A stretch of 64,000 nt of DNA from Planctomycetota bacterium. Its GTDB lineage: Bacteria > Planctomycetota > PLA2. Position numbers and translations under genes: made by a program. Each line of letters opens with the position of its first letter. Positions within the stretch are counted from its first letter, which is position 1. The notes under the pieces were generated by a model. It was given only the letters and a program-made list of their open reading frames with translations, was not told the DNA's origin and did not search any database. Positions 1 through 64,000 of this stretch are shown here, piece after piece. Location of the stretch: NCBI GenBank assembly GCA_021776785.1, contig JAJFFF010000044.1, forward strand, positions 282,230 through 346,229, read 5' to 3'.

Positions 1-1070
1 AGATCTTTGATCGCGCGCTGGCTCTGTTCGGCTCTCAACTCCAACTCGGCCTGCTCACGCTCCAACGCAGCCAGCTGTTCGATCACGCTCTTGGCGCGCT
101 CGGACAACAACATGACGCTGTTCTTGGTGCGGAATCGGTCGAGCTCCGCTTCCGCTTTCGCCAGCTTGCCGCCCGTGCTGTCGACACGGCCCGCAAGAAA
201 CTCCGCGGCGGCGCCGGCGTCCCCACGACGCTTGCGATGCTTGTACGCGGCAAAGCTCTCGGCCAGCGCTTTCGACGCAGCGGCCGCTAACTCGGGCGAT
301 TCCGCCCGGACCGCCAAGGACACAACGCCGGTCTTGCGACCGAGCTGAGCCACAGTGGTCTGCGCCCGCAGCCAATTGGCGACCGCGGCCTCGGAACGAA
401 GCACCACTTTGTATTCGCGCCCGACCGGGTCGCCCGCCACCGTAAGGTGGAAAGGATGCCCGAACGCGCGGAACCGCTTGCCGGATGTGATGTTGTGCTT
501 CTCCCGCGTGATGTCTTCGCCAAAGCGACGCCCCACGACCTTTTGCACTTCGACGCCGAACTTCTCGCCACCCTGTTTGTCCAAAAACACAAAACGGTAT
601 TGCGTCGCACCGCGTCCATCCGCGAGCGGTTCGGTAAAGAACTCAACGGAACACGACGGCTTGGGGCCTTGAAACGCGCGCATCATCACCTCGTAGGGCC
701 GATGCGCGTTGCGCTCCATGAAAAACGCACCGAGTCCCTGCTCGACGGCGATGGTCTTGGCGGCGAAGGAAGCAATCGCGCGCGACCGCATGATTTCGAT
801 CTCGGCATCGACTTTGCTGCCGCTGTCGAACAGCTCAAGTTCGCCGATCAGGCTGCCCCGTCCGCTTTCTTTCTCGATGTGAATCGTTGCGTCCGCCTTG
901 TACTGCGGCGTCGCCAGTAGTGTCAGCGCAATCGCCCCGCCCAAGATCAGCAGGAAAGGAACCAGGGCGATCCACCGATGCTCGCGCAAAATCGCGAGAT
1001 AGTCGGCTAGATGGAGCGAGCGCGCTTTCGCTTGCGTCGCGCTGTTTTCAGGCAATCGATTCTTGCTCAC
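1..1070 (-). CDS. Polysaccharide chain-length determinant (Wzz/PCP family) protein, N-terminal part. The gene runs off the window start.
   Basis: Reverse strand translates from GTG at 1070..1068 as VSKNRLPENSATQAKARSLHLADYLAILREHRWIALVPFLLIL... (one TM helix, then a periplasmic coiled-coil region ...LAKAEAELDRFRTKNSVMLL...), which is typical Wzz/GumC architecture. It overlaps the 3' end of the cpsB-like gene by 4 nt. It is absent from the ORF track because there is no stop inside the window. Confidence 0.6.
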   Translation of the reverse strand, partial: MSKNRLPENSATQAKARSLHLADYLAILREHRWIALVPFLLILGGAIALTLLATPQYKADATIHIEKESGRGSLIGELELFDSGSKVDAEIEIMRSRAIASFAAKTIAVEQGLGAFFMERNAHRPYEVMMRAFQGPKPSCSVEFFTEPLADGRGATQYRFVFLDKQGGEKFGVEVQKVVGRRFGEDITREKHNITSGKRFRAFGHPFHLTVAGDPVGREYKVVLRSEAAVANWLRAQTTVAQLGRKTGVVSLAVRAESPELAAAASKALAESFAAYKHRKRRGDAGAAAEFLAGRVDSTGGKLAKAEAELDRFRTKNSVMLLSERAKSVIEQLAALEREQAELELRAEQSQRAIKD

Positions 1071-1741
1071 GATGCAACCACCTCACTGATGGATCGAAAT
1101 TCTTTATGGGCGTCGCGCAACCACGCGAGGTCGGCGGGTCGATGCACGTCGCTACCGACACAGTCATAGGCGTCCGCCTGCAACAGAGTGCGGGCCATTT
1201 GTTCGGCTTCCGGGCCGTGCCGCCCGACCAACGAAAGTAGGTTGAGCTGGAGCGACCAACCGGCGTCTTTCCACTCCATGGCGCGGTCCAGCGTGCAGTG
1301 TCGTGTGCGCTCGGGGTGGGCGAGCAACGGCTTGAAACCGCGCTCCGCTAACACCTGCGCCAATCGCTCCACACCAACGCTCGGTCGCCCCATGGGTAGC
1401 TCGACCAACAAGCCGCGCTCCCCTTCCCAATCGAACGGGATCAGCACGTCTTCTTGACGCGAAACAGCGTCGAGAAACTCTTCGCCGTAGTAGTGCTCCG
1501 CACCGCGACACACCTCGAGCGACACGTCCGCGCGCGCCAAAATGCGCCAGACATCATCGACCCGTTTTTGCACGTCAACGAGCGTCAGCCGGTTGCCCAA
1601 CTTGAATTGGTGCGGCGTCAGGTACAGCCGCGTGACGCCCAGCGCGACGAGATCTCTCGCCATCGCAATCGTTTCGACGGCACTGCGGCTCCCATCATCA
1701 ACGCCGGGCATGACGTGGGAATGAAAGTCGGCGTGCAGCAT
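1067..1741 (-). CDS. CpsB/YwqE-type manganese-dependent protein-tyrosine phosphatase (PHP domain) of capsule/EPS systems
   Basis: N-terminus MLHADFHSHVMPGVDDGSRS is the hallmark HxDxHxH...PGVDDG motif of CpsB/Cap8C phosphatases. 224 aa. The start codon is 5 nt downstream of the Wza stop. Confidence 0.8.
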   Translation of the reverse strand: MLHADFHSHVMPGVDDGSRSAVETIAMARDLVALGVTRLYLTPHQFKLGNRLTLVDVQKRVDDVWRILARADVSLEVCRGAEHYYGEEFLDAVSRQEDVLIPFDWEGERGLLVELPMGRPSVGVERLAQVLAERGFKPLLAHPERTRHCTLDRAMEWKDAGWSLQLNLLSLVGRHGPEAEQMARTLLQADAYDCVGSDVHRPADLAWLRDAHKEFRSISEVVAS

Positions 1742-1745
1742 GGAT

Positions 1746-2768
1746 CTACTTTGAAACCGCCGCGGCGACGGTGCCCGCCGTGACTGCCGTTTGGAGAAAC
1801 GGAAGCATCAAAGTCGTTGCGCGGCTCCAGTTGGCGAGGCCGCGCGGTGCGACCACGACGCGATCGCCCGGACGCAGCTCGATGCTGGCGCCGAACTCAT
1901 ACACGTCTTGCGTGGAGAGCGTAAACGCGCGCGGGTTCTGCCACCCGCCGCGGAAAATTCGAATCACGCGGCGATCGGCGTGCAACTTGTCGATGCCGCC
2001 GACTTCGGCCACGGCGTCCGCGAGGTTTAGGCCACGGTCGCCCATCGGAACGATGCCGGGACGCACGACCTCGCCCAAGACATAGACTTTCCAGTCCGCC
2101 TTGTCGGGCACGTACACCAAGTCTCCTTTGCGCATCACAACGTTGCGACTCGTGTCGCCGCGCAACAAGATGTCGCCTAGGCTCACGGGTAACAATTTGC
2201 CACTGCGAATGACGTACGCGCCGTCCACGTCGCCGGTCGGACTCACACCACCCGCGTTGCCGAGCGCCTCAAGCAACGTCGTGGTGCCGTCGGCGGCCAT
2301 CACGCTCGGTTTCTTGACCTGCCCTAGCACGAAGAACTTCTGCGACTGAAAACTCGCCACTTCGACCGTGACTTGCGGCTTCTTGACGTACTCGCCCACG
2401 GCATGGTTTAGATACTTCGCGATCTGCGCAACCGTTTTGCCTGCGGCATTCACGGGACCGACCATCGGCAAGTAGATCTTGCCGTTGCCTTGCACGCGGT
2501 AGCCGACAAGTTCCCCATCTTTTGTCGCGACGGAAAATTCGGGACGCCCCACGACGGCCACGCGTAACAGGTCACCCGGGCCGACCCGATAGGGCTCGGG
2601 CGTGACGCTTAGATCCGTTTGAATCGACTCCACGGACAGCGCAGGCTTGCGCGCCAGAGGCGTCTTGCCTTCCTCCACCAGCGCCGCGACAGCATCCGGA
2701 TTCGTCTTGATGTTGGAGCGGCAACTCACCAAAACAGCGCAAACCAAAAGGAGACCTGTAATTCTCAT
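1746..2768 (-). CDS. Polysaccharide export protein Wza (OPX family), likely a lipoprotein
   Basis: Contains PGDLLRVAVVGRPEFS and GNGKIYLPMVGPVNAAGKTVAQIAKYL (Poly_export/SLBB motifs). An internal Met gives MRITGLLLVCAVLVSCRS (signal peptide plus lipobox-like LVSC). The track ORF extends to 2831, but 2768 is the more plausible start. Confidence 0.75.
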   Translation of the reverse strand: MRITGLLLVCAVLVSCRSNIKTNPDAVAALVEEGKTPLARKPALSVESIQTDLSVTPEPYRVGPGDLLRVAVVGRPEFSVATKDGELVGYRVQGNGKIYLPMVGPVNAAGKTVAQIAKYLNHAVGEYVKKPQVTVEVASFQSQKFFVLGQVKKPSVMAADGTTTLLEALGNAGGVSPTGDVDGAYVIRSGKLLPVSLGDILLRGDTSRNVVMRKGDLVYVPDKADWKVYVLGEVVRPGIVPMGDRGLNLADAVAEVGGIDKLHADRRVIRIFRGGWQNPRAFTLSTQDVYEFGASIELRPGDRVVVAPRGLANWSRATTLMLPFLQTAVTAGTVAAAVSK

Positions 2769-2782
2769 TTCCCCGAGTTCCC

Positions 2783-3763
2783 CTACAGCGTGACGACGTC
2801 TTTGGCCCAATCGCGGTTTTCTTCGTACCACGTGGCCAAGTTGTCGAGCCCTTCATGCAGATATGTCCGCGGCTCCCAACCGAGAATCGAACGCGCCTTG
2901 TCGATGCACGCCCAACTGGCAGGCACGTCTTCGGCAAACGTCGGCTCGAACTTCAGATTCGCTTCCAACCCAGTCTTCTTTTCCATGTGGCGCACCACCT
3001 CCATCAGTCCGAACGGCTTGTCCGAACCGAGGTTGATGATTTCGTAGCCCACCGGCTTGATCGCGGCGATCGTGCCGCGCGCGATGTCATCCACGTACGT
3101 GAAGTCGCGCGACTGCGTTCCGTCGCCGTAGATCACGACGGGGCGGCCCTCGTAGATCCACTGCGTGAACCGGAACAGACTCATGTCCGGTCGCCCCGCG
3201 GGGCCAAACACGGTGAAGTAGCGCAGCACCGACACGTCGATGCCGTACAGATGGTGATACGTAAACGCCATCGACTCCGCGCCCTTCTTGGACGCGGCGT
3301 AAGACGACAGCGCGCGGTCGGTGTTCATGTCCTCGCGCGACGGCTGCGGATTGTTCTTGCCGTACAAGCTCGATGTCGAGGCGAGTAAGAACTTGTTGAC
3401 CTTGAAGTCTTTGCAGAGCTCCAGCAGATTCAACGTGCCCGTCGTGTTCGTGTCGACATACACCCACGGATCGAGGCGCGCCTGCCGCACGCCGGCGCGA
3501 GCCGCGAGATTGATGACGGCGTCAAACTTGCCTTCGTGCCTCTTCCAAACGTCGAGCAGGGCCGGTCGATCGCAGATGTCGATCCGGTTGATCTCGAAGT
3601 TGTCGCGAGGCTCCAGCCGGGCGAGCCGCCAGTCCTTGAGGCGAATGTCATACGCATCGTTCATGCAGTCGACGCCGACCACGGTGTGGCCCGCATCGAG
3701 GAGCTGTTCGCTCACCTTGCTTGCGATGAATCCTGCTGTTCCGGTAACCAGGTACTTGGCCAT
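2783..3763 (-). CDS. NAD-dependent sugar epimerase/dehydratase (UDP-glucuronate 4-epimerase-like)
   Basis: MAKYLVTGTAGFIASKVSEQLL (GxxGxxG Rossmann motif) and the YxxxK region of the SDR-extended family. The track ORF starts upstream at 3952, but ATG at 3763 gives the canonical N-terminus. Confidence 0.8.
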   Translation of the reverse strand: MAKYLVTGTAGFIASKVSEQLLDAGHTVVGVDCMNDAYDIRLKDWRLARLEPRDNFEINRIDICDRPALLDVWKRHEGKFDAVINLAARAGVRQARLDPWVYVDTNTTGTLNLLELCKDFKVNKFLLASTSSLYGKNNPQPSREDMNTDRALSSYAASKKGAESMAFTYHHLYGIDVSVLRYFTVFGPAGRPDMSLFRFTQWIYEGRPVVIYGDGTQSRDFTYVDDIARGTIAAIKPVGYEIINLGSDKPFGLMEVVRHMEKKTGLEANLKFEPTFAEDVPASWACIDKARSILGWEPRTYLHEGLDNLATWYEENRDWAKDVVTL

Positions 3764-3896
3764 GGGGCCGATACTCCGTCTCTTCCCGCCTAACTGGTGG
3801 CGGGCTCCTTTACTTAAGTCGATCCGCGGCAGCGGTTTCCGCAGGGCCCACCCCGGAAAAATCCCTGTTTTCGCGGTTTTTGAGCCCCAAATCGCC

Positions 3897-4222
3897 GCCC
3901 AACCCCAAGAAAAAGCCAAACCCAACCCCAACCGCCCCCCGAACGGGACCACTTCTCCCTTCTCGCCGCCCTAAGCTGTTTTGTGATCGGGTTTTATGGC
4001 GTCGGCCTGCGGGATTTTTCGCGCAAAATGGAGCGCAGGCGGTGGGTCGATGTTGGCCCCGATGCCCTCGTTTCCGCCTTCTTGCGGGGTTTTGCGGCTG
4101 AATCGGGGCCCGCGCAGCCAAGAGCGCGGCCTCATTTTGCGCGAAAAATCCCGCACGACGACGACACAAACCCCCACATACCATAAGGTTACGAGCGTCG
4201 TGAGCGAGAAGTGGTCCCGCTA
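3897..4222. repeat. Copy A of a ~300-bp nested inverted-repeat element (MITE-like). It is inverted relative to copy B.
   Basis: Outer IR cgggaccacttctc (3945-3958) pairs with gagaagtggtcccg (4206-4219). Inner IR cgggatttttcgcgcaaaatg (4010-4030) pairs with cattttgcgcgaaaaatcccg (4133-4153). A flanking aaaaagccaaacccaacc stretch is shared with copy B. The site is intergenic. Confidence 0.5.
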
Positions 4223-4260
4223 TGGTGGTCGCTTGGGGTTCTTGGCGTCGTTGGTCTCGT

Positions 4261-6492
4261 CTAGTTTGCGACGAGTAGCGCTTCGAGCGCGGGGACGAGC
4301 GAACCTTCGGCCGGCAGCGCGCCCTCGTCCAAGAACACAAGCTGCTGCGATTCGCGCGCGCCAGGTTCTTGCGCGACAGGAATCCCGCGCGTCAACGAGA
4401 GGTCCGACATCGCGTGGGTCAGCGCCGACTCGGGTGCCCCGATGTGCGCAACCGGGACGCCAAGTTCTTTCGCCGCCAAGGCGCATGCCGCTCCGGCGCG
4501 GGAGCTCCCCACGACCACAACGGACGGTGTGTGCGTCGTCGCGAGCGAGTGATAGCGCTCCATCACGTGGGCCATGCGAACGATGTTCGAGGTGGCCGCG
4601 ACGTCGAGATCGACGACCGGGAGTTCGTAGCCGCGACTCACGATTTCGGCGTCGGTCAGTCCGAGGTCGTCGCGCCGTCCGACGTGAACCACAACCGGCT
4701 CCAGCGTCGCGCGCTCCCGAGTCTCGCGGACGAGCGAGGACACAGCCGCAAGCTGAGCTTCGCCGTCAACAATGAAGTGAACGCGCGGGAGCGCGGGGTT
4801 CGCCGGAGACAACGTAGGTAGCGGCCGCGTGTCCGGGGTTGCGCTCTCGGCCGCAACCGAACGCATCGCGCCGACGCGCGCCGTCGCCAAGCGGAGTAGG
4901 TCGCACAACACGTTGCGTTTTTCTTCCGCGACAACAGGGTCCTCGTCGGTGAACGAAGCGCTCCAAGAAGCCGTAGCGTTGCCGCAGTCGACATGCTCCT
5001 CCACCTGGAGGCGGCCGGGTTGCGGCCGCTCGACGCGGATCCCGGCCAGACGGATCGCGGAGAGATCGAGATCTTGGGCGACGTGCTCCATCACCGACGA
5101 AACCTGATCGGTGTGATCGGCGAGCCGCAGCGAATCCGTCGCGTAACGGCGCACAAGATGGATCCGACGAAAGCTCTTGCGGTTGAGCAAGTGGCTCTTC
5201 CACGGGTATCCGCTGCGCGCGATCAAGAGCCCCACAACGACCAGCCCCATGGCGCCGACGACCGCGAGGCCAAACAAGTTCGGCCAAATCACAACGGCCG
5301 CAGCTTGGCTGGCGGCGAGCGCGATCAGCGCGCGCAGCGCGGCCCCGTCACTGCCGAGCTGGTGGCGCAACAAGTGATGGATGTGGCCACGGTCCGCGCT
5401 AAAGATCGGCTTGCCGCACGACCAGCGACGCACAGTCGAGCACAAGACGTCACCAAGCGGCACGGCGAGCAAGCCAAGCGCCAACGGCACGTTGACGGCG
5501 GCGCTGCTGCTCTGCAGCATGAACGCACCCAAGTAAAAACCAATGGTGAGGCTGCCGGTGTCGCCGAGAAAAATCCCGGCCCGTGGCAGGTTGTAGCGCA
5601 GGAAACCGAACAGCGCGCCGGCGAGCACGAACGGCGTGAGGCCGCCCAGCCCCATCGCCGTCGCCGCGGCCGCCGCAATCAACGCGAGCGAGGCGGCGAG
5701 TCCATCCATTCCGTCGATCAGGTTGACCGCGTTCGTCACGATCACAACCCAGAGCGGAACCAGGATCCATTCAAGCGATCCGATCTGGAACGTGCCGAGG
5801 GGTGCTAGTTCCAACATCGGCGTGCGGATGCCGCCCACGACCAAGAACACGCCGGCAAGCAGTTGCGCCAAGATCTTGGAGCGCGGAGAGACGCCGAACA
5901 CGTCGTCGAACGCGCCGACCATGGCCATCAACGCGCCGCCCGCGAGTAGCGCGGACGCGCCGGGGGCCGGGTCGAGCGCGAGATACGCCGCCATCGGTGC
6001 GAACACCGCGAGCCCGCCTAGAAGCGGCGTCGGGGCGGTGTGAATCGCACGTCCGCCGGGCAACACCGTTGCGGACACGCGATGCGCGAAACGAGATACA
6101 AACGGCACCGCGCACCACGTCGAAATGAGTCCAAAGAGGAACCAAAACGCGCTCGTCGAACCGAAACGAAGCAACACCACGCCGGCCACTAGGAGTGCCG
6201 CGATGCCCATGAGAACAACGCGGGACACACGGCTAGCCTCGAGGGATTGGTGTGTGCGTCGGATCATTTGTACGCCCGTATCGGGTTTTGACCATCCGCC
6301 TAAGTCCAGGCGAGGATGTGACCGCTCTTTCGCGGCCCTTGCTTGAGTTCGGCTGAGGCTCGGAAAATCCGTAGTCATGCGGTAACCGCTACGGACCGAG
6401 AAAAACGCGATCATCGCAAGGCCTACTGGTCTGTCTGGAATCGGCCGTCGCACCGAAGGCAAGCCGAATCGCCGCCGGACGAACGCCGGCAA
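4261..6492 (-). CDS. WecA/MraY-family (GT4) polyprenyl-phosphate HexNAc-1-phosphate transferase fused to a C-terminal domain resembling the N-terminal half of UDP-GlcNAc 2-epimerase
   Basis: Multi-TM N-terminal half carries NLIDGMDGLAASLALIAA and GDTGSLTIGFYLGA (MraY/WecA signatures). The C-terminal ~250 aa (VVHVGRRDD...TPSVVVVGSSRAGAACALAAKELGVPVAHIGA) aligns to the WecB N-domain (VTAQHREM...PDVVLVHGDTTTTLA...IPVGHVEAG) but has lost the HVEAG motif. The alternative start at 6267 (MIRRTHQ) is more likely than 6492. Confidence 0.75.
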   Translation of the reverse strand: MPAFVRRRFGLPSVRRPIPDRPVGLAMIAFFSVRSGYRMTTDFPSLSRTQARAAKERSHPRLDLGGWSKPDTGVQMIRRTHQSLEASRVSRVVLMGIAALLVAGVVLLRFGSTSAFWFLFGLISTWCAVPFVSRFAHRVSATVLPGGRAIHTAPTPLLGGLAVFAPMAAYLALDPAPGASALLAGGALMAMVGAFDDVFGVSPRSKILAQLLAGVFLVVGGIRTPMLELAPLGTFQIGSLEWILVPLWVVIVTNAVNLIDGMDGLAASLALIAAAAATAMGLGGLTPFVLAGALFGFLRYNLPRAGIFLGDTGSLTIGFYLGAFMLQSSSAAVNVPLALGLLAVPLGDVLCSTVRRWSCGKPIFSADRGHIHHLLRHQLGSDGAALRALIALAASQAAAVVIWPNLFGLAVVGAMGLVVVGLLIARSGYPWKSHLLNRKSFRRIHLVRRYATDSLRLADHTDQVSSVMEHVAQDLDLSAIRLAGIRVERPQPGRLQVEEHVDCGNATASWSASFTDEDPVVAEEKRNVLCDLLRLATARVGAMRSVAAESATPDTRPLPTLSPANPALPRVHFIVDGEAQLAAVSSLVRETRERATLEPVVVHVGRRDDLGLTDAEIVSRGYELPVVDLDVAATSNIVRMAHVMERYHSLATTHTPSVVVVGSSRAGAACALAAKELGVPVAHIGAPESALTHAMSDLSLTRGIPVAQEPGARESQQLVFLDEGALPAEGSLVPALEALLVAN

Positions 6493-6554
6493 GACGAGCG
6501 CGAAGATCCAGCGATGAAACGGCCGGCCGAACGCAGGCCGATTCTCGGACAGGC

Positions 6555-7934
6555 CTAGCGGCCCATGTTCTTGTCAAAAACGACCCGGACGGTGTGCAGC
6601 AAGATGCGGAGATCGAAGAGGATCGATTGGTGTTTGATGTAGTACATGTCGTGGCGCAGCTTCTCGACGGCGTCGGTTTCGTCCGAGCCGTAGCGAAAGC
6701 GCACCTGCGCCCAACCCGTTAAGCCGGGCTTCACGGCATGGCGCTGGTCGTAGAACGGAATCTGCTCGCGGAGCTTCTCGACGAAAAACAGACGCTCGGG
6801 GCGCGGTCCGACAAAGCTCATCGTGCCCTGCAAGACGTTCCACATCTGAGGGATCTCGTCGATCCTGGACTTGCGTAGGAACTTCCCGACGCGCGTCGTG
6901 CGCGGGTCGTTTTCTTTGGCCCAAACCGCCTTGCCGCCCGCTTCGGCGTCCGTGCGCATGGAGCGAAACTTGTAAACCTCGAACTCGCGACCGCCCTGCC
7001 CGACACGCTTTTGGCGGTAGAGAATCGGCCCCTTCGAATCGAGCTTGATGGCCAGAGCCGCAACGGCCGCGAGCGGAGCGCTGGCGACCACGCCGACCAA
7101 CGCCACGAGCACGTCGAACACGCGCTTGTTAAAGCGTTGGAGGCGGGAGTTAACAAAGCCGCTCGAGAAAATGAGCCATGACGGTCGCAGTTCCTCGATG
7201 GGAATTTTGCCGGCGGTTTCTTCGTGCACGCGCGCCTCGTCGACGACCTCGACGCCCTTAAGACGCACGCGCAGTAAAGGCTCTAGCGGCAGACGCTTAC
7301 GACGATCCGGGATCGCCACGACGACACGCTCGATCCCGTGCTCCTCGACGATTCTCTCGACATCGTCGTAGGTCCCAAGCACCGGCTTTTTGCCGATCCG
7401 CCAACCCGCTTGTTCGGCGTCCTCCGCGAGAAAGCCGGCGATCCAAAGATCACGTTTGCGCAGGTCGATGATTTCGCGCGCCGTGCGCTGCGCTTCGCGT
7501 CCGACCCCCATGAACAGGAGCCGCTTGCGAAAGCCGCGGCGCCGCGTCGCGTACTCGTAGGCGACGCGCCCCAACAACATGACGGGCAAAAAGATGGAGA
7601 GAAACGTGGCACACGCGAGTGGCTGATCGAACAGCGCGCACCAGGTGATCCACGCCAGGGCCGCAGCGATCACGAATGCACACGTGAGCTGTCCCCAAAA
7701 GCCGTTGCGCGAGCGGATCTGGCTGAAGTCGTAGAGGCCAGCGAGAAAGTACAGCGTCTTCACGCCGACGATCACCGCGAGCACGGAAAGCAGACCGGTC
7801 CATTCACCTAAGGCAGCCAGGCTCCCAAAGTGAGCAAACCAAAAGGCGCCGAGCACCGACCCAACGAGCGCTACGTCCTCTAAGAGGATGTAGGCCACGG
7901 TCGATCCCCGCACGCGAGACCCTGCTAACAACAC
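6555..7934 (-). CDS. Undecaprenyl-phosphate sugar phosphotransferase (WbaP/EpsL-type 'bacterial sugar transferase')
   Basis: C-terminal domain DSKGPILYRQKRVGQGGREFEVYKFRSM...IDEIPQMWNVLQGTMSFVGPRPE is the canonical PF02397 motif. There are 4-5 N-terminal TM helices. Confidence 0.85.
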   Translation of the reverse strand: MLLAGSRVRGSTVAYILLEDVALVGSVLGAFWFAHFGSLAALGEWTGLLSVLAVIVGVKTLYFLAGLYDFSQIRSRNGFWGQLTCAFVIAAALAWITWCALFDQPLACATFLSIFLPVMLLGRVAYEYATRRRGFRKRLLFMGVGREAQRTAREIIDLRKRDLWIAGFLAEDAEQAGWRIGKKPVLGTYDDVERIVEEHGIERVVVAIPDRRKRLPLEPLLRVRLKGVEVVDEARVHEETAGKIPIEELRPSWLIFSSGFVNSRLQRFNKRVFDVLVALVGVVASAPLAAVAALAIKLDSKGPILYRQKRVGQGGREFEVYKFRSMRTDAEAGGKAVWAKENDPRTTRVGKFLRKSRIDEIPQMWNVLQGTMSFVGPRPERLFFVEKLREQIPFYDQRHAVKPGLTGWAQVRFRYGSDETDAVEKLRHDMYYIKHQSILFDLRILLHTVRVVFDKNMGR

Positions 7935-8143
7935 GCTTCCATTAACTCCCGCGCTTGCTTATCGACGCCTGGGGAGCGGATTTGAAGCGGGCGGGGGATT
8001 GCGGCCGGCCCTGTCGTCAACGCCAGCCGGGCCGACCCTCACTCCGGCCCAACACGGTCGACATAACTAGCTTTTATTTAATCCGTTACGACCGATCTGG
8101 GGCGCCCGGACATGGAGCGACGCCGATGGGCGGACGTTTGACG

Positions 8144-9298
8144 TCAACTCGGCAGTTGCGCCAGAACGCTGGCCGCGCGCGGGCCCAGCCGTGCCGACAC
8201 TTTGCAGGCCGTGTGGATCATGAGCTTATCCACCGAAATCGTGAGCTGGTACGCCCGCTTTCGCATCCCGGGGTTGGAGAGCTTGTTGCACGCGCGATTG
8301 AGGATCGGTCGGACGACCGAGTGCGAGTACGCCACGTCGAGCACGTTCGCGCCCTTTTGCTTGAGCATCTCCAAGGTGTCGCGAAGATCAATCTCGTTGT
8401 CGTGTTCGCTGTGCTCGTATGACTGGAGCAACTTAGCCGTGGCCTTCTTGGCCCGCGATCCGTCGCGAAACAGCTTCGGTGTGTTGATCGGCTCGTGCAG
8501 GCCGACGTAGCCGCCGGGCGCAAGCGTATCGAGACACGCACGCAGACCTGCATCCGGTCGCGGCAAATGATGAAACACACCAAACGCGATCAGCGCGCGG
8601 AACACGCCACTGCGAAACGGAGGGTTTAGCGCGCTCGCCTGGAAGAAGTCGCCGGCGGGCAGCGCCGCCTTCGCCAAGAGGAGGCGGTCCCACGAGATGT
8701 CGAAGCCGACGTAACGATGGCCGTAGCGGTCCGGATTGAAAATCCAAGACGCGGTCCGTGCGTTCCCGCAACCGACCTCGAGCACAAACTCGCCACGGCA
8801 TCGATCGGCAATGTGACGCACGAGATGGCGTTGGCGCGGGAGAAAGATGTTCCAGAGCGGATTGTTGCGGATGTCTTCGAGGACCTGCGCACGCAACTCG
8901 GGCGTGGCAACGTCGCGGTCGTAATACGCCATCTCCTCGCGATTCCATTCGCCGTCGGCGGTGGTCGTCCGGCTCTTGAGCCGGGCGCGGGTCGTATCGA
9001 TCGCACCGCGAAACGGCTCGAAGCACTCCTCGCGCATGGCGTCGAGCATGCCGATGTGGCGATCCGCTTCCGTGTCTAGGTCCGAGAGCATCAGGCCAAC
9101 GCAGTCGACGATGGGGTACGCCGTGCCCGCAGAAAGATTGGCGACCACGCCGCGGACAATCTCATCGTCCTTGCGAAGCTGTTCCTCGGAGAGACCAAGG
9201 AGCGTGGTGTCGTCGCGCCGCACTTCGCACGCGTGCAACCGGAGGGGCCCGGGAGAGCCGTTCGGACACGCCAACAGGCCAAGCGTCGCCTTCTTCAT
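8144..9298 (-). CDS. Class I SAM-dependent methyltransferase with an N-terminal Trm112-like zinc-ribbon domain
   Basis: N-terminal LLACPNGSPGPLRL (Trm112/UPF0434-like CP..G..L motif). The central LEVGCGNARTASW is SAM-binding motif I. Confidence 0.7.
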   Translation of the reverse strand: MKKATLGLLACPNGSPGPLRLHACEVRRDDTTLLGLSEEQLRKDDEIVRGVVANLSAGTAYPIVDCVGLMLSDLDTEADRHIGMLDAMREECFEPFRGAIDTTRARLKSRTTTADGEWNREEMAYYDRDVATPELRAQVLEDIRNNPLWNIFLPRQRHLVRHIADRCRGEFVLEVGCGNARTASWIFNPDRYGHRYVGFDISWDRLLLAKAALPAGDFFQASALNPPFRSGVFRALIAFGVFHHLPRPDAGLRACLDTLAPGGYVGLHEPINTPKLFRDGSRAKKATAKLLQSYEHSEHDNEIDLRDTLEMLKQKGANVLDVAYSHSVVRPILNRACNKLSNPGMRKRAYQLTISVDKLMIHTACKVSARLGPRAASVLAQLPS

Positions 9299-9465
9299 AC
9301 CCTAGTCATCGGCCACACCGTGCCCGCATCCGCAAAGGGACCAAGGTGTGGCGTTTCCTCTCTCCGGCTCCAACACGGCGTCGTCGTCCTTCGGGGTTGA
9401 TCCTCGCGCCGTCCGTAACGCGGGATGACGCCGCAGCGTGTTCGAGAATCGTCTAGGATGCGTGC

Positions 9466-9663
9466 ATGGATAGCCTGCCTACAAAACGCCCCGCCCCCGG
9501 GATGATGGCGGCGATCGCCGGATTCGCCTGCGCACTCGTGGCGGGTATCGCGATCCGCGACTACGCAACGTCGTGGATCGTGCGTCTGATCGTCCCCGTG
9601 ATCGCGGCGCTCGTCGGAATTCTCGTCACGTTCAAGATCATCACGATGCGTCGTTCGAGATAA
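9466..9663 (+). CDS. Small hypothetical membrane protein (65 aa, two hydrophobic segments)
   Basis: ORF MDSLPTKRPAPGMMAAIAGFACALVAGIAI...LIVPVIAALVGILVTFKII sits in an otherwise 430-bp gap. It has no homology support. Confidence 0.3.
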   Translation: MDSLPTKRPAPGMMAAIAGFACALVAGIAIRDYATSWIVRLIVPVIAALVGILVTFKIITMRRSR

Positions 9664-9729
9664 CTCCGCGCAAGACATCGATCCAAACGAGCCGGGTCTT
9701 TCGCGGGTGCGCGAGGACCCCATCGCGCG

Positions 9730-10668
9730 CTAGCCCGTCGTCAGTTCCGGCGGGAGCGAGAATTGGACGCGTTCTTCCGCGACGACGTCGGTTTCGACGG
9801 TCGTGGCGCCCAACTCTCTGAGCTTCTCGACCAACTCCTGTACGAGTTGTTCCGGTGCGGATGCTCCGGCCGTGACGCCGACCGCTTTCGCGCCGCTCAC
9901 CCAGGTCGGATCGAGATCGGTGGCTGATTGCAGCAAGTACGAATCGCATCCCGCTTGGCGCGCGACCTCAACAAGCCGGTTCGAGTTCGAGCTGTTTGGT
10001 GCACCGAGCACCAAGATGACCGAGCACTGCTTGAGCAAACTCTTCACCGCGTTTTGGCGGTTCTGCGTCGCGTAGCAAATGTCTTCTTGGCGCGGCGCTT
10101 TGATCCCCGGATACTTCGCCTGGAGCGCTTCCACGATCTGGGCCGTGTCGTCCATCGACAGCGTCGTCTGCGTGACGAATGCAATGTCTAGATTGGCGTC
10201 GAGTTCCAAGGTTTCGACGTCCTCGACCGTTTCAACGAGCGTCATCGTGCCCTCGGGCACCTGGCCGAGCGTTCCCTCGACCTCGGGGTGTCCCGCGTGA
10301 CCGATCAGGATCAGGTGGCGACCGCGGCGCGCCATGCCCGACGCCTCGCGGTGGACTTTCGTCACCAACGGGCATGTCGCGTCGATGTGATGCAGCCCGC
10401 GCCGTTGCGCTTCGTCCACAACGCCCTGCGCGACACCGTGCGCCGAGAAGATCACAACGGCATCCTCCGGGACCTCGTCGAGCTCTTCGACAAAGACCGC
10501 ACCCTTCGCGCGCAAGCCGTCCACAACGTGCCGGTTGTGCACGATTTCATGGCGCACATAAATGGGCGCGCCGTACTTTTGTAGCGCCAATTCGACGATG
10601 TCGATCGCGCGGTCCACGCCGGCGCAAAAACCGCGCGGCTGGGCGAGAATCACTCGAAAGGCACTCAT
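9730..10668 (-). CDS. ispH: 4-hydroxy-3-methylbut-2-enyl diphosphate reductase IspH (LytB)
   Basis: [26 protein letters not shown]...[10 protein letters not shown]...AHGVAQ are conserved LytB blocks including the three Fe-S Cys. The start was chosen at the internal Met (10668); the track ORF starts at 10683. Confidence 0.9.
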
Positions 10669-10686
10669 GGTAGGCTTGCCCATTGT

Positions 10687-11895
10687 ATGGGCCGGACCAA
10701 CTTCGCTCTCTTCGCAATTCTGGTCGCTGCGGCGACGTCACTGGCCGCACCGGAGTCGGAGCCTTGGCAGGCTAACGTCCGTCGCTGGCCCCACGCGCGC
10801 GGCACGGCATCGAAGGCGGGACTGTCCCAGGCCGCCTCCTCCGAGGGACTCGAAGCGTGGCTGTGGCATTACACCGCAAGGTCCACGATTCAGACGACGC
10901 CGCTCGTTTGGGACGACCTGTGTTTTCTTCTCGATGGAGACACGATCGTCGTCTTATCCGTGGACGACGGCTCCGTGATCGCGCGCGCGAAAACAAAAGG
11001 CGTCGCATCCGGGACCGAGCCCGCGCTCCACGCACGCGCGATCTTTGTGCTCGAGGGCCAAAAGCTCGCGCAGTATCAACTGCGTGCCGACAAGTTGGAA
11101 CGACGCTGGACCATCGATGTCGGCGCTGCGCCGACGAGTCCGGCGATCGCCCGTGGCGAGATTTACCTGACCGGCGGCGGCGCGCTGCAACGCTTGCGCG
11201 CCGCGGTTCCCGCACCGCTTTGGAAAGTCGATGGCGCGTGGACCGGTGAGGTGGCGGTGCTGGGGCAACACGTGTACGCGCTGCGTCGCCAGGGCCGCAG
11301 CGTCGAGCTTGTCGCACTCAAACGCACGGACGGATCGGTCGTCACCTCGATCAAGGTCGGCTCCGGCACGGGCCTGCGCGTGGCGCTTTCGAACAAAAAC
11401 GTCGCGGTCGAGCTGGAGCGCGGGCGCTGGTCGTTGCTGCAGCGCGAAGGCAAAAAGGACGGAGCCGTCACGCTCAAGGCGGGGCGCGAGGTCTCGCTCC
11501 ATACCGCACCGCTCGTCGGCGGACGCGCGTTCCTTTGTCGTCGCGTCGGCAAGAAGGAACACTTCTGGTCGATCCTCCGCGCTACGAGTCGCGGCAAACG
11601 CACCGATCTCGTGTCCGCGGGCGAACGCGGCGACCTCTTCACGGGCGAGCCCCCGCCGGTGGGCCTCAGCGGAGGCACCATCACATTCGGCGCCTGGTGC
11701 TATGACCTAAACATCAACCGCATTCTGTGGAACGTCCGCGAAACGCAGTCCATCGCCGCCAAGGGCCCCTCGCCCAAAGCGTTCGCGGCGGGCACAAAAT
11801 TCGGCGTCGCGCCGGCGGATCATCGCCGCGTCATCTTAGTAAGCCTCGACGGCAAGCTCGTCTCCCTCCTCGGCACGAAGGAATCCGACTCATGA
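10687..11895 (+). CDS. Secreted beta-propeller repeat protein (PQQ/BamB-like)
   Basis: Signal peptide [23 protein letters not shown], followed by repeated beta-strand-rich units. The stop overlaps the next ATG (ATGA at 11892-11895). Confidence 0.45.
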
Positions 11896-13547
11896 TTCGT
11901 TTGGTCGTTGTTGTTGCCGCTGCCCTGACGACAGCCCTGCTGACCGCTACGCTGGCCAGCGCCGACACCGTTGTACTCCGCGACCGCACGGTCCTCGACG
12001 GCTCCGTGTCCAAGAGCGGCGAATCGATCACGGTGGCCGGGAAGAAGTTTGCGAAGACGAACGTGTTGTTGTGGGAAGACGGGGACGGCGTCGCGCAGTA
12101 CAGCGCGTCGTTTCGCGACCATCTCGACGGGTGTTACGCGCTGGCGAACCGGGAGCGGCTGAAGCTGTGCCTCGCCGCGCTTCCGCAAGCGATCGCCAGC
12201 GGCGCCGGCGCCCACGCATGGGAACTGCTCGCCGCCGCTGCCGACAGCGGCCTCGATGCCGCCGACGAGAAAACGTGGCGGGCCAAGATCGGCAAGCTCA
12301 AGCCCGGAACCGGTGACTTCAAGATTCCGGGGCAAGACGTGCTCGCTGGCGTTTTGGCGAAGCGTGCGCTCGCTGCCGCTGACGACGATCAAGAAAAGCG
12401 CTCGTGGCTGCTCCTGCGCGCGGCGTTGCAAACCGGCGTTGAAAACGAAGACGCGCAGGACCTGCTTGACGAAGTCGCGCCGGCCAACTGGCGCGTTGGC
12501 AAGCCGTACAACCGTCGCATCTGGCTCGATTGGCACTGCGATGTCATTCAGGATGGAATGCGCGCGGTCGGACGCAACCAACCAGACATTCAGCGCGCGC
12601 GCGGATTGTGGCGCGACGAAAACGGAGAAACGGTCAAACTCTGGGGCGCGCAAACCCAAGAGATCACGTTCATCACACGGATGAGCGAGTCCAACATCGT
12701 GAGTATGTGTACGAAGTACGCATGGCTGTCGTGCAAGTCGTTGGACCAGATGTTTAAGACCGACAACCCGCAGCGCGACGACAATGACCCGCTCGTCATC
12801 TGGTTCTTCGAGAACCGCGGCGAGTACTTGCGTGTGCACACGGGCGCGTCGGACGGCGGCGGCAACTTCCTCGCCATGTCGGCTGGGTTTTATTCGCCGT
12901 CGAGCAACACCTCGAACTTCTTCTGGTTGCCCGGGCGCGTCCGCTCGGTGCGCAACACGTTTGTCCACGAACTCACGCACCACTGGGTCGATCGCCGCAA
13001 CCCGCGCGCAAATCCGAAGGACCTCGCCGTCGGAGGCGAGCGCTCGGTCGTGCCGGGATTTTGGATCGTCGAGGGCTTCGCCACGTTCATCGAGGAAGGG
13101 CACTACGACATTCGATCGGGCAACTGGTCGCACTTCAATCCGAAGGCGAGCGCCATCGACATCATCGCCGACCTTTCGAAGCAAAAAAAGGTGCTCGACT
13201 GGGCGAACCTGCTCTCGCTGACGCAGGTCGACTTTCGCAATCCAGAGAAGCTGGAACAAAAGAAACGTCACGCGGTCATCAAGAAGAAGTGGGCGCTCCG
13301 ACCGCAACCCATCGTCGCCATCCGGTTGTTTTACGAACAGTCCGCGGCGACGTGCCACTACTTGTATTGGGCCGAGAACGGCAAGTATCGCCAGGCTCTG
13401 CTCGACTATGTGACGAACTTCTACTGCGCCCGCACCGAGAAGACAGACATCAAGAACGCGTTCGGCCTTACGCCGGAGCAGCTCGGCGCCAACGTCGAGA
13501 AGTTCTGCATCGATGTCATGAACGGCTGGCACCCGCCGAAAGAATAG
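11892..13547 (+). CDS. Secreted putative zinc metallopeptidase (HExxH)
   Basis: Signal-peptide-like [24 protein letters not shown]. The motif FVHELTHHW (HExxH) is followed by a downstream EGFATFIEEG (possible third ligand). The track ORF starts at 11727, but the coupled ATG at 11892 is preferred. Confidence 0.55.
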   Translation: MIRLVVVVAAALTTALLTATLASADTVVLRDRTVLDGSVSKSGESITVAGKKFAKTNVLLWEDGDGVAQYSASFRDHLDGCYALANRERLKLCLAALPQAIASGAGAHAWELLAAAADSGLDAADEKTWRAKIGKLKPGTGDFKIPGQDVLAGVLAKRALAAADDDQEKRSWLLLRAALQTGVENEDAQDLLDEVAPANWRVGKPYNRRIWLDWHCDVIQDGMRAVGRNQPDIQRARGLWRDENGETVKLWGAQTQEITFITRMSESNIVSMCTKYAWLSCKSLDQMFKTDNPQRDDNDPLVIWFFENRGEYLRVHTGASDGGGNFLAMSAGFYSPSSNTSNFFWLPGRVRSVRNTFVHELTHHWVDRRNPRANPKDLAVGGERSVVPGFWIVEGFATFIEEGHYDIRSGNWSHFNPKASAIDIIADLSKQKKVLDWANLLSLTQVDFRNPEKLEQKKRHAVIKKKWALRPQPIVAIRLFYEQSAATCHYLYWAENGKYRQALLDYVTNFYCARTEKTDIKNAFGLTPEQLGANVEKFCIDVMNGWHPPKE

Positions 13548-13561
13548 GCGAGCGCCATCCG

Positions 13562-13597
13562 CGCCCACGCTCGTCGAACTACGACGGGCGTTTTTTA
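13562..13597. terminator. Hairpin plus T-run, a putative bidirectional terminator between convergent genes
   Basis: cgcccacgctcgtcgaactacgacgggcg followed by tttttt. It overlaps the stop of the minus-strand regulator. Confidence 0.35.
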
Positions 13598-14073
13598 CTC
13601 AGCACAATGCCGCCGCTCGCGGACTCCATCTGCGAGATGGAATCTTTGTGTTGGCCGATCTGCTCCAGCAAGTAGTTGCGCTCGGCAACGAGCTGTTGAT
13701 GGCCGATCGCTTGCCGCACGGTCATGCGTAGCTCATCCTCGTCCCACGGCTTGAGGATAAACCGGTACACGGAACCGGACGTGACGGCGTCGAGCACGGC
13801 GGTCACATCGGGTTTGCCCGTGAGAATGACGCGCGTGATGCCCTCGTCGATCTCGCGCACCTTCGCCAGGAACTGCGGACCCAACATTTCGGGCATGTAG
13901 AAGTCGCTCACGACCGCGCTCGGCGGGTCCGAGCGAATCTCTTCGAGCGCCTCAAGCGGGTTCTCGCAGATCCGCACTTCGTAGGGCTCGTCCGCGAGCA
14001 AGCGCCGCAGCGCGACAAGAAGGTTCCTCTCGTCGTCGACGAAAAGAACGGAGTGGCTGGAGTAATCGATCAT
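13579..14073 (-). CDS. Single-domain response regulator (CheY-like receiver)
   Basis: VLFVDDERNLL...VVSDFYMPEMLG...RFILKPWDEDEL is a receiver-domain pattern with the phospho-acceptor Asp. Confidence 0.8.
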   Translation of the reverse strand: MIDYSSHSVLFVDDERNLLVALRRLLADEPYEVRICENPLEALEEIRSDPPSAVVSDFYMPEMLGPQFLAKVREIDEGITRVILTGKPDVTAVLDAVTSGSVYRFILKPWDEDELRMTVRQAIGHQQLVAERNYLLEQIGQHKDSISQMESASGGIVLSKKRPS

Positions 14074-14085
14074 AGTTTGTCTCGT

Positions 14086-14913
14086 TTAAGGGGTGACGGA
14101 CCACGAAAAGGCCGGCCTTAGTTTGCGCGGGTCCAAGTCGATGGCGTCGCCGTCGGGCGTAAAGATGATGGCGCCGATCGGCTCTCCGTCGATCACCATC
14201 GGCATCACGTGGTCGCCGTAGTTTTCGGTCCGCTGCGCGCGCCGCAGGGCGCCGCTGAGTTCCGGTTCGAAAAGCGACGGCGCGGGATTATCGACGAGCG
14301 GAAGATCCGGGTCGTCCAAGATGTCGCGCGCTTGCGCGTTAGCAAACACAACAACTCGCGCCGAGTTGACACCGATCACCGGCATCGGCAAAAGCTCCAG
14401 GATGACGCGTGCAAATCGCAGGCAACGATTGCTCTCCGTCAGTTCGCGCGTGCGCTGCAGAACTTTCTGCTCGAGCTCCACATTGAATCCGCGGAGTTCT
14501 TCGGCAAGGCGCCGGTTCTCCACGTTGACCTGTTGATGCTGGAGCGCCTTGTCCACGATGTCGCGCAGCTCTTTGTCGTTCCACGGCTTCGGGATGAAGC
14601 GATAGATTTCGCCTTCGTTGAGCGCGGTCACGATCAAGTTGATGTCGGCGAATCCACTCAACACAATCCGCATCGATTCGGGTTGGATAGATTTCACCTG
14701 CGACAGGAACTGGACGCCATCCATCACGGGCATCCGAAAGTCCGAGAGGACGACGTTAACATCGTGCTCCCTGACAACCTCAAGCCCCTCTTCGCCGCTA
14801 CCCGCGATGAGCAGCTCCACGGACTCGTCCAAAAAGACGCGCCGTAGGGCCTTAAGAATCGAAGGCTCGTCGTCCACACAAAGGACGACGGGCATGCGAT
14901 CACTCTGACTCAT
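14086..14913 (-). CDS. Response regulator with receiver domain plus a C-terminal PAS-like domain
   Basis: VVLCVDDEPSILKAL...VLSDFRMPVMDG...RFIPKPWNDKEL forms the receiver. The C-terminal ~120 aa have no DNA-binding motif and are PAS-like. Confidence 0.7.
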   Translation of the reverse strand: MSQSDRMPVVLCVDDEPSILKALRRVFLDESVELLIAGSGEEGLEVVREHDVNVVLSDFRMPVMDGVQFLSQVKSIQPESMRIVLSGFADINLIVTALNEGEIYRFIPKPWNDKELRDIVDKALQHQQVNVENRRLAEELRGFNVELEQKVLQRTRELTESNRCLRFARVILELLPMPVIGVNSARVVVFANAQARDILDDPDLPLVDNPAPSLFEPELSGALRRAQRTENYGDHVMPMVIDGEPIGAIIFTPDGDAIDLDPRKLRPAFSWSVTP

Positions 14914-16360
14914 GACACCCGTTCACCGGTAGCCGGACGGTAAAACATGTGCCGGCGCCAGGCTCACTCTCAACGGTGAAATCGCCGTTGTGATTGCGCA
15001 CGATGTCGTAGGAAAGGCTCAGGCCCAGGCCGGTTCCTTGCCCCACTTCTTTCGTCGTGAAGAAAGGATCAAAAATGCGTGAGAGCGCGTCGGGCGGCAC
15101 ACCGCAGCCATCGTCTCTTACCGAGACGTAAACGTATTCGTCTTCGCACCACGTGCGCAGATGAATGTGGCCGGACTCGTCGATCGCTTGCGCCGCGTTC
15201 ACGAGCAAGTTCATCAGCACCTGGTTGATCTGCCCCGGCATGCAATGCACTTCGGGGATCTCGCCATAGTCGGCCGTAACCTCGGCTTTGTACTTGATCT
15301 CGTTGTGAACGATGTTCAGTGTCGACCGAAGGCCCTCGTTAATGTCAGCGAAGCGGGCCTCGTTCTCGGTCGGGTGCGAGAACCCTTTCAGGTCCATCAC
15401 GATCTTGCGTACCCGTTCCGTGCCTTCCAACGACTCGTCCACGAGCGCCGGCAGATCATCGAGAACGAACTCGATTTTCAGTTCCTTCTTCAAAGCACTC
15501 AGCTCTTCATCCGCGGGATCGACGCGTTGCTCGTAGGCGTCCGTGAGCGTGTTGATCTTTTCGACGTACCGCTGCAATGTGCCGAGATTGGAATGCACAA
15601 ACCCAATCGGGTTGTTGAGCTCGTGCGCAACACCCGCTGCCAACTGTCCGATCGACGCCATCTTCTCGGTTTGCAAAAGGCGACTCTGCGCCGCTTCCAG
15701 CTCGCGCAACGCAGCCTCAAGCTCGGTGTTTTTCTTTTCCTGTTCGGCAGCGCGGTGCGCAAGGTCGCGCGTGCGATCGCGCACCGTCTCCTCCAACTCG
15801 CGGTTGTTGGCGGCTAGCTGCATAAGAAGCTGCATGTTCTCGCGGCGGCGTTGGCCTTCTTTGCTGTGCGAAATCCAAGCTGTCAGTGCGCGGCGCACGC
15901 GTTGGGCAAACTGAAACTCCGTGAACGGCTTGGCGAGATAGTCCCAGCGATCAAGAAGCTCGCCCGGGATCCGCCCCTGAATGCGCTGTTCGACAAGGTG
16001 CCCTTCCCCCGTCATCAGCGTCACTTGAATGTCGGGGTCGATCGCCCACAGGCGTTCGATCGTTTCGATGCCGTCTGGTGCCTTGGGGAAAACCATGTCA
16101 ACCATGACCGCGGCGAGACGCTCGCCGCGCTCGGTCAACTCCTGCAGTTTCGCAATCGCCTGTTCGCCCGACTCCGCGACGTGAATCTCAGGAGCGTGAA
16201 CGGCGAGCGATTCATCGGCGTGCTCCAAGTACAAACGACACAACCGTCGAATGCTCTCTTCGTCGTCCACGATCAGAACGTGTAGTGTTTCGCCCGTCGG
16301 TTGAGTTCCCTCAAGATCACCGGGCAACACGTCCCGCAACTCGTCCAGTGCGGTCGTCAT
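14900..16360 (-). CDS. Hybrid histidine kinase (N-terminal receiver, HisKA, HATPase_c). No TM or sensor domain, so probably cytoplasmic.
   Basis: LHVLIVDDEESIRRL (receiver), VAHELNNPIGFVHSNL (H-box), GQGTGLGLSLSYDIVRNHNGDF (G2 box). Confidence 0.85.
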   Translation of the reverse strand: MTTALDELRDVLPGDLEGTQPTGETLHVLIVDDEESIRRLCRLYLEHADESLAVHAPEIHVAESGEQAIAKLQELTERGERLAAVMVDMVFPKAPDGIETIERLWAIDPDIQVTLMTGEGHLVEQRIQGRIPGELLDRWDYLAKPFTEFQFAQRVRRALTAWISHSKEGQRRRENMQLLMQLAANNRELEETVRDRTRDLAHRAAEQEKKNTELEAALRELEAAQSRLLQTEKMASIGQLAAGVAHELNNPIGFVHSNLGTLQRYVEKINTLTDAYEQRVDPADEELSALKKELKIEFVLDDLPALVDESLEGTERVRKIVMDLKGFSHPTENEARFADINEGLRSTLNIVHNEIKYKAEVTADYGEIPEVHCMPGQINQVLMNLLVNAAQAIDESGHIHLRTWCEDEYVYVSVRDDGCGVPPDALSRIFDPFFTTKEVGQGTGLGLSLSYDIVRNHNGDFTVESEPGAGTCFTVRLPVNGCHESE

Positions 16361-16407
16361 CTTTTCCCCTTTTCATTTCCCCTATCGGCCTGAAACGCCG
16401 AAAGCTT

Positions 16408-16890
16408 ATGCAGGGGATGCGCGTTGCAGCGAGGTTGTTGTCGCGCCGAAATGATGAAGGAACGCACATGACAAACGACACGCGAACGAACCCGGAAAAA
16501 CATTCCGGTAAGGATTCCGTGGAAGTCCCGCACATTCTGGTTGTCGATGATGAGGCCAACTTCGCGCGGCGACTCGCGATGGCCTTTACCGACGCGGGTT
16601 TTCATGCAGAGGCTTGCTACGACGGCGCCGCAGCGATGAAGGCGATGGAGAAAACGTTACCCGATCTCATTGTGTTGGACGTGCGCATGCCGGGCATGGA
16701 CGGATTACAGTGCTTGCGCACGATGCACGCGGACCGAGAAAACAAAACACCGCCGGTGATCTTGTTAACGGGCGACGTTAGCCCGCGCGTCGATGCGGCG
16801 GCGCTGATTTATCCCGGGAGCTGCGTACTCAGCAAACCGTGCTCCTACGACTCGGTCGTGAGCCTGGCCGCGCGTCTGCTCCGCCACTAG
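16408..16890 (+). CDS. Single-domain response regulator, divergent from the hybrid kinase
   Basis: HILVVDDEANFARRLAMAF...LIVLDVRMPGMDG...VILLTG. The start is ambiguous (ATG at 16408 or 16468; the track gives 16285, which would overlap the kinase gene). Confidence 0.7.
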   Translation: MQGMRVAARLLSRRNDEGTHMTNDTRTNPEKHSGKDSVEVPHILVVDDEANFARRLAMAFTDAGFHAEACYDGAAAMKAMEKTLPDLIVLDVRMPGMDGLQCLRTMHADRENKTPPVILLTGDVSPRVDAAALIYPGSCVLSKPCSYDSVVSLAARLLRH

Positions 16891-17013
16891 AGGCTGGACT
16901 CCCAAACAGCTCGTGGGTCGAGCCTAGCGTCGTGGCGTGACGCGCGCCGACGCACAGCGGCTTCTGCAGCTGGGAGCCCGTTTCTCCCTTGTGAAACCGG
17001 CTCGATCAAGCAC

Positions 17014-17047
17014 GAAAAAAAGGCGCGACCCCGCGGGGCCGCGCCTT
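17014..17047 (-). terminator. Rho-independent terminator for the BNR lipoprotein gene
   Basis: On the minus strand, aaggcgcggccccgcggggtcgcgcctt is followed by a T7 run. It lies between convergent genes. Confidence 0.5.
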
Positions 17048-17068
17048 GTCGTCAACCTTTAGCGCTTG

Positions 17069-18502
17069 TTAGCGCGTCTGGCAGGAGTTGCAGTGGATGT
17101 CTTCGTCGCCGGCGCGGCTATCCGCCCAGACAACAAAAACGACGTCCCCGTCGTGGCCGATCTTGGGCTTGCGCGAATCGCTTGCGCCCGCGGCCGAGGT
17201 GTCGGTCCGCATGTCGACGGCCTGCCATGTGGTTCCGTTGTCGTTCGAGAAGTTGAAACGAACGTCATAGGACCCGTCACGGTTGTCTTGCCATGCGGCG
17301 TAGACGTTCGTGCCGGTCGCGGAAATCGTGACCCAGTCCGAACGGGCCGTGCCGGCGTCGTCGGTGTCGATGCGAACATCGTCCGTCAACCAGGTGGCGC
17401 CGCCATCTTTGCTCACGTTCATGAACACGTCGCGGTCCGCCGTGCGGTTGTCAATCCAAACCACATACACCTTGTCGTCCGCGGTGCAGGTGACCTGCGT
17501 GCGGAACGAGAACGTCGCGCCGGCCGTGTCCGTGTCGAGGCGAACATCGGTTGCCAAGAACGTAGTTCCGGCATCGGTGCTCGTCGAGAAGTACGTATCG
17601 GACTGACCGTTACGCGTGTCGGACCAGCTCACATAGACCTTGTCGCCATCGCAGTCGATGGCCGGGTCGAACGAGGTGGCTGCACCCGCGACATCGGTGT
17701 CGAGGCGCACGTCGGCGGCAAGCCAGGTGGCGCCGCGATCCGTCGAAGCGTTCACATAGATGTCTTGCAGGCCGTCACGGTTGTCGTGCCATACGACATA
17801 CACGCGCGCACCGGCCACGGCCATGCGCGGGCGATCCGCCGAGCCAACACTGTTGCTGACCGCGGCCTCGTCCGAGAACGTGGTGCCGCCATCAGCCGAA
17901 CCGCGGAAGTACACAACGCGGCTACCGGTGCGGTCGTCTTCCCAAACAACGTAGACGTTGCTGCCGTCGACCGCAATGCGCGGGTCGCCGGAGATACCAA
18001 CGCCAGCAACGTCCTGATCGAGACGCACGTCCTGCGCGAGCCAAGTCGCGCCACCATCCAGCGAACGCTGGAAGTAGATGTCGTTCTCGCCGTTACGCGC
18101 GTCTTCCCAGACGATGACCACAGTGTTGCCACTGCAGGCGATCTGGACTTCGGCAGACTCGCTGGAACCAGCGACGCTCGTGTTGACGCGCACATCGGCG
18201 GTGCTCCACGTGTCGCCGGCATCCGTCGACTTCGAGAAGTAGATGTCTTTCGCGCCATCGCGGGAGTCTTCCCACGCCGCGTAGACGGTGAGGCCGGTCG
18301 AGCAGATCTGAACGTCGCTAGCGTCGCCGCCAGTGCCGTCGCGATCCACGCGAATGTCGGTCTCCAAAAAGTTCGCGCCGAAGTTGACCGTACCGGTCCC
18401 CGCGGCTAATCCGCTGCTGCCTCCGCTGCAGCCGATCGATACTGTCATGAGCGCGGCGGCGGCTATGCCGCACCATCGGCGCAATGACGTTGACCATTCC
18501 AT
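17069..18502 (-). CDS. BNR/Asp-box repeat beta-propeller lipoprotein (~8 tandem ~43-aa blades)
   Basis: Repeated S-x-D-x-G-x-T-W/F Asp-box motifs (STDAGDTW, SLDGGATW, SADGGTTF, STDRGATW, STDAGTTF, SKDGGATW, SNDNGTTW). The start at 18502 follows AGGAGA and gives MEWSTSLRRWCGIAAAALMTVSIGCSGG (signal plus Cys). The DNA shows ~129-bp periodicity. Confidence 0.75.
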   Translation of the reverse strand: MEWSTSLRRWCGIAAAALMTVSIGCSGGSSGLAAGTGTVNFGANFLETDIRVDRDGTGGDASDVQICSTGLTVYAAWEDSRDGAKDIYFSKSTDAGDTWSTADVRVNTSVAGSSESAEVQIACSGNTVVIVWEDARNGENDIYFQRSLDGGATWLAQDVRLDQDVAGVGISGDPRIAVDGSNVYVVWEDDRTGSRVVYFRGSADGGTTFSDEAAVSNSVGSADRPRMAVAGARVYVVWHDNRDGLQDIYVNASTDRGATWLAADVRLDTDVAGAATSFDPAIDCDGDKVYVSWSDTRNGQSDTYFSTSTDAGTTFLATDVRLDTDTAGATFSFRTQVTCTADDKVYVVWIDNRTADRDVFMNVSKDGGATWLTDDVRIDTDDAGTARSDWVTISATGTNVYAAWQDNRDGSYDVRFNFSNDNGTTWQAVDMRTDTSAAGASDSRKPKIGHDGDVVFVVWADSRAGDEDIHCNSCQTR

Positions 18503-18758
18503 TTGATTCTCCTGCCGGACTTCCCCGTGATTGGACGAACCCATCCGCCCCACTTGCTTTCGCCGGCACCATGAGAATTGGTGGGAAAGCACATCACTTG
18601 ATTTTGAATCGAGAAAAAAGAGCCCGGGGACTGCTTCGAAATGAAACAGCGCCTAGGCGCGCGGCCCGGGATTCCACTGCGGCCGCCCGGCACTATTACC
18701 GCGCCGACCTCACGTTACACCTTCCGCGACGCGCCAAAACTCCGATGATCATGGCGTC

Positions 18759-19193
18759 ATGGATCCCGTCGCACGACTTCGCAAGGAGTTCTTGGAGAGC
18801 CAAGAACAGGCGATGCGTCGAACGTCACGGCAGCAGCGGCGGCGACGCTTCAACGGCGCACTGGCCGGCGGTATCGCCGGGATCGTAGCGACGGCGGTGT
18901 CCGCGGCGTTCACGCGCCAATCGATCGAGTGGCACTCGTTTGTACTCGAGGGCGTGTTCAGCACGGTCGCCGGCTATGTCTTAGCGCGCATCGGCGGGGG
19001 CATCTTGCCGGGCATCTTGTTGTTCACGACGGCGTACTGGGCCGCGTTCTTTACGCGCGCGGGCGGATTCGATCCGAGCGTAATCTTCGGCGCGGCTGAT
19101 CTCCGCGCCGCGGCCGCGGGCCAGGGCCATCTCATGACGCTCTCGATGCTCGTCGCCATCGGCGGCCTGTTCGGCCATCAGATCGAAGGCTGA
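18759..19193 (+). CDS. Hypothetical membrane protein
   Basis: 144-aa ORF with 3 predicted hydrophobic helices. No recognisable family. Confidence 0.4.
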   Translation: MDPVARLRKEFLESQEQAMRRTSRQQRRRRFNGALAGGIAGIVATAVSAAFTRQSIEWHSFVLEGVFSTVAGYVLARIGGGILPGILLFTTAYWAAFFTRAGGFDPSVIFGAADLRAAAAGQGHLMTLSMLVAIGGLFGHQIEG

Positions 19194-19197
19194 CAAG

Positions 19198-19641
19198 TTA
19201 CGGCTGCAGCGCGTAGCGCAAGATCTCGACGACCTGCTCCGGCGAATCGGCAACGGCTAACGCGGCGCGATCGACTTCTTTCAACGCATGGCCGAGCTCG
19301 TCGGGATGAAGCGTGATCACAGGCTTGCCGAGCGCCGCCGCGTAGCCCGCGTCAAAAGCAGCGTTCCACTGCCGGTACTTGTCCCCGAAACGCACCACGA
19401 CAAAGTCGGCGGCCGCGATGAGGTGGCGAGTCCGCACGGCATTGACACCAGCCCCCTTGTGGTCCCGCCAAACCGGCTTTTCTTCCGGCCCTAAAATGTC
19501 CACCCCGCACGCATCACTCTTGCCGTGGTCGGTGACGGGAGCCGTCAAGACCACCGGTAAGCCGAGCTGCTCAACGCCGGCGCGGATCCGATCGCGCCAA
19601 TCGGAGTGGATTTCGCCCGAGAGATACACCTGAGTTGCCAT
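19198..19641 (-). CDS. YtoQ-family protein (nucleoside 2-deoxyribosyltransferase-like fold)
   Basis: MATQVYLSGEIHSDWRDRI...LTAPVTDHGKSD...GPEEKP resembles the Bacillus YtoQ N-terminus (VYLAGEIHSNWREEI). Confidence 0.65.
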   Translation of the reverse strand: MATQVYLSGEIHSDWRDRIRAGVEQLGLPVVLTAPVTDHGKSDACGVDILGPEEKPVWRDHKGAGVNAVRTRHLIAAADFVVVRFGDKYRQWNAAFDAGYAAALGKPVITLHPDELGHALKEVDRAALAVADSPEQVVEILRYALQP

Positions 19642-19662
19642 CCGCCTATTATGACGCGAAGT

Positions 19663-19691
19663 TGACCCGCCCGCGACCCGCGACTAGCTTG
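19663..19691 (+). promoter_or_regulatory. Possible sigma70-like promoter (TTGACC-17 nt-TAGCTT) directly upstream of the thioredoxin-like ORF. It would imply a near-leaderless start.
   Basis: Sequence ttgacccgcccgcgacccgcgactagctt ends 6 nt before the ATG at 19697. This rests on a weak motif match only. Confidence 0.25.
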
Positions 19692-19696
19692 CGTGG

Positions 19697-20092
19697 ATGC
19701 GTTCTTCTCAATTTCTCCTCCCCCTCCTCCCGATCCTGCTGGCAGCATGCGAACCGTCGCCGGAGACCCCCAAAGACTCCTCCGACGGCGAACAGGCAAC
19801 AGCGCAGCGGCCTGTCGTTCGTTACTACGTCCTCTCCGAGTCGTGACCGTTTTGCCAAAAGGTCGTAGTTGCGATCAACAAAATCAAACCTGACTTTTCG
19901 GACCGTGTGGACTTCGAGATCCTCGACGCCAATTCGGTCGCCGGCAAAGCCGCTTCCGCCAAGCACGGTTGGGATTTGGGCCCGCGCCACGGCATCGCGA
20001 TGGAGCGCGGGGACGAAGTCCTCAACAGCCTGTCCGGCCACAGCTATGGCGAGCAACACATTCGCGACATGATCGAAGTGGGGCTCTCATAG
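19697..20092 (+). CDS. Thioredoxin-fold (redox_disulf_1/Thioredoxin_3-like) lipoprotein with an in-frame TGA at the first Cys of the CxxC motif. Candidate selenoprotein (UxxC), alternatively a nonsense pseudogene.
   Basis: ATG at 19697 opens MRSSQFLLPLLPILLAACEPSP... (lipobox LAAC) ...RPVVRYYVLSES-[TGA 19844-19846]-PFCQKVVVAINKIKPDFSDRVDFEILDANSVAGKAASAKHGWDLGPRHGIAMERGDEVLNSLSGHSYGEQHIRDMI, stopping at TAG 20090. The part after the TGA aligns to the archaeal/bacterial small thioredoxin family (kIevFtSptCPyC...idVEkiDimvd...AieyGimaVPaiaiNGvv...GaPs.eel), with U in place of the first Cys. Confidence 0.5.
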
Positions 20093-22311
20093 TCGATCGC
20101 GTTCGTATCGTCGAACAACAGTTCGACGACTATCTCGAGACCGCAACGGCCGCGCCGACGCCTCTGGCGGGGGACGCGCCGCTGCGTCCGGGGAGCCGTC
20201 TGTCGGCACGGCGCGCGCTCGCGCTGTTTGAAGATCAGGTGACGAGCCGGGCCCTCGACGTGGCCGCACGCCGCCTAAAAACGCACGGTGCTTCCTACTA
20301 CACGATCTCCAGTGCCGGACATGAGCAGAACGCGATCATCGGTTCGCTGCTGCGCACAACGGATCCGTGCTTTCTCCACTACCGCTCGGGCGGACTGATG
20401 ATGGCGCGCGCGCGCCAGCACCCGTCGGCCACGCCGATCTTCGACACGCTCCTAAGCCTCTGCGCTTCGCGCGACGATCCGATTTCTGGAGGACGCCACA
20501 AGGTGTGGGGTTCCAAAGAACTCTGGGTTCCGCCGCAGACTTCAACGATCGCGTCGCACCTTCCGAAAGCGGTCGGCGCAGCGTTCGCGCTGGGTCGCGC
20601 ACGGCGCGTGGGCATCGACGCGCCGCTTCCGCCCGACGCGATCGTGTGCGCATCGTTCGGCGACGCGTCCGCAAACCACGCCACCGCGTTGACCGGCATC
20701 AACGCCGCGCGCTACGCGAACCGGCGCGGCAACCAAGTACCGATTCTGTTCGTCTGCGAAGACAACGGCATCGGCATCTCGGTCGAAACTCCGCGCCGCT
20801 GGATTCGAGACGCGTTCGGAAACCTTGCTCACCTCCACTACTTCGAAGCGGACGGCGAACTGGAGCAGATGTGGGATACGTGCGCTGGCGCGATCGACTT
20901 TTGTCGCGCGGGACGCGGCCCCGTGTTTTTGCACCTGCGCTGCGTTCGCTTGTGGGGCCACGCCGGAAGCGATATCGAAACGGCGTATCGTGCGCTGCCG
21001 GAGATCGTAAGCAGCGAACGCCGCGACCCGTTGCTGGGTAACGCCCGACGGTTGATCGAGACCGGCGCGGCGGCCCCCGCAACACTGCGCAACATCGTAC
21101 GCGACGTGCGCCACCGTGTGACGGCGGCGTCGGTGGACGCCAGCCAGCGCGGCCACCTCGACACGCTCGCGGAAGTCACGGCCCCGATGGCTCCGTATGA
21201 CGCTCCGCGCTGCCGCGCGGCCGCCGATGCTGCACTGCGACCCGCCGACCGACGCGACGCGTGGGGCGAAGGACTTCCCGAAGCGGAAACCGCGCCGTCC
21301 AAGCGCACGATGGCGGCGCACATCAACGCGGCGTTGACCGACGAGATGGCGCGGCGGCGCGAGATCGTCGTGTTCGGTGAGGACGTTGGAAAAAAGGGTG
21401 GCGTCTACTACGTGACGGCGGGACTGCAAAAGAAGTTCGGCGCATCGCGCGTGTTCGACACCCTGCTCGACGAAACCACGATCCTGGGCGTGGCGCAGGG
21501 GGCCGCGCTGGTTGGCTTGTTGCCCGTGCCCGAGATTCAGTATCTGGCGTACGTGCACAACGCCGTCGATCAGTTGCGCGGCGAGGCGAGTTCGCTCTCA
21601 TTTTTCTCCAACGGCCAGTTTGTCAATCCCATGGTCGTCCGCATCGCTTCATTCGCCTACCAACGCGGCTTCGGCGGTCACTTCCACAACGACAATTCGA
21701 TCGGCGGACTACGCGACATTCCGGGCCTTGTGATGGCGGCGCCCTCGCGCGGCGACGATGCCGCGAAAATGCTGCGCGGCTGCCTGGCGATGGCGGCGGA
21801 ATGCGGACGCGTCGTTTGTTTTCTCGAACCCATCGCGCTGTACCACCAAAAAGACCTCTACGAGGAGGGCGACGGCGGTTGGCTGTTCGACTACCCGCCG
21901 CCCGGCGCATCGCTCCTGCCCGACGAAGTCGGCGTGTACGGCGATGGCGACGTCACGATTTTCAGCTACGCCAACGGCCTGCGCCTGAGCCTCCGTGCCG
22001 CGCGCACGCTGCAAGAACAACATGGCCGGCGTGTGAAAGTTGTGGACCTGCGCTGGCTTAATCCGCTCCCGACGCTTGCGATCGAAGAGCATGCGCACGA
22101 GGCGGCGAGCGTTATCGTGGTGGACGAGTGCCGCGCCACCGGCGGCGGGATCGCGGACGCGGTCATCGCTCATCTCGCCGAAACCGGCTACCGCGGTCGC
22201 CTTCGCTCCGTGCGCGCCGCCGACAGTTTTGTTCCGCTGGGGCCGCCCACGGCCGCGGTGCTCGTGTGCGAAGATGACATCGTGACCACGGTCTTGGAGG
22301 CCACGTCTTGA
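19969..22311 (+). CDS. TPP-dependent 2-oxoacid dehydrogenase E1 component, fused alpha and beta subunits
   Basis: N-terminal half ...YRSGGLMMAR...ICASFGDASANHATALTGINAARY (E1 alpha TPP-binding). C-terminal half MAAHINAALTDEMARRREIVVFGEDVGKKGGVYYVTAGLQKKFGASRVFDTLLDETTILGVAQGAALVGL (E1 beta/transketolase-like). The start is uncertain: the only in-frame start upstream of the conserved region is TTG at 19969, which lies inside the preceding ORF. Confidence 0.8.
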   Translation: MGFGPAPRHRDGARGRSPQQPVRPQLWRATHSRHDRSGALIVDRVRIVEQQFDDYLETATAAPTPLAGDAPLRPGSRLSARRALALFEDQVTSRALDVAARRLKTHGASYYTISSAGHEQNAIIGSLLRTTDPCFLHYRSGGLMMARARQHPSATPIFDTLLSLCASRDDPISGGRHKVWGSKELWVPPQTSTIASHLPKAVGAAFALGRARRVGIDAPLPPDAIVCASFGDASANHATALTGINAARYANRRGNQVPILFVCEDNGIGISVETPRRWIRDAFGNLAHLHYFEADGELEQMWDTCAGAIDFCRAGRGPVFLHLRCVRLWGHAGSDIETAYRALPEIVSSERRDPLLGNARRLIETGAAAPATLRNIVRDVRHRVTAASVDASQRGHLDTLAEVTAPMAPYDAPRCRAAADAALRPADRRDAWGEGLPEAETAPSKRTMAAHINAALTDEMARRREIVVFGEDVGKKGGVYYVTAGLQKKFGASRVFDTLLDETTILGVAQGAALVGLLPVPEIQYLAYVHNAVDQLRGEASSLSFFSNGQFVNPMVVRIASFAYQRGFGGHFHNDNSIGGLRDIPGLVMAAPSRGDDAAKMLRGCLAMAAECGRVVCFLEPIALYHQKDLYEEGDGGWLFDYPPPGASLLPDEVGVYGDGDVTIFSYANGLRLSLRAARTLQEQHGRRVKVVDLRWLNPLPTLAIEEHAHEAASVIVVDECRATGGGIADAVIAHLAETGYRGRLRSVRAADSFVPLGPPTAAVLVCEDDIVTTVLEATS

Positions 22312-23297
22312 AACGCACCGTCATCGTCTTGCCCGGACGCGGCTCGTACACAAAACGCGCCCGCCGCTCGCTCCCGACAGAGCACGCGTGGGTCGCACGC
22401 GCGGACGCACTGCGCGCGGAGTACGGGCTGCCCTCGCTGGTCGAGCTCGACCACGCCGATCGATGGAAGAGCTCCGTCCAACTTCGGCCCGACAACGTGT
22501 CGCCCACGATCTGGTTGATCTCGATGATCGACGCGCACGCCGCGATGCAGGAGCACGAGGCGGTCGCTGTGGCCGGCAATTCAATGGGTTGGTACACCGC
22601 GCTTGCCGTCGCCGGCGTGCTCTCGTTCGACGACGGGTTCCGCCTTGTCCAGGAGATGGCGCTGCTGCAGATGGAGCACAAAGACGGCGGGCAGATTCTC
22701 TACCCGTTGGTCGACGATCAATGGCGCGTCGACCCCCGTCAAGTCGACCGCGTGCAGGCGGTGCTGGCCTCGCGCGACGACGTTTTCGAGTCCATTCGTT
22801 TGGGCGGTTTCGTGGTGCTCGCCGGAACTGAAGACGGCGTGGGCGCTATCCTCGACACGCTGCCCGGCGTGGAGATGGGTCCGAGCGTGTTCCCGGTCCG
22901 ACTGGCGCAACATGGTCCCTATCACACCGCACTGCTCAACGCCGTCGCGCAAAAAGCGCGCGCGCAGTTGTCGCGTTTGCCATTTCGCGCGCCCGATGTC
23001 ACGCTCATTGACGGCACCGGCCGGCGCCACACGCCGGCGTCCGCGGATCCGGTGGCGCTGCGCGATTACACGCTCGGCGATCAGATCACGACGCTGTTCG
23101 ACTTCACAACGTCGATCCGCGTCGCGTACCGCGAGTTCGCGCCTGACTTTTTGACGCTGACCGGCCCCGGCAACACGTTGGGAAGCATCTGCGCGCACGT
23201 AGCGATCGCCAATCGCGTACGGAAGATCGAGTCGCGGCACGAATTTGAAGCCGTTCAGGAAAGCGATTCCCCCCTCCTCTGGTCCATGCGACGCTGA
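22308..23297 (+). CDS. Acyltransferase-domain protein (FabD/malonyl-CoA:ACP transacylase-like)
   Basis: VIVLPGRGSY (compare FabD FPGQGSQ). VAVAGNSMGWYTALAVAGVLSFDDGFRLVQEMALLQ matches the GHSxG nucleophile elbow and downstream helix of FabD (GHSLGEYSALVAAG..SFED..KLV). ATGA overlap with the E1 stop. Confidence 0.65.
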   Translation: MKRTVIVLPGRGSYTKRARRSLPTEHAWVARADALRAEYGLPSLVELDHADRWKSSVQLRPDNVSPTIWLISMIDAHAAMQEHEAVAVAGNSMGWYTALAVAGVLSFDDGFRLVQEMALLQMEHKDGGQILYPLVDDQWRVDPRQVDRVQAVLASRDDVFESIRLGGFVVLAGTEDGVGAILDTLPGVEMGPSVFPVRLAQHGPYHTALLNAVAQKARAQLSRLPFRAPDVTLIDGTGRRHTPASADPVALRDYTLGDQITTLFDFTTSIRVAYREFAPDFLTLTGPGNTLGSICAHVAIANRVRKIESRHEFEAVQESDSPLLWSMRR

Positions 23298-23303
23298 GGC
23301 GCT

Positions 23304-24452
23304 TTGATCGCGCGCCCGCAATCCATCGTCTCGCTCGCGACGAAGTTCTACGTCGCGGCCGCACTCCTCGCGTGGGCTTGGGCGGCGTTTTGGGACGTGT
23401 CGCTCTGGGGCGACCGGAGCCCTTCGACCGACCATCTGCTCGAGGGTCTTTGGACGGGCCTCGGGATCGTCGTGTTTTGCCACTTGGCCGTCGCGATCAT
23501 TCCCGCGTTCCGACGCGCCGGCGAAAAGATGGCGGAACTTCTCGGTCCCGTCGCGCCCCTCCAAGCGATTTACTTGGCGTTGCTTTCCGGCATGGCAGAG
23601 GAGCTCGTGTTTCGCGGCGCACTCTGGGATCAACTCGGACTCATCGGAACATCGGTGTTTTTCGGGCTCTGTCACGTCGTCCCGGTGCGCGGGCTGGCCG
23701 GCTATCCCGTGTTCGCGTTTTTTGCGGGACTGATCTTGGGAGCGCTGCGCGAGTACAGCGGTTCGGTGGGGCCACCGATCGTCGCGCACGTCACGGTCAA
23801 CGCGATCAACCTCGCGTGGATCGGACGCCGCACGCCGCATCGAAGACGTGCGCCAGACGATCCTCCCGACGCGGACGACGACGCGGACGACGAAGCGGAC
23901 GCCGACGCGGCGAGCCCGGAGCGCTCCGACATGCACTTCCCGGACGAGATCGAGATTCCGGATACGTTCCCGATCACGATCTGGCGCTACGACCTCCGCG
24001 TCGAGCTCTCCGGGACGGACCGACAAACGTTGCCACAGTGTTTGGAGCACGAAGAGCTCTCCCTTTTTCGATATGTTCCCCGCGAGGCGGTCTACGACGA
24101 ACTGAGTGACGGACGCTTTGTGTTTTCGCACTCGTTCGACGCGCCGCTCAGCACGTTTCCAGCCGACGTCGCCGCGTTGTCCAGCTACCTATTTGAGCCG
24201 GTCATCGGAATCGAAGTAGCGGAGCGATTCGTCGATGAAAAGACAACCGACGACGTACGCGCGTGGAAGATCGTGGCGCAACGCGGACAGTGGGTCAAAG
24301 TACCGCTGGTCGTCGACCAGCCGGAACCCAATCGCTTCCTCGTCGATCCCGACAACGAAGACGAAGCCGTACTGCGCGCGCAGTGGTCGACGTTTCCGCG
24401 CTGGTTTCAGGACGCGATGCGCTATCGCTACCCGCGACTCCGCGATCTGTAG
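23304..24452 (+). CDS. CPBP-family intramembrane metalloprotease (CAAX protease/Abi) with an acidic linker and a ~200-aa C-terminal soluble domain of unknown function
   Basis: EELVFRGALWDQLG (EExxxR motif), FGLCHV, and PIVAHVTVNA (HxxxN) in a multi-TM N-terminal half. These are followed by DDPPDADDDADDEADADAA and an uncharacterised C-terminal domain. Confidence 0.7.
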   Translation: MIARPQSIVSLATKFYVAAALLAWAWAAFWDVSLWGDRSPSTDHLLEGLWTGLGIVVFCHLAVAIIPAFRRAGEKMAELLGPVAPLQAIYLALLSGMAEELVFRGALWDQLGLIGTSVFFGLCHVVPVRGLAGYPVFAFFAGLILGALREYSGSVGPPIVAHVTVNAINLAWIGRRTPHRRRAPDDPPDADDDADDEADADAASPERSDMHFPDEIEIPDTFPITIWRYDLRVELSGTDRQTLPQCLEHEELSLFRYVPREAVYDELSDGRFVFSHSFDAPLSTFPADVAALSSYLFEPVIGIEVAERFVDEKTTDDVRAWKIVAQRGQWVKVPLVVDQPEPNRFLVDPDNEDEAVLRAQWSTFPRWFQDAMRYRYPRLRDL

Positions 24453-24467
24453 CCAGGGCCTATCGAA

Positions 24468-25967
24468 CTAGCGACAGGAGTAGGTTTCGTCCGTCAGTGC
24501 GTCTGCGATCACGACAACGCGACGCAAGTGCGGTCCGGTGTCTCCGCCTTCGCCGCCTGCGAGCACCGTGAGGCCGTTGCGATCCACAAAGCCGATGTGC
24601 GCGCCCATCGCGATGGGTAGCTCGACATTGCGCACGGTATAGACGATGGCGTCCGGCAAACCAAACGAACCGGAAGGTAGGTAGTCAACGATCTCGAGCG
24701 AGCGGATCGGCGGAGATCCGGGCTCAGAAATGCGGAGTCCTCCCGCCGCGAGAAAGCGGCGTCCGGTGCCGTCACGCGGCGTCAGAGAAAACGCACCGCG
24801 ACGATCGCGCAAAAGATCTCGCGCGAAAAAGGACCCGTTCGACGAGAAGTCATAGACGACGATTGAGCGTGTGTCACCGCCGACGATGAGGAGTCGGTCC
24901 GCGTCAACCCGGTGCGCTTCCGCGCGAAATCGAATGTCGCCCTCGGGTCGAGACTGGATCTCAAGGCCCGTAAAACGAGCCGCTGTGCTCTCCAAGTTGC
25001 CAACGCCGAAGTACACCTCGAAATCGCCATGCAAAAACTGCACATGCTGGGCCGATGCCACAGGCAACGGGTGCCCGAAATCGGTCCATTCGATCGCGTC
25101 CAGCACCTCCACGCTGTCGAGGCGTTCGCCCGCGGCGTCAAACCCGCCGGACACCATCACCTCCAAGCCGCTGGCGAAAAGGGATGCCGCATGCCAGCGA
25201 CGGGCGGTAAGAAGTTCGGCTGAGGGAGCGAAGTTGCCCGACGCGGGATCAAAAATTTCCGTGGAAGCCAACGGCGCTCCGCCGACCGTGGACACTCCGC
25301 CCACGATCAACACACGACCGTTCGGCAAAAGCGTCAGCGTGTGCTCGGCGCGCGGCACCATCATCTTGGACGTATGCACCGAAAAACTAAGCGTCGCCGG
25401 GTCCCAGATTTCGACCGTATCCGTCGCGTCGGTCTCGTCGATGAACCCGCCGAAAATCATGAACCGCCCATCACGCAGCCGAATACCCCGCGCGAATGCG
25501 CGTCCGACGTTGAGCCGGTCTCCCAGATCAAGGAGCTGATCGGGGCGTACGGTCGGCGTCGCGCTTTCGGTGATGAAACAGATGCGCTGGGCCGCGGCGA
25601 GGGGCGAGCCCGCTGCGCTCGTGACGCCGACACCCACGATGAGCTCGTACTCGGTGTTCGGTTCGAGCGACTCGATCGGCTCGACGCGCGCCGTCGAGGA
25701 GTTAAACGCCTGCGTCTCGACGCGAATCCCAACCGGGGCCCCGCCGAATGGCTGGAGGCGAATGTTGGCCGCCGTGAGCGTGTTCAGGTCCGCGGACTGC
25801 GAAAACGTAATCGCCACGCCGTTCGCGATGCCAGCCGTTGTGTCGCCGTTCTCAGGCACGGTCGCGAACAAGGTGAACCCCGTCGCACCGCCGCCGTCCG
25901 AGCCACCACCACCACCGCCCCCACAGGCGGCAGCGCAGACAAATCCCATGATGAAGACAAATCGCAT
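24468..25967 (-). CDS. Kelch-repeat beta-propeller lipoprotein with an N-terminal Ig-like domain
   Basis: Start at 25967 gives MRFVFIMGFVCAAACGGGGGGGSDGG (lipobox). An Ig-like region (GIANGVAITFSQSADLNTLTAANIRLQ...EPNTEYELIVGVGVTSAAGSPL) is followed by repeated ...DGRxxxxGG...D..E.WDP... Kelch-like blades. Confidence 0.65.
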   Translation of the reverse strand: MRFVFIMGFVCAAACGGGGGGGSDGGGATGFTLFATVPENGDTTAGIANGVAITFSQSADLNTLTAANIRLQPFGGAPVGIRVETQAFNSSTARVEPIESLEPNTEYELIVGVGVTSAAGSPLAAAQRICFITESATPTVRPDQLLDLGDRLNVGRAFARGIRLRDGRFMIFGGFIDETDATDTVEIWDPATLSFSVHTSKMMVPRAEHTLTLLPNGRVLIVGGVSTVGGAPLASTEIFDPASGNFAPSAELLTARRWHAASLFASGLEVMVSGGFDAAGERLDSVEVLDAIEWTDFGHPLPVASAQHVQFLHGDFEVYFGVGNLESTAARFTGLEIQSRPEGDIRFRAEAHRVDADRLLIVGGDTRSIVVYDFSSNGSFFARDLLRDRRGAFSLTPRDGTGRRFLAAGGLRISEPGSPPIRSLEIVDYLPSGSFGLPDAIVYTVRNVELPIAMGAHIGFVDRNGLTVLAGGEGGDTGPHLRRVVVIADALTDETYSCR

Positions 25968-26066
25968 CTTCCCTCGATCTCTCAAACTTGCGGCCCGCCC
26001 GCCCGTTATAACGGATCGCACCCCGCGGGACAGGCTCGAATTCGGACCACACGAGAAGCGAACCCA

Positions 26067-27293
26067 ATGATGTCTACATACCGAACCATTTCCAACCCGG
26101 GCGGAAGGCCGATCAAAGCGTGGACGCATGGCGTTCCGGTCGATGAGAAGGCGATCCAACAGCTCCAAAACGTCGGCCAGCTCCCCATCATCCACCGCTG
26201 GGTCGCGGCGATGCCCGATGTCCATTGGGGAATCGGCGCGACCGTCGGCAGCGTCATTCCGACCGTGAAAGCGATTATCCCCGCGGCCGTCGGCGTCGAC
26301 ATCGGCTGCGGCATGATGGCCGTGCGCACGACGCTATCGGCGTCCGACCTTCCCGACGATCTGCGCGGTATTCGGCACGCGATGGAAAAAGCGGTCCCCC
26401 ACGGGCGCACGGATCGCGGCGGAAAAAACGATCGCGGGTCGTGGTCGAACACACCGGCCGTCGCCGAGAAGCGTTGGAAAAAACTCCGCGCCGGATACAA
26501 GGAAATCACCGAGCGTCACCCGTCCCTCGACCGCGGCAAGACTCTTGAACAACTCGGCACGTTGGGCACCGGCAATCACTTCATCGAAGTCTGCCTCGAC
26601 CAGGAAAACGCCGTGTGGCTCATGCTGCACAGCGGATCGCGCGGCGTCGGCAATCGCATCGGTCAGCACTTCATTCGGTTGGCCAAAAAAGACATGCAGG
26701 GCCATCTGAGCCAGCTTCCCGACGAAGACCTCGCGTATTTCTCGGAGGGCTCGGATCACTTTCATGACTACGTCGCTGCCGTCGATTGGGCGCAGCGATT
26801 TGCGCGGACCAATCGCGAGCTCATGATGGAAGCGACGTTGGCGGCGCTGCAACGGCGCAAAGACCTCCCGAAGTTTCAGGCCGACAAGCTTGCGGTGAAC
26901 TGCCACCACAACTACGTCGCGCAGGAGCACCACTATGGCAAAGACGTCTTCGTGACCCGCAAGGGGGCGGTGAGCGCGGCGGTCGGTGAACTCGGGATCA
27001 TTCCCGGCAGCATGGGCGCGCGCTCCTACATCGTCTCGGGCAAAGGGCACGCGGAGAGTTTTTGCTCGTGCAGCCACGGCGCCGGGCGCGCACTCTCGCG
27101 GACGCAAGCCAAGCGGCAATTCACAGTCGCCGATCACGAACGGGCGACGGCGGGCGTCGAGTGCCGCAAGGATGCCGCCGTCATCGACGAAACGCCGGCC
27201 GCGTATAAGGACATCGAGGCCGTGATGGCCGCACAATCCGATCTCGTCGAGATTCTGTACACGCTCAAGCAGGTCGTGTGCGTAAAGGGGTAG
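26067..27293 (+). CDS. rtcB: RNA-splicing ligase RtcB
   Basis: PDVHWGIGATVGSV, GCGMMAV, GTGNHFIEV and CSHGAGRALSRTQA are the conserved RtcB metal- and GTP-binding blocks. 408 aa from ATG 26067. Confidence 0.9.
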   Translation: MMSTYRTISNPGGRPIKAWTHGVPVDEKAIQQLQNVGQLPIIHRWVAAMPDVHWGIGATVGSVIPTVKAIIPAAVGVDIGCGMMAVRTTLSASDLPDDLRGIRHAMEKAVPHGRTDRGGKNDRGSWSNTPAVAEKRWKKLRAGYKEITERHPSLDRGKTLEQLGTLGTGNHFIEVCLDQENAVWLMLHSGSRGVGNRIGQHFIRLAKKDMQGHLSQLPDEDLAYFSEGSDHFHDYVAAVDWAQRFARTNRELMMEATLAALQRRKDLPKFQADKLAVNCHHNYVAQEHHYGKDVFVTRKGAVSAAVGELGIIPGSMGARSYIVSGKGHAESFCSCSHGAGRALSRTQAKRQFTVADHERATAGVECRKDAAVIDETPAAYKDIEAVMAAQSDLVEILYTLKQVVCVKG

Positions 27294-27410
27294 TTGCCTC
27301 CCTTGGTTTTTGCCGCGCTCGTTGAACCGATGCGGTGACCGCGGGGATCATAAGAATGCTACGGCGAGCAAGACCCCGATTCGTGGGCATCCTCGCCATC
27401 GGCCGCCACA

Positions 27411-30203
27411 ATGAACGACCCGGCTTCTTCTCCTGATGCGCTGCTCGCGCACACCGAATTCGTGCGCGCGCTCGCACGGCGGCTCCTCCGCGACGAGCAC
27501 GGCGCGGAGGACGTCACACAGCAAACGATGCTGGCCGCGCTCGAGTCGCCGCCGCGGGATCACACGAAGTGGCGACCGTGGCTCAGTCGCGTCACCCGCA
27601 ACTTCGCGTTTCGCTCCCGGCGGGATGCGACACGTCGGCGGCGGTGGGAGACGGCCGGTGCAAAACCGATTGATATTCCGTCGCCCCAAGACATCCGCGA
27701 TCGCGAAGCGGCGCGGCGCGACGTCGTCGAGGCGGTGCTGCAGTTGGCAGAGCCGTATCGAACCACCATCATCTTGCGATATTTGGAAGAGTTGCCGCCG
27801 CGGGATGTCGCACGGCGGATGAACGCACCTGTCGAAACGGTGCGTACGCGCACGCGCCGCGCGGTCGAACAACTGCGCAACACGCTGGAACAAGAACCGA
27901 CGCGGGATTGGCGAGCGGGGCTCGCGCTTCTGGCGACGCCCAAAGCATGGGGAGCGATTGCGATGTCCGCAAAATCGAAGTGGATCGGTGCTGCAGTGGG
28001 AGCGCTTTTGCTTGCGCTCATTCCGGTTTGGATGGCCTATCGGCACCAGCCTGGAAGCGGTGACCGCGCCGAACGTACGACGGCCGAGCGGGCCACGCCC
28101 CTCGACACGTCAACGACCGCCCCGCCAACGTCGACATCGGCGTCGACGGACGTGGCCACCGGCATCGAAGGCGTCGTCCGCGGGCCGAGCGGCCCGATCG
28201 CGGACGCGTTCGTGGTGCTTGTGGACGGCGGCGACAAGGTCGCGCGACGACGTACGACCGCGACCGGCCGCTTCGCGTTTAAGCAAACGGGAACGTTTGA
28301 CGTCATCGCCGCGCATCCCGACTACCAGCCCGGTGCCGCGACCGTGACCGCGGAGGGCAAGAGCGCCACACGCGTCGACCTCGTTCTGAAGGCCAGCGAT
28401 CCCATCGCGTTCCGCGTGACCGACGGTTCGACCAAGAGAGTTCTCGACGACGTCGAAGTCTTGGTCATCGTCTCGGGCGACGCTACGAACGCGGCGCTCG
28501 AAACGCTGCTCGCCGAAGGCGGTTTGTGGAAACTGATCCCGCGGCTAAGTGTCTACGACTCGTTGATGGATGCGTTCGCTGGACTGCGCGGGAGCGGTGT
28601 CGTTTACATCCCGCCGATCAAGACGTCAAACGGCGTGGCGCACCTGCGCGGTCTTCTGCCGCGTGGCCGCTTCCAGGCCATCGTCAGCCGACACGGCTAC
28701 GCGCCGCTCCTGGTTACGCGCGACGCCATCGGGGATCAGCTGGACGTCACGCTGCAACCGCAGTCCACGCTGCGCGTCACCGCCCCCAACATCGACGGCC
28801 AACCGGCGGTGGGAGCGTGGTGCGAAGTCAACCGGCCCGGGTTGTTTCTGCCCATGCCGGTCAATCGCGCGCAGTTCGACGAAAACGGTCGCGTCGAGTT
28901 CGGCGAGCTCAGTGCCGGGCTGTATGAGGTCATCGTGTCGCGCGACGGCACGTGGGCGCTGGGCGCAAAGGCTCCCAACGCCGACAGTCAGGGCCGAGTC
29001 TCGGTCGGACGCAACGCGACCGCCATCCTTGCGCAGCGCCGCGTCGAGCTGGCCCCAAATCAAACCCACACAGTTCACTTCGGCGGCCCGGAAACCGGTC
29101 GGATCGTCGGCACGATCGCGGCCGGCGATGGCGGCGCGATGATCAACAAGGTGTGGCAAGTGCGGCTGCGACGAGATGACAACGACGTCGCGACAACCAA
29201 CGCCAAAGACGGAAAGTTCGTCTTCGAGAGCGTGGCGCCTGGTTCGTACCGTGTTGTCGCCACCGCATTGGCGAGCGGCGCGAGCGTGACGACCGACGTG
29301 GCGGTGCGTGCGGGGTCGGGCGATACCGTTGTCTCGTTGCGCGCCGAGTCCGGCGGCGTGCGCGGCTCGGTGCGAGGTCGCAACGGTCAACCGTTGCCGG
29401 GAGCGCGCATGCTGATTCTCCGCTATGACGTAGCCCGCACACTGGCACGTCAAGACCCGCGCGGAACCAACGAAGTGTTGTCGCTTCTCTCGCGTGGTTT
29501 TGAGAGCGATCGCAACGGTCGGTTTGAGCGGCCCATGACGGCGGGTCACTACGTCGTTTTTGCGGCAAACGACGGATCCGCGGATTTTCGCGAGGTGCAC
29601 ATCAAAGCAAACGCGCAGACCGAGGTCGCGCTCGATCTGAGTCCGGCCCGTGTCTTCCCGGTCGCGCTCGAGCTCGTTGATCGGGACAAACCCGTCGCGG
29701 GCCACATCTTTCTCCGCGGTTATCTCGGTGGATTCGTGCTCGCGTTTCTCCTGGACGAGGACGCCATGGCTCCCGACGCCAAGCCGATCACCGCGCGGCG
29801 CTATCGACTGCCGAAGGGGCGCTACTTGCTCAACGTTATGGCGCCCGGCCGCGCGCCGATCCTCCAACTTCCGATTCACACGACCGGCGCGTACTCGCTT
29901 CGCATACCCGTCGCCCGCGGCGTGTCGGCAACGCTCACGCTGACCGAAAACGACGCGCCCTTGCGCCACGTCGACCTCGCCCTGCAAACGGCGCTGGGAA
30001 CGACCGTCCATCGCGCGGGCCACCCCGCCGCGCTGTTCGCGCGCAGCCACGGCTGGCGTACCGACAACGCCGGTACGCTTGTGATCCCTTGCCTGCTGCC
30101 CGGCCGCTACGTGCTTCTCCGCCAGGACCGAAAGATCGCATCATTTCGCGTCACCGACGAGCCCCTGACGACTCGGATCGCCCTGGCCGCTCCGCCACGC
30201 TAG
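27411..30203 (+). CDS. ECF (sigma-70 group IV) sigma factor fused in-frame to a transmembrane anti-sigma-like segment and a ~700-aa extracytoplasmic region with CarboxypepD_reg-like beta-sandwich repeats
   Basis: N-terminal 170 aa: EDVTQQTMLAAL (region 2) and RYLEELPPRDVARRMNAPVETVRTRTRRAVEQLR (region 4 HTH). Then the TM helix WIGAAVGALLLALIPVWMAY. Then IEGVVRGPSGPIADAFVVLVDG...GRFAF and further repeats. A single uninterrupted 930-aa ORF. Confidence 0.7.
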   Translation: MNDPASSPDALLAHTEFVRALARRLLRDEHGAEDVTQQTMLAALESPPRDHTKWRPWLSRVTRNFAFRSRRDATRRRRWETAGAKPIDIPSPQDIRDREAARRDVVEAVLQLAEPYRTTIILRYLEELPPRDVARRMNAPVETVRTRTRRAVEQLRNTLEQEPTRDWRAGLALLATPKAWGAIAMSAKSKWIGAAVGALLLALIPVWMAYRHQPGSGDRAERTTAERATPLDTSTTAPPTSTSASTDVATGIEGVVRGPSGPIADAFVVLVDGGDKVARRRTTATGRFAFKQTGTFDVIAAHPDYQPGAATVTAEGKSATRVDLVLKASDPIAFRVTDGSTKRVLDDVEVLVIVSGDATNAALETLLAEGGLWKLIPRLSVYDSLMDAFAGLRGSGVVYIPPIKTSNGVAHLRGLLPRGRFQAIVSRHGYAPLLVTRDAIGDQLDVTLQPQSTLRVTAPNIDGQPAVGAWCEVNRPGLFLPMPVNRAQFDENGRVEFGELSAGLYEVIVSRDGTWALGAKAPNADSQGRVSVGRNATAILAQRRVELAPNQTHTVHFGGPETGRIVGTIAAGDGGAMINKVWQVRLRRDDNDVATTNAKDGKFVFESVAPGSYRVVATALASGASVTTDVAVRAGSGDTVVSLRAESGGVRGSVRGRNGQPLPGARMLILRYDVARTLARQDPRGTNEVLSLLSRGFESDRNGRFERPMTAGHYVVFAANDGSADFREVHIKANAQTEVALDLSPARVFPVALELVDRDKPVAGHIFLRGYLGGFVLAFLLDEDAMAPDAKPITARRYRLPKGRYLLNVMAPGRAPILQLPIHTTGAYSLRIPVARGVSATLTLTENDAPLRHVDLALQTALGTTVHRAGHPAALFARSHGWRTDNAGTLVIPCLLPGRYVLLRQDRKIASFRVTDEPLTTRIALAAPPR

Positions 30204-30566
30204 CAGTCCCAAAAAAGTAGTCGTCTGGCGCGAGCGAGAGCTCGGAGTCGAGATTCAGGAGCGAACCGGAGGCCGCCGCAAGCCGGGGCGAGGACGCGCG
30301 ATGCAGAGATCGGCTTCGCCAGATAAAGCAATTCGGCGCTCGTAGCCCACGAGGACTTTTGCAACGGGCTAACAGGCTCGGGCCCCTCCGGTTCCGACCG
30401 AATAAGGCCCTCGCTCCTCCAGTAGGGCTGGTCAATTACGGAATTCTTGCGCGGTGGCCAGCGAGTTCGAACAATGGTCGGGGCGCGCTGGTGGGATACC
30501 GAGGCGGGGGCGGACAATCCGAGCTCCACCCGGATTCGCCCACGGCTGCCGAGCGGAGGGAAAACC

Positions 30567-31127
30567 ATGGAAGCAACCTTTTACACCTACTGCGCATGGG
30601 CGGGCGGAGTCCTGATCGTGCTTCAGGTCGGCCTCCAGCTGTTCGGCATCTTCGATGGCGACGCGGATATCAACACCGACGTGGACACGGACGGACTCGG
30701 CGACACCGACGGTCACGGAGACTTGTTCTTCGGCATCTTGTCGTTCAAAGCGCTGACCGCGTTCACCGCATTCTTCGGCCTCACCGGCCTGTCGCTGATG
30801 GACGGCGACACGACGCGGGCCGCCCGCATCTCCATTTCAATCGGCGTCGGGTTCATTTCGATGCTCATCATCGCGTGGTTGATGCGCGGCCTGCACCGCC
30901 TGGGTTCGGACGGCTCGGTCAACGTCCAACGCGCGCTCGGGCGCGCGGGCACTGTCTACCTCCGTATTCCGGGCGCCGGCTCCGGCCGTGGCAAAGTCAC
31001 GATGGAACTCGGCGGACGCACGATGGAGTTAGAAGCGTTCACCGACGAGTCCGAGATTGCAACCGGAGAGCGCGTCTCCGTCGTGGCCGTGGACGACGGC
31101 GGGGTCGTGAAGGTGGCGCGCGCCTAG
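30567..31127 (+). CDS. NfeD-like membrane protein (YqiJ/YuaF-type flotillin partner) with a C-terminal OB-fold
   Basis: Start ATG 30567 follows GGAGGG. An acidic loop DGDADINTDVDTDGLGDTDGHGD lies between TM helices. The C-terminal GRGKVTMELGGRTMELEAFTDESEIATGERVSVVAVDDGGVVKV is an NfeD OB-fold. It sits immediately upstream of the flotillin gene. Confidence 0.65.
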   Translation: MEATFYTYCAWAGGVLIVLQVGLQLFGIFDGDADINTDVDTDGLGDTDGHGDLFFGILSFKALTAFTAFFGLTGLSLMDGDTTRAARISISIGVGFISMLIIAWLMRGLHRLGSDGSVNVQRALGRAGTVYLRIPGAGSGRGKVTMELGGRTMELEAFTDESEIATGERVSVVAVDDGGVVKVARA

Positions 31128-31180
31128 CCGCGAAACAAACAGCGGCGCCTCTACAACGAAGGCGTCGAGACTAGAGGGAA

Positions 31181-32812
31181 GTGGGAATCATGAATACATT
31201 GCTTATCGGCGCCATGAAGGATCCGATGCTGATCGCGATCGTGCTTGGCGCGCTTGTAGTCTTCAGCTTCATCATCTTGTTGGTCAAGCGCTACCGGCGC
31301 TGCCCGTCCAACAAGATCTTGGTCATCTACGGGAAGGTCGGCGGAGAACGTTCCGCCAACTGCGTGCACGGTGGCGGCGCGTTTGTATGGCCGGTCATCC
31401 AAGACTACGAGTACTTAGACCTTGAGCCCATCCAGATTGAGATACCGCTCACGGGCGCCCTATCGCTGGAAAACATCCGCGTCAACGTGCCGTCCGTGTT
31501 TACCGTTGCCATCGGTACCGAGCCGCCGATCATGCAAAACGCTGCGGTTCGCTTGCTGAACCTCACGTCGAAAGACATTGAGACGCAAGCGCGCGACATC
31601 ATCTTCGGTCAGCTCCGCCAAGTCATCGCGTCGATGCAGATTGAAGACATCAACCGCGACCGCGACGCTTTCCTAAACTCGATTCAGTCGTCGCTGGAGG
31701 GCGAGCTTCGCAAGATTGGCCTCGTGCTTATCAATGTGAACATCACCGACATCACAGACGACTCTGGCTACATCGAAGCCATCGGTCGGAAGGCTGCCGC
31801 GACGGCGGTGCAACAGGCCGAAATCGACGTGGCGGTCCAGCACAAGAAGGGCGCCATCGGTGTCGCCCAAGCCAATCGAGAAAAAGACATCGACGTGTCG
31901 GTCGCGGTCAAAGAACGTGAAATCGGAACGAAAGAGGCCGACAAGGAGCGCGTGATTCAAGTCGCCAACCTCGACAAGGAGTCGCGGGTCGGTGAGGAGA
32001 TCGCGAACGCGTCCCGCGACGCGCAGATCGCCGACGCCGAACGCTCGCGCCGCGTTGCCATCGCCGAAGCGAATGCGACGGCCGTCGAGGGCGAGAACAT
32101 CGCGCAGGCCAAGATCGCGCAAGCCAACGCGACGCTCGCGGTCGAACGCGCGAACGCGTACCAGCAAGGGGAAACGCGCAAGCGCGTCGCCGAAGCCGCG
32201 GTCCTCCAGGCGCAGTACGACGCGCAAGCGGAAGCCGCGCGCGCGGAACTGGCCAAGGTCGAAGCGGAGAAGATGGCCGAGCTCGTGGCGGTCGCCAACG
32301 CGGAGAAGGCCAAGATGGTCGTCGACGCGGAAGCCGAGAAAGAAAAGCGCCGCATCGAGGCCGAGGGTGAAGCCGCCGCGATCTACGCGAAGCTCGAAGC
32401 GGAAGCGCGCGGCCAATTCGAAATCCTGCAGAAAAAAGGTCTGGGTTTCGCAGAGATCGTCAACGCTTGCGGCGACCCTCAAGCGGCTTTCCAGATGATG
32501 ATGATCGAGCACTTGGACAAACTGTCGGAGACGGCCGCCAACGCGATCAGCAACATCAAGTTCGACAAGATCGTGGTTTGGGACGGCGGCCCCGGCTCCA
32601 ACGGAACCGGAAAAGGCGCCACCTCGAACTTTCTCAACGGACTGGCCGGCTCGCTCCCGCCGATGATGCACATGATGCGCGATATCGGAGGCGTCCAGAT
32701 GCCGGAGTACTTCGCAAAATTCGTGGAGCAAAAAGAAGAAATCGAGCGCGACGCGAAAGACAAGCCGACCAAGCGCAAGAACACCGGCGACGACAGCGCA
32801 CCGAGCGCATAG
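31181..32812 (+). CDS. Flotillin-family SPFH/band-7 protein (FloT/YuaG-like)
   Basis: N-terminal TM segment, SPFH core (ILVIYGKVGGERS...VPSVFTVAIG...) and a long Ala/Glu-rich coiled-coil (EAEKMAELVAVANAEKAKMVVDAEAEKEKRRIEAEGEAAAIYAKLEAEARGQ). ATG at 31190 is an alternative start. Confidence 0.85.
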   Translation: MGIMNTLLIGAMKDPMLIAIVLGALVVFSFIILLVKRYRRCPSNKILVIYGKVGGERSANCVHGGGAFVWPVIQDYEYLDLEPIQIEIPLTGALSLENIRVNVPSVFTVAIGTEPPIMQNAAVRLLNLTSKDIETQARDIIFGQLRQVIASMQIEDINRDRDAFLNSIQSSLEGELRKIGLVLINVNITDITDDSGYIEAIGRKAAATAVQQAEIDVAVQHKKGAIGVAQANREKDIDVSVAVKEREIGTKEADKERVIQVANLDKESRVGEEIANASRDAQIADAERSRRVAIAEANATAVEGENIAQAKIAQANATLAVERANAYQQGETRKRVAEAAVLQAQYDAQAEAARAELAKVEAEKMAELVAVANAEKAKMVVDAEAEKEKRRIEAEGEAAAIYAKLEAEARGQFEILQKKGLGFAEIVNACGDPQAAFQMMMIEHLDKLSETAANAISNIKFDKIVVWDGGPGSNGTGKGATSNFLNGLAGSLPPMMHMMRDIGGVQMPEYFAKFVEQKEEIERDAKDKPTKRKNTGDDSAPSA

Positions 32813-32837
32813 CGCCCCATCGAACCCCCCAAAGCTA

Positions 32838-32866
32838 AGCGGCCGCCGAGTCTTCGGCGGCCGCTA
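32838..32866 (+). terminator. Rho-independent terminator after the flotillin gene
   Basis: agcggccgccgagtcttcggcggccgct (12-bp perfect GC-rich stem, 4-nt loop) followed by a T-rich tail (attctatgtt). Confidence 0.5.
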
Positions 32867-32870
32867 TTCT

Positions 32871-33308
32871 ATGTTCATGCCTCGACTCGAACGGATCTGG
32901 ATCAAACGAGCGAAACTCGGTCCGATGGACCGGAAGCAAAGCGCGGAACTCGTCGCGCAACGCGGGCTCTTCGACAACGCCGATCAGGGGCGACGCCGCC
33001 AAGTCACACTGCTCAGTGCCGAGCGATGGGGCGAACTGGAACGCGAGCTTGGCGTCACGATCGACCCCTCGGAACGGCGCGCGAATCTACTGATCTCCGA
33101 CATCGATCTCGAAAACACGCGCGGTCGCATTCTCTGTATCGGAGAAGCACGTCTGCAGATCAACGGCGAAACGCGCCCCTGCGAGCGCATGGACGAAGTT
33201 CACGAAGGACTGCAGCCCGCCATGCGGCAACGCTGGGGCGGCGGCGCGTTCGCCGAAGTTCTCACCGGCGGATCCATTGCCGAGGGCGACGAGATTCATT
33301 GGGAGTAG
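32871..33308 (+). CDS. MOSC domain-containing protein (YiiM-like)
   Basis: RGLFDNADQGRRRQVTLLSAERW...ANLLISDIDLENTRGRILCIGEARLQINGETRPCERMDEV shows the MOSC beta-barrel pattern with the conserved Cys. Confidence 0.7.
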   Translation: MFMPRLERIWIKRAKLGPMDRKQSAELVAQRGLFDNADQGRRRQVTLLSAERWGELERELGVTIDPSERRANLLISDIDLENTRGRILCIGEARLQINGETRPCERMDEVHEGLQPAMRQRWGGGAFAEVLTGGSIAEGDEIHWE

Positions 33309-33563
33309 CGATCCCAAAAGAGCGCGCCTTTGGGCGCTTTGAGCGAGCGCGGCGCGCGTTGGCGCAAACGCTGGTCCGACTTGTCTCGAAGTGAGACGGG
33401 CTGCCTCAACCGTCGTCTCATTAACTGCCGGATTCTCGGCGTACGTTTGTGCCTTCAATACTGAGTGATACCAAGTATTGGATCAACAGAGCGGAGTTCT
33501 CGTTGGTGCGGTGACTCTGGTAGGGCCACTGCAATCGAGCTCCGCGAGCGAGGCTAAAACGGC

Positions 33564-35804
33564 ATGAAACTTAAACTGAGAAAGCGCGAACGCGGGACGA
33601 TGCTCGTCGTCATCCTCTTCATCGCCAGCGCCATTGCAGCTCTAGCTGCGATGAGCTCTGGTCGTGTGGTAGCGGAGATGAACCAGCAGCGCACCCTCGA
33701 AGCGGAAACGCAAGCGTACAACCAGGCCTACGCCCAGCTTCAGATGGCTCTCAACGTTGTGAACAACAGCGCTTACGACGATGAGCTACGCAATCTCGAA
33801 CTGGCAGCGGCCATAAACGGCGACAACGGCGGCACCGCCGCCGGCGAAGACCAAGACGAAGTTCCGCTCTGGATGCAGGACCCGTCCGGCGTCACACACG
33901 GAATTGTTCGCGGCACAACCGTAAAGGTCTATCGCGGTCGCGATTACCTGAAGCGATTGCAGCTGCTGAAGGGCCAGACGGTCACGGAGCAGGATCCGAC
34001 CGACGTTTCGCGCTCTTACTTTGTAATCGAAGCGACGGGCCGCGAGAACTCGACGGTCCGCATGGTGTCGGCGCTGGTGCGCGAGAACGAGCCGTTCAGC
34101 TCCTTCGTGTTCTTCCAGAACCGTCACACACTCGGCGTCTCGGGCGCACCGCGCGGTCTCATCCACACCAACGATGAGCTCGCGTTCTACTTCCCGGACG
34201 GCGAGTACACAGACGGCGTCTCGGCCGTCAACGGTTTCGCTTACGAAGCCGGCGCGACCGAGGCCAACACCAACGTTCTCGACGGCAACCCGGACGCCAA
34301 ATCCATCGATCTCGACAGTGTCGATTTCGACAAGCTCAAGGGAGCTGCGGATCTGTTCGAGGGCACGGAGGGTCTCGATGCTGAGATCCGCCTGATTGCC
34401 GACGGCCGCGTTCGCATCCGCGAATACACGAAACCGCGTTGGGAAGAAGAAGATCGCGACTACACGTACACGGCGGTCATCGGCTACGAAACACGCACGG
34501 TGACCGAGACGCAGAGCGTTCAGGTCGGCACCGTGGAGGAGGAGCGCACGCGCCAAGTCCAGGTCGGCACGGAAACTGAAACCTACAACGTGACCGTCCA
34601 GGTCCAGGTGGGCACAGAAATCGAAACCTACACGGTTACGATCAACGAGCAGACCGGCACGGAGACTGTCGAACGTACGCGCGAAGTCCCGGTGTACGAG
34701 ACACGTATGGTGACGTGCACGCGCCGTGTGCGCGTGTTTGTTCCGTACGATGACGGTAGCGGCGGCACGGCCGTCGGTGGCGGCGCGGACGGCGTCCCCG
34801 GCGAATGGGTCTGGGTCGACGAAGAGTACGAGTGCGAAGAGACGTTCATCGCACGCTACGAGACCGAGACCTACACCGAAGAGGTGCCGGTCTACACCGA
34901 GCGCACCGAAGAGCGGACCCGCGAGGTTCCGATCTACGAGGACCGCGTCGAAGAGCGCACGCGTGAGGTCCCGATCTTTGAAGACGAGACCTACACCGTC
35001 GAAGTTCCTGTGTACGAAGACCAAGAGGTCGAGGTGGAGCGTGACTTCCCCATCACGGAAGAGCGCACCATCGAGTACACCGAGTGGGTCTACTACCCGC
35101 CGGAACGTCAGAGCACGACCTACAAAGACATCCCGGAGTCCGGCGGCACCGTCTACATCGACGGCCGCATCACGCGACTCTACGGCCAGCTCAAGGGTCG
35201 CCTCACGATCGTCGGTAACGAGCGCACTCGGATCACCGGCAACATTCAGTACGTCGATGGCGAAGGCGATACGGCCATGAAAAACGGCACGACGTATAGC
35301 GAGGCGTATGAGCGCAACCCTGACTATCAGGGCAGCAGCGTACTCGGCGTGATCTCGCGCGAAGACATCGTCTTCACAAGCAACATGTCGGGCTCGTCGG
35401 AAGTCAACGCCACGCTACTCGCGGTCAACGGCCGCGTCGGCATCGATGGTTTCCAGATCGATGAGAGTGGCGAGCCGATCAAGAACCACTATCACGGCAT
35501 GGAGTACGAAGAGCAGGTTGTCGAGTGGGGTTACGACTCCAGCTCGTACCGCAACCGTACGTTCCGCAAGGATTCACTCCGCCGCTTGGGTGGGATCGTC
35601 TCGAACGACCGCATCTTGGAGACGTTCATCGGCTCGCGCAACGACGGAACCGCGTATGTGGATTCTGGGTTCAAGCGCGGCGCGATGCGATACGACTTCA
35701 ACCTCTTGTTCAACCCTCCGCCCAACTTCGTAAACGTCCCCCGCCCCGTGGTGACGTCGATCGCGCCGGTTTACTTCGTGCGCAACGAGGCGGACGAAAG
35801 CTAA
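33564..35804 (+). CDS. PilX-N-like (type IV pilus minor pilin/pseudopilin-type) N-terminus fused to a large extracellular protein with Glu/Thr/Tyr/Val-rich tandem repeats
   Basis: KRERGTMLVVILFIASAIAALAAMS resembles the PilX_N segment (rqrGvaLivvLill...). The middle region has degenerate repeats ETYTVEVPVYE / ERTREVPIYED / TETETYNVTVQVQVGTE. The upstream 250 bp is unusually AT-rich for this genome. Confidence 0.6.
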   Translation: MKLKLRKRERGTMLVVILFIASAIAALAAMSSGRVVAEMNQQRTLEAETQAYNQAYAQLQMALNVVNNSAYDDELRNLELAAAINGDNGGTAAGEDQDEVPLWMQDPSGVTHGIVRGTTVKVYRGRDYLKRLQLLKGQTVTEQDPTDVSRSYFVIEATGRENSTVRMVSALVRENEPFSSFVFFQNRHTLGVSGAPRGLIHTNDELAFYFPDGEYTDGVSAVNGFAYEAGATEANTNVLDGNPDAKSIDLDSVDFDKLKGAADLFEGTEGLDAEIRLIADGRVRIREYTKPRWEEEDRDYTYTAVIGYETRTVTETQSVQVGTVEEERTRQVQVGTETETYNVTVQVQVGTEIETYTVTINEQTGTETVERTREVPVYETRMVTCTRRVRVFVPYDDGSGGTAVGGGADGVPGEWVWVDEEYECEETFIARYETETYTEEVPVYTERTEERTREVPIYEDRVEERTREVPIFEDETYTVEVPVYEDQEVEVERDFPITEERTIEYTEWVYYPPERQSTTYKDIPESGGTVYIDGRITRLYGQLKGRLTIVGNERTRITGNIQYVDGEGDTAMKNGTTYSEAYERNPDYQGSSVLGVISREDIVFTSNMSGSSEVNATLLAVNGRVGIDGFQIDESGEPIKNHYHGMEYEEQVVEWGYDSSSYRNRTFRKDSLRRLGGIVSNDRILETFIGSRNDGTAYVDSGFKRGAMRYDFNLLFNPPPNFVNVPRPVVTSIAPVYFVRNEADES

Positions 35805-35908
35805 CAGCGACGAAACCAAAAACTTTTCTCGCGACTCGGGGCGGCCATGATGGCCGCCCCGAGTTCATTTGAGCCGGGCTGGGGTGGACGAAGTATCATC
35901 GTCTCGCC

Positions 35909-36823
35909 ATGCTGCGAGTCTGCATTCCGCGCCCCCCGGGCGACGACTTCCTCCGCCATCTCGAATCGGAGCTCGCCGGATGCGCGCAGATCCGAGACGA
36001 CGACAAGGACGCCGCGATCTTGGTGGACGGGACGCCGCCCGACTTAGACGGCATGAACGAACTGCGGGCCGTAATCGTTCCTTATGCGGGCGTCCCGGCA
36101 CGCACACGCAAGCTGCTCACCACAAGGCCCGAAGTATCGCTCCACAACCTGCACCACAACGCGGTACCCACGGCGGAGACAGCGTTCGCACTGATGCTCG
36201 CGGCCGCCAAGCAGGTTGTTCCCATCGATCGTGCCCTACGCGCCGACGACTGGCGCCCCCGCTACGCGCCGACTCGGACTCGTTTGCTCGCGGGCGGCAA
36301 GGCGGTCGTGTTGGGCTTCGGCGCGATCGGTCACCACATCGGAACGCTCTGTCGCGGACTCGGAATGAGCGTCGTCGGCGTGACCCGCGCCCCAAAGCCG
36401 CCGTTCCCGCGTTGTCTGGACGACGCCGCGGCACTCTTTGTGTGCGTACCGTGGACCCCGCAGACCGAGAACATGGTGGACGGCGCGGCGCTGGCGACGC
36501 TACCGGATCACAGCATCGTCGTGAATGTCGCGCGCGGTCCGGTCATCGAGCAGGCAAGTTTGTTTCGAGAGCTAGAGAGTGGCCGTCTCGCCGCGGGTCT
36601 CGACGTGTGGTGGAACTACCCCAAGACGGAGGAGGATCGCGCCGCGCACGCACCCGCCGACTTCCCATTTGGCACGCTGGACAACGTCGTTCTCAGCCCG
36701 CATCGGGCCGGCCACTGCGAGGGGATCGAGCGCCTGCGCGCCCAACATCTCGCCACGCTGCTGCGCGCGGCCGCCGCGGGCGACGAGATTCCCAATCGCG
36801 TCGATCTCGAACGCGGGTACTAG
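35909..36823 (+). CDS. D-isomer-specific 2-hydroxyacid dehydrogenase family protein (NAD-binding)
   Basis: GKAVVLGFGAIGHHIGTLCRGLGMSVVGV (GxGxxG plus a downstream acidic residue). The catalytic RAGHCE-type pattern appears near the C-terminus. Confidence 0.8.
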   Translation: MLRVCIPRPPGDDFLRHLESELAGCAQIRDDDKDAAILVDGTPPDLDGMNELRAVIVPYAGVPARTRKLLTTRPEVSLHNLHHNAVPTAETAFALMLAAAKQVVPIDRALRADDWRPRYAPTRTRLLAGGKAVVLGFGAIGHHIGTLCRGLGMSVVGVTRAPKPPFPRCLDDAAALFVCVPWTPQTENMVDGAALATLPDHSIVVNVARGPVIEQASLFRELESGRLAAGLDVWWNYPKTEEDRAAHAPADFPFGTLDNVVLSPHRAGHCEGIERLRAQHLATLLRAAAAGDEIPNRVDLERGY

Positions 36824-36828
36824 GTCTG

Positions 36829-39222
36829 CTACTTCGTCGGCAAGCGCCAGGCGAAATCGAACCAGCCCGCGGCGTGCACCGCTTCCGCACCCTTCGTTAG
36901 CACCGACGCGTCGAACACGGTGTAGTCGGGATATCCGATTCCGGAAACGAACGGCGCGAGAACGTAGCTCAATCGCGCTCCGGCGATACCGGTCGCACCG
37001 AAGACGCCTACCAACGTTTGATCCTCGCCGCGACGCGGATACACAAACGCGCATGCGAGCCCGGCCCCGGTCCACGCGCGCTTCCCCAGCGTGATTTTGT
37101 TCTCCGTCACGTCGAACGGGCAGTCCCGCGGGAGCACGGCGGCGAACGCGCTGTTGATCATCCGGTTGCCGTACAAGATCACGTTGCGGTCGGCGTAGTT
37201 GCCGGCTAAGAACTGAACGTCGCTCACCACGGCGCAATCGCCGTTACCGCGATACCACCAACGCTGCTGGTCGTAGCGGGCTCGCGCCAACGCCTCGCGA
37301 TCATCCTCGCCATACACGAGCACAAAACGGTGCGCAAACACGCGTTTGAGCGGGCCGCACCGATCGGCGCTCTTCTCGGCTACGGGCGGCTCGGCCACGG
37401 TCCATCCGAGATTCGTTCGCAGAAATGTCGCGCCGGAACGCGCGCGCACCACTTCGCCGTCGATAACGAACTTGCGCGGTGCGCCGCGCAACATCGAGGC
37501 AAACGAGCGGAGGTTTGTCGTCGTGATCCGGACGCCGGTGGCGTCGCGCTCGGCGGTGATCCCGACCGGAACGCCGGGAACCTGCGCCTGCACGAGACGG
37601 ATCCAGTAGTGTTCCGGGTCCGTCGCCGGATCCACCGTGCGATACGCGATTCGATCGGGCTCTTTACGCGGCGCGTCCGATAAGACGTTGCGGAAAAACG
37701 TCCACATCGGCGCCCAATCGACGCAGTCCGCCCCCTTGGCCTCTTTGTTCTTATCCCACCAGTGCTTCACGCCGGGCTCGAAGTGTGCCACCACGCGCCC
37801 GCCCGCCTCGGCAATCACTTTCTGCATGTCCTTGCCTTCGCGCGCAGGGACATTGTCATCGTCGGCGCCGTGCAGGATGTACACGGGCGTTTGCACGAGG
37901 TTGCTCAAGTAGTCGAGTGTGTTCGACGAGCCATCCGCGCCCCGCCACGGCTCGACGCCAGCCGACGGCGGCCGTCCGACGTACGAATCAAACGAACACC
38001 AACCCGCACTCGGCCCAGCCGCGACAAACCCATCCGGATCGAGTGCCGCAAGGTGCCAAGTTCCGTGCCCGCCCATCGAGTGACCGGTAAGAAACACGCG
38101 CGAGCTGGAAATTCCGGTGCGCAGAAGAACTTGCGTAAGCGCTTCGTACGCGTCGATGCGACCCCAATCCTGCCAGTCGAATCCAAAACGACGGCGGTTG
38201 GTGGGACACACCAGATAGAAGTCTGGTTTCGGACCGTACGAGCGCGCCTGTCCGAATGCGTCGACGCCGGCGCCGTGCAGGGACAGCGCGATCGAAGCGT
38301 CGTCAATCTCGCCCGTCGGCAAGATCTCGGAGTACTGCTGAAGCGACGCATCAATAAACGAGAGATAGGTGCGGCGTCGCGGACCGGCGGGGTCACGCAC
38401 GGCGAGCACAAACTCGCGCGTGGCGTCGTTGACCTGGACCGTGAACTTTTGCTCGCCGATTTTTTTGGGCGCGGGTCCGGCCAGCCCGACCCACACTTTG
38501 CGCAGGCCAAGCGGTGCGAGGCCGCCGTGAAAAGGCCGTTCAAACTCGCCGTAGCTGGTCGTGAGTTCCGGAATCGTCTCCTGCGAAGCATTGACCACAA
38601 CGGCACCCAACCGCGTGTCGACGGCTTCCCCAACGCCCAAGTCGGGCTTGGTCGCGTCCGCCGCCAAGATGTTTAAGCCGGGGGCACAGGTGGTAAGCCT
38701 TAGCTGAAAGCGACCGCGAACGCCGCGCACAAAGATATGGTTGGTCCCCTTGCGCAGCGCCACGGGAATGCCGACTCCGTTGCCGCCGTAAACATCGCCG
38801 GAGTGAGCATCGCCGTTGACGCACAGCGTGGCGCCGCCCGGCACGCTGGCCAGGACAATCTGCGCTCGGTCGCTAGAGTAGGCGGTGTACGCGTACGCGA
38901 TCTTGCCGGCCACCCAGCCCTTCTCATTCGGTGCGATCGCCGTCCACACCGACGGCGCTTTGTTCGTCCCTTGAACCGACTCGCCGGCGCGCGGCGGCGG
39001 CGCGGAACGATCGAGCAAGTACCGCAAGAACACGGCGTCGGGGTTAAACGGCTGTCGCCCGCGCGCGTCCACCGGCGCAAGGACCAGCCATTCCTGAGGC
39101 GCGGTCAATCGTTCGGGCTTTGCGGCGGGTTCGCCCTGACCGCGCACCGGGCCTGCCGTCAAGACCAAGGATCCAACCAGCCCGACGCACGCCGCGAACA
39201 AAACGCGGACTCGACTCAGCAT
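36829..39222 (-). CDS. Secreted alpha/beta-hydrolase (prolyl-oligopeptidase S9-like/esterase)
   Basis: Start 39222 gives MLSRVRVLFAACVGLVGSLVLTAGPVRGQ (signal peptide). The nucleophile elbow is TGHSMGGHGTWHLAA, with a downstream D and H. A terminator hairpin at 39289-39326 lies upstream of this start, which argues against the longer track ORF (39312). Confidence 0.7.
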   Translation of the reverse strand: MLSRVRVLFAACVGLVGSLVLTAGPVRGQGEPAAKPERLTAPQEWLVLAPVDARGRQPFNPDAVFLRYLLDRSAPPPRAGESVQGTNKAPSVWTAIAPNEKGWVAGKIAYAYTAYSSDRAQIVLASVPGGATLCVNGDAHSGDVYGGNGVGIPVALRKGTNHIFVRGVRGRFQLRLTTCAPGLNILAADATKPDLGVGEAVDTRLGAVVVNASQETIPELTTSYGEFERPFHGGLAPLGLRKVWVGLAGPAPKKIGEQKFTVQVNDATREFVLAVRDPAGPRRRTYLSFIDASLQQYSEILPTGEIDDASIALSLHGAGVDAFGQARSYGPKPDFYLVCPTNRRRFGFDWQDWGRIDAYEALTQVLLRTGISSSRVFLTGHSMGGHGTWHLAALDPDGFVAAGPSAGWCSFDSYVGRPPSAGVEPWRGADGSSNTLDYLSNLVQTPVYILHGADDDNVPAREGKDMQKVIAEAGGRVVAHFEPGVKHWWDKNKEAKGADCVDWAPMWTFFRNVLSDAPRKEPDRIAYRTVDPATDPEHYWIRLVQAQVPGVPVGITAERDATGVRITTTNLRSFASMLRGAPRKFVIDGEVVRARSGATFLRTNLGWTVAEPPVAEKSADRCGPLKRVFAHRFVLVYGEDDREALARARYDQQRWWYRGNGDCAVVSDVQFLAGNYADRNVILYGNRMINSAFAAVLPRDCPFDVTENKITLGKRAWTGAGLACAFVYPRRGEDQTLVGVFGATGIAGARLSYVLAPFVSGIGYPDYTVFDASVLTKGAEAVHAAGWFDFAWRLPTK

Positions 39223-39288
39223 TGTTTTCTTCACGAGCGCGAGGATACCGCAACCCTTGCGCGCGGGCGCGACACACGCAGCGTGCCC

Positions 39289-39326
39289 ACGAAAAAAAGG
39301 CGCGCACGGCAAGAACCATGCGCGCC
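39289..39326 (-). terminator. Rho-independent terminator following the DUF255-like gene
   Basis: On the minus strand, aggcgcgcatggttcttgccgtgcgcgcct is followed by a T7 run. Confidence 0.5.
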
Positions 39327-39372
39327 TGATCTGTCCCCACGCGGCCCCGCGAGGGGGCGCATTGTCACTTCG

Positions 39373-40359
39373 TTAGCCAGAGGTTGCGATCGCAATCGCG
39401 CCTTCTCCCGGCTGCACTTTGCTTTTCACGCCGTCCTTGTCGGACTGCGCGTCCTTCGGCAGCAGACCGCCGTGCTTCTTGCGCAAGCGCTCCAGCATTT
39501 TCTCCGGATTCTCTGGCGCTTCGCCAATCGTGCCCTCGGTCGGTCCGCGACGCGTTCCGAAAAACGATCGGCCACGGCCGACGAAATCGGTGCTGTCGTA
39601 CCGTTCGATTTCAAGCAGCGGTCGCTTGGCGACAAAACGGTAGTCCGCCAGCGTGCGACGCTTGGCCCAGTCGCTGAGCGGGCCGCTAAACTCCCGTCGC
39701 TGCGCGTCGCGGATGCGAGCCTGCATGCGCTCGACGAGTCGGTCCGTGTCCGCGGTCGCCGGGGTCGCCGCCTTCTCCAACATCTGGATGGAGCCGAGCG
39801 CGAAGCGCAGTTCGTCGGCGAGCGTCTTCGGGCCGACGTAACCACTGAGCGCATGAACGATGCGACCGCGCGGCGTCAGAACGAGCAGCTGGACGTTCTT
39901 TTCGCCGTTGCCGCGAATGCACGTGCCCGCGGCCGACTTCGGTGCGTGCGCGAAACTCGAACCGGCATCGGGGTCGCCGTTTGTGTTAAGCCATGCACAC
40001 ACAAACTTGGTCTTGAGAAGGCGCGCGACATCGGGGTCTGAGAACGACACGGTCCTCAGGGTGTGCCCGGCGCTTCACGTCTTGCCGACGAGGTCGCCGA
40101 GCAAGCGCAAGTACACGATCGGGCGCGCGCGCCGCGGCGAGGACGCGAGCTTGCGGGCCTGCGCGAGCGGGTACCACTTGGTGCCGGCCCAAACCACGGG
40201 CTTAGCCGGAGTCGCGGTCGTCCGCGACGCCGACGTGGGCTGCGGGCAGTCTGCCGGCGCGTTCGATCGCGATTTCTTGGCAGACGGCGTCGCCAGAGCG
40301 GTCGCCGCACAAACGACGAGGCCCAAAGTAACGCGAGAGAGTTGGTGTCGGGTATGCAT
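39373..40359 (-). CDS. Secreted DUF255 (YyaL/SPATA20 N-terminal thioredoxin-like) protein with an in-frame TGA at the position of the first Cys of CxxC. Candidate selenoprotein, alternatively a disrupted gene.
   Basis: ATG at 40359 gives MHTRHQLSRVTLGLVVCAATALA (signal) ...KPVVWAGTKWYPLAQARKLASSPRRARPIVYLRLLGDLVGKT-[TGA 40077..40075]-SAGHTLRTVSFSDPDVARLLKTKFVCAWLNTNGDPD... This aligns with DUF255 nPVdWypW..AfekAr...KPIflsiGYstCHWCHvMe.eSFeDeevArlLNehFVsIKVD. The two track ORFs (40075..40494 and 39373..40050) are in the same frame, separated only by this TGA. Confidence 0.45.
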
Positions 40360-40460
40360 AGCAACGTGGATACGCGACCGACGAGCCGTTTGCTCCCGGC
40401 ACTTGCGAACCAGCTTCCGGTGCCCCGAAAATCGCCTGCATTCGCTATCATGCCGCGCAG

Positions 40461-40997
40461 ATGAGCGATCAGGGCCCAGGCGATTCCGCAACATTCGACT
40501 CCGCGCAGCAGTGGATCGACAGGCTCGATCTCGTTCCGCTCGATCCGGAGGGCGGGTATTACCGCGAGGTTTTTCGATCCGACGAATCCGTCGCCAAGCT
40601 CCCCTACCGCTATGCGGGCAAGCGCGACTACTACACGTCGATCTATTACCTCGTGACGCCCGAAAACTTCTCGACGCTGCACCGCCTCGCTACCGATGAG
40701 ATTTTTGTGGCCATTGCGGGCGACCCGGTCGAGATGCTTCAGCTCTTCGAAACCGGCGTCGGACGCACGATTCGCATCGGCAACTCCGGCGCCGCTGACG
40801 TCGAACCGCAGGTCTGCGTCCCGCGCCGCGTGTGGCAGGGGTTGTCACTTGCGGAAGGCGGCCGGTTTGCGCTCTTCGCCGTCTTCGTCGCACCGGGGTT
40901 TGATCCGATGGACTACGAGACCGGCAAACGCAGCGTGCTTACCGAAACGTACCCCGCATTCGCGGAACACATCGCACGTCTTACGCGGGAGCCCTAA
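40461..40997 (+). CDS. Cupin-domain protein (DUF985/cupin_5 family)
   Basis: LDPEGGYYREVFRS...YTSIYYLV...HRLATDEIF is typical of DUF985 cupins. Confidence 0.6.
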   Translation: MSDQGPGDSATFDSAQQWIDRLDLVPLDPEGGYYREVFRSDESVAKLPYRYAGKRDYYTSIYYLVTPENFSTLHRLATDEIFVAIAGDPVEMLQLFETGVGRTIRIGNSGAADVEPQVCVPRRVWQGLSLAEGGRFALFAVFVAPGFDPMDYETGKRSVLTETYPAFAEHIARLTREP

Positions 40998-41769
40998 ACA
41001 ACGCCCGCACCGGCTCCGCCAACGATCCGTTCGTTGTAATCAATCCGTGGACGCCCCCGTGCGTCACTTCACCCTTTCGATCAAACGCGCATCCGCCTGC
41101 CTCCAGCACAATCGGTAGGAGCGCCGTCGCATCCCAGATCGAGAGAATCGGATCGACCATGATCTCCGCGCGCCCCGTGGCGACCAACATGTGTCCGTAG
41201 CAGTCGCCCCATCCGCGCTGACGGCCGGTCGCCTGGTTGAGCAGGCTGTACTCGCGCTCGCAACCCGCCCTTTGAAATCCGCGCAACGATGTCGCACAAA
41301 ACAAAGCTTGGTCCAACGAATTTACGGACGAGACGCGCGCCGGAATCGGAGGCTCGTCCGCACTCTTCATCCAATGCGCGCCGCAGCCGCGCACGGCATA
41401 TATCGTTTCGCCCAATGCCGGCAAGAACACGACGCCGAGCTCCGCGCGACCGTCGACTTCGCACCCGATCAATACGCCAAAGAGCGGCACACCGTGCGCA
41501 AACGAGAGAGTCCCATCGATCGGATCGACAATCCAACGCCGCCCCGAACGGCCCTGGTGCTCGCCAAACTCCTCGCCAAGAAAAGCGTCGTCGGGCCACT
41601 CCGCGGCGATCGCACCACGAAGAAACTGCTCGATCTCTCGGTCCGCCTGCGTCACCACGGTCCCATCCGCCTTGTGATCGACGGCAAGTGCGGCGGAGCG
41701 AAAGTAACGCAACGCGATCGCACCCGCGCGGTGCGCCAGCTCGATCGATTTTTGAAGTGCCTTTTCCAT
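40981..41769 (-). CDS. Inositol monophosphatase-family protein (SuhB/HisN-like)
   Basis: WIVDPIDGTLSFAHGVPLFGVLIG (IMPase metal-binding motif) and WGDCYGHMLVATGRAEIMVDP..SIWDATAL. The start was chosen at 41769 (MEKALQK), forming a TGATG junction with the LOG gene stop. Confidence 0.8.
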   Translation of the reverse strand: MEKALQKSIELAHRAGAIALRYFRSAALAVDHKADGTVVTQADREIEQFLRGAIAAEWPDDAFLGEEFGEHQGRSGRRWIVDPIDGTLSFAHGVPLFGVLIGCEVDGRAELGVVFLPALGETIYAVRGCGAHWMKSADEPPIPARVSSVNSLDQALFCATSLRGFQRAGCEREYSLLNQATGRQRGWGDCYGHMLVATGRAEIMVDPILSIWDATALLPIVLEAGGCAFDRKGEVTHGGVHGLITTNGSLAEPVRALFRAPA

Positions 41770-42551
41770 CACTTGGTCATTGCACGCTCGCCAAGAATCC
41801 ACGACGGCTTCATCTTTTTTCCGTAGGTAAGCCCGAACTCGGCCATCCCGACCGATCGAATGCGCTCGACCGCCTCGTCGACGGAATCCGTCAACGTAAA
41901 CAGCGCGACGTCATCGTCGTCAATCGTTCCGGTGGGCACCATCGTCTCACGCCAATAGTCCACGAGCGGCTCCCAATAATCGCGGCCCAGCAAGACGAGC
42001 GGGAAGTTTTGGATCTTTTCGGTCTGGATCAACGTCGCCGTCTCGAACAGCTCGTCCAGCGTGCCGAACCCACCCGGGACTCCGACGAACGCATACGAAT
42101 ATTTTACGAGCATGACCTTGCGTACAAAAAACCGGTCGAAGTCGACGCACGTATCGAGGTAGGGGTTGGCGGCCTGCTCGTGCGGCAACCGGATGTTGCA
42201 CCCGACACTGCGCCCGCCCGCCTCCTTGGCGCCGCGGTTGGCCGCCTCCATCGCGCCCGGGCCGCCGCCGGTCATGACGGTGAATCCGGCTCGCGCCAGC
42301 GCGGCGCCGACCGCGCGGGCCAATTCGTAGTAGCGGTCGCCCTCCGGCAACCGCGCCGATCCGAACACGGTGACGCACGGCCCTACGAAGTGCAACTTGC
42401 GCGAAGCGCGCAAAAACGCCCACGCGACCTTCAACGCATGCAAAAGTTCGAAGCGGCGCGCTTGCGGTCCCTGCAGAAAGCGTCGTTCCTGCTGAAACGA
42501 TCGCTCGGTCGCGCGCCGAAATTTGTCTTGAGCGTGTCGATTTTGGGTCAC
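41769..42551 (-). CDS. LOG-family Rossmann-fold nucleotide-binding protein (TIGR00730; cytokinin riboside 5'-monophosphate phosphoribohydrolase-like)
   Basis: VFGSARLPEGDRYYELA...VMTGGGPGAMEAANRGA...PGGFGTLDELFE carries the LOG signature PGGxGTxxE. Confidence 0.8.
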   Translation of the reverse strand: MTQNRHAQDKFRRATERSFQQERRFLQGPQARRFELLHALKVAWAFLRASRKLHFVGPCVTVFGSARLPEGDRYYELARAVGAALARAGFTVMTGGGPGAMEAANRGAKEAGGRSVGCNIRLPHEQAANPYLDTCVDFDRFFVRKVMLVKYSYAFVGVPGGFGTLDELFETATLIQTEKIQNFPLVLLGRDYWEPLVDYWRETMVPTGTIDDDDVALFTLTDSVDEAVERIRSVGMAEFGLTYGKKMKPSWILGERAMTK

Positions 42552-42590
42552 ATTCTCTCCCGCTTGCGCACGTTACCGTAGCGTTACCGC

Positions 42591-44927
42591 GTGGACCGCT
42601 TTGCCGCCGTACTCTTGAGTGTGATGACACGCACGCTAGCCATCCTCCTCGGACTCGGACTTTTAGGTGGCGTGGCCCAGTCGCAAGGCACGCGCCACGT
42701 CGTTTGGAACTCGGGTCGAGTCCAGATCATCGTCCCACAGCGAAGAACCTATTCGACGCTCTCCTCGCAACGGCCGATCCGCATCGAAAAAGTCCGAGCC
42801 AAGGTCACCGTCCGCGAACGAGCGGCGACGACGACCCTCGAAATCTCGCTGCACAACCCGGGCCGCCAGGCCGAAGCGGTTTTGCTCCTGCCGGTTCCTG
42901 CCGGTGCGGCCATTGCGAACTTCATGTTTGACGGCTCGGCGCAGGAGCCGACCGCCCGCATCCTTCCCAAGCGCGAAGCGCGCGAAACGTACGACCACAT
43001 CGTGCGGAAGCTGCGCGATCCCGCGCTCTTGGAATTCGCGGGCTACAACCTGATTCGCTCCAGCGTGTTCCCCGTTCCCGCGAACGGCAAGCAAAAGATC
43101 CGTCTCACGTACGACCACATCTTGCCGTTCCACAACGGGCGGATCGACTACCTACTCCCGCGCAGCGAGTCGCTGGATGTTGCTGCGCCGTGGGATGTCG
43201 AACTTGATATTCGTACGAAAGCGCCGATCTCCACGACGTACTCGCCGAGCCACGAGGTCGCGATGAAGCGCGTGGCGCCAAACCATCTGCGCGTCCGCAT
43301 CCACGACCAAGCGAAGCGTGAGCCGGGTCCGTTCCGACTCTCGATCTTGCTGCAGAAGAGCGCCGTGACGGCGACGATGTTTAGCTATCCCGATCCCAAG
43401 ATCGGCGGCGGCTATCTCCTCCTGCTCGCCGGCCTTCCGGCCCACAAGCAAGAGCGCACCAAGCAACTCAAACGCGAAGTGACGCTCGTGATCGACCGCT
43501 CCGGATCGATGGCCGGCGAGAAACTCGACCAGGTGCGCGCCGCCGCGCTGCAGACGATCGAAGGGCTCGCCGACGGCGAAGCGTTCAACATCATTGACTA
43601 CGCAACGACGGTCGCTGCGTTCTCTCCGCAACCCGTCATCAAGTCGGCGGAAACCGCGAAGAAAGCGCGCGCTTACCTCGCTTCTCTCCGGCCGCTCGGC
43701 GGCACAAACATCCACGATGCGCTCGTCGAGGCGTTGCGGCAGCCGCATCGGCCGAAGATGCTGCCGCTCGTTTTGTTCCTAACCGACGGCCTACCGACGA
43801 TCGGTCAGGTTTCGGAAGTTTCCATTCGAGAGTTGGTCGCGAAGTGCAACACGCACAAACGTCGCGTCTTCGCGTTCGGCGTCGGCCATGACGTCAACGC
43901 TCCGTTGCTGGATCGCATCGCCGAGCTATCGCTGGCGAAGCCGACCTACGTGCAGCCGCAAGAGGACGTCGAGCTCAAAGTCGCCGAAGTCTTCCAGAAG
44001 TTGTACGGCCCCGTGCTGTCGTCCGCTCGCCTGCAAACCGTGAACGCGGCCGGGCAGGCGATCACGAACGTCATTCGCGAACCGATTCCGAGCCAGCTCC
44101 CCGACCTCTTCGAGGGCGATCAGCTGGTGCTGCTCGGGCAGTACCGCGGCAGCGGCTCGATTCGCTTCCGGCTCGAAGGCGACTACATCGGCGAGAAACG
44201 AGCGTTCGACATGACGTTTGATCTCAACAAGGCCACGACGCACAACTCGTTTGTTCCGCGTCTTTGGGCGAGCCGGCGGATCGCGTTCTTGATCGATCAG
44301 ATCCGCCAGGCGGGTGGAGCGCAGCCGGGACGTTCGGTGCGCCGCCGCAACTCGTCGATCTTCAATGATCCGAAATACAAGGAACTCGTCGACGAGATTC
44401 TCCGTCTATCTACGGAGTTCGGCATCTTGAGCGAATACACCGCATTCTTAGCCACCGAGGGAACCGACTTGTCCGACTGGGAAAAACTCAACCGTCTCGC
44501 GGCGCTCGAACTCGACGCCAAGGTTGTGCAATCCCGCTGGGGCGCCTCCGCCGTGGCTCGCGCGCAAAACGTCGAATCCTCAAAGAAGCAAACGTCGCTC
44601 AACCTCCGCAACCGCTATCTCGATAGCAAACAAAAAAGCATCACCATTAACGGCGTGCAGCAGGTGAACGACCGCGCTCTGTATTGCCGCGGCAAGATTT
44701 GGATCGACGGCCGCATCGTGGCCGCCAAAATCTCCACGAAGCCCGACCGCGTGGTTCGCTACGGAACACCGGAGTTCGAACTACTTCTCAAAAAACTCGT
44801 TCGTGAGGGGCGGCAATCACTCCTCGCCGTTTCTGGAAATGTGATCTGCCGTCTGGACGGTGCGAACGTTCTTATTGAATACGACGCACCCGCTCTTACG
44901 ACACCCAAGAAAAAAGGGATGAAATAG
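42591..44927 (+). CDS. VIT-domain plus von Willebrand factor A domain protein (secreted)
   Basis: Signal peptide. The N-terminal ~250 aa is VIT-like. TLVIDRSGSMAGEKLDQVRAAALQTIEGL...LFLTDGLPT carries the vWA MIDAS DxSxS...T..D. Confidence 0.75.
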   Translation: MDRFAAVLLSVMTRTLAILLGLGLLGGVAQSQGTRHVVWNSGRVQIIVPQRRTYSTLSSQRPIRIEKVRAKVTVRERAATTTLEISLHNPGRQAEAVLLLPVPAGAAIANFMFDGSAQEPTARILPKREARETYDHIVRKLRDPALLEFAGYNLIRSSVFPVPANGKQKIRLTYDHILPFHNGRIDYLLPRSESLDVAAPWDVELDIRTKAPISTTYSPSHEVAMKRVAPNHLRVRIHDQAKREPGPFRLSILLQKSAVTATMFSYPDPKIGGGYLLLLAGLPAHKQERTKQLKREVTLVIDRSGSMAGEKLDQVRAAALQTIEGLADGEAFNIIDYATTVAAFSPQPVIKSAETAKKARAYLASLRPLGGTNIHDALVEALRQPHRPKMLPLVLFLTDGLPTIGQVSEVSIRELVAKCNTHKRRVFAFGVGHDVNAPLLDRIAELSLAKPTYVQPQEDVELKVAEVFQKLYGPVLSSARLQTVNAAGQAITNVIREPIPSQLPDLFEGDQLVLLGQYRGSGSIRFRLEGDYIGEKRAFDMTFDLNKATTHNSFVPRLWASRRIAFLIDQIRQAGGAQPGRSVRRRNSSIFNDPKYKELVDEILRLSTEFGILSEYTAFLATEGTDLSDWEKLNRLAALELDAKVVQSRWGASAVARAQNVESSKKQTSLNLRNRYLDSKQKSITINGVQQVNDRALYCRGKIWIDGRIVAAKISTKPDRVVRYGTPEFELLLKKLVREGRQSLLAVSGNVICRLDGANVLIEYDAPALTTPKKKGMK

Positions 44928-44929
44928 AA

Positions 44930-46066
44930 ATGAAGCTCCGAACCCTTATTCCCGCGGCCCTGTTGGGCGCGCTTCTCGCGCCGGTTGGCGCACAAGAAAC
45001 GGTCCCGCTCAAGCCGGCCGTCAAACAAGAAGTTCGCACGATCGACCTCTGCATCTGCCTCGACGTGAGCGGAAGTATGAAGGGACTGATCCACTCCGCA
45101 CGGAGTCGTATCTGGTCCATCGTGAACGATCTTGCGCTCGCCAAGCCGTCGCCGCGACTGCGCGTCGCGCTGTACTCGTATGGCGGCGCATCGTACGACG
45201 CCACGGCCGGCTACATCCGCCTCGAAACGGCGTTCACCGAAGACTTAGATCTCGTCTCGCAAAAGCTGTTCAAGCTCGGAGCGACCGGCAGCGTCGAGTT
45301 GGTCGGCGGCGTGATGCGGCGCGCGCTCGACGATCTGCAATGGCAGACGCGCACCGACGCACTCAAGCTCATGATTGTCGCCGGTAACGAAACCGCCAAT
45401 CAGGATCCGCGCAACCCGTACGAAGACATGGCGCGCAAGTCCATCCAGCGCGGCATCATGGTCAACGCGATCTACTGCGGCAATCAAAGCGACGCGATTG
45501 CCAACGAGTGGCGACGCATCTCGGCGCTGTCCGACGGTCACTTTGCGGCGATCGATCAGCACGGCACCGTCGATATCACGTCGCCGTTCGACAAGGAGCT
45601 CGCCCAACTTTCGGGTGCGCTGAACAAGACGTATATCGCGTTCGGCGCCAAAGGGCGCGTGGGCCAGAAGCGTCAGTCGCTGGCCGACAATGACGCCGAG
45701 AGCGCCAGCGCGAACACGGGCGCGCTGCGCGCTGTGTCGAAATCCAACAAGCAGTACTACAACAGTTGGTGCTTGGCCGACGCGCTCGAGCGCAAGCAGA
45801 TCAAGCTGGAAGACGTGAAGGAGAAAGACCTTCCCGAGTACATGCGGGGCAAGACGATGGAAGAGAAGAAAGCCATCGTCACCGCCAAGCGCGCGGAGCG
45901 CGCCCAAGTAAAATCCAAAATTACCGAGATCAGCAAGAAGCGTGCGGCATGGCTGGCGGCCGAGCTGAAACGTCGCGGCGCGGCGAGCGAGAAGTCGTTC
46001 GATGCCGCGGTCCGCAAGGCATTGCGCACACAAGCGACCGCGAAGGGTTACCAGTTCGACAAATGA
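44930..46066 (+). CDS. vWA-domain protein (secreted) with a C-terminal Lys/Glu-rich region
   Basis: DLCICLDVSGSMKGLIHSARSRIWSIVNDL (MIDAS). It lies 2 nt after the previous stop, and its own stop overlaps the next ATG. Confidence 0.7.
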   Translation: MKLRTLIPAALLGALLAPVGAQETVPLKPAVKQEVRTIDLCICLDVSGSMKGLIHSARSRIWSIVNDLALAKPSPRLRVALYSYGGASYDATAGYIRLETAFTEDLDLVSQKLFKLGATGSVELVGGVMRRALDDLQWQTRTDALKLMIVAGNETANQDPRNPYEDMARKSIQRGIMVNAIYCGNQSDAIANEWRRISALSDGHFAAIDQHGTVDITSPFDKELAQLSGALNKTYIAFGAKGRVGQKRQSLADNDAESASANTGALRAVSKSNKQYYNSWCLADALERKQIKLEDVKEKDLPEYMRGKTMEEKKAIVTAKRAERAQVKSKITEISKKRAAWLAAELKRRGAASEKSFDAAVRKALRTQATAKGYQFDK

Positions 46067-46740
46067 GCCGGCGCCATATTCTCGTCATCGAAGATGACCC
46101 CAGCATCCATCGCGCGTTGCTGGATACGCTCGCCACGGTCGGTTACTCGACCGTCAGTGCGACCAACGGAATCACCGGGCTCGAGACCGCGTTGCGGCTC
46201 GAGCCCGATCTCGTGTTGTTAGACGTCATGCTGCCCGGCATGGATGGGTTTGAAGTGTTGCGCGAATTGCGGCGTTCGAAGCCCGCGCTGCCCGTCATCA
46301 TGGTGACCGCCAAGGGCGAAGAGGCCGACCGCGTGTCGGGACTACGCGGCGGCGCCGATGACTACATCATCAAACCATTCGCGGCTCTCGAACTTCTTGC
46401 GCGCGTCGAAGCGGTCCTGCGGCGATCCGCCGAACGACCGCAGACCGTCGGCAAAGTCGAACTCCAAGCGCGCACGATCGACTTAGAGCAGCGGGAGATC
46501 CTGTTCGAAGACGGATCGCGCCGCGAAATCTCTGAGAAAGAAGCGGAGCTCCTTCAGTACCTCGCGAGTTGTCGCGGCCGAACGATTTCGCGCGACGAAA
46601 TCTTGCAACGCGTGTGGGGGCTCGACCCGCGCGGCGTGACCACGCGCACGATCGACATGCACATCGCGCGGCTTCGGGATAAGCTGGGCGATGCCTCGTT
46701 GATCAAGACGGTGCGCGGCAAAGGCTACATGTTGGTATGA
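46063..46740 (+). CDS. OmpR-family response regulator (receiver plus winged-helix)
   Basis: HILVIEDDPSIHRAL...LVLLDVMLPGMDG...DDYIIKPF, then a C-terminal winged helix ...TRTIDMHIARLRDKLGD...IKTVRGKGYML. ATGA overlap at 46063-46066. Confidence 0.85.
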   Translation: MSRRHILVIEDDPSIHRALLDTLATVGYSTVSATNGITGLETALRLEPDLVLLDVMLPGMDGFEVLRELRRSKPALPVIMVTAKGEEADRVSGLRGGADDYIIKPFAALELLARVEAVLRRSAERPQTVGKVELQARTIDLEQREILFEDGSRREISEKEAELLQYLASCRGRTISRDEILQRVWGLDPRGVTTRTIDMHIARLRDKLGDASLIKTVRGKGYMLV

Positions 46741-48356
46741 GACGTCCCTGGCTCGTGTTTGGCCTCGTGAGCATTCTGGTGCTCGCCGCGATTACGTGGG
46801 CCAGCGTGATCATGATTGAGCTGGAGCGCTCGGAGACCGAGGCCAAGCGCGAGACCGAATATCAAAACAACGTGTGGAAAGCGATCCGGCGCATCGATGC
46901 GTGGATCGACCGCATGCTGATTCGTGAGGAGGAGCGTCCTCCGTCGGACTACGATTCGTTCTCCGACGTCAACGATGTCTACGCCAAGGCCGACCTCGCC
47001 AAGGTTGATGAAGCGCTCTCCAAGCCGTCGCCCCTGCTGCGCGAGCAGTCTTCGTTTGTCCGTTTGTATTTTCAAATCGATGACTCGGGGACGATGACGT
47101 CGCCCCAGGTGCCGCGCAGCAACTACCAAGAGCTCGCGGTTCCGCAATTCTTGTCGCAGCAGCAATGGGCGCAAAACGCTTCGCAGTTGGCGACGATTCG
47201 CAAAACGATCAAGAAGGACCGTTTGCAGCGTCAGGTCGCGGACGCGATTCAGATTCGCGCCCGGGCGCAGTCCGAAGCGCAACAAGTGGGACAGATGCGC
47301 GGCAAGGAAACCCCGGATCCGTTCGGTCCGTTTTGGGAAGGTTCGGATCTGTTCTTTGCGCGCCGCGTCAAGCGTGGCGACGCGCAGACCATTCAGGGAT
47401 TTCGCGCCGACTGGCCCGCGATCAAAAAAGCGCTCTTAGCCGAAGTTCGCGACCTCTACCCCAACGCGTCGTTGCGCGCGTGGACCAATCAGGATGTGAG
47501 CCATCGGCTCTACAGCCTCCCGGTCGTCCTCGCCCCCGGCGCCGCGCCGGTGATCGCGGCCGCCCCGTGGACCGCGACGCACACCGTCGTCGCGGTGGTG
47601 TGGGCGGTCATCTTGGTGTGCCTCCTGATGATGGGTTTGGCGATACGCCGCTTCATCGAGTACGGCGCGCGTCAACGGCGCTTCGCGTCGATGGTCACGC
47701 ACGAGCTTCGTTCGCCGCTGACCACGTTTCGCCTGTACGCCGACTTGCTCGCCGAAAAACTCGTCACCGATACGAAAAAAACGGACGAGTATCACAAGTC
47801 GCTGCAAAACACGTCCGCGCACATGGCGCGCATGGTCGAAAACGTCATCGCGCACAGCCGCATCGAGGAGGGCCGCGCCAAACTGACGCCGGTACGGCAA
47901 ACCGTGGACGAACTTTTCCAACGCGTCCGCGGCGACCTCGTCGGCCGCGTCGGTCGCGCCGGACTCACGCTCGAGTTCGACCTCGCTCCCGCGATCGCCG
48001 AACGCGAATTGGAAACCGACGCCGGCGCGGTCGGGCAGATCCTGCGCAACCTTATCGAGAACGCGTGCAAGTATGGGCGGTCCGAGCACGTCCCGTCCAT
48101 GACACTGATGGTGCAACGCGTCCCCAACGGCATCCGGATCACGCTGCGCGATTTCGGCGGCGGGATTTCACCTCGCTACGAACCGCGCATCTTTCGCCCG
48201 TTTGAACGGGGCGGGCGCGACGAAGCCGATCCGGAACGCGGACTCGGGTTGGGCCTGCCCCTTTGTCGCGGTCTCGCGCGCGACCTTGGCGGCACGCTCC
48301 ACTACCAACGGCCCGACGGCCCCGGCGCCTCGTTTGTGCTCGAACTCCCGGCGTAG
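46737..48356 (+). CDS. Sensor histidine kinase (2 TM helices with a periplasmic loop, HisKA, HATPase_c)
   Basis: TM helices at the N-terminus and at ~residue 270. SMVTHELRSPLTTF (H-box) and GLGLGLPLCRGLARDLGG (G2). ATGA overlap with the regulator gene. Confidence 0.8.
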   Translation: MRRPWLVFGLVSILVLAAITWASVIMIELERSETEAKRETEYQNNVWKAIRRIDAWIDRMLIREEERPPSDYDSFSDVNDVYAKADLAKVDEALSKPSPLLREQSSFVRLYFQIDDSGTMTSPQVPRSNYQELAVPQFLSQQQWAQNASQLATIRKTIKKDRLQRQVADAIQIRARAQSEAQQVGQMRGKETPDPFGPFWEGSDLFFARRVKRGDAQTIQGFRADWPAIKKALLAEVRDLYPNASLRAWTNQDVSHRLYSLPVVLAPGAAPVIAAAPWTATHTVVAVVWAVILVCLLMMGLAIRRFIEYGARQRRFASMVTHELRSPLTTFRLYADLLAEKLVTDTKKTDEYHKSLQNTSAHMARMVENVIAHSRIEEGRAKLTPVRQTVDELFQRVRGDLVGRVGRAGLTLEFDLAPAIAERELETDAGAVGQILRNLIENACKYGRSEHVPSMTLMVQRVPNGIRITLRDFGGGISPRYEPRIFRPFERGGRDEADPERGLGLGLPLCRGLARDLGGTLHYQRPDGPGASFVLELPA

Positions 48357-48361
48357 TTCGA

Positions 48362-49705
48362 CTACTCGGCGAGGACGACGCGGCGGTCAAACACCAACCT
48401 CTTGTCGAGATTGAGATCGAGCGTCTCGATCACCGTGGCGAAGTCCGGCTTGGGCTTGCCGCGATACGCTTCCTTCTCGTTCAACATGACGACGACGTCT
48501 TTCGTCACGTCGATCATCTCCGGATTCAAAAACACCGTGAGCCCGGTTGTTGTGAACGCGCAATCGATCTTGATCGTGTTCCCCTCGCGTTGCGCTTTGA
48601 GGATCATGCCGTCGTCGGGCTCGGGGTGGTAGAGCCAGTACATCGAGTTCTTGTAGAACCGCCCCGTCGTGTCTTTTTGGTCCGGAACCGGGAACGGATC
48701 CTGCGCGAACTCCCACACGATTTGTTTGGGAAACGTGTCGCGCTTGCGCTCAGCCAAATACTTCAACGCGCGCGAAGGAAGACCCGGCCCGTACACGTGC
48801 GCGAGCTTCTCGAAATACTCAAACCGGATGTGTTCGTAGAGTTCTTCGTGCTCCGCGCGAAGTTTTTGGACTTCGTTCCACGCGTAGAGAAACGTGCCGG
48901 GGCGGCAGTTGCGATCAATCCCACCCGTGCAAAAAAACATGGGCAGGTTCGCGACGTTGGGAATCAGCCCCGGTTGGATCGCAGCGACTTCCTCCGGCGT
49001 TTGCAGCTGGCTCTTCGGCTGCGCCATGATGACGCCGTTGTGTGGCGCCGCGCCCGCCAGCAGATCGGGAAAGCGCGCGGCCATGTGCCACGAGCCGGTG
49101 CCGCCCATCGAGAACCCGCCCACGTACACGCGGTCGGGATCGATGTCATACTGCGCCTTCGCGACCTCGATCAACGAGAGAATTTGCTTCTCGCCGTGCA
49201 CGCGGTTCCAGTTGTCACCGTGGATCAAGAGTCCCTGCGGATAGATCCCCATGCAGCCCTTCATGGGCCAACCGGTGTCCGCGCTCCCCGCGCCCTCGCC
49301 GCCGCCGTGCAACCCGATGATGAGGCCCTTGTTCTTGCCGCCGCCTTTGACCGCAGCCCACATCTCGTTTTTGGTGTACTGGCTGACGTACCCGTGGCCT
49401 TCGATGTAGAGGCGCCCCTTCGCCTTGCGCGCTTTCGGGCCGTGCTTTTTTAAGGTCTTCCAAAACGCCGCCACGGTCGGGGCAAGCGCACCCTCCGGCA
49501 TCTCGCCTAGTTGTCGCGCTTCGGCGAGCAAGCCTTGATGGTCGGCGCGCTTCCACAGCTTGAACTTGTGCGGCGGCCGCGCCTTCCACCACTTCTCGCC
49601 GAACTTCTCAAGTGTTTTGGTGGTCTTGCGGTCGAGCGGGCCGGCCGCGGCCACGCCCAGCAGCAAAAAAACGCAGAGCGTTGCACGCGTTGCCATGGCG
49701 AGCAT
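48362..49705 (-). CDS. Secreted alpha/beta-hydrolase (carboxylesterase/phospholipase or PHB-depolymerase-type esterase)
   Basis: Start 49705 gives MLAMATRATLCVFLLLGVAAAGP (signal). GLHGGGEGAG, then the nucleophile elbow GGFSMGGTGSW. The track ORF (to 50086) would overlap the GNAT gene. Confidence 0.65.
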   Translation of the reverse strand: MLAMATRATLCVFLLLGVAAAGPLDRKTTKTLEKFGEKWWKARPPHKFKLWKRADHQGLLAEARQLGEMPEGALAPTVAAFWKTLKKHGPKARKAKGRLYIEGHGYVSQYTKNEMWAAVKGGGKNKGLIIGLHGGGEGAGSADTGWPMKGCMGIYPQGLLIHGDNWNRVHGEKQILSLIEVAKAQYDIDPDRVYVGGFSMGGTGSWHMAARFPDLLAGAAPHNGVIMAQPKSQLQTPEEVAAIQPGLIPNVANLPMFFCTGGIDRNCRPGTFLYAWNEVQKLRAEHEELYEHIRFEYFEKLAHVYGPGLPSRALKYLAERKRDTFPKQIVWEFAQDPFPVPDQKDTTGRFYKNSMYWLYHPEPDDGMILKAQREGNTIKIDCAFTTTGLTVFLNPEMIDVTKDVVVMLNEKEAYRGKPKPDFATVIETLDLNLDKRLVFDRRVVLAE

Positions 49706-49706
49706 T

Positions 49707-50159
49707 CTATCGGACCGGGGGCGCCTCTCCGATGCGCTTCGCAAAACAGACGATGCGCTCGGCTTCGGAAAAGCCAAGCGCGGCATGCGCGGCGATGCTT
49801 TGGTGGTTGGCGATCTCGGTGTCGCTGGCCATCTCGACGGCGCCGCGGCTCGCCGCCCAGGCTTCGGCCGCCGCGACGAGTGCACGCCCCACGCCTCGAC
49901 CGCGCGCGGCCGGCGCGACGTACCATCCTTCCACGTATCCAACCGGCGCGGAAGTGCATCCCGCGGCGTGATCGCGCAGCGTCGCCTCCGAAAAACCGAC
50001 GAGCGCGCCGCTGTCGTCGGCGACAAACGTCTCCCCGCGCGGGTCCGCCAAACACGCGGCCATCTCGGCCTCGTTGTCCGCGGCATCGGGCCATAGGGCC
50101 TGCCGCATCTTGAGCCAAGAAGAGGCGTCGTCGATCTGTGCCGTTCGAATCCGCATCAC
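49707..50159 (-). CDS. GNAT-family N-acetyltransferase, aminoglycoside 6'-N-acetyltransferase (AAC(6')-I)-like
   Basis: IRTAQIDDASSWLKMRQALWPD...VGFSEATLRDHAAGCTSAPVGYVEGWYVAPAARGRGVGRALV matches the AAC(6')-Ib/Iy-type core (the WP..., YLEGWYV and RxxGxG/A acetyl-CoA loop). Confidence 0.65.
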   Translation of the reverse strand: MMRIRTAQIDDASSWLKMRQALWPDAADNEAEMAACLADPRGETFVADDSGALVGFSEATLRDHAAGCTSAPVGYVEGWYVAPAARGRGVGRALVAAAEAWAASRGAVEMASDTEIANHQSIAAHAALGFSEAERIVCFAKRIGEAPPVR

Positions 50160-50281
50160 GCTAGAATAGGCTCTGTCTGAAGTGTCGCGATGCGGCCGGC
50201 TGTGTCGCCGCGGGTCTTCGCCCTGTGAGGGCTCGCCCGCCCGCGGTGCGACGGTGAGTGTTTAGACGGAGACGAACGCCC

Positions 50282-50602
50282 ATGGTCCAACGAATCGCGA
50301 ACGAAGAACAACTCGCGGCCGCGCTCGCCGCGCCGAGCTTTCTCTTGTTTAAGCACTCCGACCGGTGCTCGATCAGCACGCGCGCCGAAACCGAGTTTCA
50401 CGCGTTCCTTAAGGCCCATCCGGAAATCAACGCCGGCTGGATCCACGTGATCGACGAGCGGCCGCTATCCCTTAGGTTCGCGGAGCAATCGGGCGTGACC
50501 CACGCTTCGCCGCAAGCCGTGTGGCTCAAAAACGGCAGACCGGTCTGGAACGCCAGCCACTTCGATATCACCCAGGCCGCGCTCGCGGACGCCTGCTCGT
50601 AA
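50282..50602 (+). CDS. YtxJ-family (DUF2847) monothiol thioredoxin-like protein
   Basis: FLLFKHSDRCSISTRAETEF (conserved T/S-x-x-C motif in KHS.RCSIS) and AVWLKNGRPVWNASHFDIT. Confidence 0.6.
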   Translation: MVQRIANEEQLAAALAAPSFLLFKHSDRCSISTRAETEFHAFLKAHPEINAGWIHVIDERPLSLRFAEQSGVTHASPQAVWLKNGRPVWNASHFDITQAALADACS

Positions 50603-50626
50603 GCCGGTCGAATTCGCGCGCGCTGG

Positions 50627-51418
50627 ATGTTCCGGCCAACTGGTACCGTATTCGGGATGGAGCACCATCCGTTCAACAAGACGCTTGCGTACGAGGATCT
50701 GCGTGAGCCGGCGATCGCCCCGACGTACCGCAACCTGCAGCGTTGGGTGTGGGGTTGGTTTTTGCGCGGCTATCGGCTCGGCGTCAACGGGGCCAGTCGG
50801 CGGCGCGTCCGCGTGCGCCCGCAAAAGATGTGGGAGTATTCCCGCGGCTTGGCGCTCACGAACACGTCCGCGCTCACGCGGCCGACGGGCGAAAAGTACA
50901 AGGTGCTCGACGTCGGCGGTGCGATGACGATGCCGCTCTTTTATCTCGGCGACTTGGGCGACAAGGTCGTCTCGTTGGACATCCATCCCGAACTGACCGC
51001 CGAGACCAACCGCGTCGCGAAGAAAGCGAAGCTCGACGTGACCGGCCTCACGACGAACTTGGTCGAGGAGGATCCTTCGCCCAAAGACCTCGGCGCCGAC
51101 GGCGGTTTCGATTTCGCGTTTTGTTTCTGCGTGATCGAGCACATCGTTCCGCCGGGACAAGGGCGTGTCGCCGAGCGCATGGGCAAGCTCCTCAAGCCCG
51201 GCGGCAAGATGGTGATCACGTTCGACTACGGCGCGAACGCCGGCTCCGAGGCGCCGATTCCTACGCTCGCCGAAGTGCACGAGTTGCGCGACACGATTGG
51301 GTTGCCGCTTCTGGACAACCAAGAGTTTCACGACGACGGCCGGCGTTACCCGATTTCGCGGCGCAACCCGGACAAGCCGTTCACGTTCGGTTCGTTGTTT
51401 TTTCAAAAGCCCAGCTAG
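50627..51418 (+). CDS. Class I SAM-dependent methyltransferase
   Basis: KVLDVGGAMTMPLFYLGDLGDKVVSLDI (motif I) and FDFAFCFCVIEH (motif II/III). Confidence 0.6.
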   Translation: MFRPTGTVFGMEHHPFNKTLAYEDLREPAIAPTYRNLQRWVWGWFLRGYRLGVNGASRRRVRVRPQKMWEYSRGLALTNTSALTRPTGEKYKVLDVGGAMTMPLFYLGDLGDKVVSLDIHPELTAETNRVAKKAKLDVTGLTTNLVEEDPSPKDLGADGGFDFAFCFCVIEHIVPPGQGRVAERMGKLLKPGGKMVITFDYGANAGSEAPIPTLAEVHELRDTIGLPLLDNQEFHDDGRRYPISRRNPDKPFTFGSLFFQKPS

Positions 51419-51424
51419 CGTTCG

Positions 51425-52126
51425 ATGCGAATCGAGCGCACGCGGCGCGGCGCACGCATCGTCGATGACGATGTCGTCTTGAGCGAAATTCTCCGCGAGC
51501 CGGGGGCCACGCACACGCTGTTCGATGTCTTGGGTGCTGCCGTCGCTACGTTTGCGCCGGGCCCGCGCCTGGCCGTACTAGGCTTCGCGGGCGGCGGCAT
51601 GGTCGCTCCGTTGCGCGCGGCCGGTTGCAGCGCGGCCATCGCCGCCGTCGATTTGGACCTCGCCGGAGTCGAGCTGTTTCGCGAAGTGAGCGGGGACGCG
51701 ATCGGCGACGTGAACGTGGCGCAAGGCGACGCCGTTTTGTGGCTTCGTTCGTCGCGACGACACTACGACTGCATCGTCGAGGATCTTTCGATGCCGAGCC
51801 CGGCCGGGACCGTTAAGCCGTACGTTAGCTTGGACCCGCTCCCGGCGCTGATCAAGCAGCGTTTGGTGCGCGGCGGCGTGGCCATCACCAACGTGCTCCC
51901 CCTTCCGGGCACGTCGTGGTCCTCGATCCTCGCGCGCCTTGCGATCGCGCACGAAAAAGCGTTGGTCGTGATTTTGGACGAGTACGAAAACCGCATCCTG
52001 ATCGCAGGGGATGCGTTGCCGAGTGCGGCCGCCGCGTCGCGCGCGATCCGCGCCACGCTGCGCGGATTCGGTTCGTACCAAGCCGAGAAGATCTCGGTGC
52101 GAACGCTAAGCAATAGCAGCGCGTAG
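51425..52126 (+). CDS. Spermidine-synthase-like/SAM-dependent methyltransferase-fold protein
   Basis: RLAVLGFAGGGMVAPL...DAVLWLRSSRRHYDCIVEDL resembles the aminopropyltransferase-fold layout. This is a weak assignment. Confidence 0.45.
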   Translation: MRIERTRRGARIVDDDVVLSEILREPGATHTLFDVLGAAVATFAPGPRLAVLGFAGGGMVAPLRAAGCSAAIAAVDLDLAGVELFREVSGDAIGDVNVAQGDAVLWLRSSRRHYDCIVEDLSMPSPAGTVKPYVSLDPLPALIKQRLVRGGVAITNVLPLPGTSWSSILARLAIAHEKALVVILDEYENRILIAGDALPSAAAASRAIRATLRGFGSYQAEKISVRTLSNSSA

Positions 52127-52972
52127 CCAGTACCACCAAAACGCGGGCACTTCGCGCGCCACGAATTGAGGGGTGCCCCGCACCGGACGCGTCTCGCGCG
52201 CCGGAACCGTGAAGACATCGCGCCCACGCGCCCGGTACGAAAGCTTGATGCGCGCGAGGTGATAAAAGTGGCTCACGACCAACGTCTTGCCCGAAGGTGT
52301 CGCGTCCACCGTGGCCCACGTGTTGTGCCCGGTTTCGTCGATCTCGATCGCGTGCGCGGGCACGCCGAGCGCGCGCGCCAACCGCGCCATCGCCGCCGTT
52401 TCATGCACCGCGCCATCGCCCGGGCCACCCGACATCCGCAAGCGCGGGGCGTAGCCTTCGTGATAGAGCGCACACGCTGTCTTGACGCGGTCTTCTAAGG
52501 TCAGCGATGGTGCGCCGTCGGCGTAACACCGCGCTCCGAACACGACGATGCGGTCCGCTGTCCGCGCGTAGTTCGACGACCCAAACGACCAGACGTGCAG
52601 CAAAGGGAAAGCGACCGCCAACGCGCACCCAAAAAACGCAATGGCCAAGCGGGGCCGGCGGACCCGAGGCGCGCAGGCCATCCCAAGCGGAAGCAAAAGC
52701 ATCACCGCGCTCGCCGAGATCGACGTACCCGCGACAAACGGGGCATGCGCGACCGCCCAAATATCGCGTCCAAGGCCGCACGCCAATGCCATCGCACTGG
52801 GCCAGCCCCACCAGCGCGATCCTGTGACCGCGTAGACCGTGAGTGCACCCCCCAACGCGCCACTCGCCCACGCCCCCGCGGATAAAACCCAACGGGACTG
52901 CGCCGCCGAGAGGCCCACGACCAAAAACAAACCGACGAAGAGGGCAAGCGCGCGACTGAGAGAGGTACCCAC
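52106..52972 (-). CDS. Membrane-anchored DUF218 (YdcF/ElyC/SanA-like) protein
   Basis: Three N-terminal TM helices, then IVVFGARCYADGAPSLTLEDRVKTACALYHEGYAPRLRMSGGPGDGAVHETAAM...LVVSHFYHLAR (DUF218 core). Confidence 0.65.
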   Translation of the reverse strand: MGTSLSRALALFVGLFLVVGLSAAQSRWVLSAGAWASGALGGALTVYAVTGSRWWGWPSAMALACGLGRDIWAVAHAPFVAGTSISASAVMLLLPLGMACAPRVRRPRLAIAFFGCALAVAFPLLHVWSFGSSNYARTADRIVVFGARCYADGAPSLTLEDRVKTACALYHEGYAPRLRMSGGPGDGAVHETAAMARLARALGVPAHAIEIDETGHNTWATVDATPSGKTLVVSHFYHLARIKLSYRARGRDVFTVPARETRPVRGTPQFVAREVPAFWWYWLRAAIA

Positions 52973-52976
52973 GAAC

Positions 52977-53465
52977 TCAGGATACGGCCGATTGTGCCCA
53001 CGTCTTCTCGAACTCGAATTCGCGTGTGTCCGACAGGTCGTGCAGTTCGCGGGTCCGCCCCGTCGCTTCGTAGCCCGTGCGCCGATAGACCTCGTGCGCC
53101 GTCACAAAACGTGTGTCGGACCACAACACGATGCGCGTGGCGCCGACGGCGCGCGCGTGATCTTCGACGAGTGTGATGAGCCGGCGCCCCAGACCCTGCC
53201 TCCGGGCACTCTCGTGGACGTACAGCTTCTTGAGTTCGACGGTCGGCGCGCGCGCGGTGCATTCGGTGCACCCGATGCACCCCACGATCTCGCTATCTTG
53301 GTCCTCGGCCACCCAAAAAAACGGAAATCTCGAGGCGGGGGCGCGCAGCTCCGGTTCCTCGCGATCCACATCCAGCAAGACGCCCGGATACTCGGCGAAT
53401 ACCGAACCGATCAGCGCGATCACGCCGGCTGAGTCTTCGTCGCGGGCGGTGCGAATAGATGCCAT
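52977..53465 (-). CDS. GNAT-family N-acetyltransferase
   Basis: IRTARDEDSAGV...LKKLYVHESARRQGLGRRLITLVEDHARAVGATRIVL (acetyl-CoA binding R/Q-x-x-G-x-G/A). Confidence 0.7.
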   Translation of the reverse strand: MASIRTARDEDSAGVIALIGSVFAEYPGVLLDVDREEPELRAPASRFPFFWVAEDQDSEIVGCIGCTECTARAPTVELKKLYVHESARRQGLGRRLITLVEDHARAVGATRIVLWSDTRFVTAHEVYRRTGYEATGRTRELHDLSDTREFEFEKTWAQSAVS

Positions 53466-53539
53466 TTTCGAGAGTTCGTAAGGGGCGCGAACGTATTGCG
53501 GAATCGAAACCGCGACCCCGGTTGGGTAGTCTAATTTCC

Positions 53540-54529
53540 ATGGTAACGCTTGCGCAACTCGCCGACATGTTTGGTGGGGAAGTCCAAGGCGACGGCTCCA
53601 CAGAAATCACCCGCATTACTTCGCTGGAATCGGGCGGCGAAGGAGACATCGCCCCCGCGGGCGAAGAGCGCTTCCGACGCGCGGCCAAGGTCACGAACGC
53701 GGCCGCGCTGCTGGTCTCACCCGAGCTCGCTGAAGTGAACGACGCGCCAAAGATTGTCCACCGCTATCCGTTGGTCGCGGCGAACGGCATCATCGAGCAC
53801 TTCGGTCTCATCGAGCCGCGCCGCCCGGCGGCGATTCATCCGACCGCCATCATCGACGCGACGGCGACCGTCGGCCCGGACTGCCGCATCGGCCCCTTCG
53901 TCGTGATCGAAGCCGGCGCCGTCATCGGAGCGCGCTGCGAGATTCAAGCGCACGTCACCATCGAGCGCGGCGTGATCTTAGGCGACGACTGCCGCATTGA
54001 GCCGGGTGCTGTCTTGCATTGCGGGTTGCAGGCGGGCCATCAGGTCGTCGTCGGCGCCAACAGCGTCATCTCCCGGCAAGGCTTTGGGTACGGACAGGGC
54101 CCCACGCATCTCGTCCGGCTCCACCACATCGGCAGAGTCGTATTGGAGGACGGCGTCGAGATCGGCGCGCTCACCGCCGTGGACCGCGCGCGCTATGACG
54201 TCACCCGCATCGGAACACGGTCCGGGTTCGACAATCTCTGCCAGATCGCGCACAACTCGGTCGTCGGGAAACACTCATTCGGCGCAGCGCAGGTCGGCCT
54301 GGCCGGCCGCAGCGTGATCGGCGACTTCTGCCAACTCGGTGGGCAGTCCGCTGTCGCGCTCGGCGCAACATTGGGCGACCACAGCAAGCTCGGCGCACAA
54401 GCGGGATTGATCAAGAGCGCGAAACCGCATTCCGATCTCTGGGGCACGCCCGCCCAGAGCAAGTTGAAATATCTACGCCAGCTCGCGACGGGCCGAAAAC
54501 TCACGCGCAAGCAGTACGAAAACAAATAG
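53540..54529 (+). CDS. lpxD: UDP-3-O-acylglucosamine N-acyltransferase LpxD
   Basis: N-terminal LAQLADMFGGEVQGDG...ITRITSLESGGEGDIA (LpxD N-domain), followed by left-handed beta-helix hexapeptide repeats (IHPTAIIDATATVGPDCRIGPFVVIEAGAVIGARCEI...) and a C-terminal helix. Confidence 0.85.
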   Translation: MVTLAQLADMFGGEVQGDGSTEITRITSLESGGEGDIAPAGEERFRRAAKVTNAAALLVSPELAEVNDAPKIVHRYPLVAANGIIEHFGLIEPRRPAAIHPTAIIDATATVGPDCRIGPFVVIEAGAVIGARCEIQAHVTIERGVILGDDCRIEPGAVLHCGLQAGHQVVVGANSVISRQGFGYGQGPTHLVRLHHIGRVVLEDGVEIGALTAVDRARYDVTRIGTRSGFDNLCQIAHNSVVGKHSFGAAQVGLAGRSVIGDFCQLGGQSAVALGATLGDHSKLGAQAGLIKSAKPHSDLWGTPAQSKLKYLRQLATGRKLTRKQYENK

Positions 54530-54569
54530 CGCCCGCGCGAACCGAAGTTCGACGCGGGCCTTGTGTTTG

Positions 54570-54672
54570 TTGTTCACGGCTGACGCCGTCTGTGTTTTTG
54601 GTTCCACGGCTGACGCCGTCGGAGACTCTGACGCCCGTTTGGTGCTTTGCTCCAATGCGGCGTCAGCCGCCA
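54570..54672. terminator. Direct-repeat/inverted-repeat structure between convergent genes, a putative bidirectional terminator
   Basis: cacggctgacgccgtc occurs twice (54575-54590 and 54605-54620), and its complement ggcgtcagccg occurs at 54660-54670, so alternative long hairpins are possible. It lies between the lpxD stop and the stop of the minus-strand lipoprotein gene. Confidence 0.4.
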
Positions 54673-54682
54673 AGAACTTCGC

Positions 54683-56296
54683 TTAGCGACCGCGACGCGC
54701 TCGTCCCGCCTCGTCAACCTCTTTGACGAGGTTCGTCATCGCCTTGGCGTCAAGCCGGAACCCGATGCGCAGGGCCCGTCCGTTCCGGGTTCCGAAGATC
54801 ATGCCCGGGACAGCATCGCCATCTTTCACGGTCGGCGCTTTCTTGTCGCCGCGCGCGCGCGCGAACTCGGTCGCGCCCTTTAAGAAACCGCGCGCTTCAA
54901 GGTGCACCAAGAATCCGAGCGTGCCTTTCGCCTCGCTCAACGCGTGCGCAAAGTGCTGACTCGGTTCTGCGCCCTTGACGAGTTCCTTAATGGGACCGAC
55001 GCCGTCGCTGCTCATGACGATCGACAGCCGACCGTTCCCACCCGCAGCCGTCAGATTGACTCCGTTCGGGAAGAGACGCTCCAGCGAACGCTCGGACTGC
55101 TTGAGTTCTTCGCTAAACGTAAGCTGGCCCGGATAGGCCGTGGCGCCACCAACGTCCATCTTGTCGCCCGGCGCGTAGGTCACACCCGCCTTAGTCAGGC
55201 TACCGAAGACTTCGCTGTACTGCTTCGCCACGTCGCCGGCGTCCGTCGCACGCGCGGCCACGGCAAGGTGGAGCCCACTGGACGCGACGTTCACACTCGC
55301 CCCCCAGTCGTGGCCCATGTTCTTCGCGAACTTCATCAACTTCTTGTTCACTTCGTCCATCACGCGGGCCTGTTCGGGAGACATCTGCTTTTGCGCGAGC
55401 GCCGAAGCGGCTTCCGAGTACTGCGCAAGCGCTTGGGCGTCCATCTTGAACAAGATTGCAAGCGGTGTGTTGGCACCGAGATGCTTGGCCATCTCGCGCA
55501 AGTTCGTTTCGCCGCCGGGCATCTCGGCGATCTTGCTGCCGGGTTTGGCCGTGTAGATCATGTCGGCGGACAACATCGGACTAGCGTCATGCGCCACAAT
55601 GTCTAAGTACTCGGCGCTCAGGATGAAGTCGCGAATGTACCCAAACGCGCCCTTCGCCGCGCTCGTGGCATCCACGCCCGGCGCCATCTTCCCAAGGTTG
55701 CCACCCACCATCATCTCGCCCAAGCCCAACACGCCGTCGATGTCGGAACGGAACAACTCGACGGCGGCCCCGAGATCCACGCGAATCACGACGTCGCCGG
55801 CGGGCATACCGGACACGAGCTTGCTCGATCCGGCCGCGTAGTTCGGATCCTGCGAAAGGGCGACGTAGCTCCCGCCGACCTCTTTCGACTTAAACATCGG
55901 GTGCGCGCTCTTGGCGACGGCCGCCGGATCCGCAACGGGCAAGATGACGGTGGCAACGGGGCGCGGCATGCTCCCGATTTTTTCCAACCGGAACGCCACG
56001 GCGAGCGGACGGTTGGGATCGATGACCTTGGCGTCGATGCCGACTAACCCCATCCTCGACTTGTACTCGACGTCCTCTTGGAACATCGCGCCGATCAGGC
56101 CGGTGATGTTATCGATGTTTTGGATCGAACGGGCCAACACGACGATGTGCGTGTCGGCGGGGAGAAGCGATGCAAGATCGCTGTCGATGTTTTGCGTTCC
56201 AAACGCTTCGGCCAGCGCGGCCCAATCGCTGGGATCGTCCTGGCCACAGGCCACGACCAACGACAACAAACCAACTAAGAACCACTTTGCTCGCAT
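54683..56296 (-). CDS. Hypothetical secreted lipoprotein (537 aa)
   Basis: MRAKWFLVGLLSLVVACGQDD (lipobox VVAC). No recognisable catalytic motif. Confidence 0.5.
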   Translation of the reverse strand: MRAKWFLVGLLSLVVACGQDDPSDWAALAEAFGTQNIDSDLASLLPADTHIVVLARSIQNIDNITGLIGAMFQEDVEYKSRMGLVGIDAKVIDPNRPLAVAFRLEKIGSMPRPVATVILPVADPAAVAKSAHPMFKSKEVGGSYVALSQDPNYAAGSSKLVSGMPAGDVVIRVDLGAAVELFRSDIDGVLGLGEMMVGGNLGKMAPGVDATSAAKGAFGYIRDFILSAEYLDIVAHDASPMLSADMIYTAKPGSKIAEMPGGETNLREMAKHLGANTPLAILFKMDAQALAQYSEAASALAQKQMSPEQARVMDEVNKKLMKFAKNMGHDWGASVNVASSGLHLAVAARATDAGDVAKQYSEVFGSLTKAGVTYAPGDKMDVGGATAYPGQLTFSEELKQSERSLERLFPNGVNLTAAGGNGRLSIVMSSDGVGPIKELVKGAEPSQHFAHALSEAKGTLGFLVHLEARGFLKGATEFARARGDKKAPTVKDGDAVPGMIFGTRNGRALRIGFRLDAKAMTNLVKEVDEAGRARRGR

Positions 56297-56428
56297 GACT
56301 TTCCTCCGCCCACGGGAACCAATTGGGGCTATCCGCGCCCATGGTAGCAGTGGACCTGGGCGCTTTCGCGGTTCGACGCACGCGTCAAAGTGGGCGAGTC
56401 GAGACTCCTCATCTATCGTGAATCATGC

Positions 56429-57277
56429 ATGCAGGACAATACCGTGGTGCCGCCGATTCCGACCCCCCGCGCCGTGCAGATGTGTCCCCCCGACGCGTTC
56501 GATGTGGTCGATGTGAAAAACCCGTTCATGGTCGGGAACGAAGGGGCTGTGGATCGCGCGCGCGCCCGGCGACAGTGGGACGCGCTGCGGGCTGCGTTCG
56601 AAGCGGCCGGCATGCCGGTGGAAGTGTTGCCCCCCGAACCCGACTGCGAGGACATGACGTTTTGTGCGAACCCGTCGTTTCCCTATCTCGACCGGGACGG
56701 GGCGCGCGTTTGCCTGCTTGGGCGGATGCGTTCCCCTTCGCGCGAACGCGAGACGCCGGCCGTGCGCGCTTGGTTTCAGGCCGCGGGGTATCGAGTCGTT
56801 TCGATCCCCGCGGCGTACGAAGGCGGCGGCGACACGTTGAGCCACCCGGGCCGGCGGCTGCTCTGGGGTGGGATCGGACCGCGCAGCGAGGCGGCCGCGT
56901 ATCCGATCGTCTCGCGCACTCTCGACGTCGAAGTGAAGACGCTGAAGCTCGCGACAAAACGCTTCTATCACCTCGACACGTGCCTCTGCTTGCTCGACGA
57001 ACAGAGCGCGCTGGTCTTTGAACCAGCGTTCGAACCGGCCGGCTTGGATCTCCTGCGGACGGAGTTCTCCACGCTCATCTGCGTGAGCTCCGCCGACGCG
57101 GACAAGATGGCATGCAATGCCGTCGCCCTCCCCCATCGCACCGTCCTCATCCCCACCGGCTGCGCCCAGACGGTCCAGCAGCTGCGGGACCGCGCATTCA
57201 CCGTCGTCGAAATCGACACGGGAGAATTTTTGAAGTCAGGCGGCAGTGTGTTCTGCCTCAAGCAGTTTCTTTACTAA
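56429..57277 (+). CDS. Amidinotransferase-superfamily protein (dimethylarginine dimethylaminohydrolase/arginine-deiminase-like)
   Basis: FMVGNEGAVDRA..., HLDTCLCLLDE and the C-terminal GGSVFCLKQ (Cys nucleophile in GGS..C). The track ORF begins at GTG 56390, but ATG 56429 was chosen. Confidence 0.6.
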   Translation: MQDNTVVPPIPTPRAVQMCPPDAFDVVDVKNPFMVGNEGAVDRARARRQWDALRAAFEAAGMPVEVLPPEPDCEDMTFCANPSFPYLDRDGARVCLLGRMRSPSRERETPAVRAWFQAAGYRVVSIPAAYEGGGDTLSHPGRRLLWGGIGPRSEAAAYPIVSRTLDVEVKTLKLATKRFYHLDTCLCLLDEQSALVFEPAFEPAGLDLLRTEFSTLICVSSADADKMACNAVALPHRTVLIPTGCAQTVQQLRDRAFTVVEIDTGEFLKSGGSVFCLKQFLY

Positions 57278-57286
57278 GATTGGGCC

Positions 57287-57736
57287 ATGCAACGGGTGCT
57301 GGCGATGTTCACGATGTTCGGAATCGCGCTCTGCGGATGCGTCAGCTCGACCGGTGGCATGGCCGCGCGCGCCGTGGACGGGTCCTGGACGGCCACGTTC
57401 AACGGTGATCGCGACGCGATTTATCACGCGGCGGTCGACACGTTCCTGTCAAAGAGCTATTCGCTGCAGAAGACAAACGGTCCCGGCGGCACGTTTACCG
57501 CGCGTTCGCCGGTGCAGACCCGCAGGATTCCGCTGCTTCCGGATCGGGTGCGCTACACGATCGCGCACGTCGTCGTCGAGCCGGCCACCGAGGGCATGGC
57601 GCGGGTGCGCTTGACGCTTACGAAGGCCAACGAGTCGGCGAGCAACGGGCGCGAACCCAACAACGACGACGTGGTCGAAGACCGCGAGGCGTACGAAATC
57701 TGGTTCGGCCGGATCGGGGCGCGGGTCAACCCGTGA
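57287..57736 (+). CDS. Hypothetical lipoprotein
   Basis: MQRVLAMFTMFGIALCGCVSS (lipobox LCGC). 149 aa. Confidence 0.45.
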   Translation: MQRVLAMFTMFGIALCGCVSSTGGMAARAVDGSWTATFNGDRDAIYHAAVDTFLSKSYSLQKTNGPGGTFTARSPVQTRRIPLLPDRVRYTIAHVVVEPATEGMARVRLTLTKANESASNGREPNNDDVVEDREAYEIWFGRIGARVNP

Positions 57737-58134
57737 CGCAGCGCAAACCCGGCAACGTCTCCTGGGAGTCTTGGATTGAACGTCAGATCCGGGAAGCGCA
57801 GGAACGCGGCGAGTTTGAAAACCTTCCCGGCGCCGGCAAGCCGATCCCAGGGCTCGATAAACCGCACGACCCGCTGTGGTGGGTCCGTCAACTTCTCGAA
57901 CGGGAGAATCTGTCGATCGGATCGGAGGTCTTCGATTTGAAAAAACGAATCGAAGAGGTGATGGCGCGCATCCAAAACATCGCCAGCGAAGCCTGGGTGC
58001 GGCGTCTGGTGAGCGACCTCAACGAGGAGATCGTTCAATTCAACAAAACGCAGGCGGCGGGGCCGGGTCCCGGCATCGCTCCGTTTTCTGTGGACGAGGT
58101 GGTGAAGCGATGGCGCAACGCGCGATCTTCTTAG
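57733..58134 (+). CDS. DUF1992 (DnaJC28-like) domain protein
   Basis: SWESWIERQIREAQERGEFENLPGAGKPIP is the DUF1992 signature. ATGA overlap with the upstream gene. Confidence 0.6.
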   Translation: MTQRKPGNVSWESWIERQIREAQERGEFENLPGAGKPIPGLDKPHDPLWWVRQLLERENLSIGSEVFDLKKRIEEVMARIQNIASEAWVRRLVSDLNEEIVQFNKTQAAGPGPGIAPFSVDEVVKRWRNARSS

Positions 58135-59486
58135 TGCTCCTGGTCGTGCTCGGCTGCAAGTCGACGATCAAGCCGCCCGTGCTCGGCGGGTTCTATGACC
58201 GGGCCGCGGCGTACCACGGGACGGAGCGCAATCCGGTCATCGTGATCCCTGGCGTTCTCGGGTCGCGTCTCGTCGACCCAGACACCGACCGCGTGATCTG
58301 GGGCGCGTTCGGTGGTGACTACGCCGATCCCAGTGAACCGGACGGCGCGCGATTAATTGCGCATCGCATGGGCCAGGGCAAGACGCTGCGCGAGCTACAC
58401 GACGGCGCGCGCGTCGCGGGTGCACTCGATCGACTCGACGTCAGCATCTTCGGGATCCACCTGAGCCTGAGCGCGTACGCCAACCTGCTCATTTCGTTAG
58501 GTGCGGGCGGCTATCAGGATCAAGACCTCGGCATCGCGGGCGCGATTGACTACGGCACCGACCACTACACGTGTTTTCAGTTCCCGTACGACTGGCGACG
58601 CGACAACATCGAAAACGCCCGCGCGCTCAAGCAGTTCATCTTGGAGAAACGAAAGTTCGTCGAGGACGGAAACAAGAAACGCGGCATCAAGCAGACCAAG
58701 CCCGTCAAATTCGACATCATCGCGCACTCGATGGGTGGACTCCTGACGCGCTACTTCCTGCGTTACGGTGACGCCGAGCCGCAGGGCGAAGCGCCCCCGC
58801 CGCTGACGTGGGAAGGCGCGGAGTATGTCGAGCGCGCCGTGCTCATCGGCACGCCCAACGCCGGCTCGGCGGAAGCGCTGGAGCAACTCGTCAACGGTGT
58901 ACGGTTCTCGCGCCTGTTCTCTCGGTACACGCCGACGATCCTGGGCACGATGCCCTCGATCTATCAGTTGCTCCACCGGCCCCGTCACGCGCAGAGCAAG
59001 TTCGGCGACTTCATGGACATCGCGGTCTGGGAAAAAAACAACTGGGGCCTCGCGAATCCCAGCGACAAAGAGCTCGCGATGCTGCTGCCCGACGCCCCAG
59101 CTGGCGAGCGACGCGCCATCGCGCACGATCACCTCGCAAAGTGTCTGAGCCGCGCCCGCGCGTTTCACACGGCCATCGATCGGCCAGCGAAGCCCCCCGC
59201 AGGTACGCAGTTGATCTTGTTTGCGGGCGATGCGGTTCCGACGCCCATGCGCTTGGGCCTAAAGGACGGGAAGTTTAGGGCGATCGAGGCGGTGCCCGGC
59301 GACGGAACGGTCGCGCGTTATAGCGCGCTGATGGACGAACGCGCCGACGGCAACTGGGGCCCGATGCTACGCTCGCCCATTCATTGGACGCGCGTGCAGT
59401 TTCTCTTCCAAGACCACCTGGGGTTGACCAAAGCGCCCGCGTTCACCGACAACCTGCTGTACCTCCTGCTCGAAGAACCGCGCTAA
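58110..59486 (+). CDS. Lipoprotein alpha/beta-hydrolase of the LCAT/PGAP1-like lipase/acyltransferase type
   Basis: [18 protein letters not shown] (lipobox). [13 protein letters not shown], and the nucleophile elbow [17 protein letters not shown]. Overlaps the DUF1992 gene 3' end by 25 nt. Confidence 0.65.
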
Positions 59487-59487
59487 C

Positions 59488-61281
<1,794 letters not shown>

Positions 61282-61416
61282 AACCGTCGTACCCCGCGGC
61301 CTACACTGCCGCTTTGGTACGGCTCTTAGGGCGCAGTGAGGATCGTTGGGCACGCGCGATGCACTAACGTTCGCTTCGACCATTCGAGTTCAAAAAAAAC
61401 GACACGGAGCGCGATC

Positions 61417-63009
61417 ATGTCGCACGCCCGCAAGAGCAACTACGAGCTCTCCCATCACGGCTTGGCCAGTCTTGGCCAGGAGCACTGGAATCTCACGACC
61501 GCCGCCCTCTATGAGGAGGCGATTCGTCGTGGCGAGGCCAAGCTCGCTGCCGACGGCCCGCTTTTGGCGGTGACCGGGCAACACACGGGTCGCTCCCCGA
61601 ACGACAAGTTCACGACACGCGAGCCCGGCACGGAAAAAGACATCTGGTGGGGCGACGTCAACCGCCCGATCGAGCCGGCCCAGTTCGAAGCGATGTATCA
61701 AAAGATGATCGCTCACTACGCCGGCCGCGACTGCTTTGTGCAGGACTGTTATGCGGGCGCCGATGCCGACTATCGTCTGAAGGTCCGTGTCGTCACCGAG
61801 TGCGCGTGGCACAACTTGTTCGCCCGCAACATGTTCATTCAACCGGCGGACTCCGAGCTCTCTGACTTCGAGCCGCAGTTCACCGTCTTGCAGGCGCCTT
61901 CGCTCCTCGCGGACCCGGCGACCGACGGGACGAACTCCGGCACGTTTGTCTTGGTGAGTTTCGAGCGGCGCATGGTGCTCATCGGTGGCACGAGCTACGC
62001 CGGCGAAATCAAGAAGTCGATCTTCTCCGTGCTCAACTACATGTTGCCTGATCGCGGCGTGCTTCCGATGCACTGCTCCGCCAACATTGGCAAGGACGGC
62101 GATTCCGCTCTTTTCTTTGGACTCTCTGGAACCGGCAAGACGACGCTCTCCGCGGATCCGCGCCGCGGCTTGATCGGCGACGATGAGCACGGCTGGAGCG
62201 ATAACGGCGTCTTCAACTTCGAGGGTGGCTGCTACGCCAAGGTGGTTCGCCTCGACCGGCAGGCCGAGCCCCAGATCTACGCGACGACGAAACGCTTCGG
62301 CACGATTCTTGAGAACGTCGTGATGGACGACGAGACCCACGCCATTAACTTAGACGACGCGCGCTTGACCGAAAACACGCGCGCTTCGTATCCGACCGAG
62401 TTCATCGACGGCGTGGTTTCCGACGCCATGGGCGGGCATCCGAATAACGTCTTTTTCCTGACGTGCGATGCGTTCGGCGTTTTGCCGCCGATTAGCCGCT
62501 TGTCGCCCGAGCAGGCGATGTACCACTTCCTTTCGGGTTACACCGCGAAGGTTGCGGGAACTGAGAAGGGCGTCACGGAGCCCACCGCGACATTTAGCGC
62601 GTGCTTTGGCGCGCCGTTTCTCCCGCGTTTCCCCGGCGTGTATGCGCAGATGCTCGGCGAGCGAATTCGCAACCACAACGCGAAGTGCTGGCTCGTCAAC
62701 ACGGGCTGGACGGGCGGCGCCCACGGCGCTGGCTCGCGCATGAAGATCGCCCACACGCGCGCCACACTCGACGCCGTGTTGAGCGGCGAACTCAACGGCG
62801 TCACTTTCGAGAAGGATCCGATTTTCGGTCTCGCCATTCCGGCGGAGTGTCCTGGCGTCCCCGCCGACGTCCTACGTCCGAACCTAACCTGGTCCGACCA
62901 GGGTGCTTACAACGCCCAAGCGAAAAAGCTGGCGCAGCTGTTCAAAGACAACTTCAAGCAGTTCGCCGACGAAACCGGCCCCGAAATCGAAGCAGCCGGC
63001 CCCCGCTAA
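61417..63009 (+). CDS. pckA: Phosphoenolpyruvate carboxykinase (ATP)
   Basis: [22 protein letters not shown] (kinase-1a P-loop), GDDEHGW and [15 protein letters not shown] are conserved PckA blocks. 530 aa. Confidence 0.9.
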
Positions 63010-63100
63010 AAGCGCCCCAAAACCGCCAACGGCCGCGCCACAAGGCCCCCGTTCCAGGCCCCCCGAACGCCCCGCCCACACGGGATCCACACGCGGCCCA

Positions 63101-63440
63101 CACGGGACCACTTCTCATTGTAAAACGCTGTAACTTGTTTTGGATGCTTGTGTTGTGGTGATCGTCTGCGGGATTTTTCGCGCAAAACGACGCCGCGCCG
63201 CTATCTCACCCAGATCTGCGAAGCAGCCCTAGTCGCGCTCCGATCGCCCCCTACGTGCCGTCTGTTGCGGTTTCGGCGCACGGCGCGGCATGGCAGGCAC
63301 CCTGTCATTGTGCGCGGAAAATCCCGCAGCCGAATGACATAACCCAATAAAAATAAACAGCTTACAGCGCCCACGAGGGAGAAGTGGTCCCGTTCTAAGT
63401 CCCGTTCCAATCGGTTGGTTGGCTTTTTTTTGGGGGGGAG
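63101..63440. repeat. Copy B of the nested inverted-repeat (MITE-like) element
   Basis: Outer IR cgggaccacttctc (63103-63116) pairs with gagaagtggtcccg (63379-63392). Inner IR gcgggatttttcgcgcaaaacg (63168-63189) pairs with ttgtgcgcggaaaatcccgc (63308-63327). Flanking ggttggttggctttttttt is the complement of the aaaaagccaaacccaacc flank of copy A. It lies between convergent pckA and MFS genes. Confidence 0.5.
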
Positions 63441-63463
63441 GGGGCGTTTGCGGTCTTTTGGGC

Positions 63464-64000
63464 TTAGCCGGGGTTGGTTTTTTTGAGTTTTTGAATCGTT
63501 GCAAGGCCGCAAAGGAAGAGCGCGACCGAAACGCCAAACGCCGCGCGGTACGTGAACGCGTCTCTCACCCAAAGGCCCAAGTGTGGCGCGAACGCGCTCC
63601 GGATACCGACCATGGAGAAGTGAATCGCGGCATACATGTGCGCGCGCCCGTCGGGGGCAAAGTGCAAAGGCCCCAAGTTCCAGCCGTAGTGCACACCCGC
63701 CATCGACAACCCGAACAAGCAGTAGAGAAGAAGAAACGCCGCAAACGTCGTGACGAAACCCATCGCGGTGAAAAACAGTGCGAGCAGGAGAAACGCGATC
63801 GATGTGATGCGGACCACGCCGAGGCGATGCGCGAATCGACCGAGGAGCGCCGAACCGATCACCTGCGCAATCGGAAACGCGATCGACAGGGCGGATGTGT
63901 ACTGGCTCCAAGAGAGCTTGAGCTCGTCTTCCGCAAAGAGCGCGAGCAACCCAATGCTGCACAGGAACGCGATGCCGTAGAGCATGAAGCCAAGCTCGTA
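63464..64000 (-). CDS. MFS transporter, C-terminal half (the gene continues beyond the window end)
   Basis: Six hydrophobic helices (…LGRFAHRLGVVRITSIAFLLLALFFTAMGF…). The track Met at 63985 is internal, and there is no upstream stop before the window edge. Confidence 0.55.
   Translation of the reverse strand, partial: YELGFMLYGIAFLCSIGLLALFAEDELKLSWSQYTSALSIAFPIAQVIGSALLGRFAHRLGVVRITSIAFLLLALFFTAMGFVTTFAAFLLLYCLFGLSMAGVHYGWNLGPLHFAPDGRAHMYAAIHFSMVGIRSAFAPHLGLWVRDAFTYRAAFGVSVALFLCGLATIQKLKKTNPG

What the first reader, a model, noticed from the sequence alone, without database searches (positions are those of the whole stretch)
27411..30203. 930-aa single-chain ECF sigma factor, transmembrane segment and extracytoplasmic CarboxypepD_reg-repeat protein
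Sigma regions 2 and 4 (about 170 aa) continue without a stop into a TM helix and about 700 aa of periplasmic/extracellular beta-sandwich repeats. ECF sigma factors fused to their own membrane-spanning anti-sigma-like and sensor regions are rare and mechanistically interesting, because activation presumably requires proteolytic release. The 474-aa antisense ORF on the opposite strand is probably a GC artefact.
Basis: partly seen in the sequence, partly recalled or inferred. Interest (0 to 1): 0.55.

Follow-up and report, generated by a model that had tools for sequence, protein, structure and literature searches.

The report
Membrane-tethered ECF sigma factor, Planctomycetota family
This is a real 930-residue protein that joins a stress-type sigma factor, through one membrane helix, to seven beta-sandwich domains outside the cytoplasm; it belongs to a large uncharacterised Planctomycetota family that has no recognisable anti-sigma domain and carries a conserved internal start-codon signal that may give a second, sigma-less product.

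Summary
ORF 27411-30203 (+) is intact and in one frame. It encodes sigma2 and sigma4, a 25-residue linker, one TM helix, a disordered Ala/Pro/Thr stalk and seven prealbumin-like (CarboxypepD_reg) beta-sandwich domains. It is not a frameshift artefact. More than 100 protein clusters and about 50 species-representative loci share the architecture, and nearly all are Planctomycetota.

- Such fusions are common in this lineage, not rare.
- No anti-sigma domain is present.
- No protease or other partner gene is conserved nearby.

New findings:
- A family promoter, TGAACC-N14-(C/G)GGGAT, lies just upstream, which suggests autoregulation.
- The linker carries a conserved A-W-x-x-A-L-x-P-L motif.
- The same ectodomain also occurs as stand-alone, sigma-less, signal-anchored proteins.
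- A conserved Shine-Dalgarno-like GGAG, made with the rare GGA glycine codon, lies 8-10 nt before a conserved in-frame ATG (27963) just ahead of the TM helix. This suggests a second, sigma-less product.

The most likely mechanism is a membrane-held pro-sigma released by regulated intramembrane proteolysis, as in IutY. This is inferred, not shown. I rate it a new variant of a known kind, of moderate interest.

The parts
27285..27312 (+). Terminator-like hairpin plus T-run that ends the upstream rtcB gene, separating it from the sigma gene
   Evidence: stem 27285-27304, tail GGTTTTTGCC
27323..27328 (+). -35-like element TGAACC of the family-specific ECF-type promoter
   Evidence: TGAACC occurs on the coding strand within 100 nt of the start in 19/56 family loci, 0 on the reverse strand, shuffles mean 0.8 (max 5). 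It is the only intergenic full-motif copy in the 64-kb window.
27343..27348 (+). -10-like element GGGGAT, 14 nt after TGAACC. The same (C/G)GGGAT is present in orthologue loci L004 and L006.
27411..30203 (+). Complete CDS, 930 aa: membrane-tethered ECF sigma factor
27432..27653 (+). Sigma region 2 (aa 8-81)
27684..27893 (+). Sigma region 4 (aa 92-161)
27906..27932 (+). Conserved linker motif A-W167-x-x-A-L171-x-P-L (W in 88/108, L171 in 94/108). AlphaFold2 predicts a short helix here with low confidence.
27949..27954 (+). In-frame Shine-Dalgarno-like GGGGAG, made by W180 and G181 (rare GGA codon), 8 nt before ATG185
   Evidence: G181 is conserved in 91/108. Codons at this Gly: GGA 18, GGG 6, GGT 3, GGC 0 of 27, against a background of GGC 49-55% and GGA 13% (binomial p 4e-10).
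27963..27965 (+). Conserved internal in-frame ATG (M185), a candidate second start that would give a 746-aa sigma-less signal-anchored product
   Evidence: Position 185 is M 54, V 24, L 10 of 108. An SD-like tetramer lies upstream in 14/21 loci, against 29/254 for other in-frame ATGs (Fisher p 3.6e-8). L004 has GTG at the aligned codon.
27966..28040 (+). Basic juxtamembrane motif (SAKSK) and the single type II TM helix (hydrophobic core aa 191-210)
   Evidence: Net charge is +0.97 before and -0.10 after the TM across the family.
28041..28148 (+). Disordered Ala/Pro/Thr/Ser-rich extracytoplasmic stalk (aa 211-246), the candidate site-1 cleavage region
28158..30185 (+). Seven tandem prealbumin/CarboxypepD_reg-like beta-sandwich domains: aa 250-326, 330-448, 450-556, 563-645, 647-742, 749-833, 838-925
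28626..30050 (-). 474-aa antisense shadow ORF, not a gene
30567..32812 (+). Downstream NfeD-like gene (weak Pfam hit, E 0.019) and flotillin/Band_7 gene. They are possibly co-transcribed, since no terminator-like site follows the sigma gene. The synteny is shared only with the closest relative, L004.

Best explanation
What it is (confidence about 0.95). The gene encodes a genuine single-chain, membrane-tethered ECF sigma factor of a Planctomycetota-specific family. Its parts, from the N terminus, are:
- cytoplasmic sigma2 and sigma4;
- a short linker with a conserved AWxxALxPL motif;
- one N-in/C-out TM helix;
- a disordered Ala/Pro-rich stalk;
- seven beta-sandwich domains outside the cytoplasm.

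How it most likely works (confidence about 0.45, inferred). The full-length protein is a pro-sigma held at the membrane. An event acting on the ectodomain exposes the juxtamembrane stalk to a site-1 protease. A site-2 protease then cuts the type II TM helix. The freed sigma domain, about 185-200 aa, joins RNA polymerase and transcribes from TGAACC-N14-(C/G)GGGAT promoters, including its own, which gives positive autoregulation.

There is no separate anti-sigma factor and no fused anti-sigma domain, so inhibition would come from the tether itself or from the conserved linker motif.
For: Shown by tool results:
- The ORF is intact and conserved end to end.
- The sigma2/sigma4 residues typical of functional ECFs are nearly invariant across the family: D34, Q37, W57, L58, R75/76, T143, V144, R147, R150.
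- The closest solved relatives are SigE, SigW and SigH.
- 104/108 relatives have a TM helix a median of 43 aa after sigma4. The charge bias indicates N-in/C-out, and the 40 aa after the TM are 21.5% Ala and 14.4% Pro.
- AlphaFold2 gives the domain plan. The ectodomain matches only tandem Ig/prealbumin arrays such as pilins, SdrD B repeats and the Bacillus anthracis TIE protein.
- Sigma-less homologues of the same ectodomain begin with a Sec-type signal anchor, which supports export of the ectodomain.
- An ECF-type promoter motif is conserved directly upstream in 19/56 loci, against 0.8 expected. It is the only intergenic copy in the window.
- No conserved neighbouring regulator was found.

From published work:
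- The fused sigma/anti-sigma protein IutY is activated by Prc plus RseP (PMC8999054, PMC7593790).
- The same mechanism is predicted for ECF48/52/53 (PMC8999054).
Against: - No cleavage has been observed and no protease gene is linked. None of the 47 window genes is one.
- There is no anti-sigma domain, so how the tethered form is kept inactive is unexplained. AlphaFold2 gives pLDDT about 40 for the linker.
- The ectodomain has no recognisable ligand-binding or enzymatic domain.
- The same ectodomain functions without a sigma domain in related proteins. It therefore need not be a dedicated sensor.
- The -10-like element, GGGAT, differs from the usual ECF CGT-type -10, and no transcription start has been mapped.
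Confidence: 0.5

Rival explanations
1. Two products from one gene. The conserved internal SD-like GGAG and ATG185 (GTG in some relatives) start translation of a sigma-less, signal-anchored 746-aa envelope protein, which is the main product. The full-length sigma fusion is a minor isoform that reports the fate of that protein (cleavage, turnover or assembly) and feeds back on the shared promoter. This is compatible with proteolytic release, but it changes what the system senses.
For: - Position 185 is M/V/L in 88 of 97 aligned residues, and G181 is conserved in 91/108 although the linker is predicted disordered.
- An SD-like tetramer lies at -5..-16 in 14/21 loci, against 11.4% for other in-frame ATGs (p 3.6e-8). 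The Gly codon is GGA 18/27 and GGC 0/27, against a background of 13% and 49-55%.
- The aligned codon in L004 is GTG preceded by GGA GCC.
- Stand-alone sigma-less homologues start at the equivalent position, and their upstream genes are not sigma factors.
- Neighbouring genes with independently called starts (NfeD-like, flotillin) use similar SD spacing.
- The annotated start at 27411 has no SD.
Against: - There is no expression data.
- About 12 of 32 family ORFs with DNA lack the G-x-x-x-M site.
- The signal could be a relic of the fusion event, or a hydrophobic-residue preference combined with a translational pause element.
- SD use in this organism appears patchy.
Confidence: 0.3
2. Signalling without proteolysis. 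The sigma factor stays tethered. Either it works at the membrane like ToxR or CadC, or the conserved AWxxALxPL linker masks sigma4/sigma2 and is released by a conformational change passed through the TM helix.
For: - The linker motif is as conserved as core sigma residues: W 88/108, L171 94/108.
- No protease is linked to the gene.
- ECF41/42-type extensions regulate by intramolecular contacts (PMC7826278, PMC8999054).
Against: - AlphaFold2 does not dock the linker confidently; pLDDT is about 40.
- The linker is only about 25 residues, and a disordered 35-aa stalk lies between the TM helix and the first folded domain. Both are poorly suited to passing a conformational signal.
- I know of no precedent for a sigma factor working in holoenzyme while membrane-anchored (my own knowledge).
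Confidence: 0.12
3. A largely neutral fusion. A duplicated sigma2-sigma4 module landed upstream of an existing signal-anchored envelope-protein gene, the model that Pinto & da Fonseca proposed for Planctomycetes. The ectodomain is not a sensor and the sigma part is constitutively sequestered or decaying.
For: - Sigma-less and sigma-fused ectodomain orthologues are interleaved in a rough NJ tree.
- Family members carry varied ectodomains, such as FGE-sulfatase, HEAT or different repeat numbers.
- The insertion model is described in PMC7671368.
Against: - The sigma residues, the linker motif and the upstream ECF-type promoter are all conserved over more than 100 clusters at 24-39% identity.
- Nearly all of the closest sigma relatives are fused; only 3 of 59 are short.
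- Both points argue for selection on the fused state.
Confidence: 0.07
4. Sequencing or assembly artefact. A frameshift has merged a normal sigma gene with a downstream anti-sigma gene.
For: None found. One relative, P0264, does look frameshifted.
Against: - An identical protein is found on an independent Logan assembly.
- Homology is colinear across the junction.
- The architecture is shared by more than 100 clusters from many projects.
- The coding-frame signal is continuous.
Confidence: 0.01

Closest known systems
IutY of Pseudomonas putida (ECF243 subset), a fused sigma/anti-sigma factor of cell-surface signalling
   Same: A single chain with an N-terminal ECF sigma, one TM helix and a periplasmic C-terminal part. 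Activation is by site-1 (Prc) and site-2 (RseP) proteolysis, and the truncated protein is constitutively active (PMC8999054, PMC7593790). This is the best mechanistic model for the window protein.
   Different: IutY contains a FecR-type anti-sigma domain and a periplasmic domain that talks to a TonB-dependent receptor. The window protein has neither, has a seven-domain beta-sandwich ectodomain, and is not next to a receptor gene.
Actinobacterial ECF52 (SCO4117), ECF48 and ECF53
   Same: ECF sigma factors with long C-terminal extensions that hold one or two TM helices and an extracytoplasmic part, carbohydrate-binding in SCO4117. Activation by proteolysis is predicted (PMC8999054).
   Different: These carry a zinc-finger (ZAS) anti-sigma domain before the TM helix. 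No zf-HC2 or other anti-sigma domain is detected here, and only about 25-30 residues separate sigma4 from the TM. The phylum and the ectodomain fold also differ.
Planctomycetal ECF groups with C-terminal extensions (ECF01-Gob, ECF57)
   Same: The same phylum, large C-terminal extensions and several paralogues per genome (PMC4937300, PMC7826278, PMC8999054, PMC7671368).
   Different: ECF57 is described as having WD40-like repeats and two conserved cysteines that link sigma2 and sigma4 (PMC8999054). Here 86/108 members have no Cys in the sigma part, and the repeats are CarboxypepD_reg. From memory only, ECF01-Gob is Gemmata-specific with WD40 repeats.
Pro-sigma-K / SpoIVFB of Bacillus subtilis, and eukaryotic SREBP/ATF6
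   Same: A transcription factor that is itself the membrane-associated substrate of a site-2-type intramembrane protease (PMC6242693 for sigma-K; SREBP/ATF6 from my own knowledge).
   Different: Pro-sigma-K has a short N-terminal pro-sequence and no ectodomain, and it is a group 3 sigma factor, not an ECF.
RsgI anti-sigma-I factors of Clostridium thermocellum
   Same: A single-pass membrane protein with modular extracellular beta-sandwich or carbohydrate-binding domains that signals by proteolysis: autoproteolysis followed by intramembrane cleavage (PMC10328401).
   Different: RsgI is a separate anti-sigma protein with an N-terminal anti-sigma domain, and its sigma-I partner is a different sigma class.

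Membership tests
ECF (group 4) sigma-70 family | Only regions sigma2 and sigma4, with scores above the curated thresholds | tested here: met
   Sigma70_r2 38.9 bits (cutoff 24), Sigma70_r4_2 39.7 bits (cutoff 25.7), TIGR02937 67 bits (cutoff 42.9). No sigma3 or sigma1 hit. The best PDB matches are SigE, SigW and SigH.
ECF (group 4) sigma-70 family | A group-specific promoter with an AAC-containing -35 element upstream of its own gene (autoregulation) | tested here: inconclusive
   TGAACC-N14-(C/G)GGGAT is conserved upstream in 19/56 loci (0.8 expected) and at 27323-27348 in the window. The -35 fits, the -10 is atypical, and no transcription start or in vitro data exist.
Any named NCBIfam ECF subfamily or equivalog (SigE-fam_strep, SigW, RpoE, Rhodopirellula/Verrucomicrobium Sig-70_gvs1 and others) | A score at or above the model's curated cutoff | tested here: not met
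   The best is TIGR02983 at 63.5 bits against 141.55. TIGR02989 scores 39.2 against 124.55. All others are far below their cutoffs.
Fused sigma/anti-sigma ECFs (IutY-type ECF243; ECF48/52/53) | A recognisable anti-sigma domain (FecR N-terminal or zf-HC2/ZAS) between sigma4 and the TM helix | tested here: not met
   No such Pfam or NCBIfam hit even at E <= 1. Sigma4 ends near aa 161 and the TM helix starts at aa 186-191. The family median from R156 to the TM is 43 aa. Linker pLDDT is about 40.
Fused sigma/anti-sigma ECFs (IutY-type ECF243; ECF48/52/53) | A TM helix followed by an extracytoplasmic C-terminal domain | tested here: met
   A single TM helix is present in 104/108 members with an N-in charge bias. 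Sigma-less homologues of the ectodomain start with a signal anchor.
Fused sigma/anti-sigma ECFs (IutY-type ECF243; ECF48/52/53) | Activation by site-1 plus site-2 proteolysis | not testable with these tools
   This needs biochemistry or genetics. No protease gene is linked in the window or in related loci.
ECF57 (planctomycetal, C-terminal extension) | WD40-like repeats in the extension and two conserved cysteines in sigma2 and sigma4 (PMC8999054) | tested here: not met
   No WD40 hit. The window protein has no Cys in aa 1-165, and 86/108 relatives have none.
ECF01-Gob / numbered groups of ECF classification 2.0 | A match to the group HMM of the ECF Hub | not testable with these tools
   The group models and supplementary group descriptions are not held. 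No accessible paper links CarboxypepD_reg to a sigma factor.
CarboxypepD_reg / prealbumin-like beta-sandwich repeats (PF13620) | A Pfam score above the gathering threshold, and the fold | tested here: met
   101.8 bits against 32.3, with 4 stretches. AlphaFold2 models seven beta-sandwich domains. Foldseek matches tandem Ig/prealbumin arrays.

The most novel reading that the evidence does not exclude
The gene is a self-contained two-isoform circuit. A conserved internal ribosome-binding site and start codon (GGGGAG at 27949-27954, ATG at 27963) produce a sigma-less envelope protein. Translation from the first ATG (27411) adds a sigma factor to a fraction of the copies. Proteolysis or turnover of the envelope protein then releases sigma from the tagged copies. 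The released sigma re-induces the gene from its own TGAACC promoter. In this reading the cell monitors the state of a structural envelope protein by fusing the sigma factor to it, with no anti-sigma factor.
Probability: 0.25. Interest if true: 0.75.

Novelty: new variant of a known kind. Interest (0 to 1): 0.5.

Why it matters
ECF sigma factors are among the major bacterial signalling systems. How the many ECFs with fused membrane-spanning extensions are switched on is known experimentally for essentially one protein, IutY.

This family differs in ways that raise specific questions:
- It has no anti-sigma domain, so what keeps a tethered sigma silent is open.
- It is abundant in a poorly studied phylum that is rich in ECFs.
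- It comes with a predicted promoter motif, which makes regulon prediction possible.
- It shows nucleotide-level evidence for an internal start. If real, that would be an unusual way to couple an envelope protein to its own transcriptional feedback.

A cultured organism, Engelhardtia mirabilis, carries a family member (P0092), so the predictions could be tested.

Tried and rejected
- Frameshift or assembly artefact: rejected.
- Fused anti-sigma domain: none detected.
- ECF57 membership: rejected, because the family has no WD40 repeats and no conserved cysteines.
- Linked site-1 or site-2 protease or anti-sigma gene. All 47 window genes were scanned. Only an S9 peptidase lies 6.6 kb downstream, and it is not conserved in the syntenic locus L004.
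- Conserved gene neighbourhood. Only L004 shares synteny (Kelch, Rtc, sigma, NfeD-like, flotillin). About 80 other loci do not.
- Paralogues in the window: none.
- Split sigma plus membrane-protein versions. The three short sigma relatives (two examined, L048 and L054) have no such neighbour. The sigma-less ectodomain genes have no sigma gene upstream.
- Searches that gave little:
  - The ectodomain-only word-index search found only the query itself.
  - The N-terminal-only search returned mostly contig fragments.
  - The first genome scan failed because the alignment had no conserved stretch.
  - The afdb50 fold library was unavailable.
  - Jogler 2012, Wiegand 2020 and the supplements of the ECF classification paper are not held.
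  - A de novo dyad search of the upstream regions gave only GC-rich noise until single 7-mers were examined.
  - Rfam and tRNA scans of the window found nothing.
Full report
**1. Observation**

- Pfam finds Sigma70_r2 (aa 13-76), Sigma70_r4_2 (aa 103-155) and four stretches of CarboxypepD_reg (101.8 bits, cutoff 32.3).
- NCBIfam's general ECF model TIGR02937 scores 67 bits against a cutoff of 42.9. No named ECF subfamily model comes near its own cutoff.
- There is one strongly hydrophobic segment, aa 191-210.
- The coding signal (high GC3, low GC2) stays in the same frame on both sides of the sigma-to-TM junction. The DNA at 27930-27960 has no homopolymer run.

**2. Not an artefact, and not rare**

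- A protein search returns 108 cluster representatives with E <= 1e-5. All are 537-1594 aa; 105 have sigma-domain hits and 98 also CarboxypepD_reg. The named ones are all Planctomycetota, including the cultured Engelhardtia mirabilis.
- BLASTP against P0003 is colinear over aa 11-925, straight through the junction (36% identity, E 2e-130).
- The identical protein occurs on an independent assembly.
- In one genome per species (GTDB representatives), the 59 closest sigma domains are all in Planctomycetota MAGs. About 50 of them are long ORFs (600-1380 aa) with a hydrophobic helix near residue 190-230, and only three are short. More distant hits from other phyla are ordinary ECFs of 170-236 aa. 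Several MAGs hold two or three copies.
- The fusion is therefore the normal state of this sigma lineage.

**3. Anatomy**

AlphaFold2 with a 74-sequence alignment gives mean pLDDT 82 and pTM 0.62. The model has these parts:
- sigma2, aa 8-81, and sigma4, aa 92-161, both at high confidence;
- a low-confidence linker, aa 162-185, with a short helix at 167-175;
- a TM helix, aa 186-210;
- a disordered segment, aa 211-246;
- seven beta-sandwich domains: 250-326, 330-448 (with a helical insert), 450-556, 563-645, 647-742 (with a helical insert), 749-833 and 838-925.

Foldseek against the PDB matches only tandem Ig/prealbumin arrays for the ectodomain (the Bacillus anthracis TIE protein, Gram-positive pilins, SdrD B repeats, alpha-2-macroglobulin MG domains). 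The N terminus matches M. tuberculosis SigE. No ligand-binding or catalytic domain is recognisable.

Family statistics:
- 104 of 108 members have the TM helix.
- The distance from the end of sigma4 (R156) to the TM start has a median of 43 aa (10th-90th percentile 32-54).
- Net charge is +0.97 in the 8 residues before the TM and -0.10 after it, which indicates N-in/C-out.
- The 40 residues after the TM are 21.5% Ala, 14.4% Pro, 9% Ser and 7.7% Thr.
- The linker carries a conserved motif, A-W167-x-x-A170-L171-x-P173-L174 (W in 88/108, L171 in 94/108). This is as conserved as the core sigma residues.

There is no room for a classical anti-sigma domain, and none is detected.

**4. Surroundings**

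- Upstream lies rtcB (26073-27293), which ends in a terminator-like hairpin at 27285-27304 followed by a T-run.
- Downstream on the same strand are an NfeD-like gene (30567-31127, weak Pfam hit), a flotillin/Band_7 gene (31181-32812) and a MOSC gene. No terminator-like site follows the sigma gene.
- This neighbourhood is shared only with the closest relative, L004, which has rtcA in place of rtcB. The loci of P0005 and of the Engelhardtia protein, and about 80 further loci, are unrelated.
- None of the 47 predicted window genes is an S2P, PDZ or Prc protease or an anti-sigma factor.
- The system therefore looks self-contained.

**5. Promoter**

- The hexamer TGAACC lies on the coding strand within 100 nt of the start codon in 19 of 56 family loci. 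It never occurs on the opposite strand. Shuffles give a mean of 0.8 and a maximum of 5 in 1000, and the next-best hexamer of the same composition occurs 8 times.
- Aligned on TGAACC, the sites share G/TT just after it and a (C)GG(C/G)(A/G)(T/A) element about 14 nt downstream.
- The window and its two closest orthologue loci all read TTGAACCG-N13-(C/G)GGGAT.
- In the window the elements are at 27323-27328 and 27343-27348. This is the only intergenic full-motif copy in the 64 kb.
- This is the expected signature of an autoregulated ECF and argues that the sigma part is functional. In most relatives the motif lies 36-46 nt before the start codon, which implies very short leaders.

**6. The ectodomain also exists without sigma**

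- An exhaustive HMMER search with aa 245-930 finds colinear, full-length relatives of two kinds. Sigma-fused proteins of about 920-950 aa match from residue 255-300 onward. Proteins of 725-790 aa match from residue 70-100 onward, and their N termini are plain signal anchors (MRRLAIPLVAAALLG..., MDKKAGLLIVV..., MRKRLLLLGLL...).
- For two of the shorter proteins, the upstream gene is unrelated to sigma factors. They are genuine stand-alone envelope proteins.
- This independently supports export of the ectodomain. It also fits the published idea that planctomycetal extensions arose when a duplicated sigma module captured a neighbouring gene (PMC7671368).
- In a rough NJ tree the two kinds are interleaved.

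**7. An internal start signal**

- Just before the basic juxtamembrane motif, the fused proteins keep a Met (M185 here; M 54, V 24, L 10 of 108). Four residues earlier they keep a Gly (G181, 91/108), even though this linker is predicted to be disordered.
- Of 30 family ORFs with DNA, 21 have this Met. An SD-like tetramer (GGAG, GAGG or AGGA) lies 5-16 nt upstream in 14 of those 21. The rate is 29 of 254 for all other in-frame ATGs of the same ORFs (Fisher p 3.6e-8).
- The conserved Gly is encoded by GGA 18 times, GGG 6, GGT 3 and GGC 0 of 27. GGC makes up 49-55% and GGA 13% of Gly codons elsewhere in these genes, including in the same dipeptide contexts (binomial p 4e-10 for the GGA excess, 1e-8 for the absence of GGC).
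- In the window the sequence is tgg-GGA-GCG-att-gcg-ATG. That gives GGGGAG at 27949-27954, 8 nt before ATG 27963.
- In L004 the aligned codon is GTG, preceded by GGA-GCC.
- Neighbouring genes with independently called starts (NfeD-like, flotillin) use similar SD spacing. The annotated start at 27411 has no SD.
- The constraint is at the nucleotide level, so the simplest reading is a functional internal initiation site that gives a 746-aa sigma-less product with the same architecture as the stand-alone homologues.
- A relic of the fusion event or a pause element cannot be excluded. About a third of family ORFs lack the site.

**8. Mechanism**

Shown here:
- a functional-looking ECF core;
- the tether and its topology;
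- the disordered stalk;
- the absence of a partner gene;
- a conserved promoter upstream of the gene itself.

Inferred: the protein is a pro-sigma released by site-1 cleavage in the stalk or ectodomain, followed by site-2 cleavage of the type II TM helix. The experimentally studied precedent is IutY, which needs Prc and RseP, and the same is predicted for ECF48/52/53 (PMC8999054, PMC7593790).

Unexplained:
- what keeps the tethered form inactive without an anti-sigma domain, with the AWxxALxPL motif as the obvious candidate;
- what the seven-domain ectodomain detects.

If the internal start is used, the sigma-tagged copies could simply report the proteolytic fate of the untagged envelope protein and feed back on the shared promoter.

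**9. Comparison with known systems, and novelty**

- Fused sigma/TM proteins are a known kind, and large, varied C-terminal extensions are known in Planctomycetes (PMC7671368, PMC7826278, PMC8999054, PMC4937300).
- This family fails the defining feature of the IutY and ECF52-type fusions, because it has no anti-sigma domain. It also fails that of ECF57, because it has no WD40 repeats and no conserved cysteines.
- No accessible paper describes an ECF with a CarboxypepD_reg extension. The ECF Hub models could not be consulted.
- I therefore rate it a new variant of a known kind.

**10. Verdict**

- The architecture itself would not surprise an ECF specialist.
- The features that give it moderate interest (0.5) are the missing anti-sigma domain, the conserved linker motif, the promoter motif, the sigma-less twins and the codon-level evidence for an internal start.

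Noticed in passing
window 26073-27293 vs L004 2834-3835: The window and its closest syntenic relative have the same gene order: Kelch/Big_5 protein, Rtc gene, sigma fusion, NfeD-like, flotillin, 746-aa protein. The gene just upstream of the sigma fusion differs, however. It is RtcB (RNA ligase) in the window and RtcA (RNA cyclase) in L004.
   Followed up: partly
window 30567-32812: An NfeD-like/flotillin gene pair lies directly downstream with no terminator-like site after the sigma gene. From my own knowledge, NfeD/flotillin operons belong to the ECF sigma-W regulon in Bacillus subtilis. The adjacency is shared only with L004.
   Followed up: partly
about 20 of the 108 family proteins, e.g. 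P0011 aa 188-206 and 211-229: A second, moderately hydrophobic stretch lies just before the TM helix, after the AWxxAL motif. If it spanned the membrane the topology would flip. It is more likely a peripheral or re-entrant helix.
   Followed up: no
L088 3000-5965: One stand-alone sigma-less ectodomain gene (P0123) is followed by a 462-aa protein with no Pfam hit and a PDZ_6/DUF6288 protein. The latter is a possible periplasmic protease-adaptor partner.
   Followed up: no
P0264 (257 aa, from a 680-kb contig): This family member turns into Gly/Arg-rich sequence right after the AWxxAL motif. It looks like a frameshifted pseudogene or an assembly error.
   Followed up: no
window 25341-27293 (+) and 24468-26225 (-): The mechanical ORF for rtcB is over-extended by about 240 codons and overlaps the divergent Kelch/Big_5 gene. 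The Pfam RtcB match begins near 26160, so the real start is near 26073.
   Followed up: partly
window 1067-9298 (-): A polysaccharide synthesis and export cluster: CpsB/CapC phosphatase, Poly_export/SLBB (Wza-like), NAD epimerase/dehydratase, Glycos_transf_4 fused to an Epimerase_2-like part, Bac_transf priming transferase and a methyltransferase.
   Followed up: no
window 13579-16360 (-): Two stand-alone response-regulator receiver proteins and a hybrid receiver/histidine kinase lie in a row.
   Followed up: no
window 42591-46066 (+): A VIT-VWA protein (778 aa) is followed by a second VWA protein. This is a BatA/B-like or inter-alpha-trypsin-inhibitor-like pair.
   Followed up: no
window 22581-24131 (-), 33564-35804 (+), 54683-56296 (-), 11727-13547 (+): Four large ORFs (516-746 aa) have a strong coding signal but no Pfam family. 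The 746-aa one is conserved next to the flotillin gene in L004 (57% identity).
   Followed up: no

What the first reader, a model, noticed from the sequence alone, without database searches (positions are those of the whole stretch)
39373..40359. Second in-frame TGA at the catalytic-Cys position of a secreted DUF255 thioredoxin-like protein
Two minus-strand track ORFs (40075..40494 and 39373..40050) are in the same frame and separated only by TGA (40077..40075). Joined, they read ...KPVVWAGTKWYPLAQARKLASSPRRARPIVYLRLLGDLVGKT-[TGA]-SAGHTLRTVSFSDPDVARLLKTKFVCAWLN..., which aligns to the DUF255/YyaL N-domain (PVdWypW...KPIflsiGYstCHWCHvMe.eSFeDeevArlLNehFVsIKVD). The TGA falls on the first Cys of CHWC, and the second Cys is Gly here. 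The protein has an N-terminal signal peptide. This is a second, independent thioredoxin-fold gene with a stop codon at the redox-active Cys in the same 64-kb window, so systematic Sec recoding is more likely than two coincidental nonsense mutations. A possible stem (CUGAG...CUCAG) starts about 16 nt downstream of the UGA.
Basis: partly seen in the sequence, partly recalled or inferred. Interest (0 to 1): 0.75.

Follow-up and report, generated by a model that had tools for sequence, protein, structure and literature searches.

The report
Uncatalogued secreted thioredoxin-fold selenoprotein gene
The apparent stop codon inside this gene is almost certainly read as selenocysteine, which makes the gene one member of a widespread, apparently uncatalogued family of secreted redox proteins in Planctomycetota and Verrucomicrobiota that gene callers routinely cut in two.

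Summary
On the minus strand, one TGA (40077..40075) joins two in-frame ORFs into a 328-codon gene (40359..39373).

- **Conservation of the TGA:** all 26 related loci I could read as DNA (3 metagenome contigs, 23 MAGs of Planctomycetota and Verrucomicrobiota) carry TGA at the same codon. Protein sequence is conserved on both sides.
- **Family-wide truncation:** of 152 family representatives, 118 start 6 or 9 codons after this site. Only 4 read through it (3 Cys, 1 Tyr). A further search found 15 full-length Cys-form clusters.
- **Cys counterpart:** these Cys forms carry TGC at that codon.
- **Hairpin:** a 6-bp stem with a CGUGWC loop lies 17 nt after the UGA and meets the published bacterial SECIS constraints. 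Its synonymous sites are invariant in 27/27 genes. It is absent from Cys forms.
- **Annotation status:** no Pfam or NCBIfam model reaches threshold, and the family is not among 119 catalogued selenoprotein families.

Selenocysteine machinery is not in the window and could not be tested. Verdict: a real selenoprotein gene and a new family of a known kind.

The parts
39373..40359 (-). Whole selenoprotein gene: 328 codons with Sec at codon 95. Start is ATG 40359..40357 and stop is TAA 39375..39373.
   Evidence: Single open frame apart from one TGA. Homologues are conserved on both sides of the TGA. Cys forms are single uninterrupted ORFs.
40288..40359 (-). Predicted signal peptide: MHTRHQLSR, then VTLGLVVCAATALA, then a likely cleavage after ALA.
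   Evidence: Hydropathy about 2.2 over residues 10-23. All 26 homologous upstream ORFs also begin with a hydrophobic leader. Inference only; no dedicated predictor was available.
40075..40077 (-). In-frame UGA, read as selenocysteine (Sec95).
   Evidence: TGA in 27/27 loci. TGC (Cys) in the full-length homologues L029, L032 and L034. Aligns to the first Cys of CxxC in 3ira and DsbD-gamma.
40038..40059 (-). SECIS-like hairpin. The conserved core is GAGGAC-CGUGUC-GUUCUC (40057..40040), extended in the window to 8 bp by CU/AG. The loop starts 23 nt after the UGA.
   Evidence: It is the minimum-free-energy structure in the window and in 21/27 loci. Third-codon positions of ACC GTG WCG TTC are invariant in 27/27, and the Arg codon is only AGR. 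RNAalifold gives the same 6 bp. It is absent from Cys forms. It meets the bSECIS constraints quoted in PMC13188914.
39769..40209 (-). Thioredoxin-fold domain (about residues 51-197). Sec sits at the N-terminus of the active-site helix, followed by the conserved motifs AG.S..H, G.C.RG.G, N.Q and LTP. Boundaries are approximate.
39376..39768 (-). C-terminal helical region (conserved D.RF....PLL and VG...FFG motifs) followed by a poorly conserved charged tail. Boundaries are approximate.
   Evidence: Helices 157-266 in the P0122 model. Conserved columns D136, P144, L145, G158 and F164 of P0001. No Pfam or NCBIfam match.

Best explanation
Window 40359..39373 (minus strand) is one gene for a secreted protein of about 33 kDa. 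Its codon 95, UGA, is most likely decoded as selenocysteine.

**Recoding (inferred from the standard bacterial mechanism).** A hairpin inside the coding sequence has the stem GAGRAC/GUUCUC and the loop CGUGWC, with the loop starting 23 nt after the UGA. It would serve as the bacterial SECIS element. It would recruit SelB carrying Sec-tRNA(Sec) to the ribosome paused at UGA, so that translation continues.

**The protein (shown by modelling a Cys-form homologue).** After the signal peptide it has a thioredoxin fold of the DsbD-gamma / DsbH / DUF255 type. Sec sits at the N-terminus of the active-site helix, at the position of the nucleophilic first Cys of CxxC. The second, resolving Cys is Gly (motif U-S-A-G-H), so an internal CxxC-type disulfide cannot form.

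**Chemistry (inferred).** The protein would act as a single-selenol redox protein in the periplasm. Sec would attack an oxidised substrate, such as a disulfide, sulfenate or peroxide. The resulting selenenylsulfide or selenenic acid would be resolved either by a partner thiol or by one of the family's conserved cysteines: Cys147 in G-T-C-I-R-G, or Cys121.

**Context.** In most relatives, Sec and Cys forms alike, the gene is the third in a cassette of ECF sigma factor, then a FecR-domain anti-sigma-like protein, then this gene. The family therefore probably belongs to an envelope stress or redox response. The window's copy is stand-alone.

**Shown versus inferred.** Shown: the conserved UGA, Cys at that codon in homologues, the constrained hairpin, the fold, and the synteny in relatives. 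Inferred: actual Sec insertion, secretion, and the chemistry.
For: - **Conserved TGA.** TGA is at the same codon in 27/27 loci with DNA: the window, L001, L002, L005 and 23 MAG loci. The MAG loci were found with peptide patterns that do not include that codon.
- **Conserved upstream ORFs.** In-frame upstream ORFs of 88-461 codons carry signal peptides and the motif P(I/V)..(F/L)R.LG(D/E)L.G.(M/T)-U-SAGHT.
- **Family-wide truncation.** The search found 313 representatives at E<=1e-3. Of 152 sequences examined, 118 start 6 or 9 codons after the site, 3 read through with Cys and 1 with Tyr.
- **Cys forms.** 15 full-length Cys-form clusters have GPM-C-SA[SA]H.MR. The codon is TGC in the three Cys-form loci read as DNA.
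- **RNA-level constraint.** Codons +8 to +11 (ACC GTG WCG TTC) have zero synonymous variation in 27/27. Arg+7 is AGA or AGG in 27/27, although AGR makes up 4.3% of Arg codons in the window's long ORFs, and the invariant Arg at -10 is CGN in 26/27. The neighbouring invariant residues A+2, G+3, T+5 and S+12 each use 3-4 codons.
- **Wobble-compatible change.** The only variable stem position switches between A-U and G-U, 17:10.
- **Cys forms lack the hairpin.** They use CGG/CGC and GTC/GTA there.
- **SECIS fit.** 6-bp stem, 6-nt loop with G then U at positions 2-3, 23 nt spacing, and MFE from -7.6 to -14.6 kcal/mol for UGA+42 nt. All lie within the consensus bSECIS limits quoted in PMC13188914.
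- **TGA is still a stop.** It ends 9 of 40 window genes and ends the family gene itself in 9 loci.
- **Active-site alignment.** The U column falls on the first Cys of CxxC.
- **Synteny.** ECF sigma and FecR-domain genes precede the gene in relatives.
- **Sec use in the phylum.** Planctomycetes with complete selA/selB/selC/selD sets are documented (PMC4807772).
Against: - No selA, selB, selD or tRNA-Sec lies in the 64-kb window or in any fetched locus. The rest of the genome could not be searched, so Sec competence of this organism is unproven.
- The hairpin has no compensatory double changes. Five of its six core pairs never vary, and the two outer pairs are kept in only 9/27 and 17/27 sequences. 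Support therefore comes from synonymous-site conservation, not covariation.
- Folding energies of 63-nt segments are not better than shuffled controls (z from -1.07 to +0.84).
- The UGA-to-loop spacing is about 5 nt longer than in E. coli fdhF. This comparison rests on my own knowledge.
- The structure was modelled on a Cys-form homologue about 28% identical to the window protein, not on the window protein itself.
- Sequence matches to DUF255 and DsbD are below significance.
- The window's copy lacks the sigma/FecR cassette, so the functional context is borrowed from relatives.
Confidence: 0.87

Rival explanations
1. These are two genuine genes. The TGA is a true stop that ends a small secreted N-terminal protein. 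A second protein starts at the ATG six codons downstream (CTG in the window, so GTG at +9 there). The hairpin would serve translational coupling or regulation.
For: Gene callers annotate the locus this way in essentially every record: 118 of 152 representatives start at +6 or +9. An ATG is present at +6 in 22/27 loci and GTG at +9 in 27/27. No Sec machinery has been shown for this genome.
Against: - The split would cut a thioredoxin fold between strand beta2 and the active-site helix.
- The downstream product would have no signal peptide.
- In the window, L001, L002, L005 and L006 the +6 codon is CTG, not a start.
- Fifteen Cys-form clusters are single ORFs with Cys exactly at the TGA column.
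- The stop is always TGA, never TAA or TAG, in 27/27 loci.
- The hairpin disappears exactly when TGA is replaced by TGC.
Confidence: 0.05
2. The UGA is read through or recoded to a standard amino acid, for example Cys or Trp by near-cognate decoding stimulated by the hairpin. A full-length protein is made without selenium.
For: A conserved UGA with a downstream hairpin would also fit stimulated read-through. Selenium incorporation and Sec machinery were not tested here. Cys works at this position in homologues.
Against: - The hairpin fits all four published bSECIS constraints, including G-U at loop positions 2-3.
- The codon sits at a redox-active Cys position in a thioredoxin fold, the most common setting for bacterial Sec (PMC13188914).
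- If Cys were the product, TGC would be simpler. Yet about 97% of representatives that reach the site keep the stop.
- Related phyla are documented Sec users.
Confidence: 0.06
3. The gene is a pseudogene, inactivated by a nonsense mutation in this genome.
For: A single in-frame stop is what a recent nonsense mutation looks like when only one genome is seen.
Against: The same TGA is present in 27/27 loci from two phyla. The proteins are only 28-58% identical, yet are conserved on both sides of the TGA. There are no frameshifts or extra stops.
Confidence: 0.01

Closest known systems
DsbD C-terminal (gamma) domain and related exported cytochrome-c-biogenesis thioredoxin domains (PDB 2fwf, 1vrs, 1uc7, 3f9u)
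   Different: There is no second Cys (Gly instead), so the CxxC disulfide exchange that defines DsbD-gamma is impossible. The protein is soluble and secreted, not fused to a membrane domain. It has an extra helical C-terminal region of about 100 residues. It uses Sec. Sequence similarity is not significant (E 0.18-0.8).
Pfam PF03190 Thioredox_DsbH / DUF255 (YyaL/SPATA20 N-domain; PDB 3ira, 7tkv; Chlamydia DsbH 2ju5)
   Different: All scores are below the gathering cut-off (13-21 bits against 27). The second Cys is Gly. The GGWP cis-Pro position appears to be an invariant Asn, judged from sequence comparison only. There is no YyaL-type C-terminal barrel. The family is nearly always Sec.
[quoted passage not shown]
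   Same: Same kind of object: Sec replaces a redox Cys at the N-terminus of the active-site helix of a thioredoxin fold, it is encoded by UGA with an in-ORF bSECIS, rare Cys homologues exist, and annotation splits the gene.
   Different: The motif is U-x-x-G-H, with no partner Cys or Thr in the motif. No NCBIfam selenoprotein model matches at E<=1, and none of the Pfam models used for those families reaches threshold. The family is linked to ECF sigma / FecR cassettes.
E. coli fdhF-type bacterial SECIS
   Same: A hairpin inside the ORF just 3' of the UGA, with a short upper stem and a small apical loop carrying G-U. It falls within the consensus limits for loop, stem, spacing and energy.
   Different: The sequence is unrelated. 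The loop G-U lies at nt 28-29 from the U of UGA, against 23-24 in fdhF (the fdhF numbers are from my own knowledge). There is no bulged U, and the lower stem is not conserved.

Membership tests
Bacterial selenoprotein gene (Sec-UGA plus bSECIS) | In-frame UGA conserved at the same codon in orthologues, with coding conservation on both sides | tested here: met
   27/27 loci have TGA. Upstream and downstream protein sequence is conserved.
Bacterial selenoprotein gene (Sec-UGA plus bSECIS) | Homologues with Cys aligned to the UGA codon | tested here: met
   15 full-length clusters have ...GPM-C-SA[SA]H.MR. TGC was confirmed in L029, L032 and L034.
Bacterial selenoprotein gene (Sec-UGA plus bSECIS) | Downstream hairpin within the bSECIS consensus: loop 3-9 nt, stem 4-16 bp, G in the first two loop positions, 16-37 nt from UGA to loop, MFE <= -7.5 kcal/mol (PMC13188914) | tested here: met
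   6-bp stem (8 bp in the window), loop CGUGWC, 23 nt spacing, MFE from -7.6 to -14.6 in 27/27. Support comes from invariant synonymous sites, not from covariation.
Bacterial selenoprotein gene (Sec-UGA plus bSECIS) | selA, selB, selD and tRNA-Sec present in the same genome | not testable with these tools
   None in the 64-kb window or in the fetched loci. The trait is documented in the phylum (PMC4807772).
Bacterial selenoprotein gene (Sec-UGA plus bSECIS) | Selenium actually incorporated at the UGA position | not testable with these tools
   Needs 75Se labelling or mass spectrometry.
Thioredoxin-fold superfamily | Beta-alpha-beta ... beta-beta-alpha core, with the redox residue at the N-terminus of the helix that follows the central strand | tested here: met
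Pfam PF03190 Thioredox_DsbH (DUF255) | Score at or above the Pfam gathering cut-off (27 bits) | tested here: not met
   17.7 bits for the window protein. 20.7, 13.3 and 17.7 bits for P0116, P0122 and P0128.
Pfam PF03190 Thioredox_DsbH (DUF255) | C-x-x-C(H) redox motif | tested here: not met
   The motif is U-S-A-G-H. The first Cys is replaced by Sec, the second by Gly, and the His is kept. The second position is Gly, Ala or Ser across the family.
Pfam PF03190 Thioredox_DsbH (DUF255) | YyaL/SPATA20-type architecture with a large C-terminal alpha-barrel domain | tested here: not met
DsbD gamma domain | CxxC pair that shuttles electrons, fused to the DsbD membrane domain | tested here: not met
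   There is no second Cys and no membrane domain. The only hydrophobic segment is the N-terminal leader.
Any selenoprotein family with an NCBIfam model (most of the 119 in PMC13188914 Table 1) | Match to the family HMM | tested here: not met
   Zero NCBIfam hits at E<=1 for the joined window protein and three Cys forms. No DsbD-, DsbH- or DUF255-type entry and no U-x-x-G-H motif appears in the table. These terms are also absent from the BSepDB paper.

The most novel reading that the evidence does not exclude
This family may not be a housekeeping oxidoreductase. It may instead be the periplasmic sensing or partner subunit of an ECF sigma / FecR-type anti-sigma signalling module. A single selenol, with no resolving Cys in its motif, would form a reversible selenenylsulfide or selenenic acid in response to envelope oxidants. 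That change would control release of the sigma factor. If true, it would be the first selenoprotein placed in a bacterial sigma-factor signal transduction pathway. It would also explain why Sec is kept in about 97% of members.
Probability: 0.15. Interest if true: 0.8.

Novelty: new member of a known kind. Interest (0 to 1): 0.55.

Why it matters
- **Annotation.** A family with at least 313 sequence clusters at 50% identity is systematically mis-annotated as two hypothetical proteins, or as a truncated one. It occurs across Planctomycetota and Verrucomicrobiota from soil, groundwater, marine and host-associated metagenomes. Recognising the UGA as Sec repairs those annotations.
- **Catalogue.** It adds a family to the catalogue of bacterial selenoproteins, which stood at 119 families in 2026. 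It also extends the selenoproteome of two phyla that are little studied in this respect.
- **Chemistry.** The active site U-x-x-G-H sits in a DsbD-gamma/DUF255-like fold without a resolving Cys, and Sec is used almost exclusively. This makes the family a clean natural case for asking what selenium does that sulfur cannot do in a periplasmic single-residue redox site.
- **Function.** The conserved ECF sigma / FecR neighbourhood gives a directly testable functional hypothesis.
- **SECIS.** The very strongly conserved hairpin is a ready-made SECIS example for phyla whose SelB specificity has not been studied.

Tried and rejected
- **Rfam.** The window at gathering threshold gave no hits. The locus at E<=10 gave only chance hits (sX12, Guanidine-II and others, far below their thresholds).
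- **ARAGORN.** No tRNA or tRNA-Sec in the window or in 27 loci.
- **First genome-contig scan.** Run with the three closest proteins, it gave 43 pattern matches but no relative. A 71-sequence alignment was too diverse for pattern design. A 5-sequence alignment starting just after the U then worked.
- **The search for homologous proteins.** The word index finds few members (3, 10 and 18 hits). The exhaustive representative search was needed to see the size of the family.
- **afdb50 fold library.** Unavailable.
- **Organism name.** Exact look-ups of window proteins returned no source names. Taxonomy is therefore inferred only from the phyla of homologue-bearing MAGs.
- **Codon-model and GC3 scoring around in-frame TGAs.** Too unspecific to single out this site or the other candidate.
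- **Lower SECIS stem.** Individual folds pair GCNGG with sequence 3' of the hairpin in several loci, but it is not in register across the alignment. I do not claim it.
- **Genome-wide UGA reassignment.** Rejected, because TGA ends 9/40 window genes and 9 of the family genes themselves.
- **Sigma/FecR cassette in the window.** Home-made HMMs found only the sigma-fusion gene at 27354..30203, and no FecR-like gene.
Full report
**1. The observation**

On the minus strand, the frame that opens at ATG 40359 runs to TAA 39375..39373 with one interruption, TGA at 40077..40075.

The N-terminus (MHTRHQLSR, then VTLGLVVCAATALA, then TP) has the charge and hydropathy pattern of a signal peptide. The longer ORF start at 40494 would overlap the divergent Cupin_5 gene (40461..40997) and has no leader, so 40359 is the likely start.

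The window has 63% G+C. TGA ends 9 of 40 confidently coding ORFs, so TGA is an ordinary stop here. The window contains no tRNA and nothing in Rfam.

**2. Comparative test of the TGA**

A word-indexed protein search found only the downstream half of the gene (P0001) and two metagenomic relatives. All were called as proteins of 190-230 aa that start just after the TGA.

In both contigs the reading frame continues upstream through a TGA at exactly the same codon. The upstream sequence is conserved and begins with a signal peptide. A metagenome scan added a fourth case.

A scan of one genome per species used peptide patterns that lie just after, or 30 residues after, the critical codon. It returned 23 loci, all MAGs:
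- 19 from Planctomycetota (Pirellulaceae, Planctomycetaceae, Rubripirellula, Aureliella);
- 4 from Verrucomicrobiota (Akkermansiaceae, Verrucomicrobiia).

All 23 have TGA at the site. Each is preceded by an in-frame ORF of 119-461 codons ending in ...(D)(R/K)P(I/V)..FR.LG.L.G.M. In total, 27 of 27 loci carry TGA. Nine of these genes also terminate with TGA, so one gene uses the codon in both senses.

**3. Size of the family and the Cys forms**

An exhaustive HMM search of 1.84 billion cluster representatives used the downstream half as query. It found 313 representatives at E<=1e-3 and 170 at E<=1e-10. The breakdown of the 152 sequences in hand is:

| Where the called protein begins | Count |
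|---|---|
| Codon +6 after the TGA (MRTVSFS...) | 77 |
| Codon +9 ([MV]SFS...) | 41 |
| Further downstream | 30 |
| Reads through the site with Cys | 3 |
| Reads through the site with Tyr (P0112, unexplained) | 1 |

Searching with the three Cys forms recovered 15 full-length clusters, all with ...FRHVGE..GPM-C-SA[SA]H.MR. Their DNA has TGC at that codon. A conserved in-frame UGA with Cys in homologues is the standard criterion for a selenoprotein gene, and it is met.

**4. The RNA element**

After the UGA the 27 genes read UGA AGY GCN GGN CAY ACN MUG AGR ACC GUG WCG UUC UCN.
- **Free third positions.** GCN, GGN, CAY, ACN and UCN use 2-4 codons each, although the amino acids are invariant.
- **Fixed third positions.** ACC, GUG, WCG and UUC never vary.
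- **The Arg codon.** It is AGA (17) or AGG (10). AGR makes up 4.3% of Arg codons in the window's long ORFs. The invariant Arg eleven codons upstream of the UGA uses CGN in 26/27.

The fixed stretch is exactly a hairpin, GAGRAC-CGUGWC-GUUCUC. The A/G change keeps A-U or G-U. In the window it extends to 8 bp (40059..40038) and is the minimum-free-energy fold. It is part of the MFE fold in 21/27 genes.

Cys-form genes use CGG/CGC and GTC/GTA at these codons and cannot form the hairpin.

The element satisfies the published bacterial SECIS constraints (PMC13188914):

| Feature | Consensus limit | This element |
|---|---|---|
| Apical loop | 3-9 nt | 6 nt |
| Upper stem | 4-16 bp | 6-8 bp |
| G in first two loop positions | required | G at position 2, then U |
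| UGA-to-loop spacing | 16-37 nt | 23 nt |
| MFE | <= -7.5 kcal/mol | -7.6 to -14.6 kcal/mol |

Three caveats apply. There is no compensatory covariation, because the stem never varies. The outer two pairs are only partly kept. Energies of 63-nt segments do not beat shuffled controls. The case for the element therefore rests on synonymous-site conservation and on its strict association with TGA.

**5. The protein**

No Pfam or NCBIfam model reaches threshold. The only recurrent signal is a sub-threshold match to PF03190 (Thioredox_DsbH/DUF255) over the region around the U/C, seen in the window protein and in three Cys forms.

The joined window protein could not be submitted for modelling, so I modelled Cys-form P0122 with a 27-row alignment. 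The model has pLDDT 82.9 and pTM 0.80. It shows a thioredoxin-type beta-alpha-beta, then the active-site helix, then beta-beta-alpha, followed by a helical C-terminal region. Cys74 lies immediately before helix 76-86.

Structural matches:
- **Foldseek:** DsbD-gamma (2fwf and others, probability 1.0), 3ira (DUF255 domain) and 7tkv (Thioredox_DsbH protein).

A family profile aligned to the PDB sequences puts the U/C column on the first Cys of C-H-W-C-H in 3ira and of C-V-A-C in DsbD-gamma. Gly falls on the second Cys (E-values are weak, but the alignment agrees with the fold matches).

Membership of DUF255 is not established: the score is below the cut-off, there is no CxxC, and there is no YyaL-type C-terminal domain.

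Family-wide conserved residues are AG.S..H, N.Q, LTP and G. A Cys in G.C.RG.G is invariant in the full-length alignments and 60% conserved across the wider family. These are candidates for the active-site surroundings and for a resolving thiol. That is inference; I could not measure distances in the model.

**6. Context**

- **Window neighbours.** They are a divergent Cupin_5 gene, a downstream Peptidase_S9-like gene and an inositol monophosphatase. No selA, selB or selD is present anywhere in the 64 kb.
- **Relatives.** The gene is usually third in a same-strand cassette of ECF sigma factor (Sigma70_r2/r4_2), a FecR-domain protein of about 500 aa, and this gene. The cassette is present in 3/3 Cys-form loci and in at least 11 Sec-form MAG loci.
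- **SHD1-like module.** Many relatives carry one between the leader and the thioredoxin domain.
- **The window's clade.** The window, L001, L002 and L005 lack both the cassette and the SHD1-like module. L002 has a divergent ECF sigma / zf-HC2 pair instead. The window has no FecR-like gene.

**7. Mechanism and rivals**

The best explanation is SelB/SECIS-dependent insertion of Sec at codon 95 of a secreted single-selenol thioredoxin-fold protein. The protein is probably an envelope redox or stress factor. I put the selenoprotein call at about 0.87. The chemistry and physiological role are much less certain.

Rivals:
- **Two real genes.** The split would cut the fold. The +6 codon is CTG in five loci. 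The stop is only ever TGA. Cys forms are uninterrupted.
- **Read-through to a standard amino acid.** This cannot be excluded without selenium data. It does not explain the near-universal retention of UGA or the SECIS-type loop.
- **Pseudogene.** Excluded by conservation across two phyla.
- **Genome-wide reassignment of UGA.** Excluded by the use of TGA as a stop.

**8. Comparison with what is known**

Thioredoxin-fold selenoproteins with an in-ORF SECIS are the commonest kind of bacterial selenoprotein (PMC13188914). Planctomycetes with complete Sec machinery are documented (PMC4807772).

This particular family appears uncatalogued:
- it matches none of the NCBIfam selenoprotein models;
- it is not recognisable among the 119 families of the 2026 catalogue;
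- the terms DsbD, DUF255, Planctomycetota and Verrucomicrobiota do not occur in the BSepDB paper.

An unnamed 'hypothetical' split candidate reported in a Porphyra-associated planctomycete (S9 Table of PMC4807772) may be a member, but I could not check it. I therefore rate the finding as a new member (a new family) of a known kind, with moderate interest.

**9. Not settled**

- Whether this organism has Sec machinery.
- Whether the protein is exported.
- What the substrate or partner is.
- What the Tyr variant P0112 means.
- Whether the second TGA gene in the window (19697..20092, U-P-F-C) is also a selenoprotein. It has only weak thioredoxin-like matches and no clear SECIS.

Noticed in passing
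It is a 131-codon ORF with a lipoprotein-like leader (LLAAC) and ...RYYVLSES-[TGA]-PFC-QKVV..., a U-x-x-C motif. Only sub-threshold thioredoxin-like hits were found (Pfam Thioredoxin E=0.2; NCBIfam seleno_TsoX E=0.0013, SaoT E=0.034). The fold of the 67 nt after the UGA is not better than shuffles, and no clear consensus SECIS is seen. A 4-bp GUUG/CAAC stem with a CGAU loop 25 nt downstream is possible. No homologue comparison was done.
   Followed up: partly
L011, L013, L014, L015, L018, L020, L026, L028 (sigma and FecR both found); L009, L016, L023 (FecR only, the flank ends before any sigma gene); L029, L032, L034 (Cys forms): Relatives share a conserved same-strand cassette: an ECF sigma factor, a FecR-domain (anti-sigma-like) protein of about 500 aa, then the thioredoxin-fold (seleno)protein. 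Both Sec and Cys forms have it. The window lacks it.
   Followed up: yes
upstream ORFs of L008-L028 and P0116 residues 22-80: Many family members carry an extra module between the signal peptide and the thioredoxin domain, with the pattern W.D..G.F.V.A.L....V.L...G....V.L..LS..D..Y. It hits Pfam SHD1 weakly (E=0.007 in P0116). The window protein lacks it.
   Followed up: partly
P0112 (metagenomic protein, no DNA available): One family representative reads ...DVSNVV-Y-SASHTMRTVSFSS, with Tyr where all others have Sec (TGA) or Cys. It could be a real variant, a sequencing error or an over-extended ORF.
   Followed up: no
window 50258..50602 (+): A small ORF with ...FLLFKHSDRCSIS..., which by eye resembles a monothiol YtxJ/DUF2847-type thioredoxin-like protein with an ordinary Cys. 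It lies directly upstream of, and in frame with, a methyltransferase gene (50627..51418). No family search was run on it.
   Followed up: no
window 27411..30203 (+): A 930-aa protein that fuses an ECF-type sigma factor (Sigma70_r2/r4_2) N-terminally to CarboxypepD_reg and SdrD_B-like domains. This is an unusual sigma-fusion architecture. It is the only sigma-like gene in the window.
   Followed up: no
L024 1115..2500 (+): In this Planctomycetaceae MAG, the open frame upstream of the TGA runs 461 codons and includes a sigma-70-like region. Either a sigma/anti-sigma gene is fused in frame to the selenoprotein gene, or adjacent genes share a frame with no intervening stop.
   Followed up: no
PMC4807772, S9 Table: A 'hypothetical' selenoprotein candidate annotated as two genes (IMG 2643311185/2643311186) in planctomycete P1. 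It has a Cys homologue in Rhodopirellula sallentina and a predicted SECIS, so it may be an earlier unnamed sighting of this family.
   Followed up: no
window 25341..27293 (+): An RtcB RNA ligase domain occupies only residues 274-650 of the listed 650-aa ORF. Either the true start is far downstream, or there is an N-terminal extension of about 270 aa with no Pfam match.
   Followed up: no
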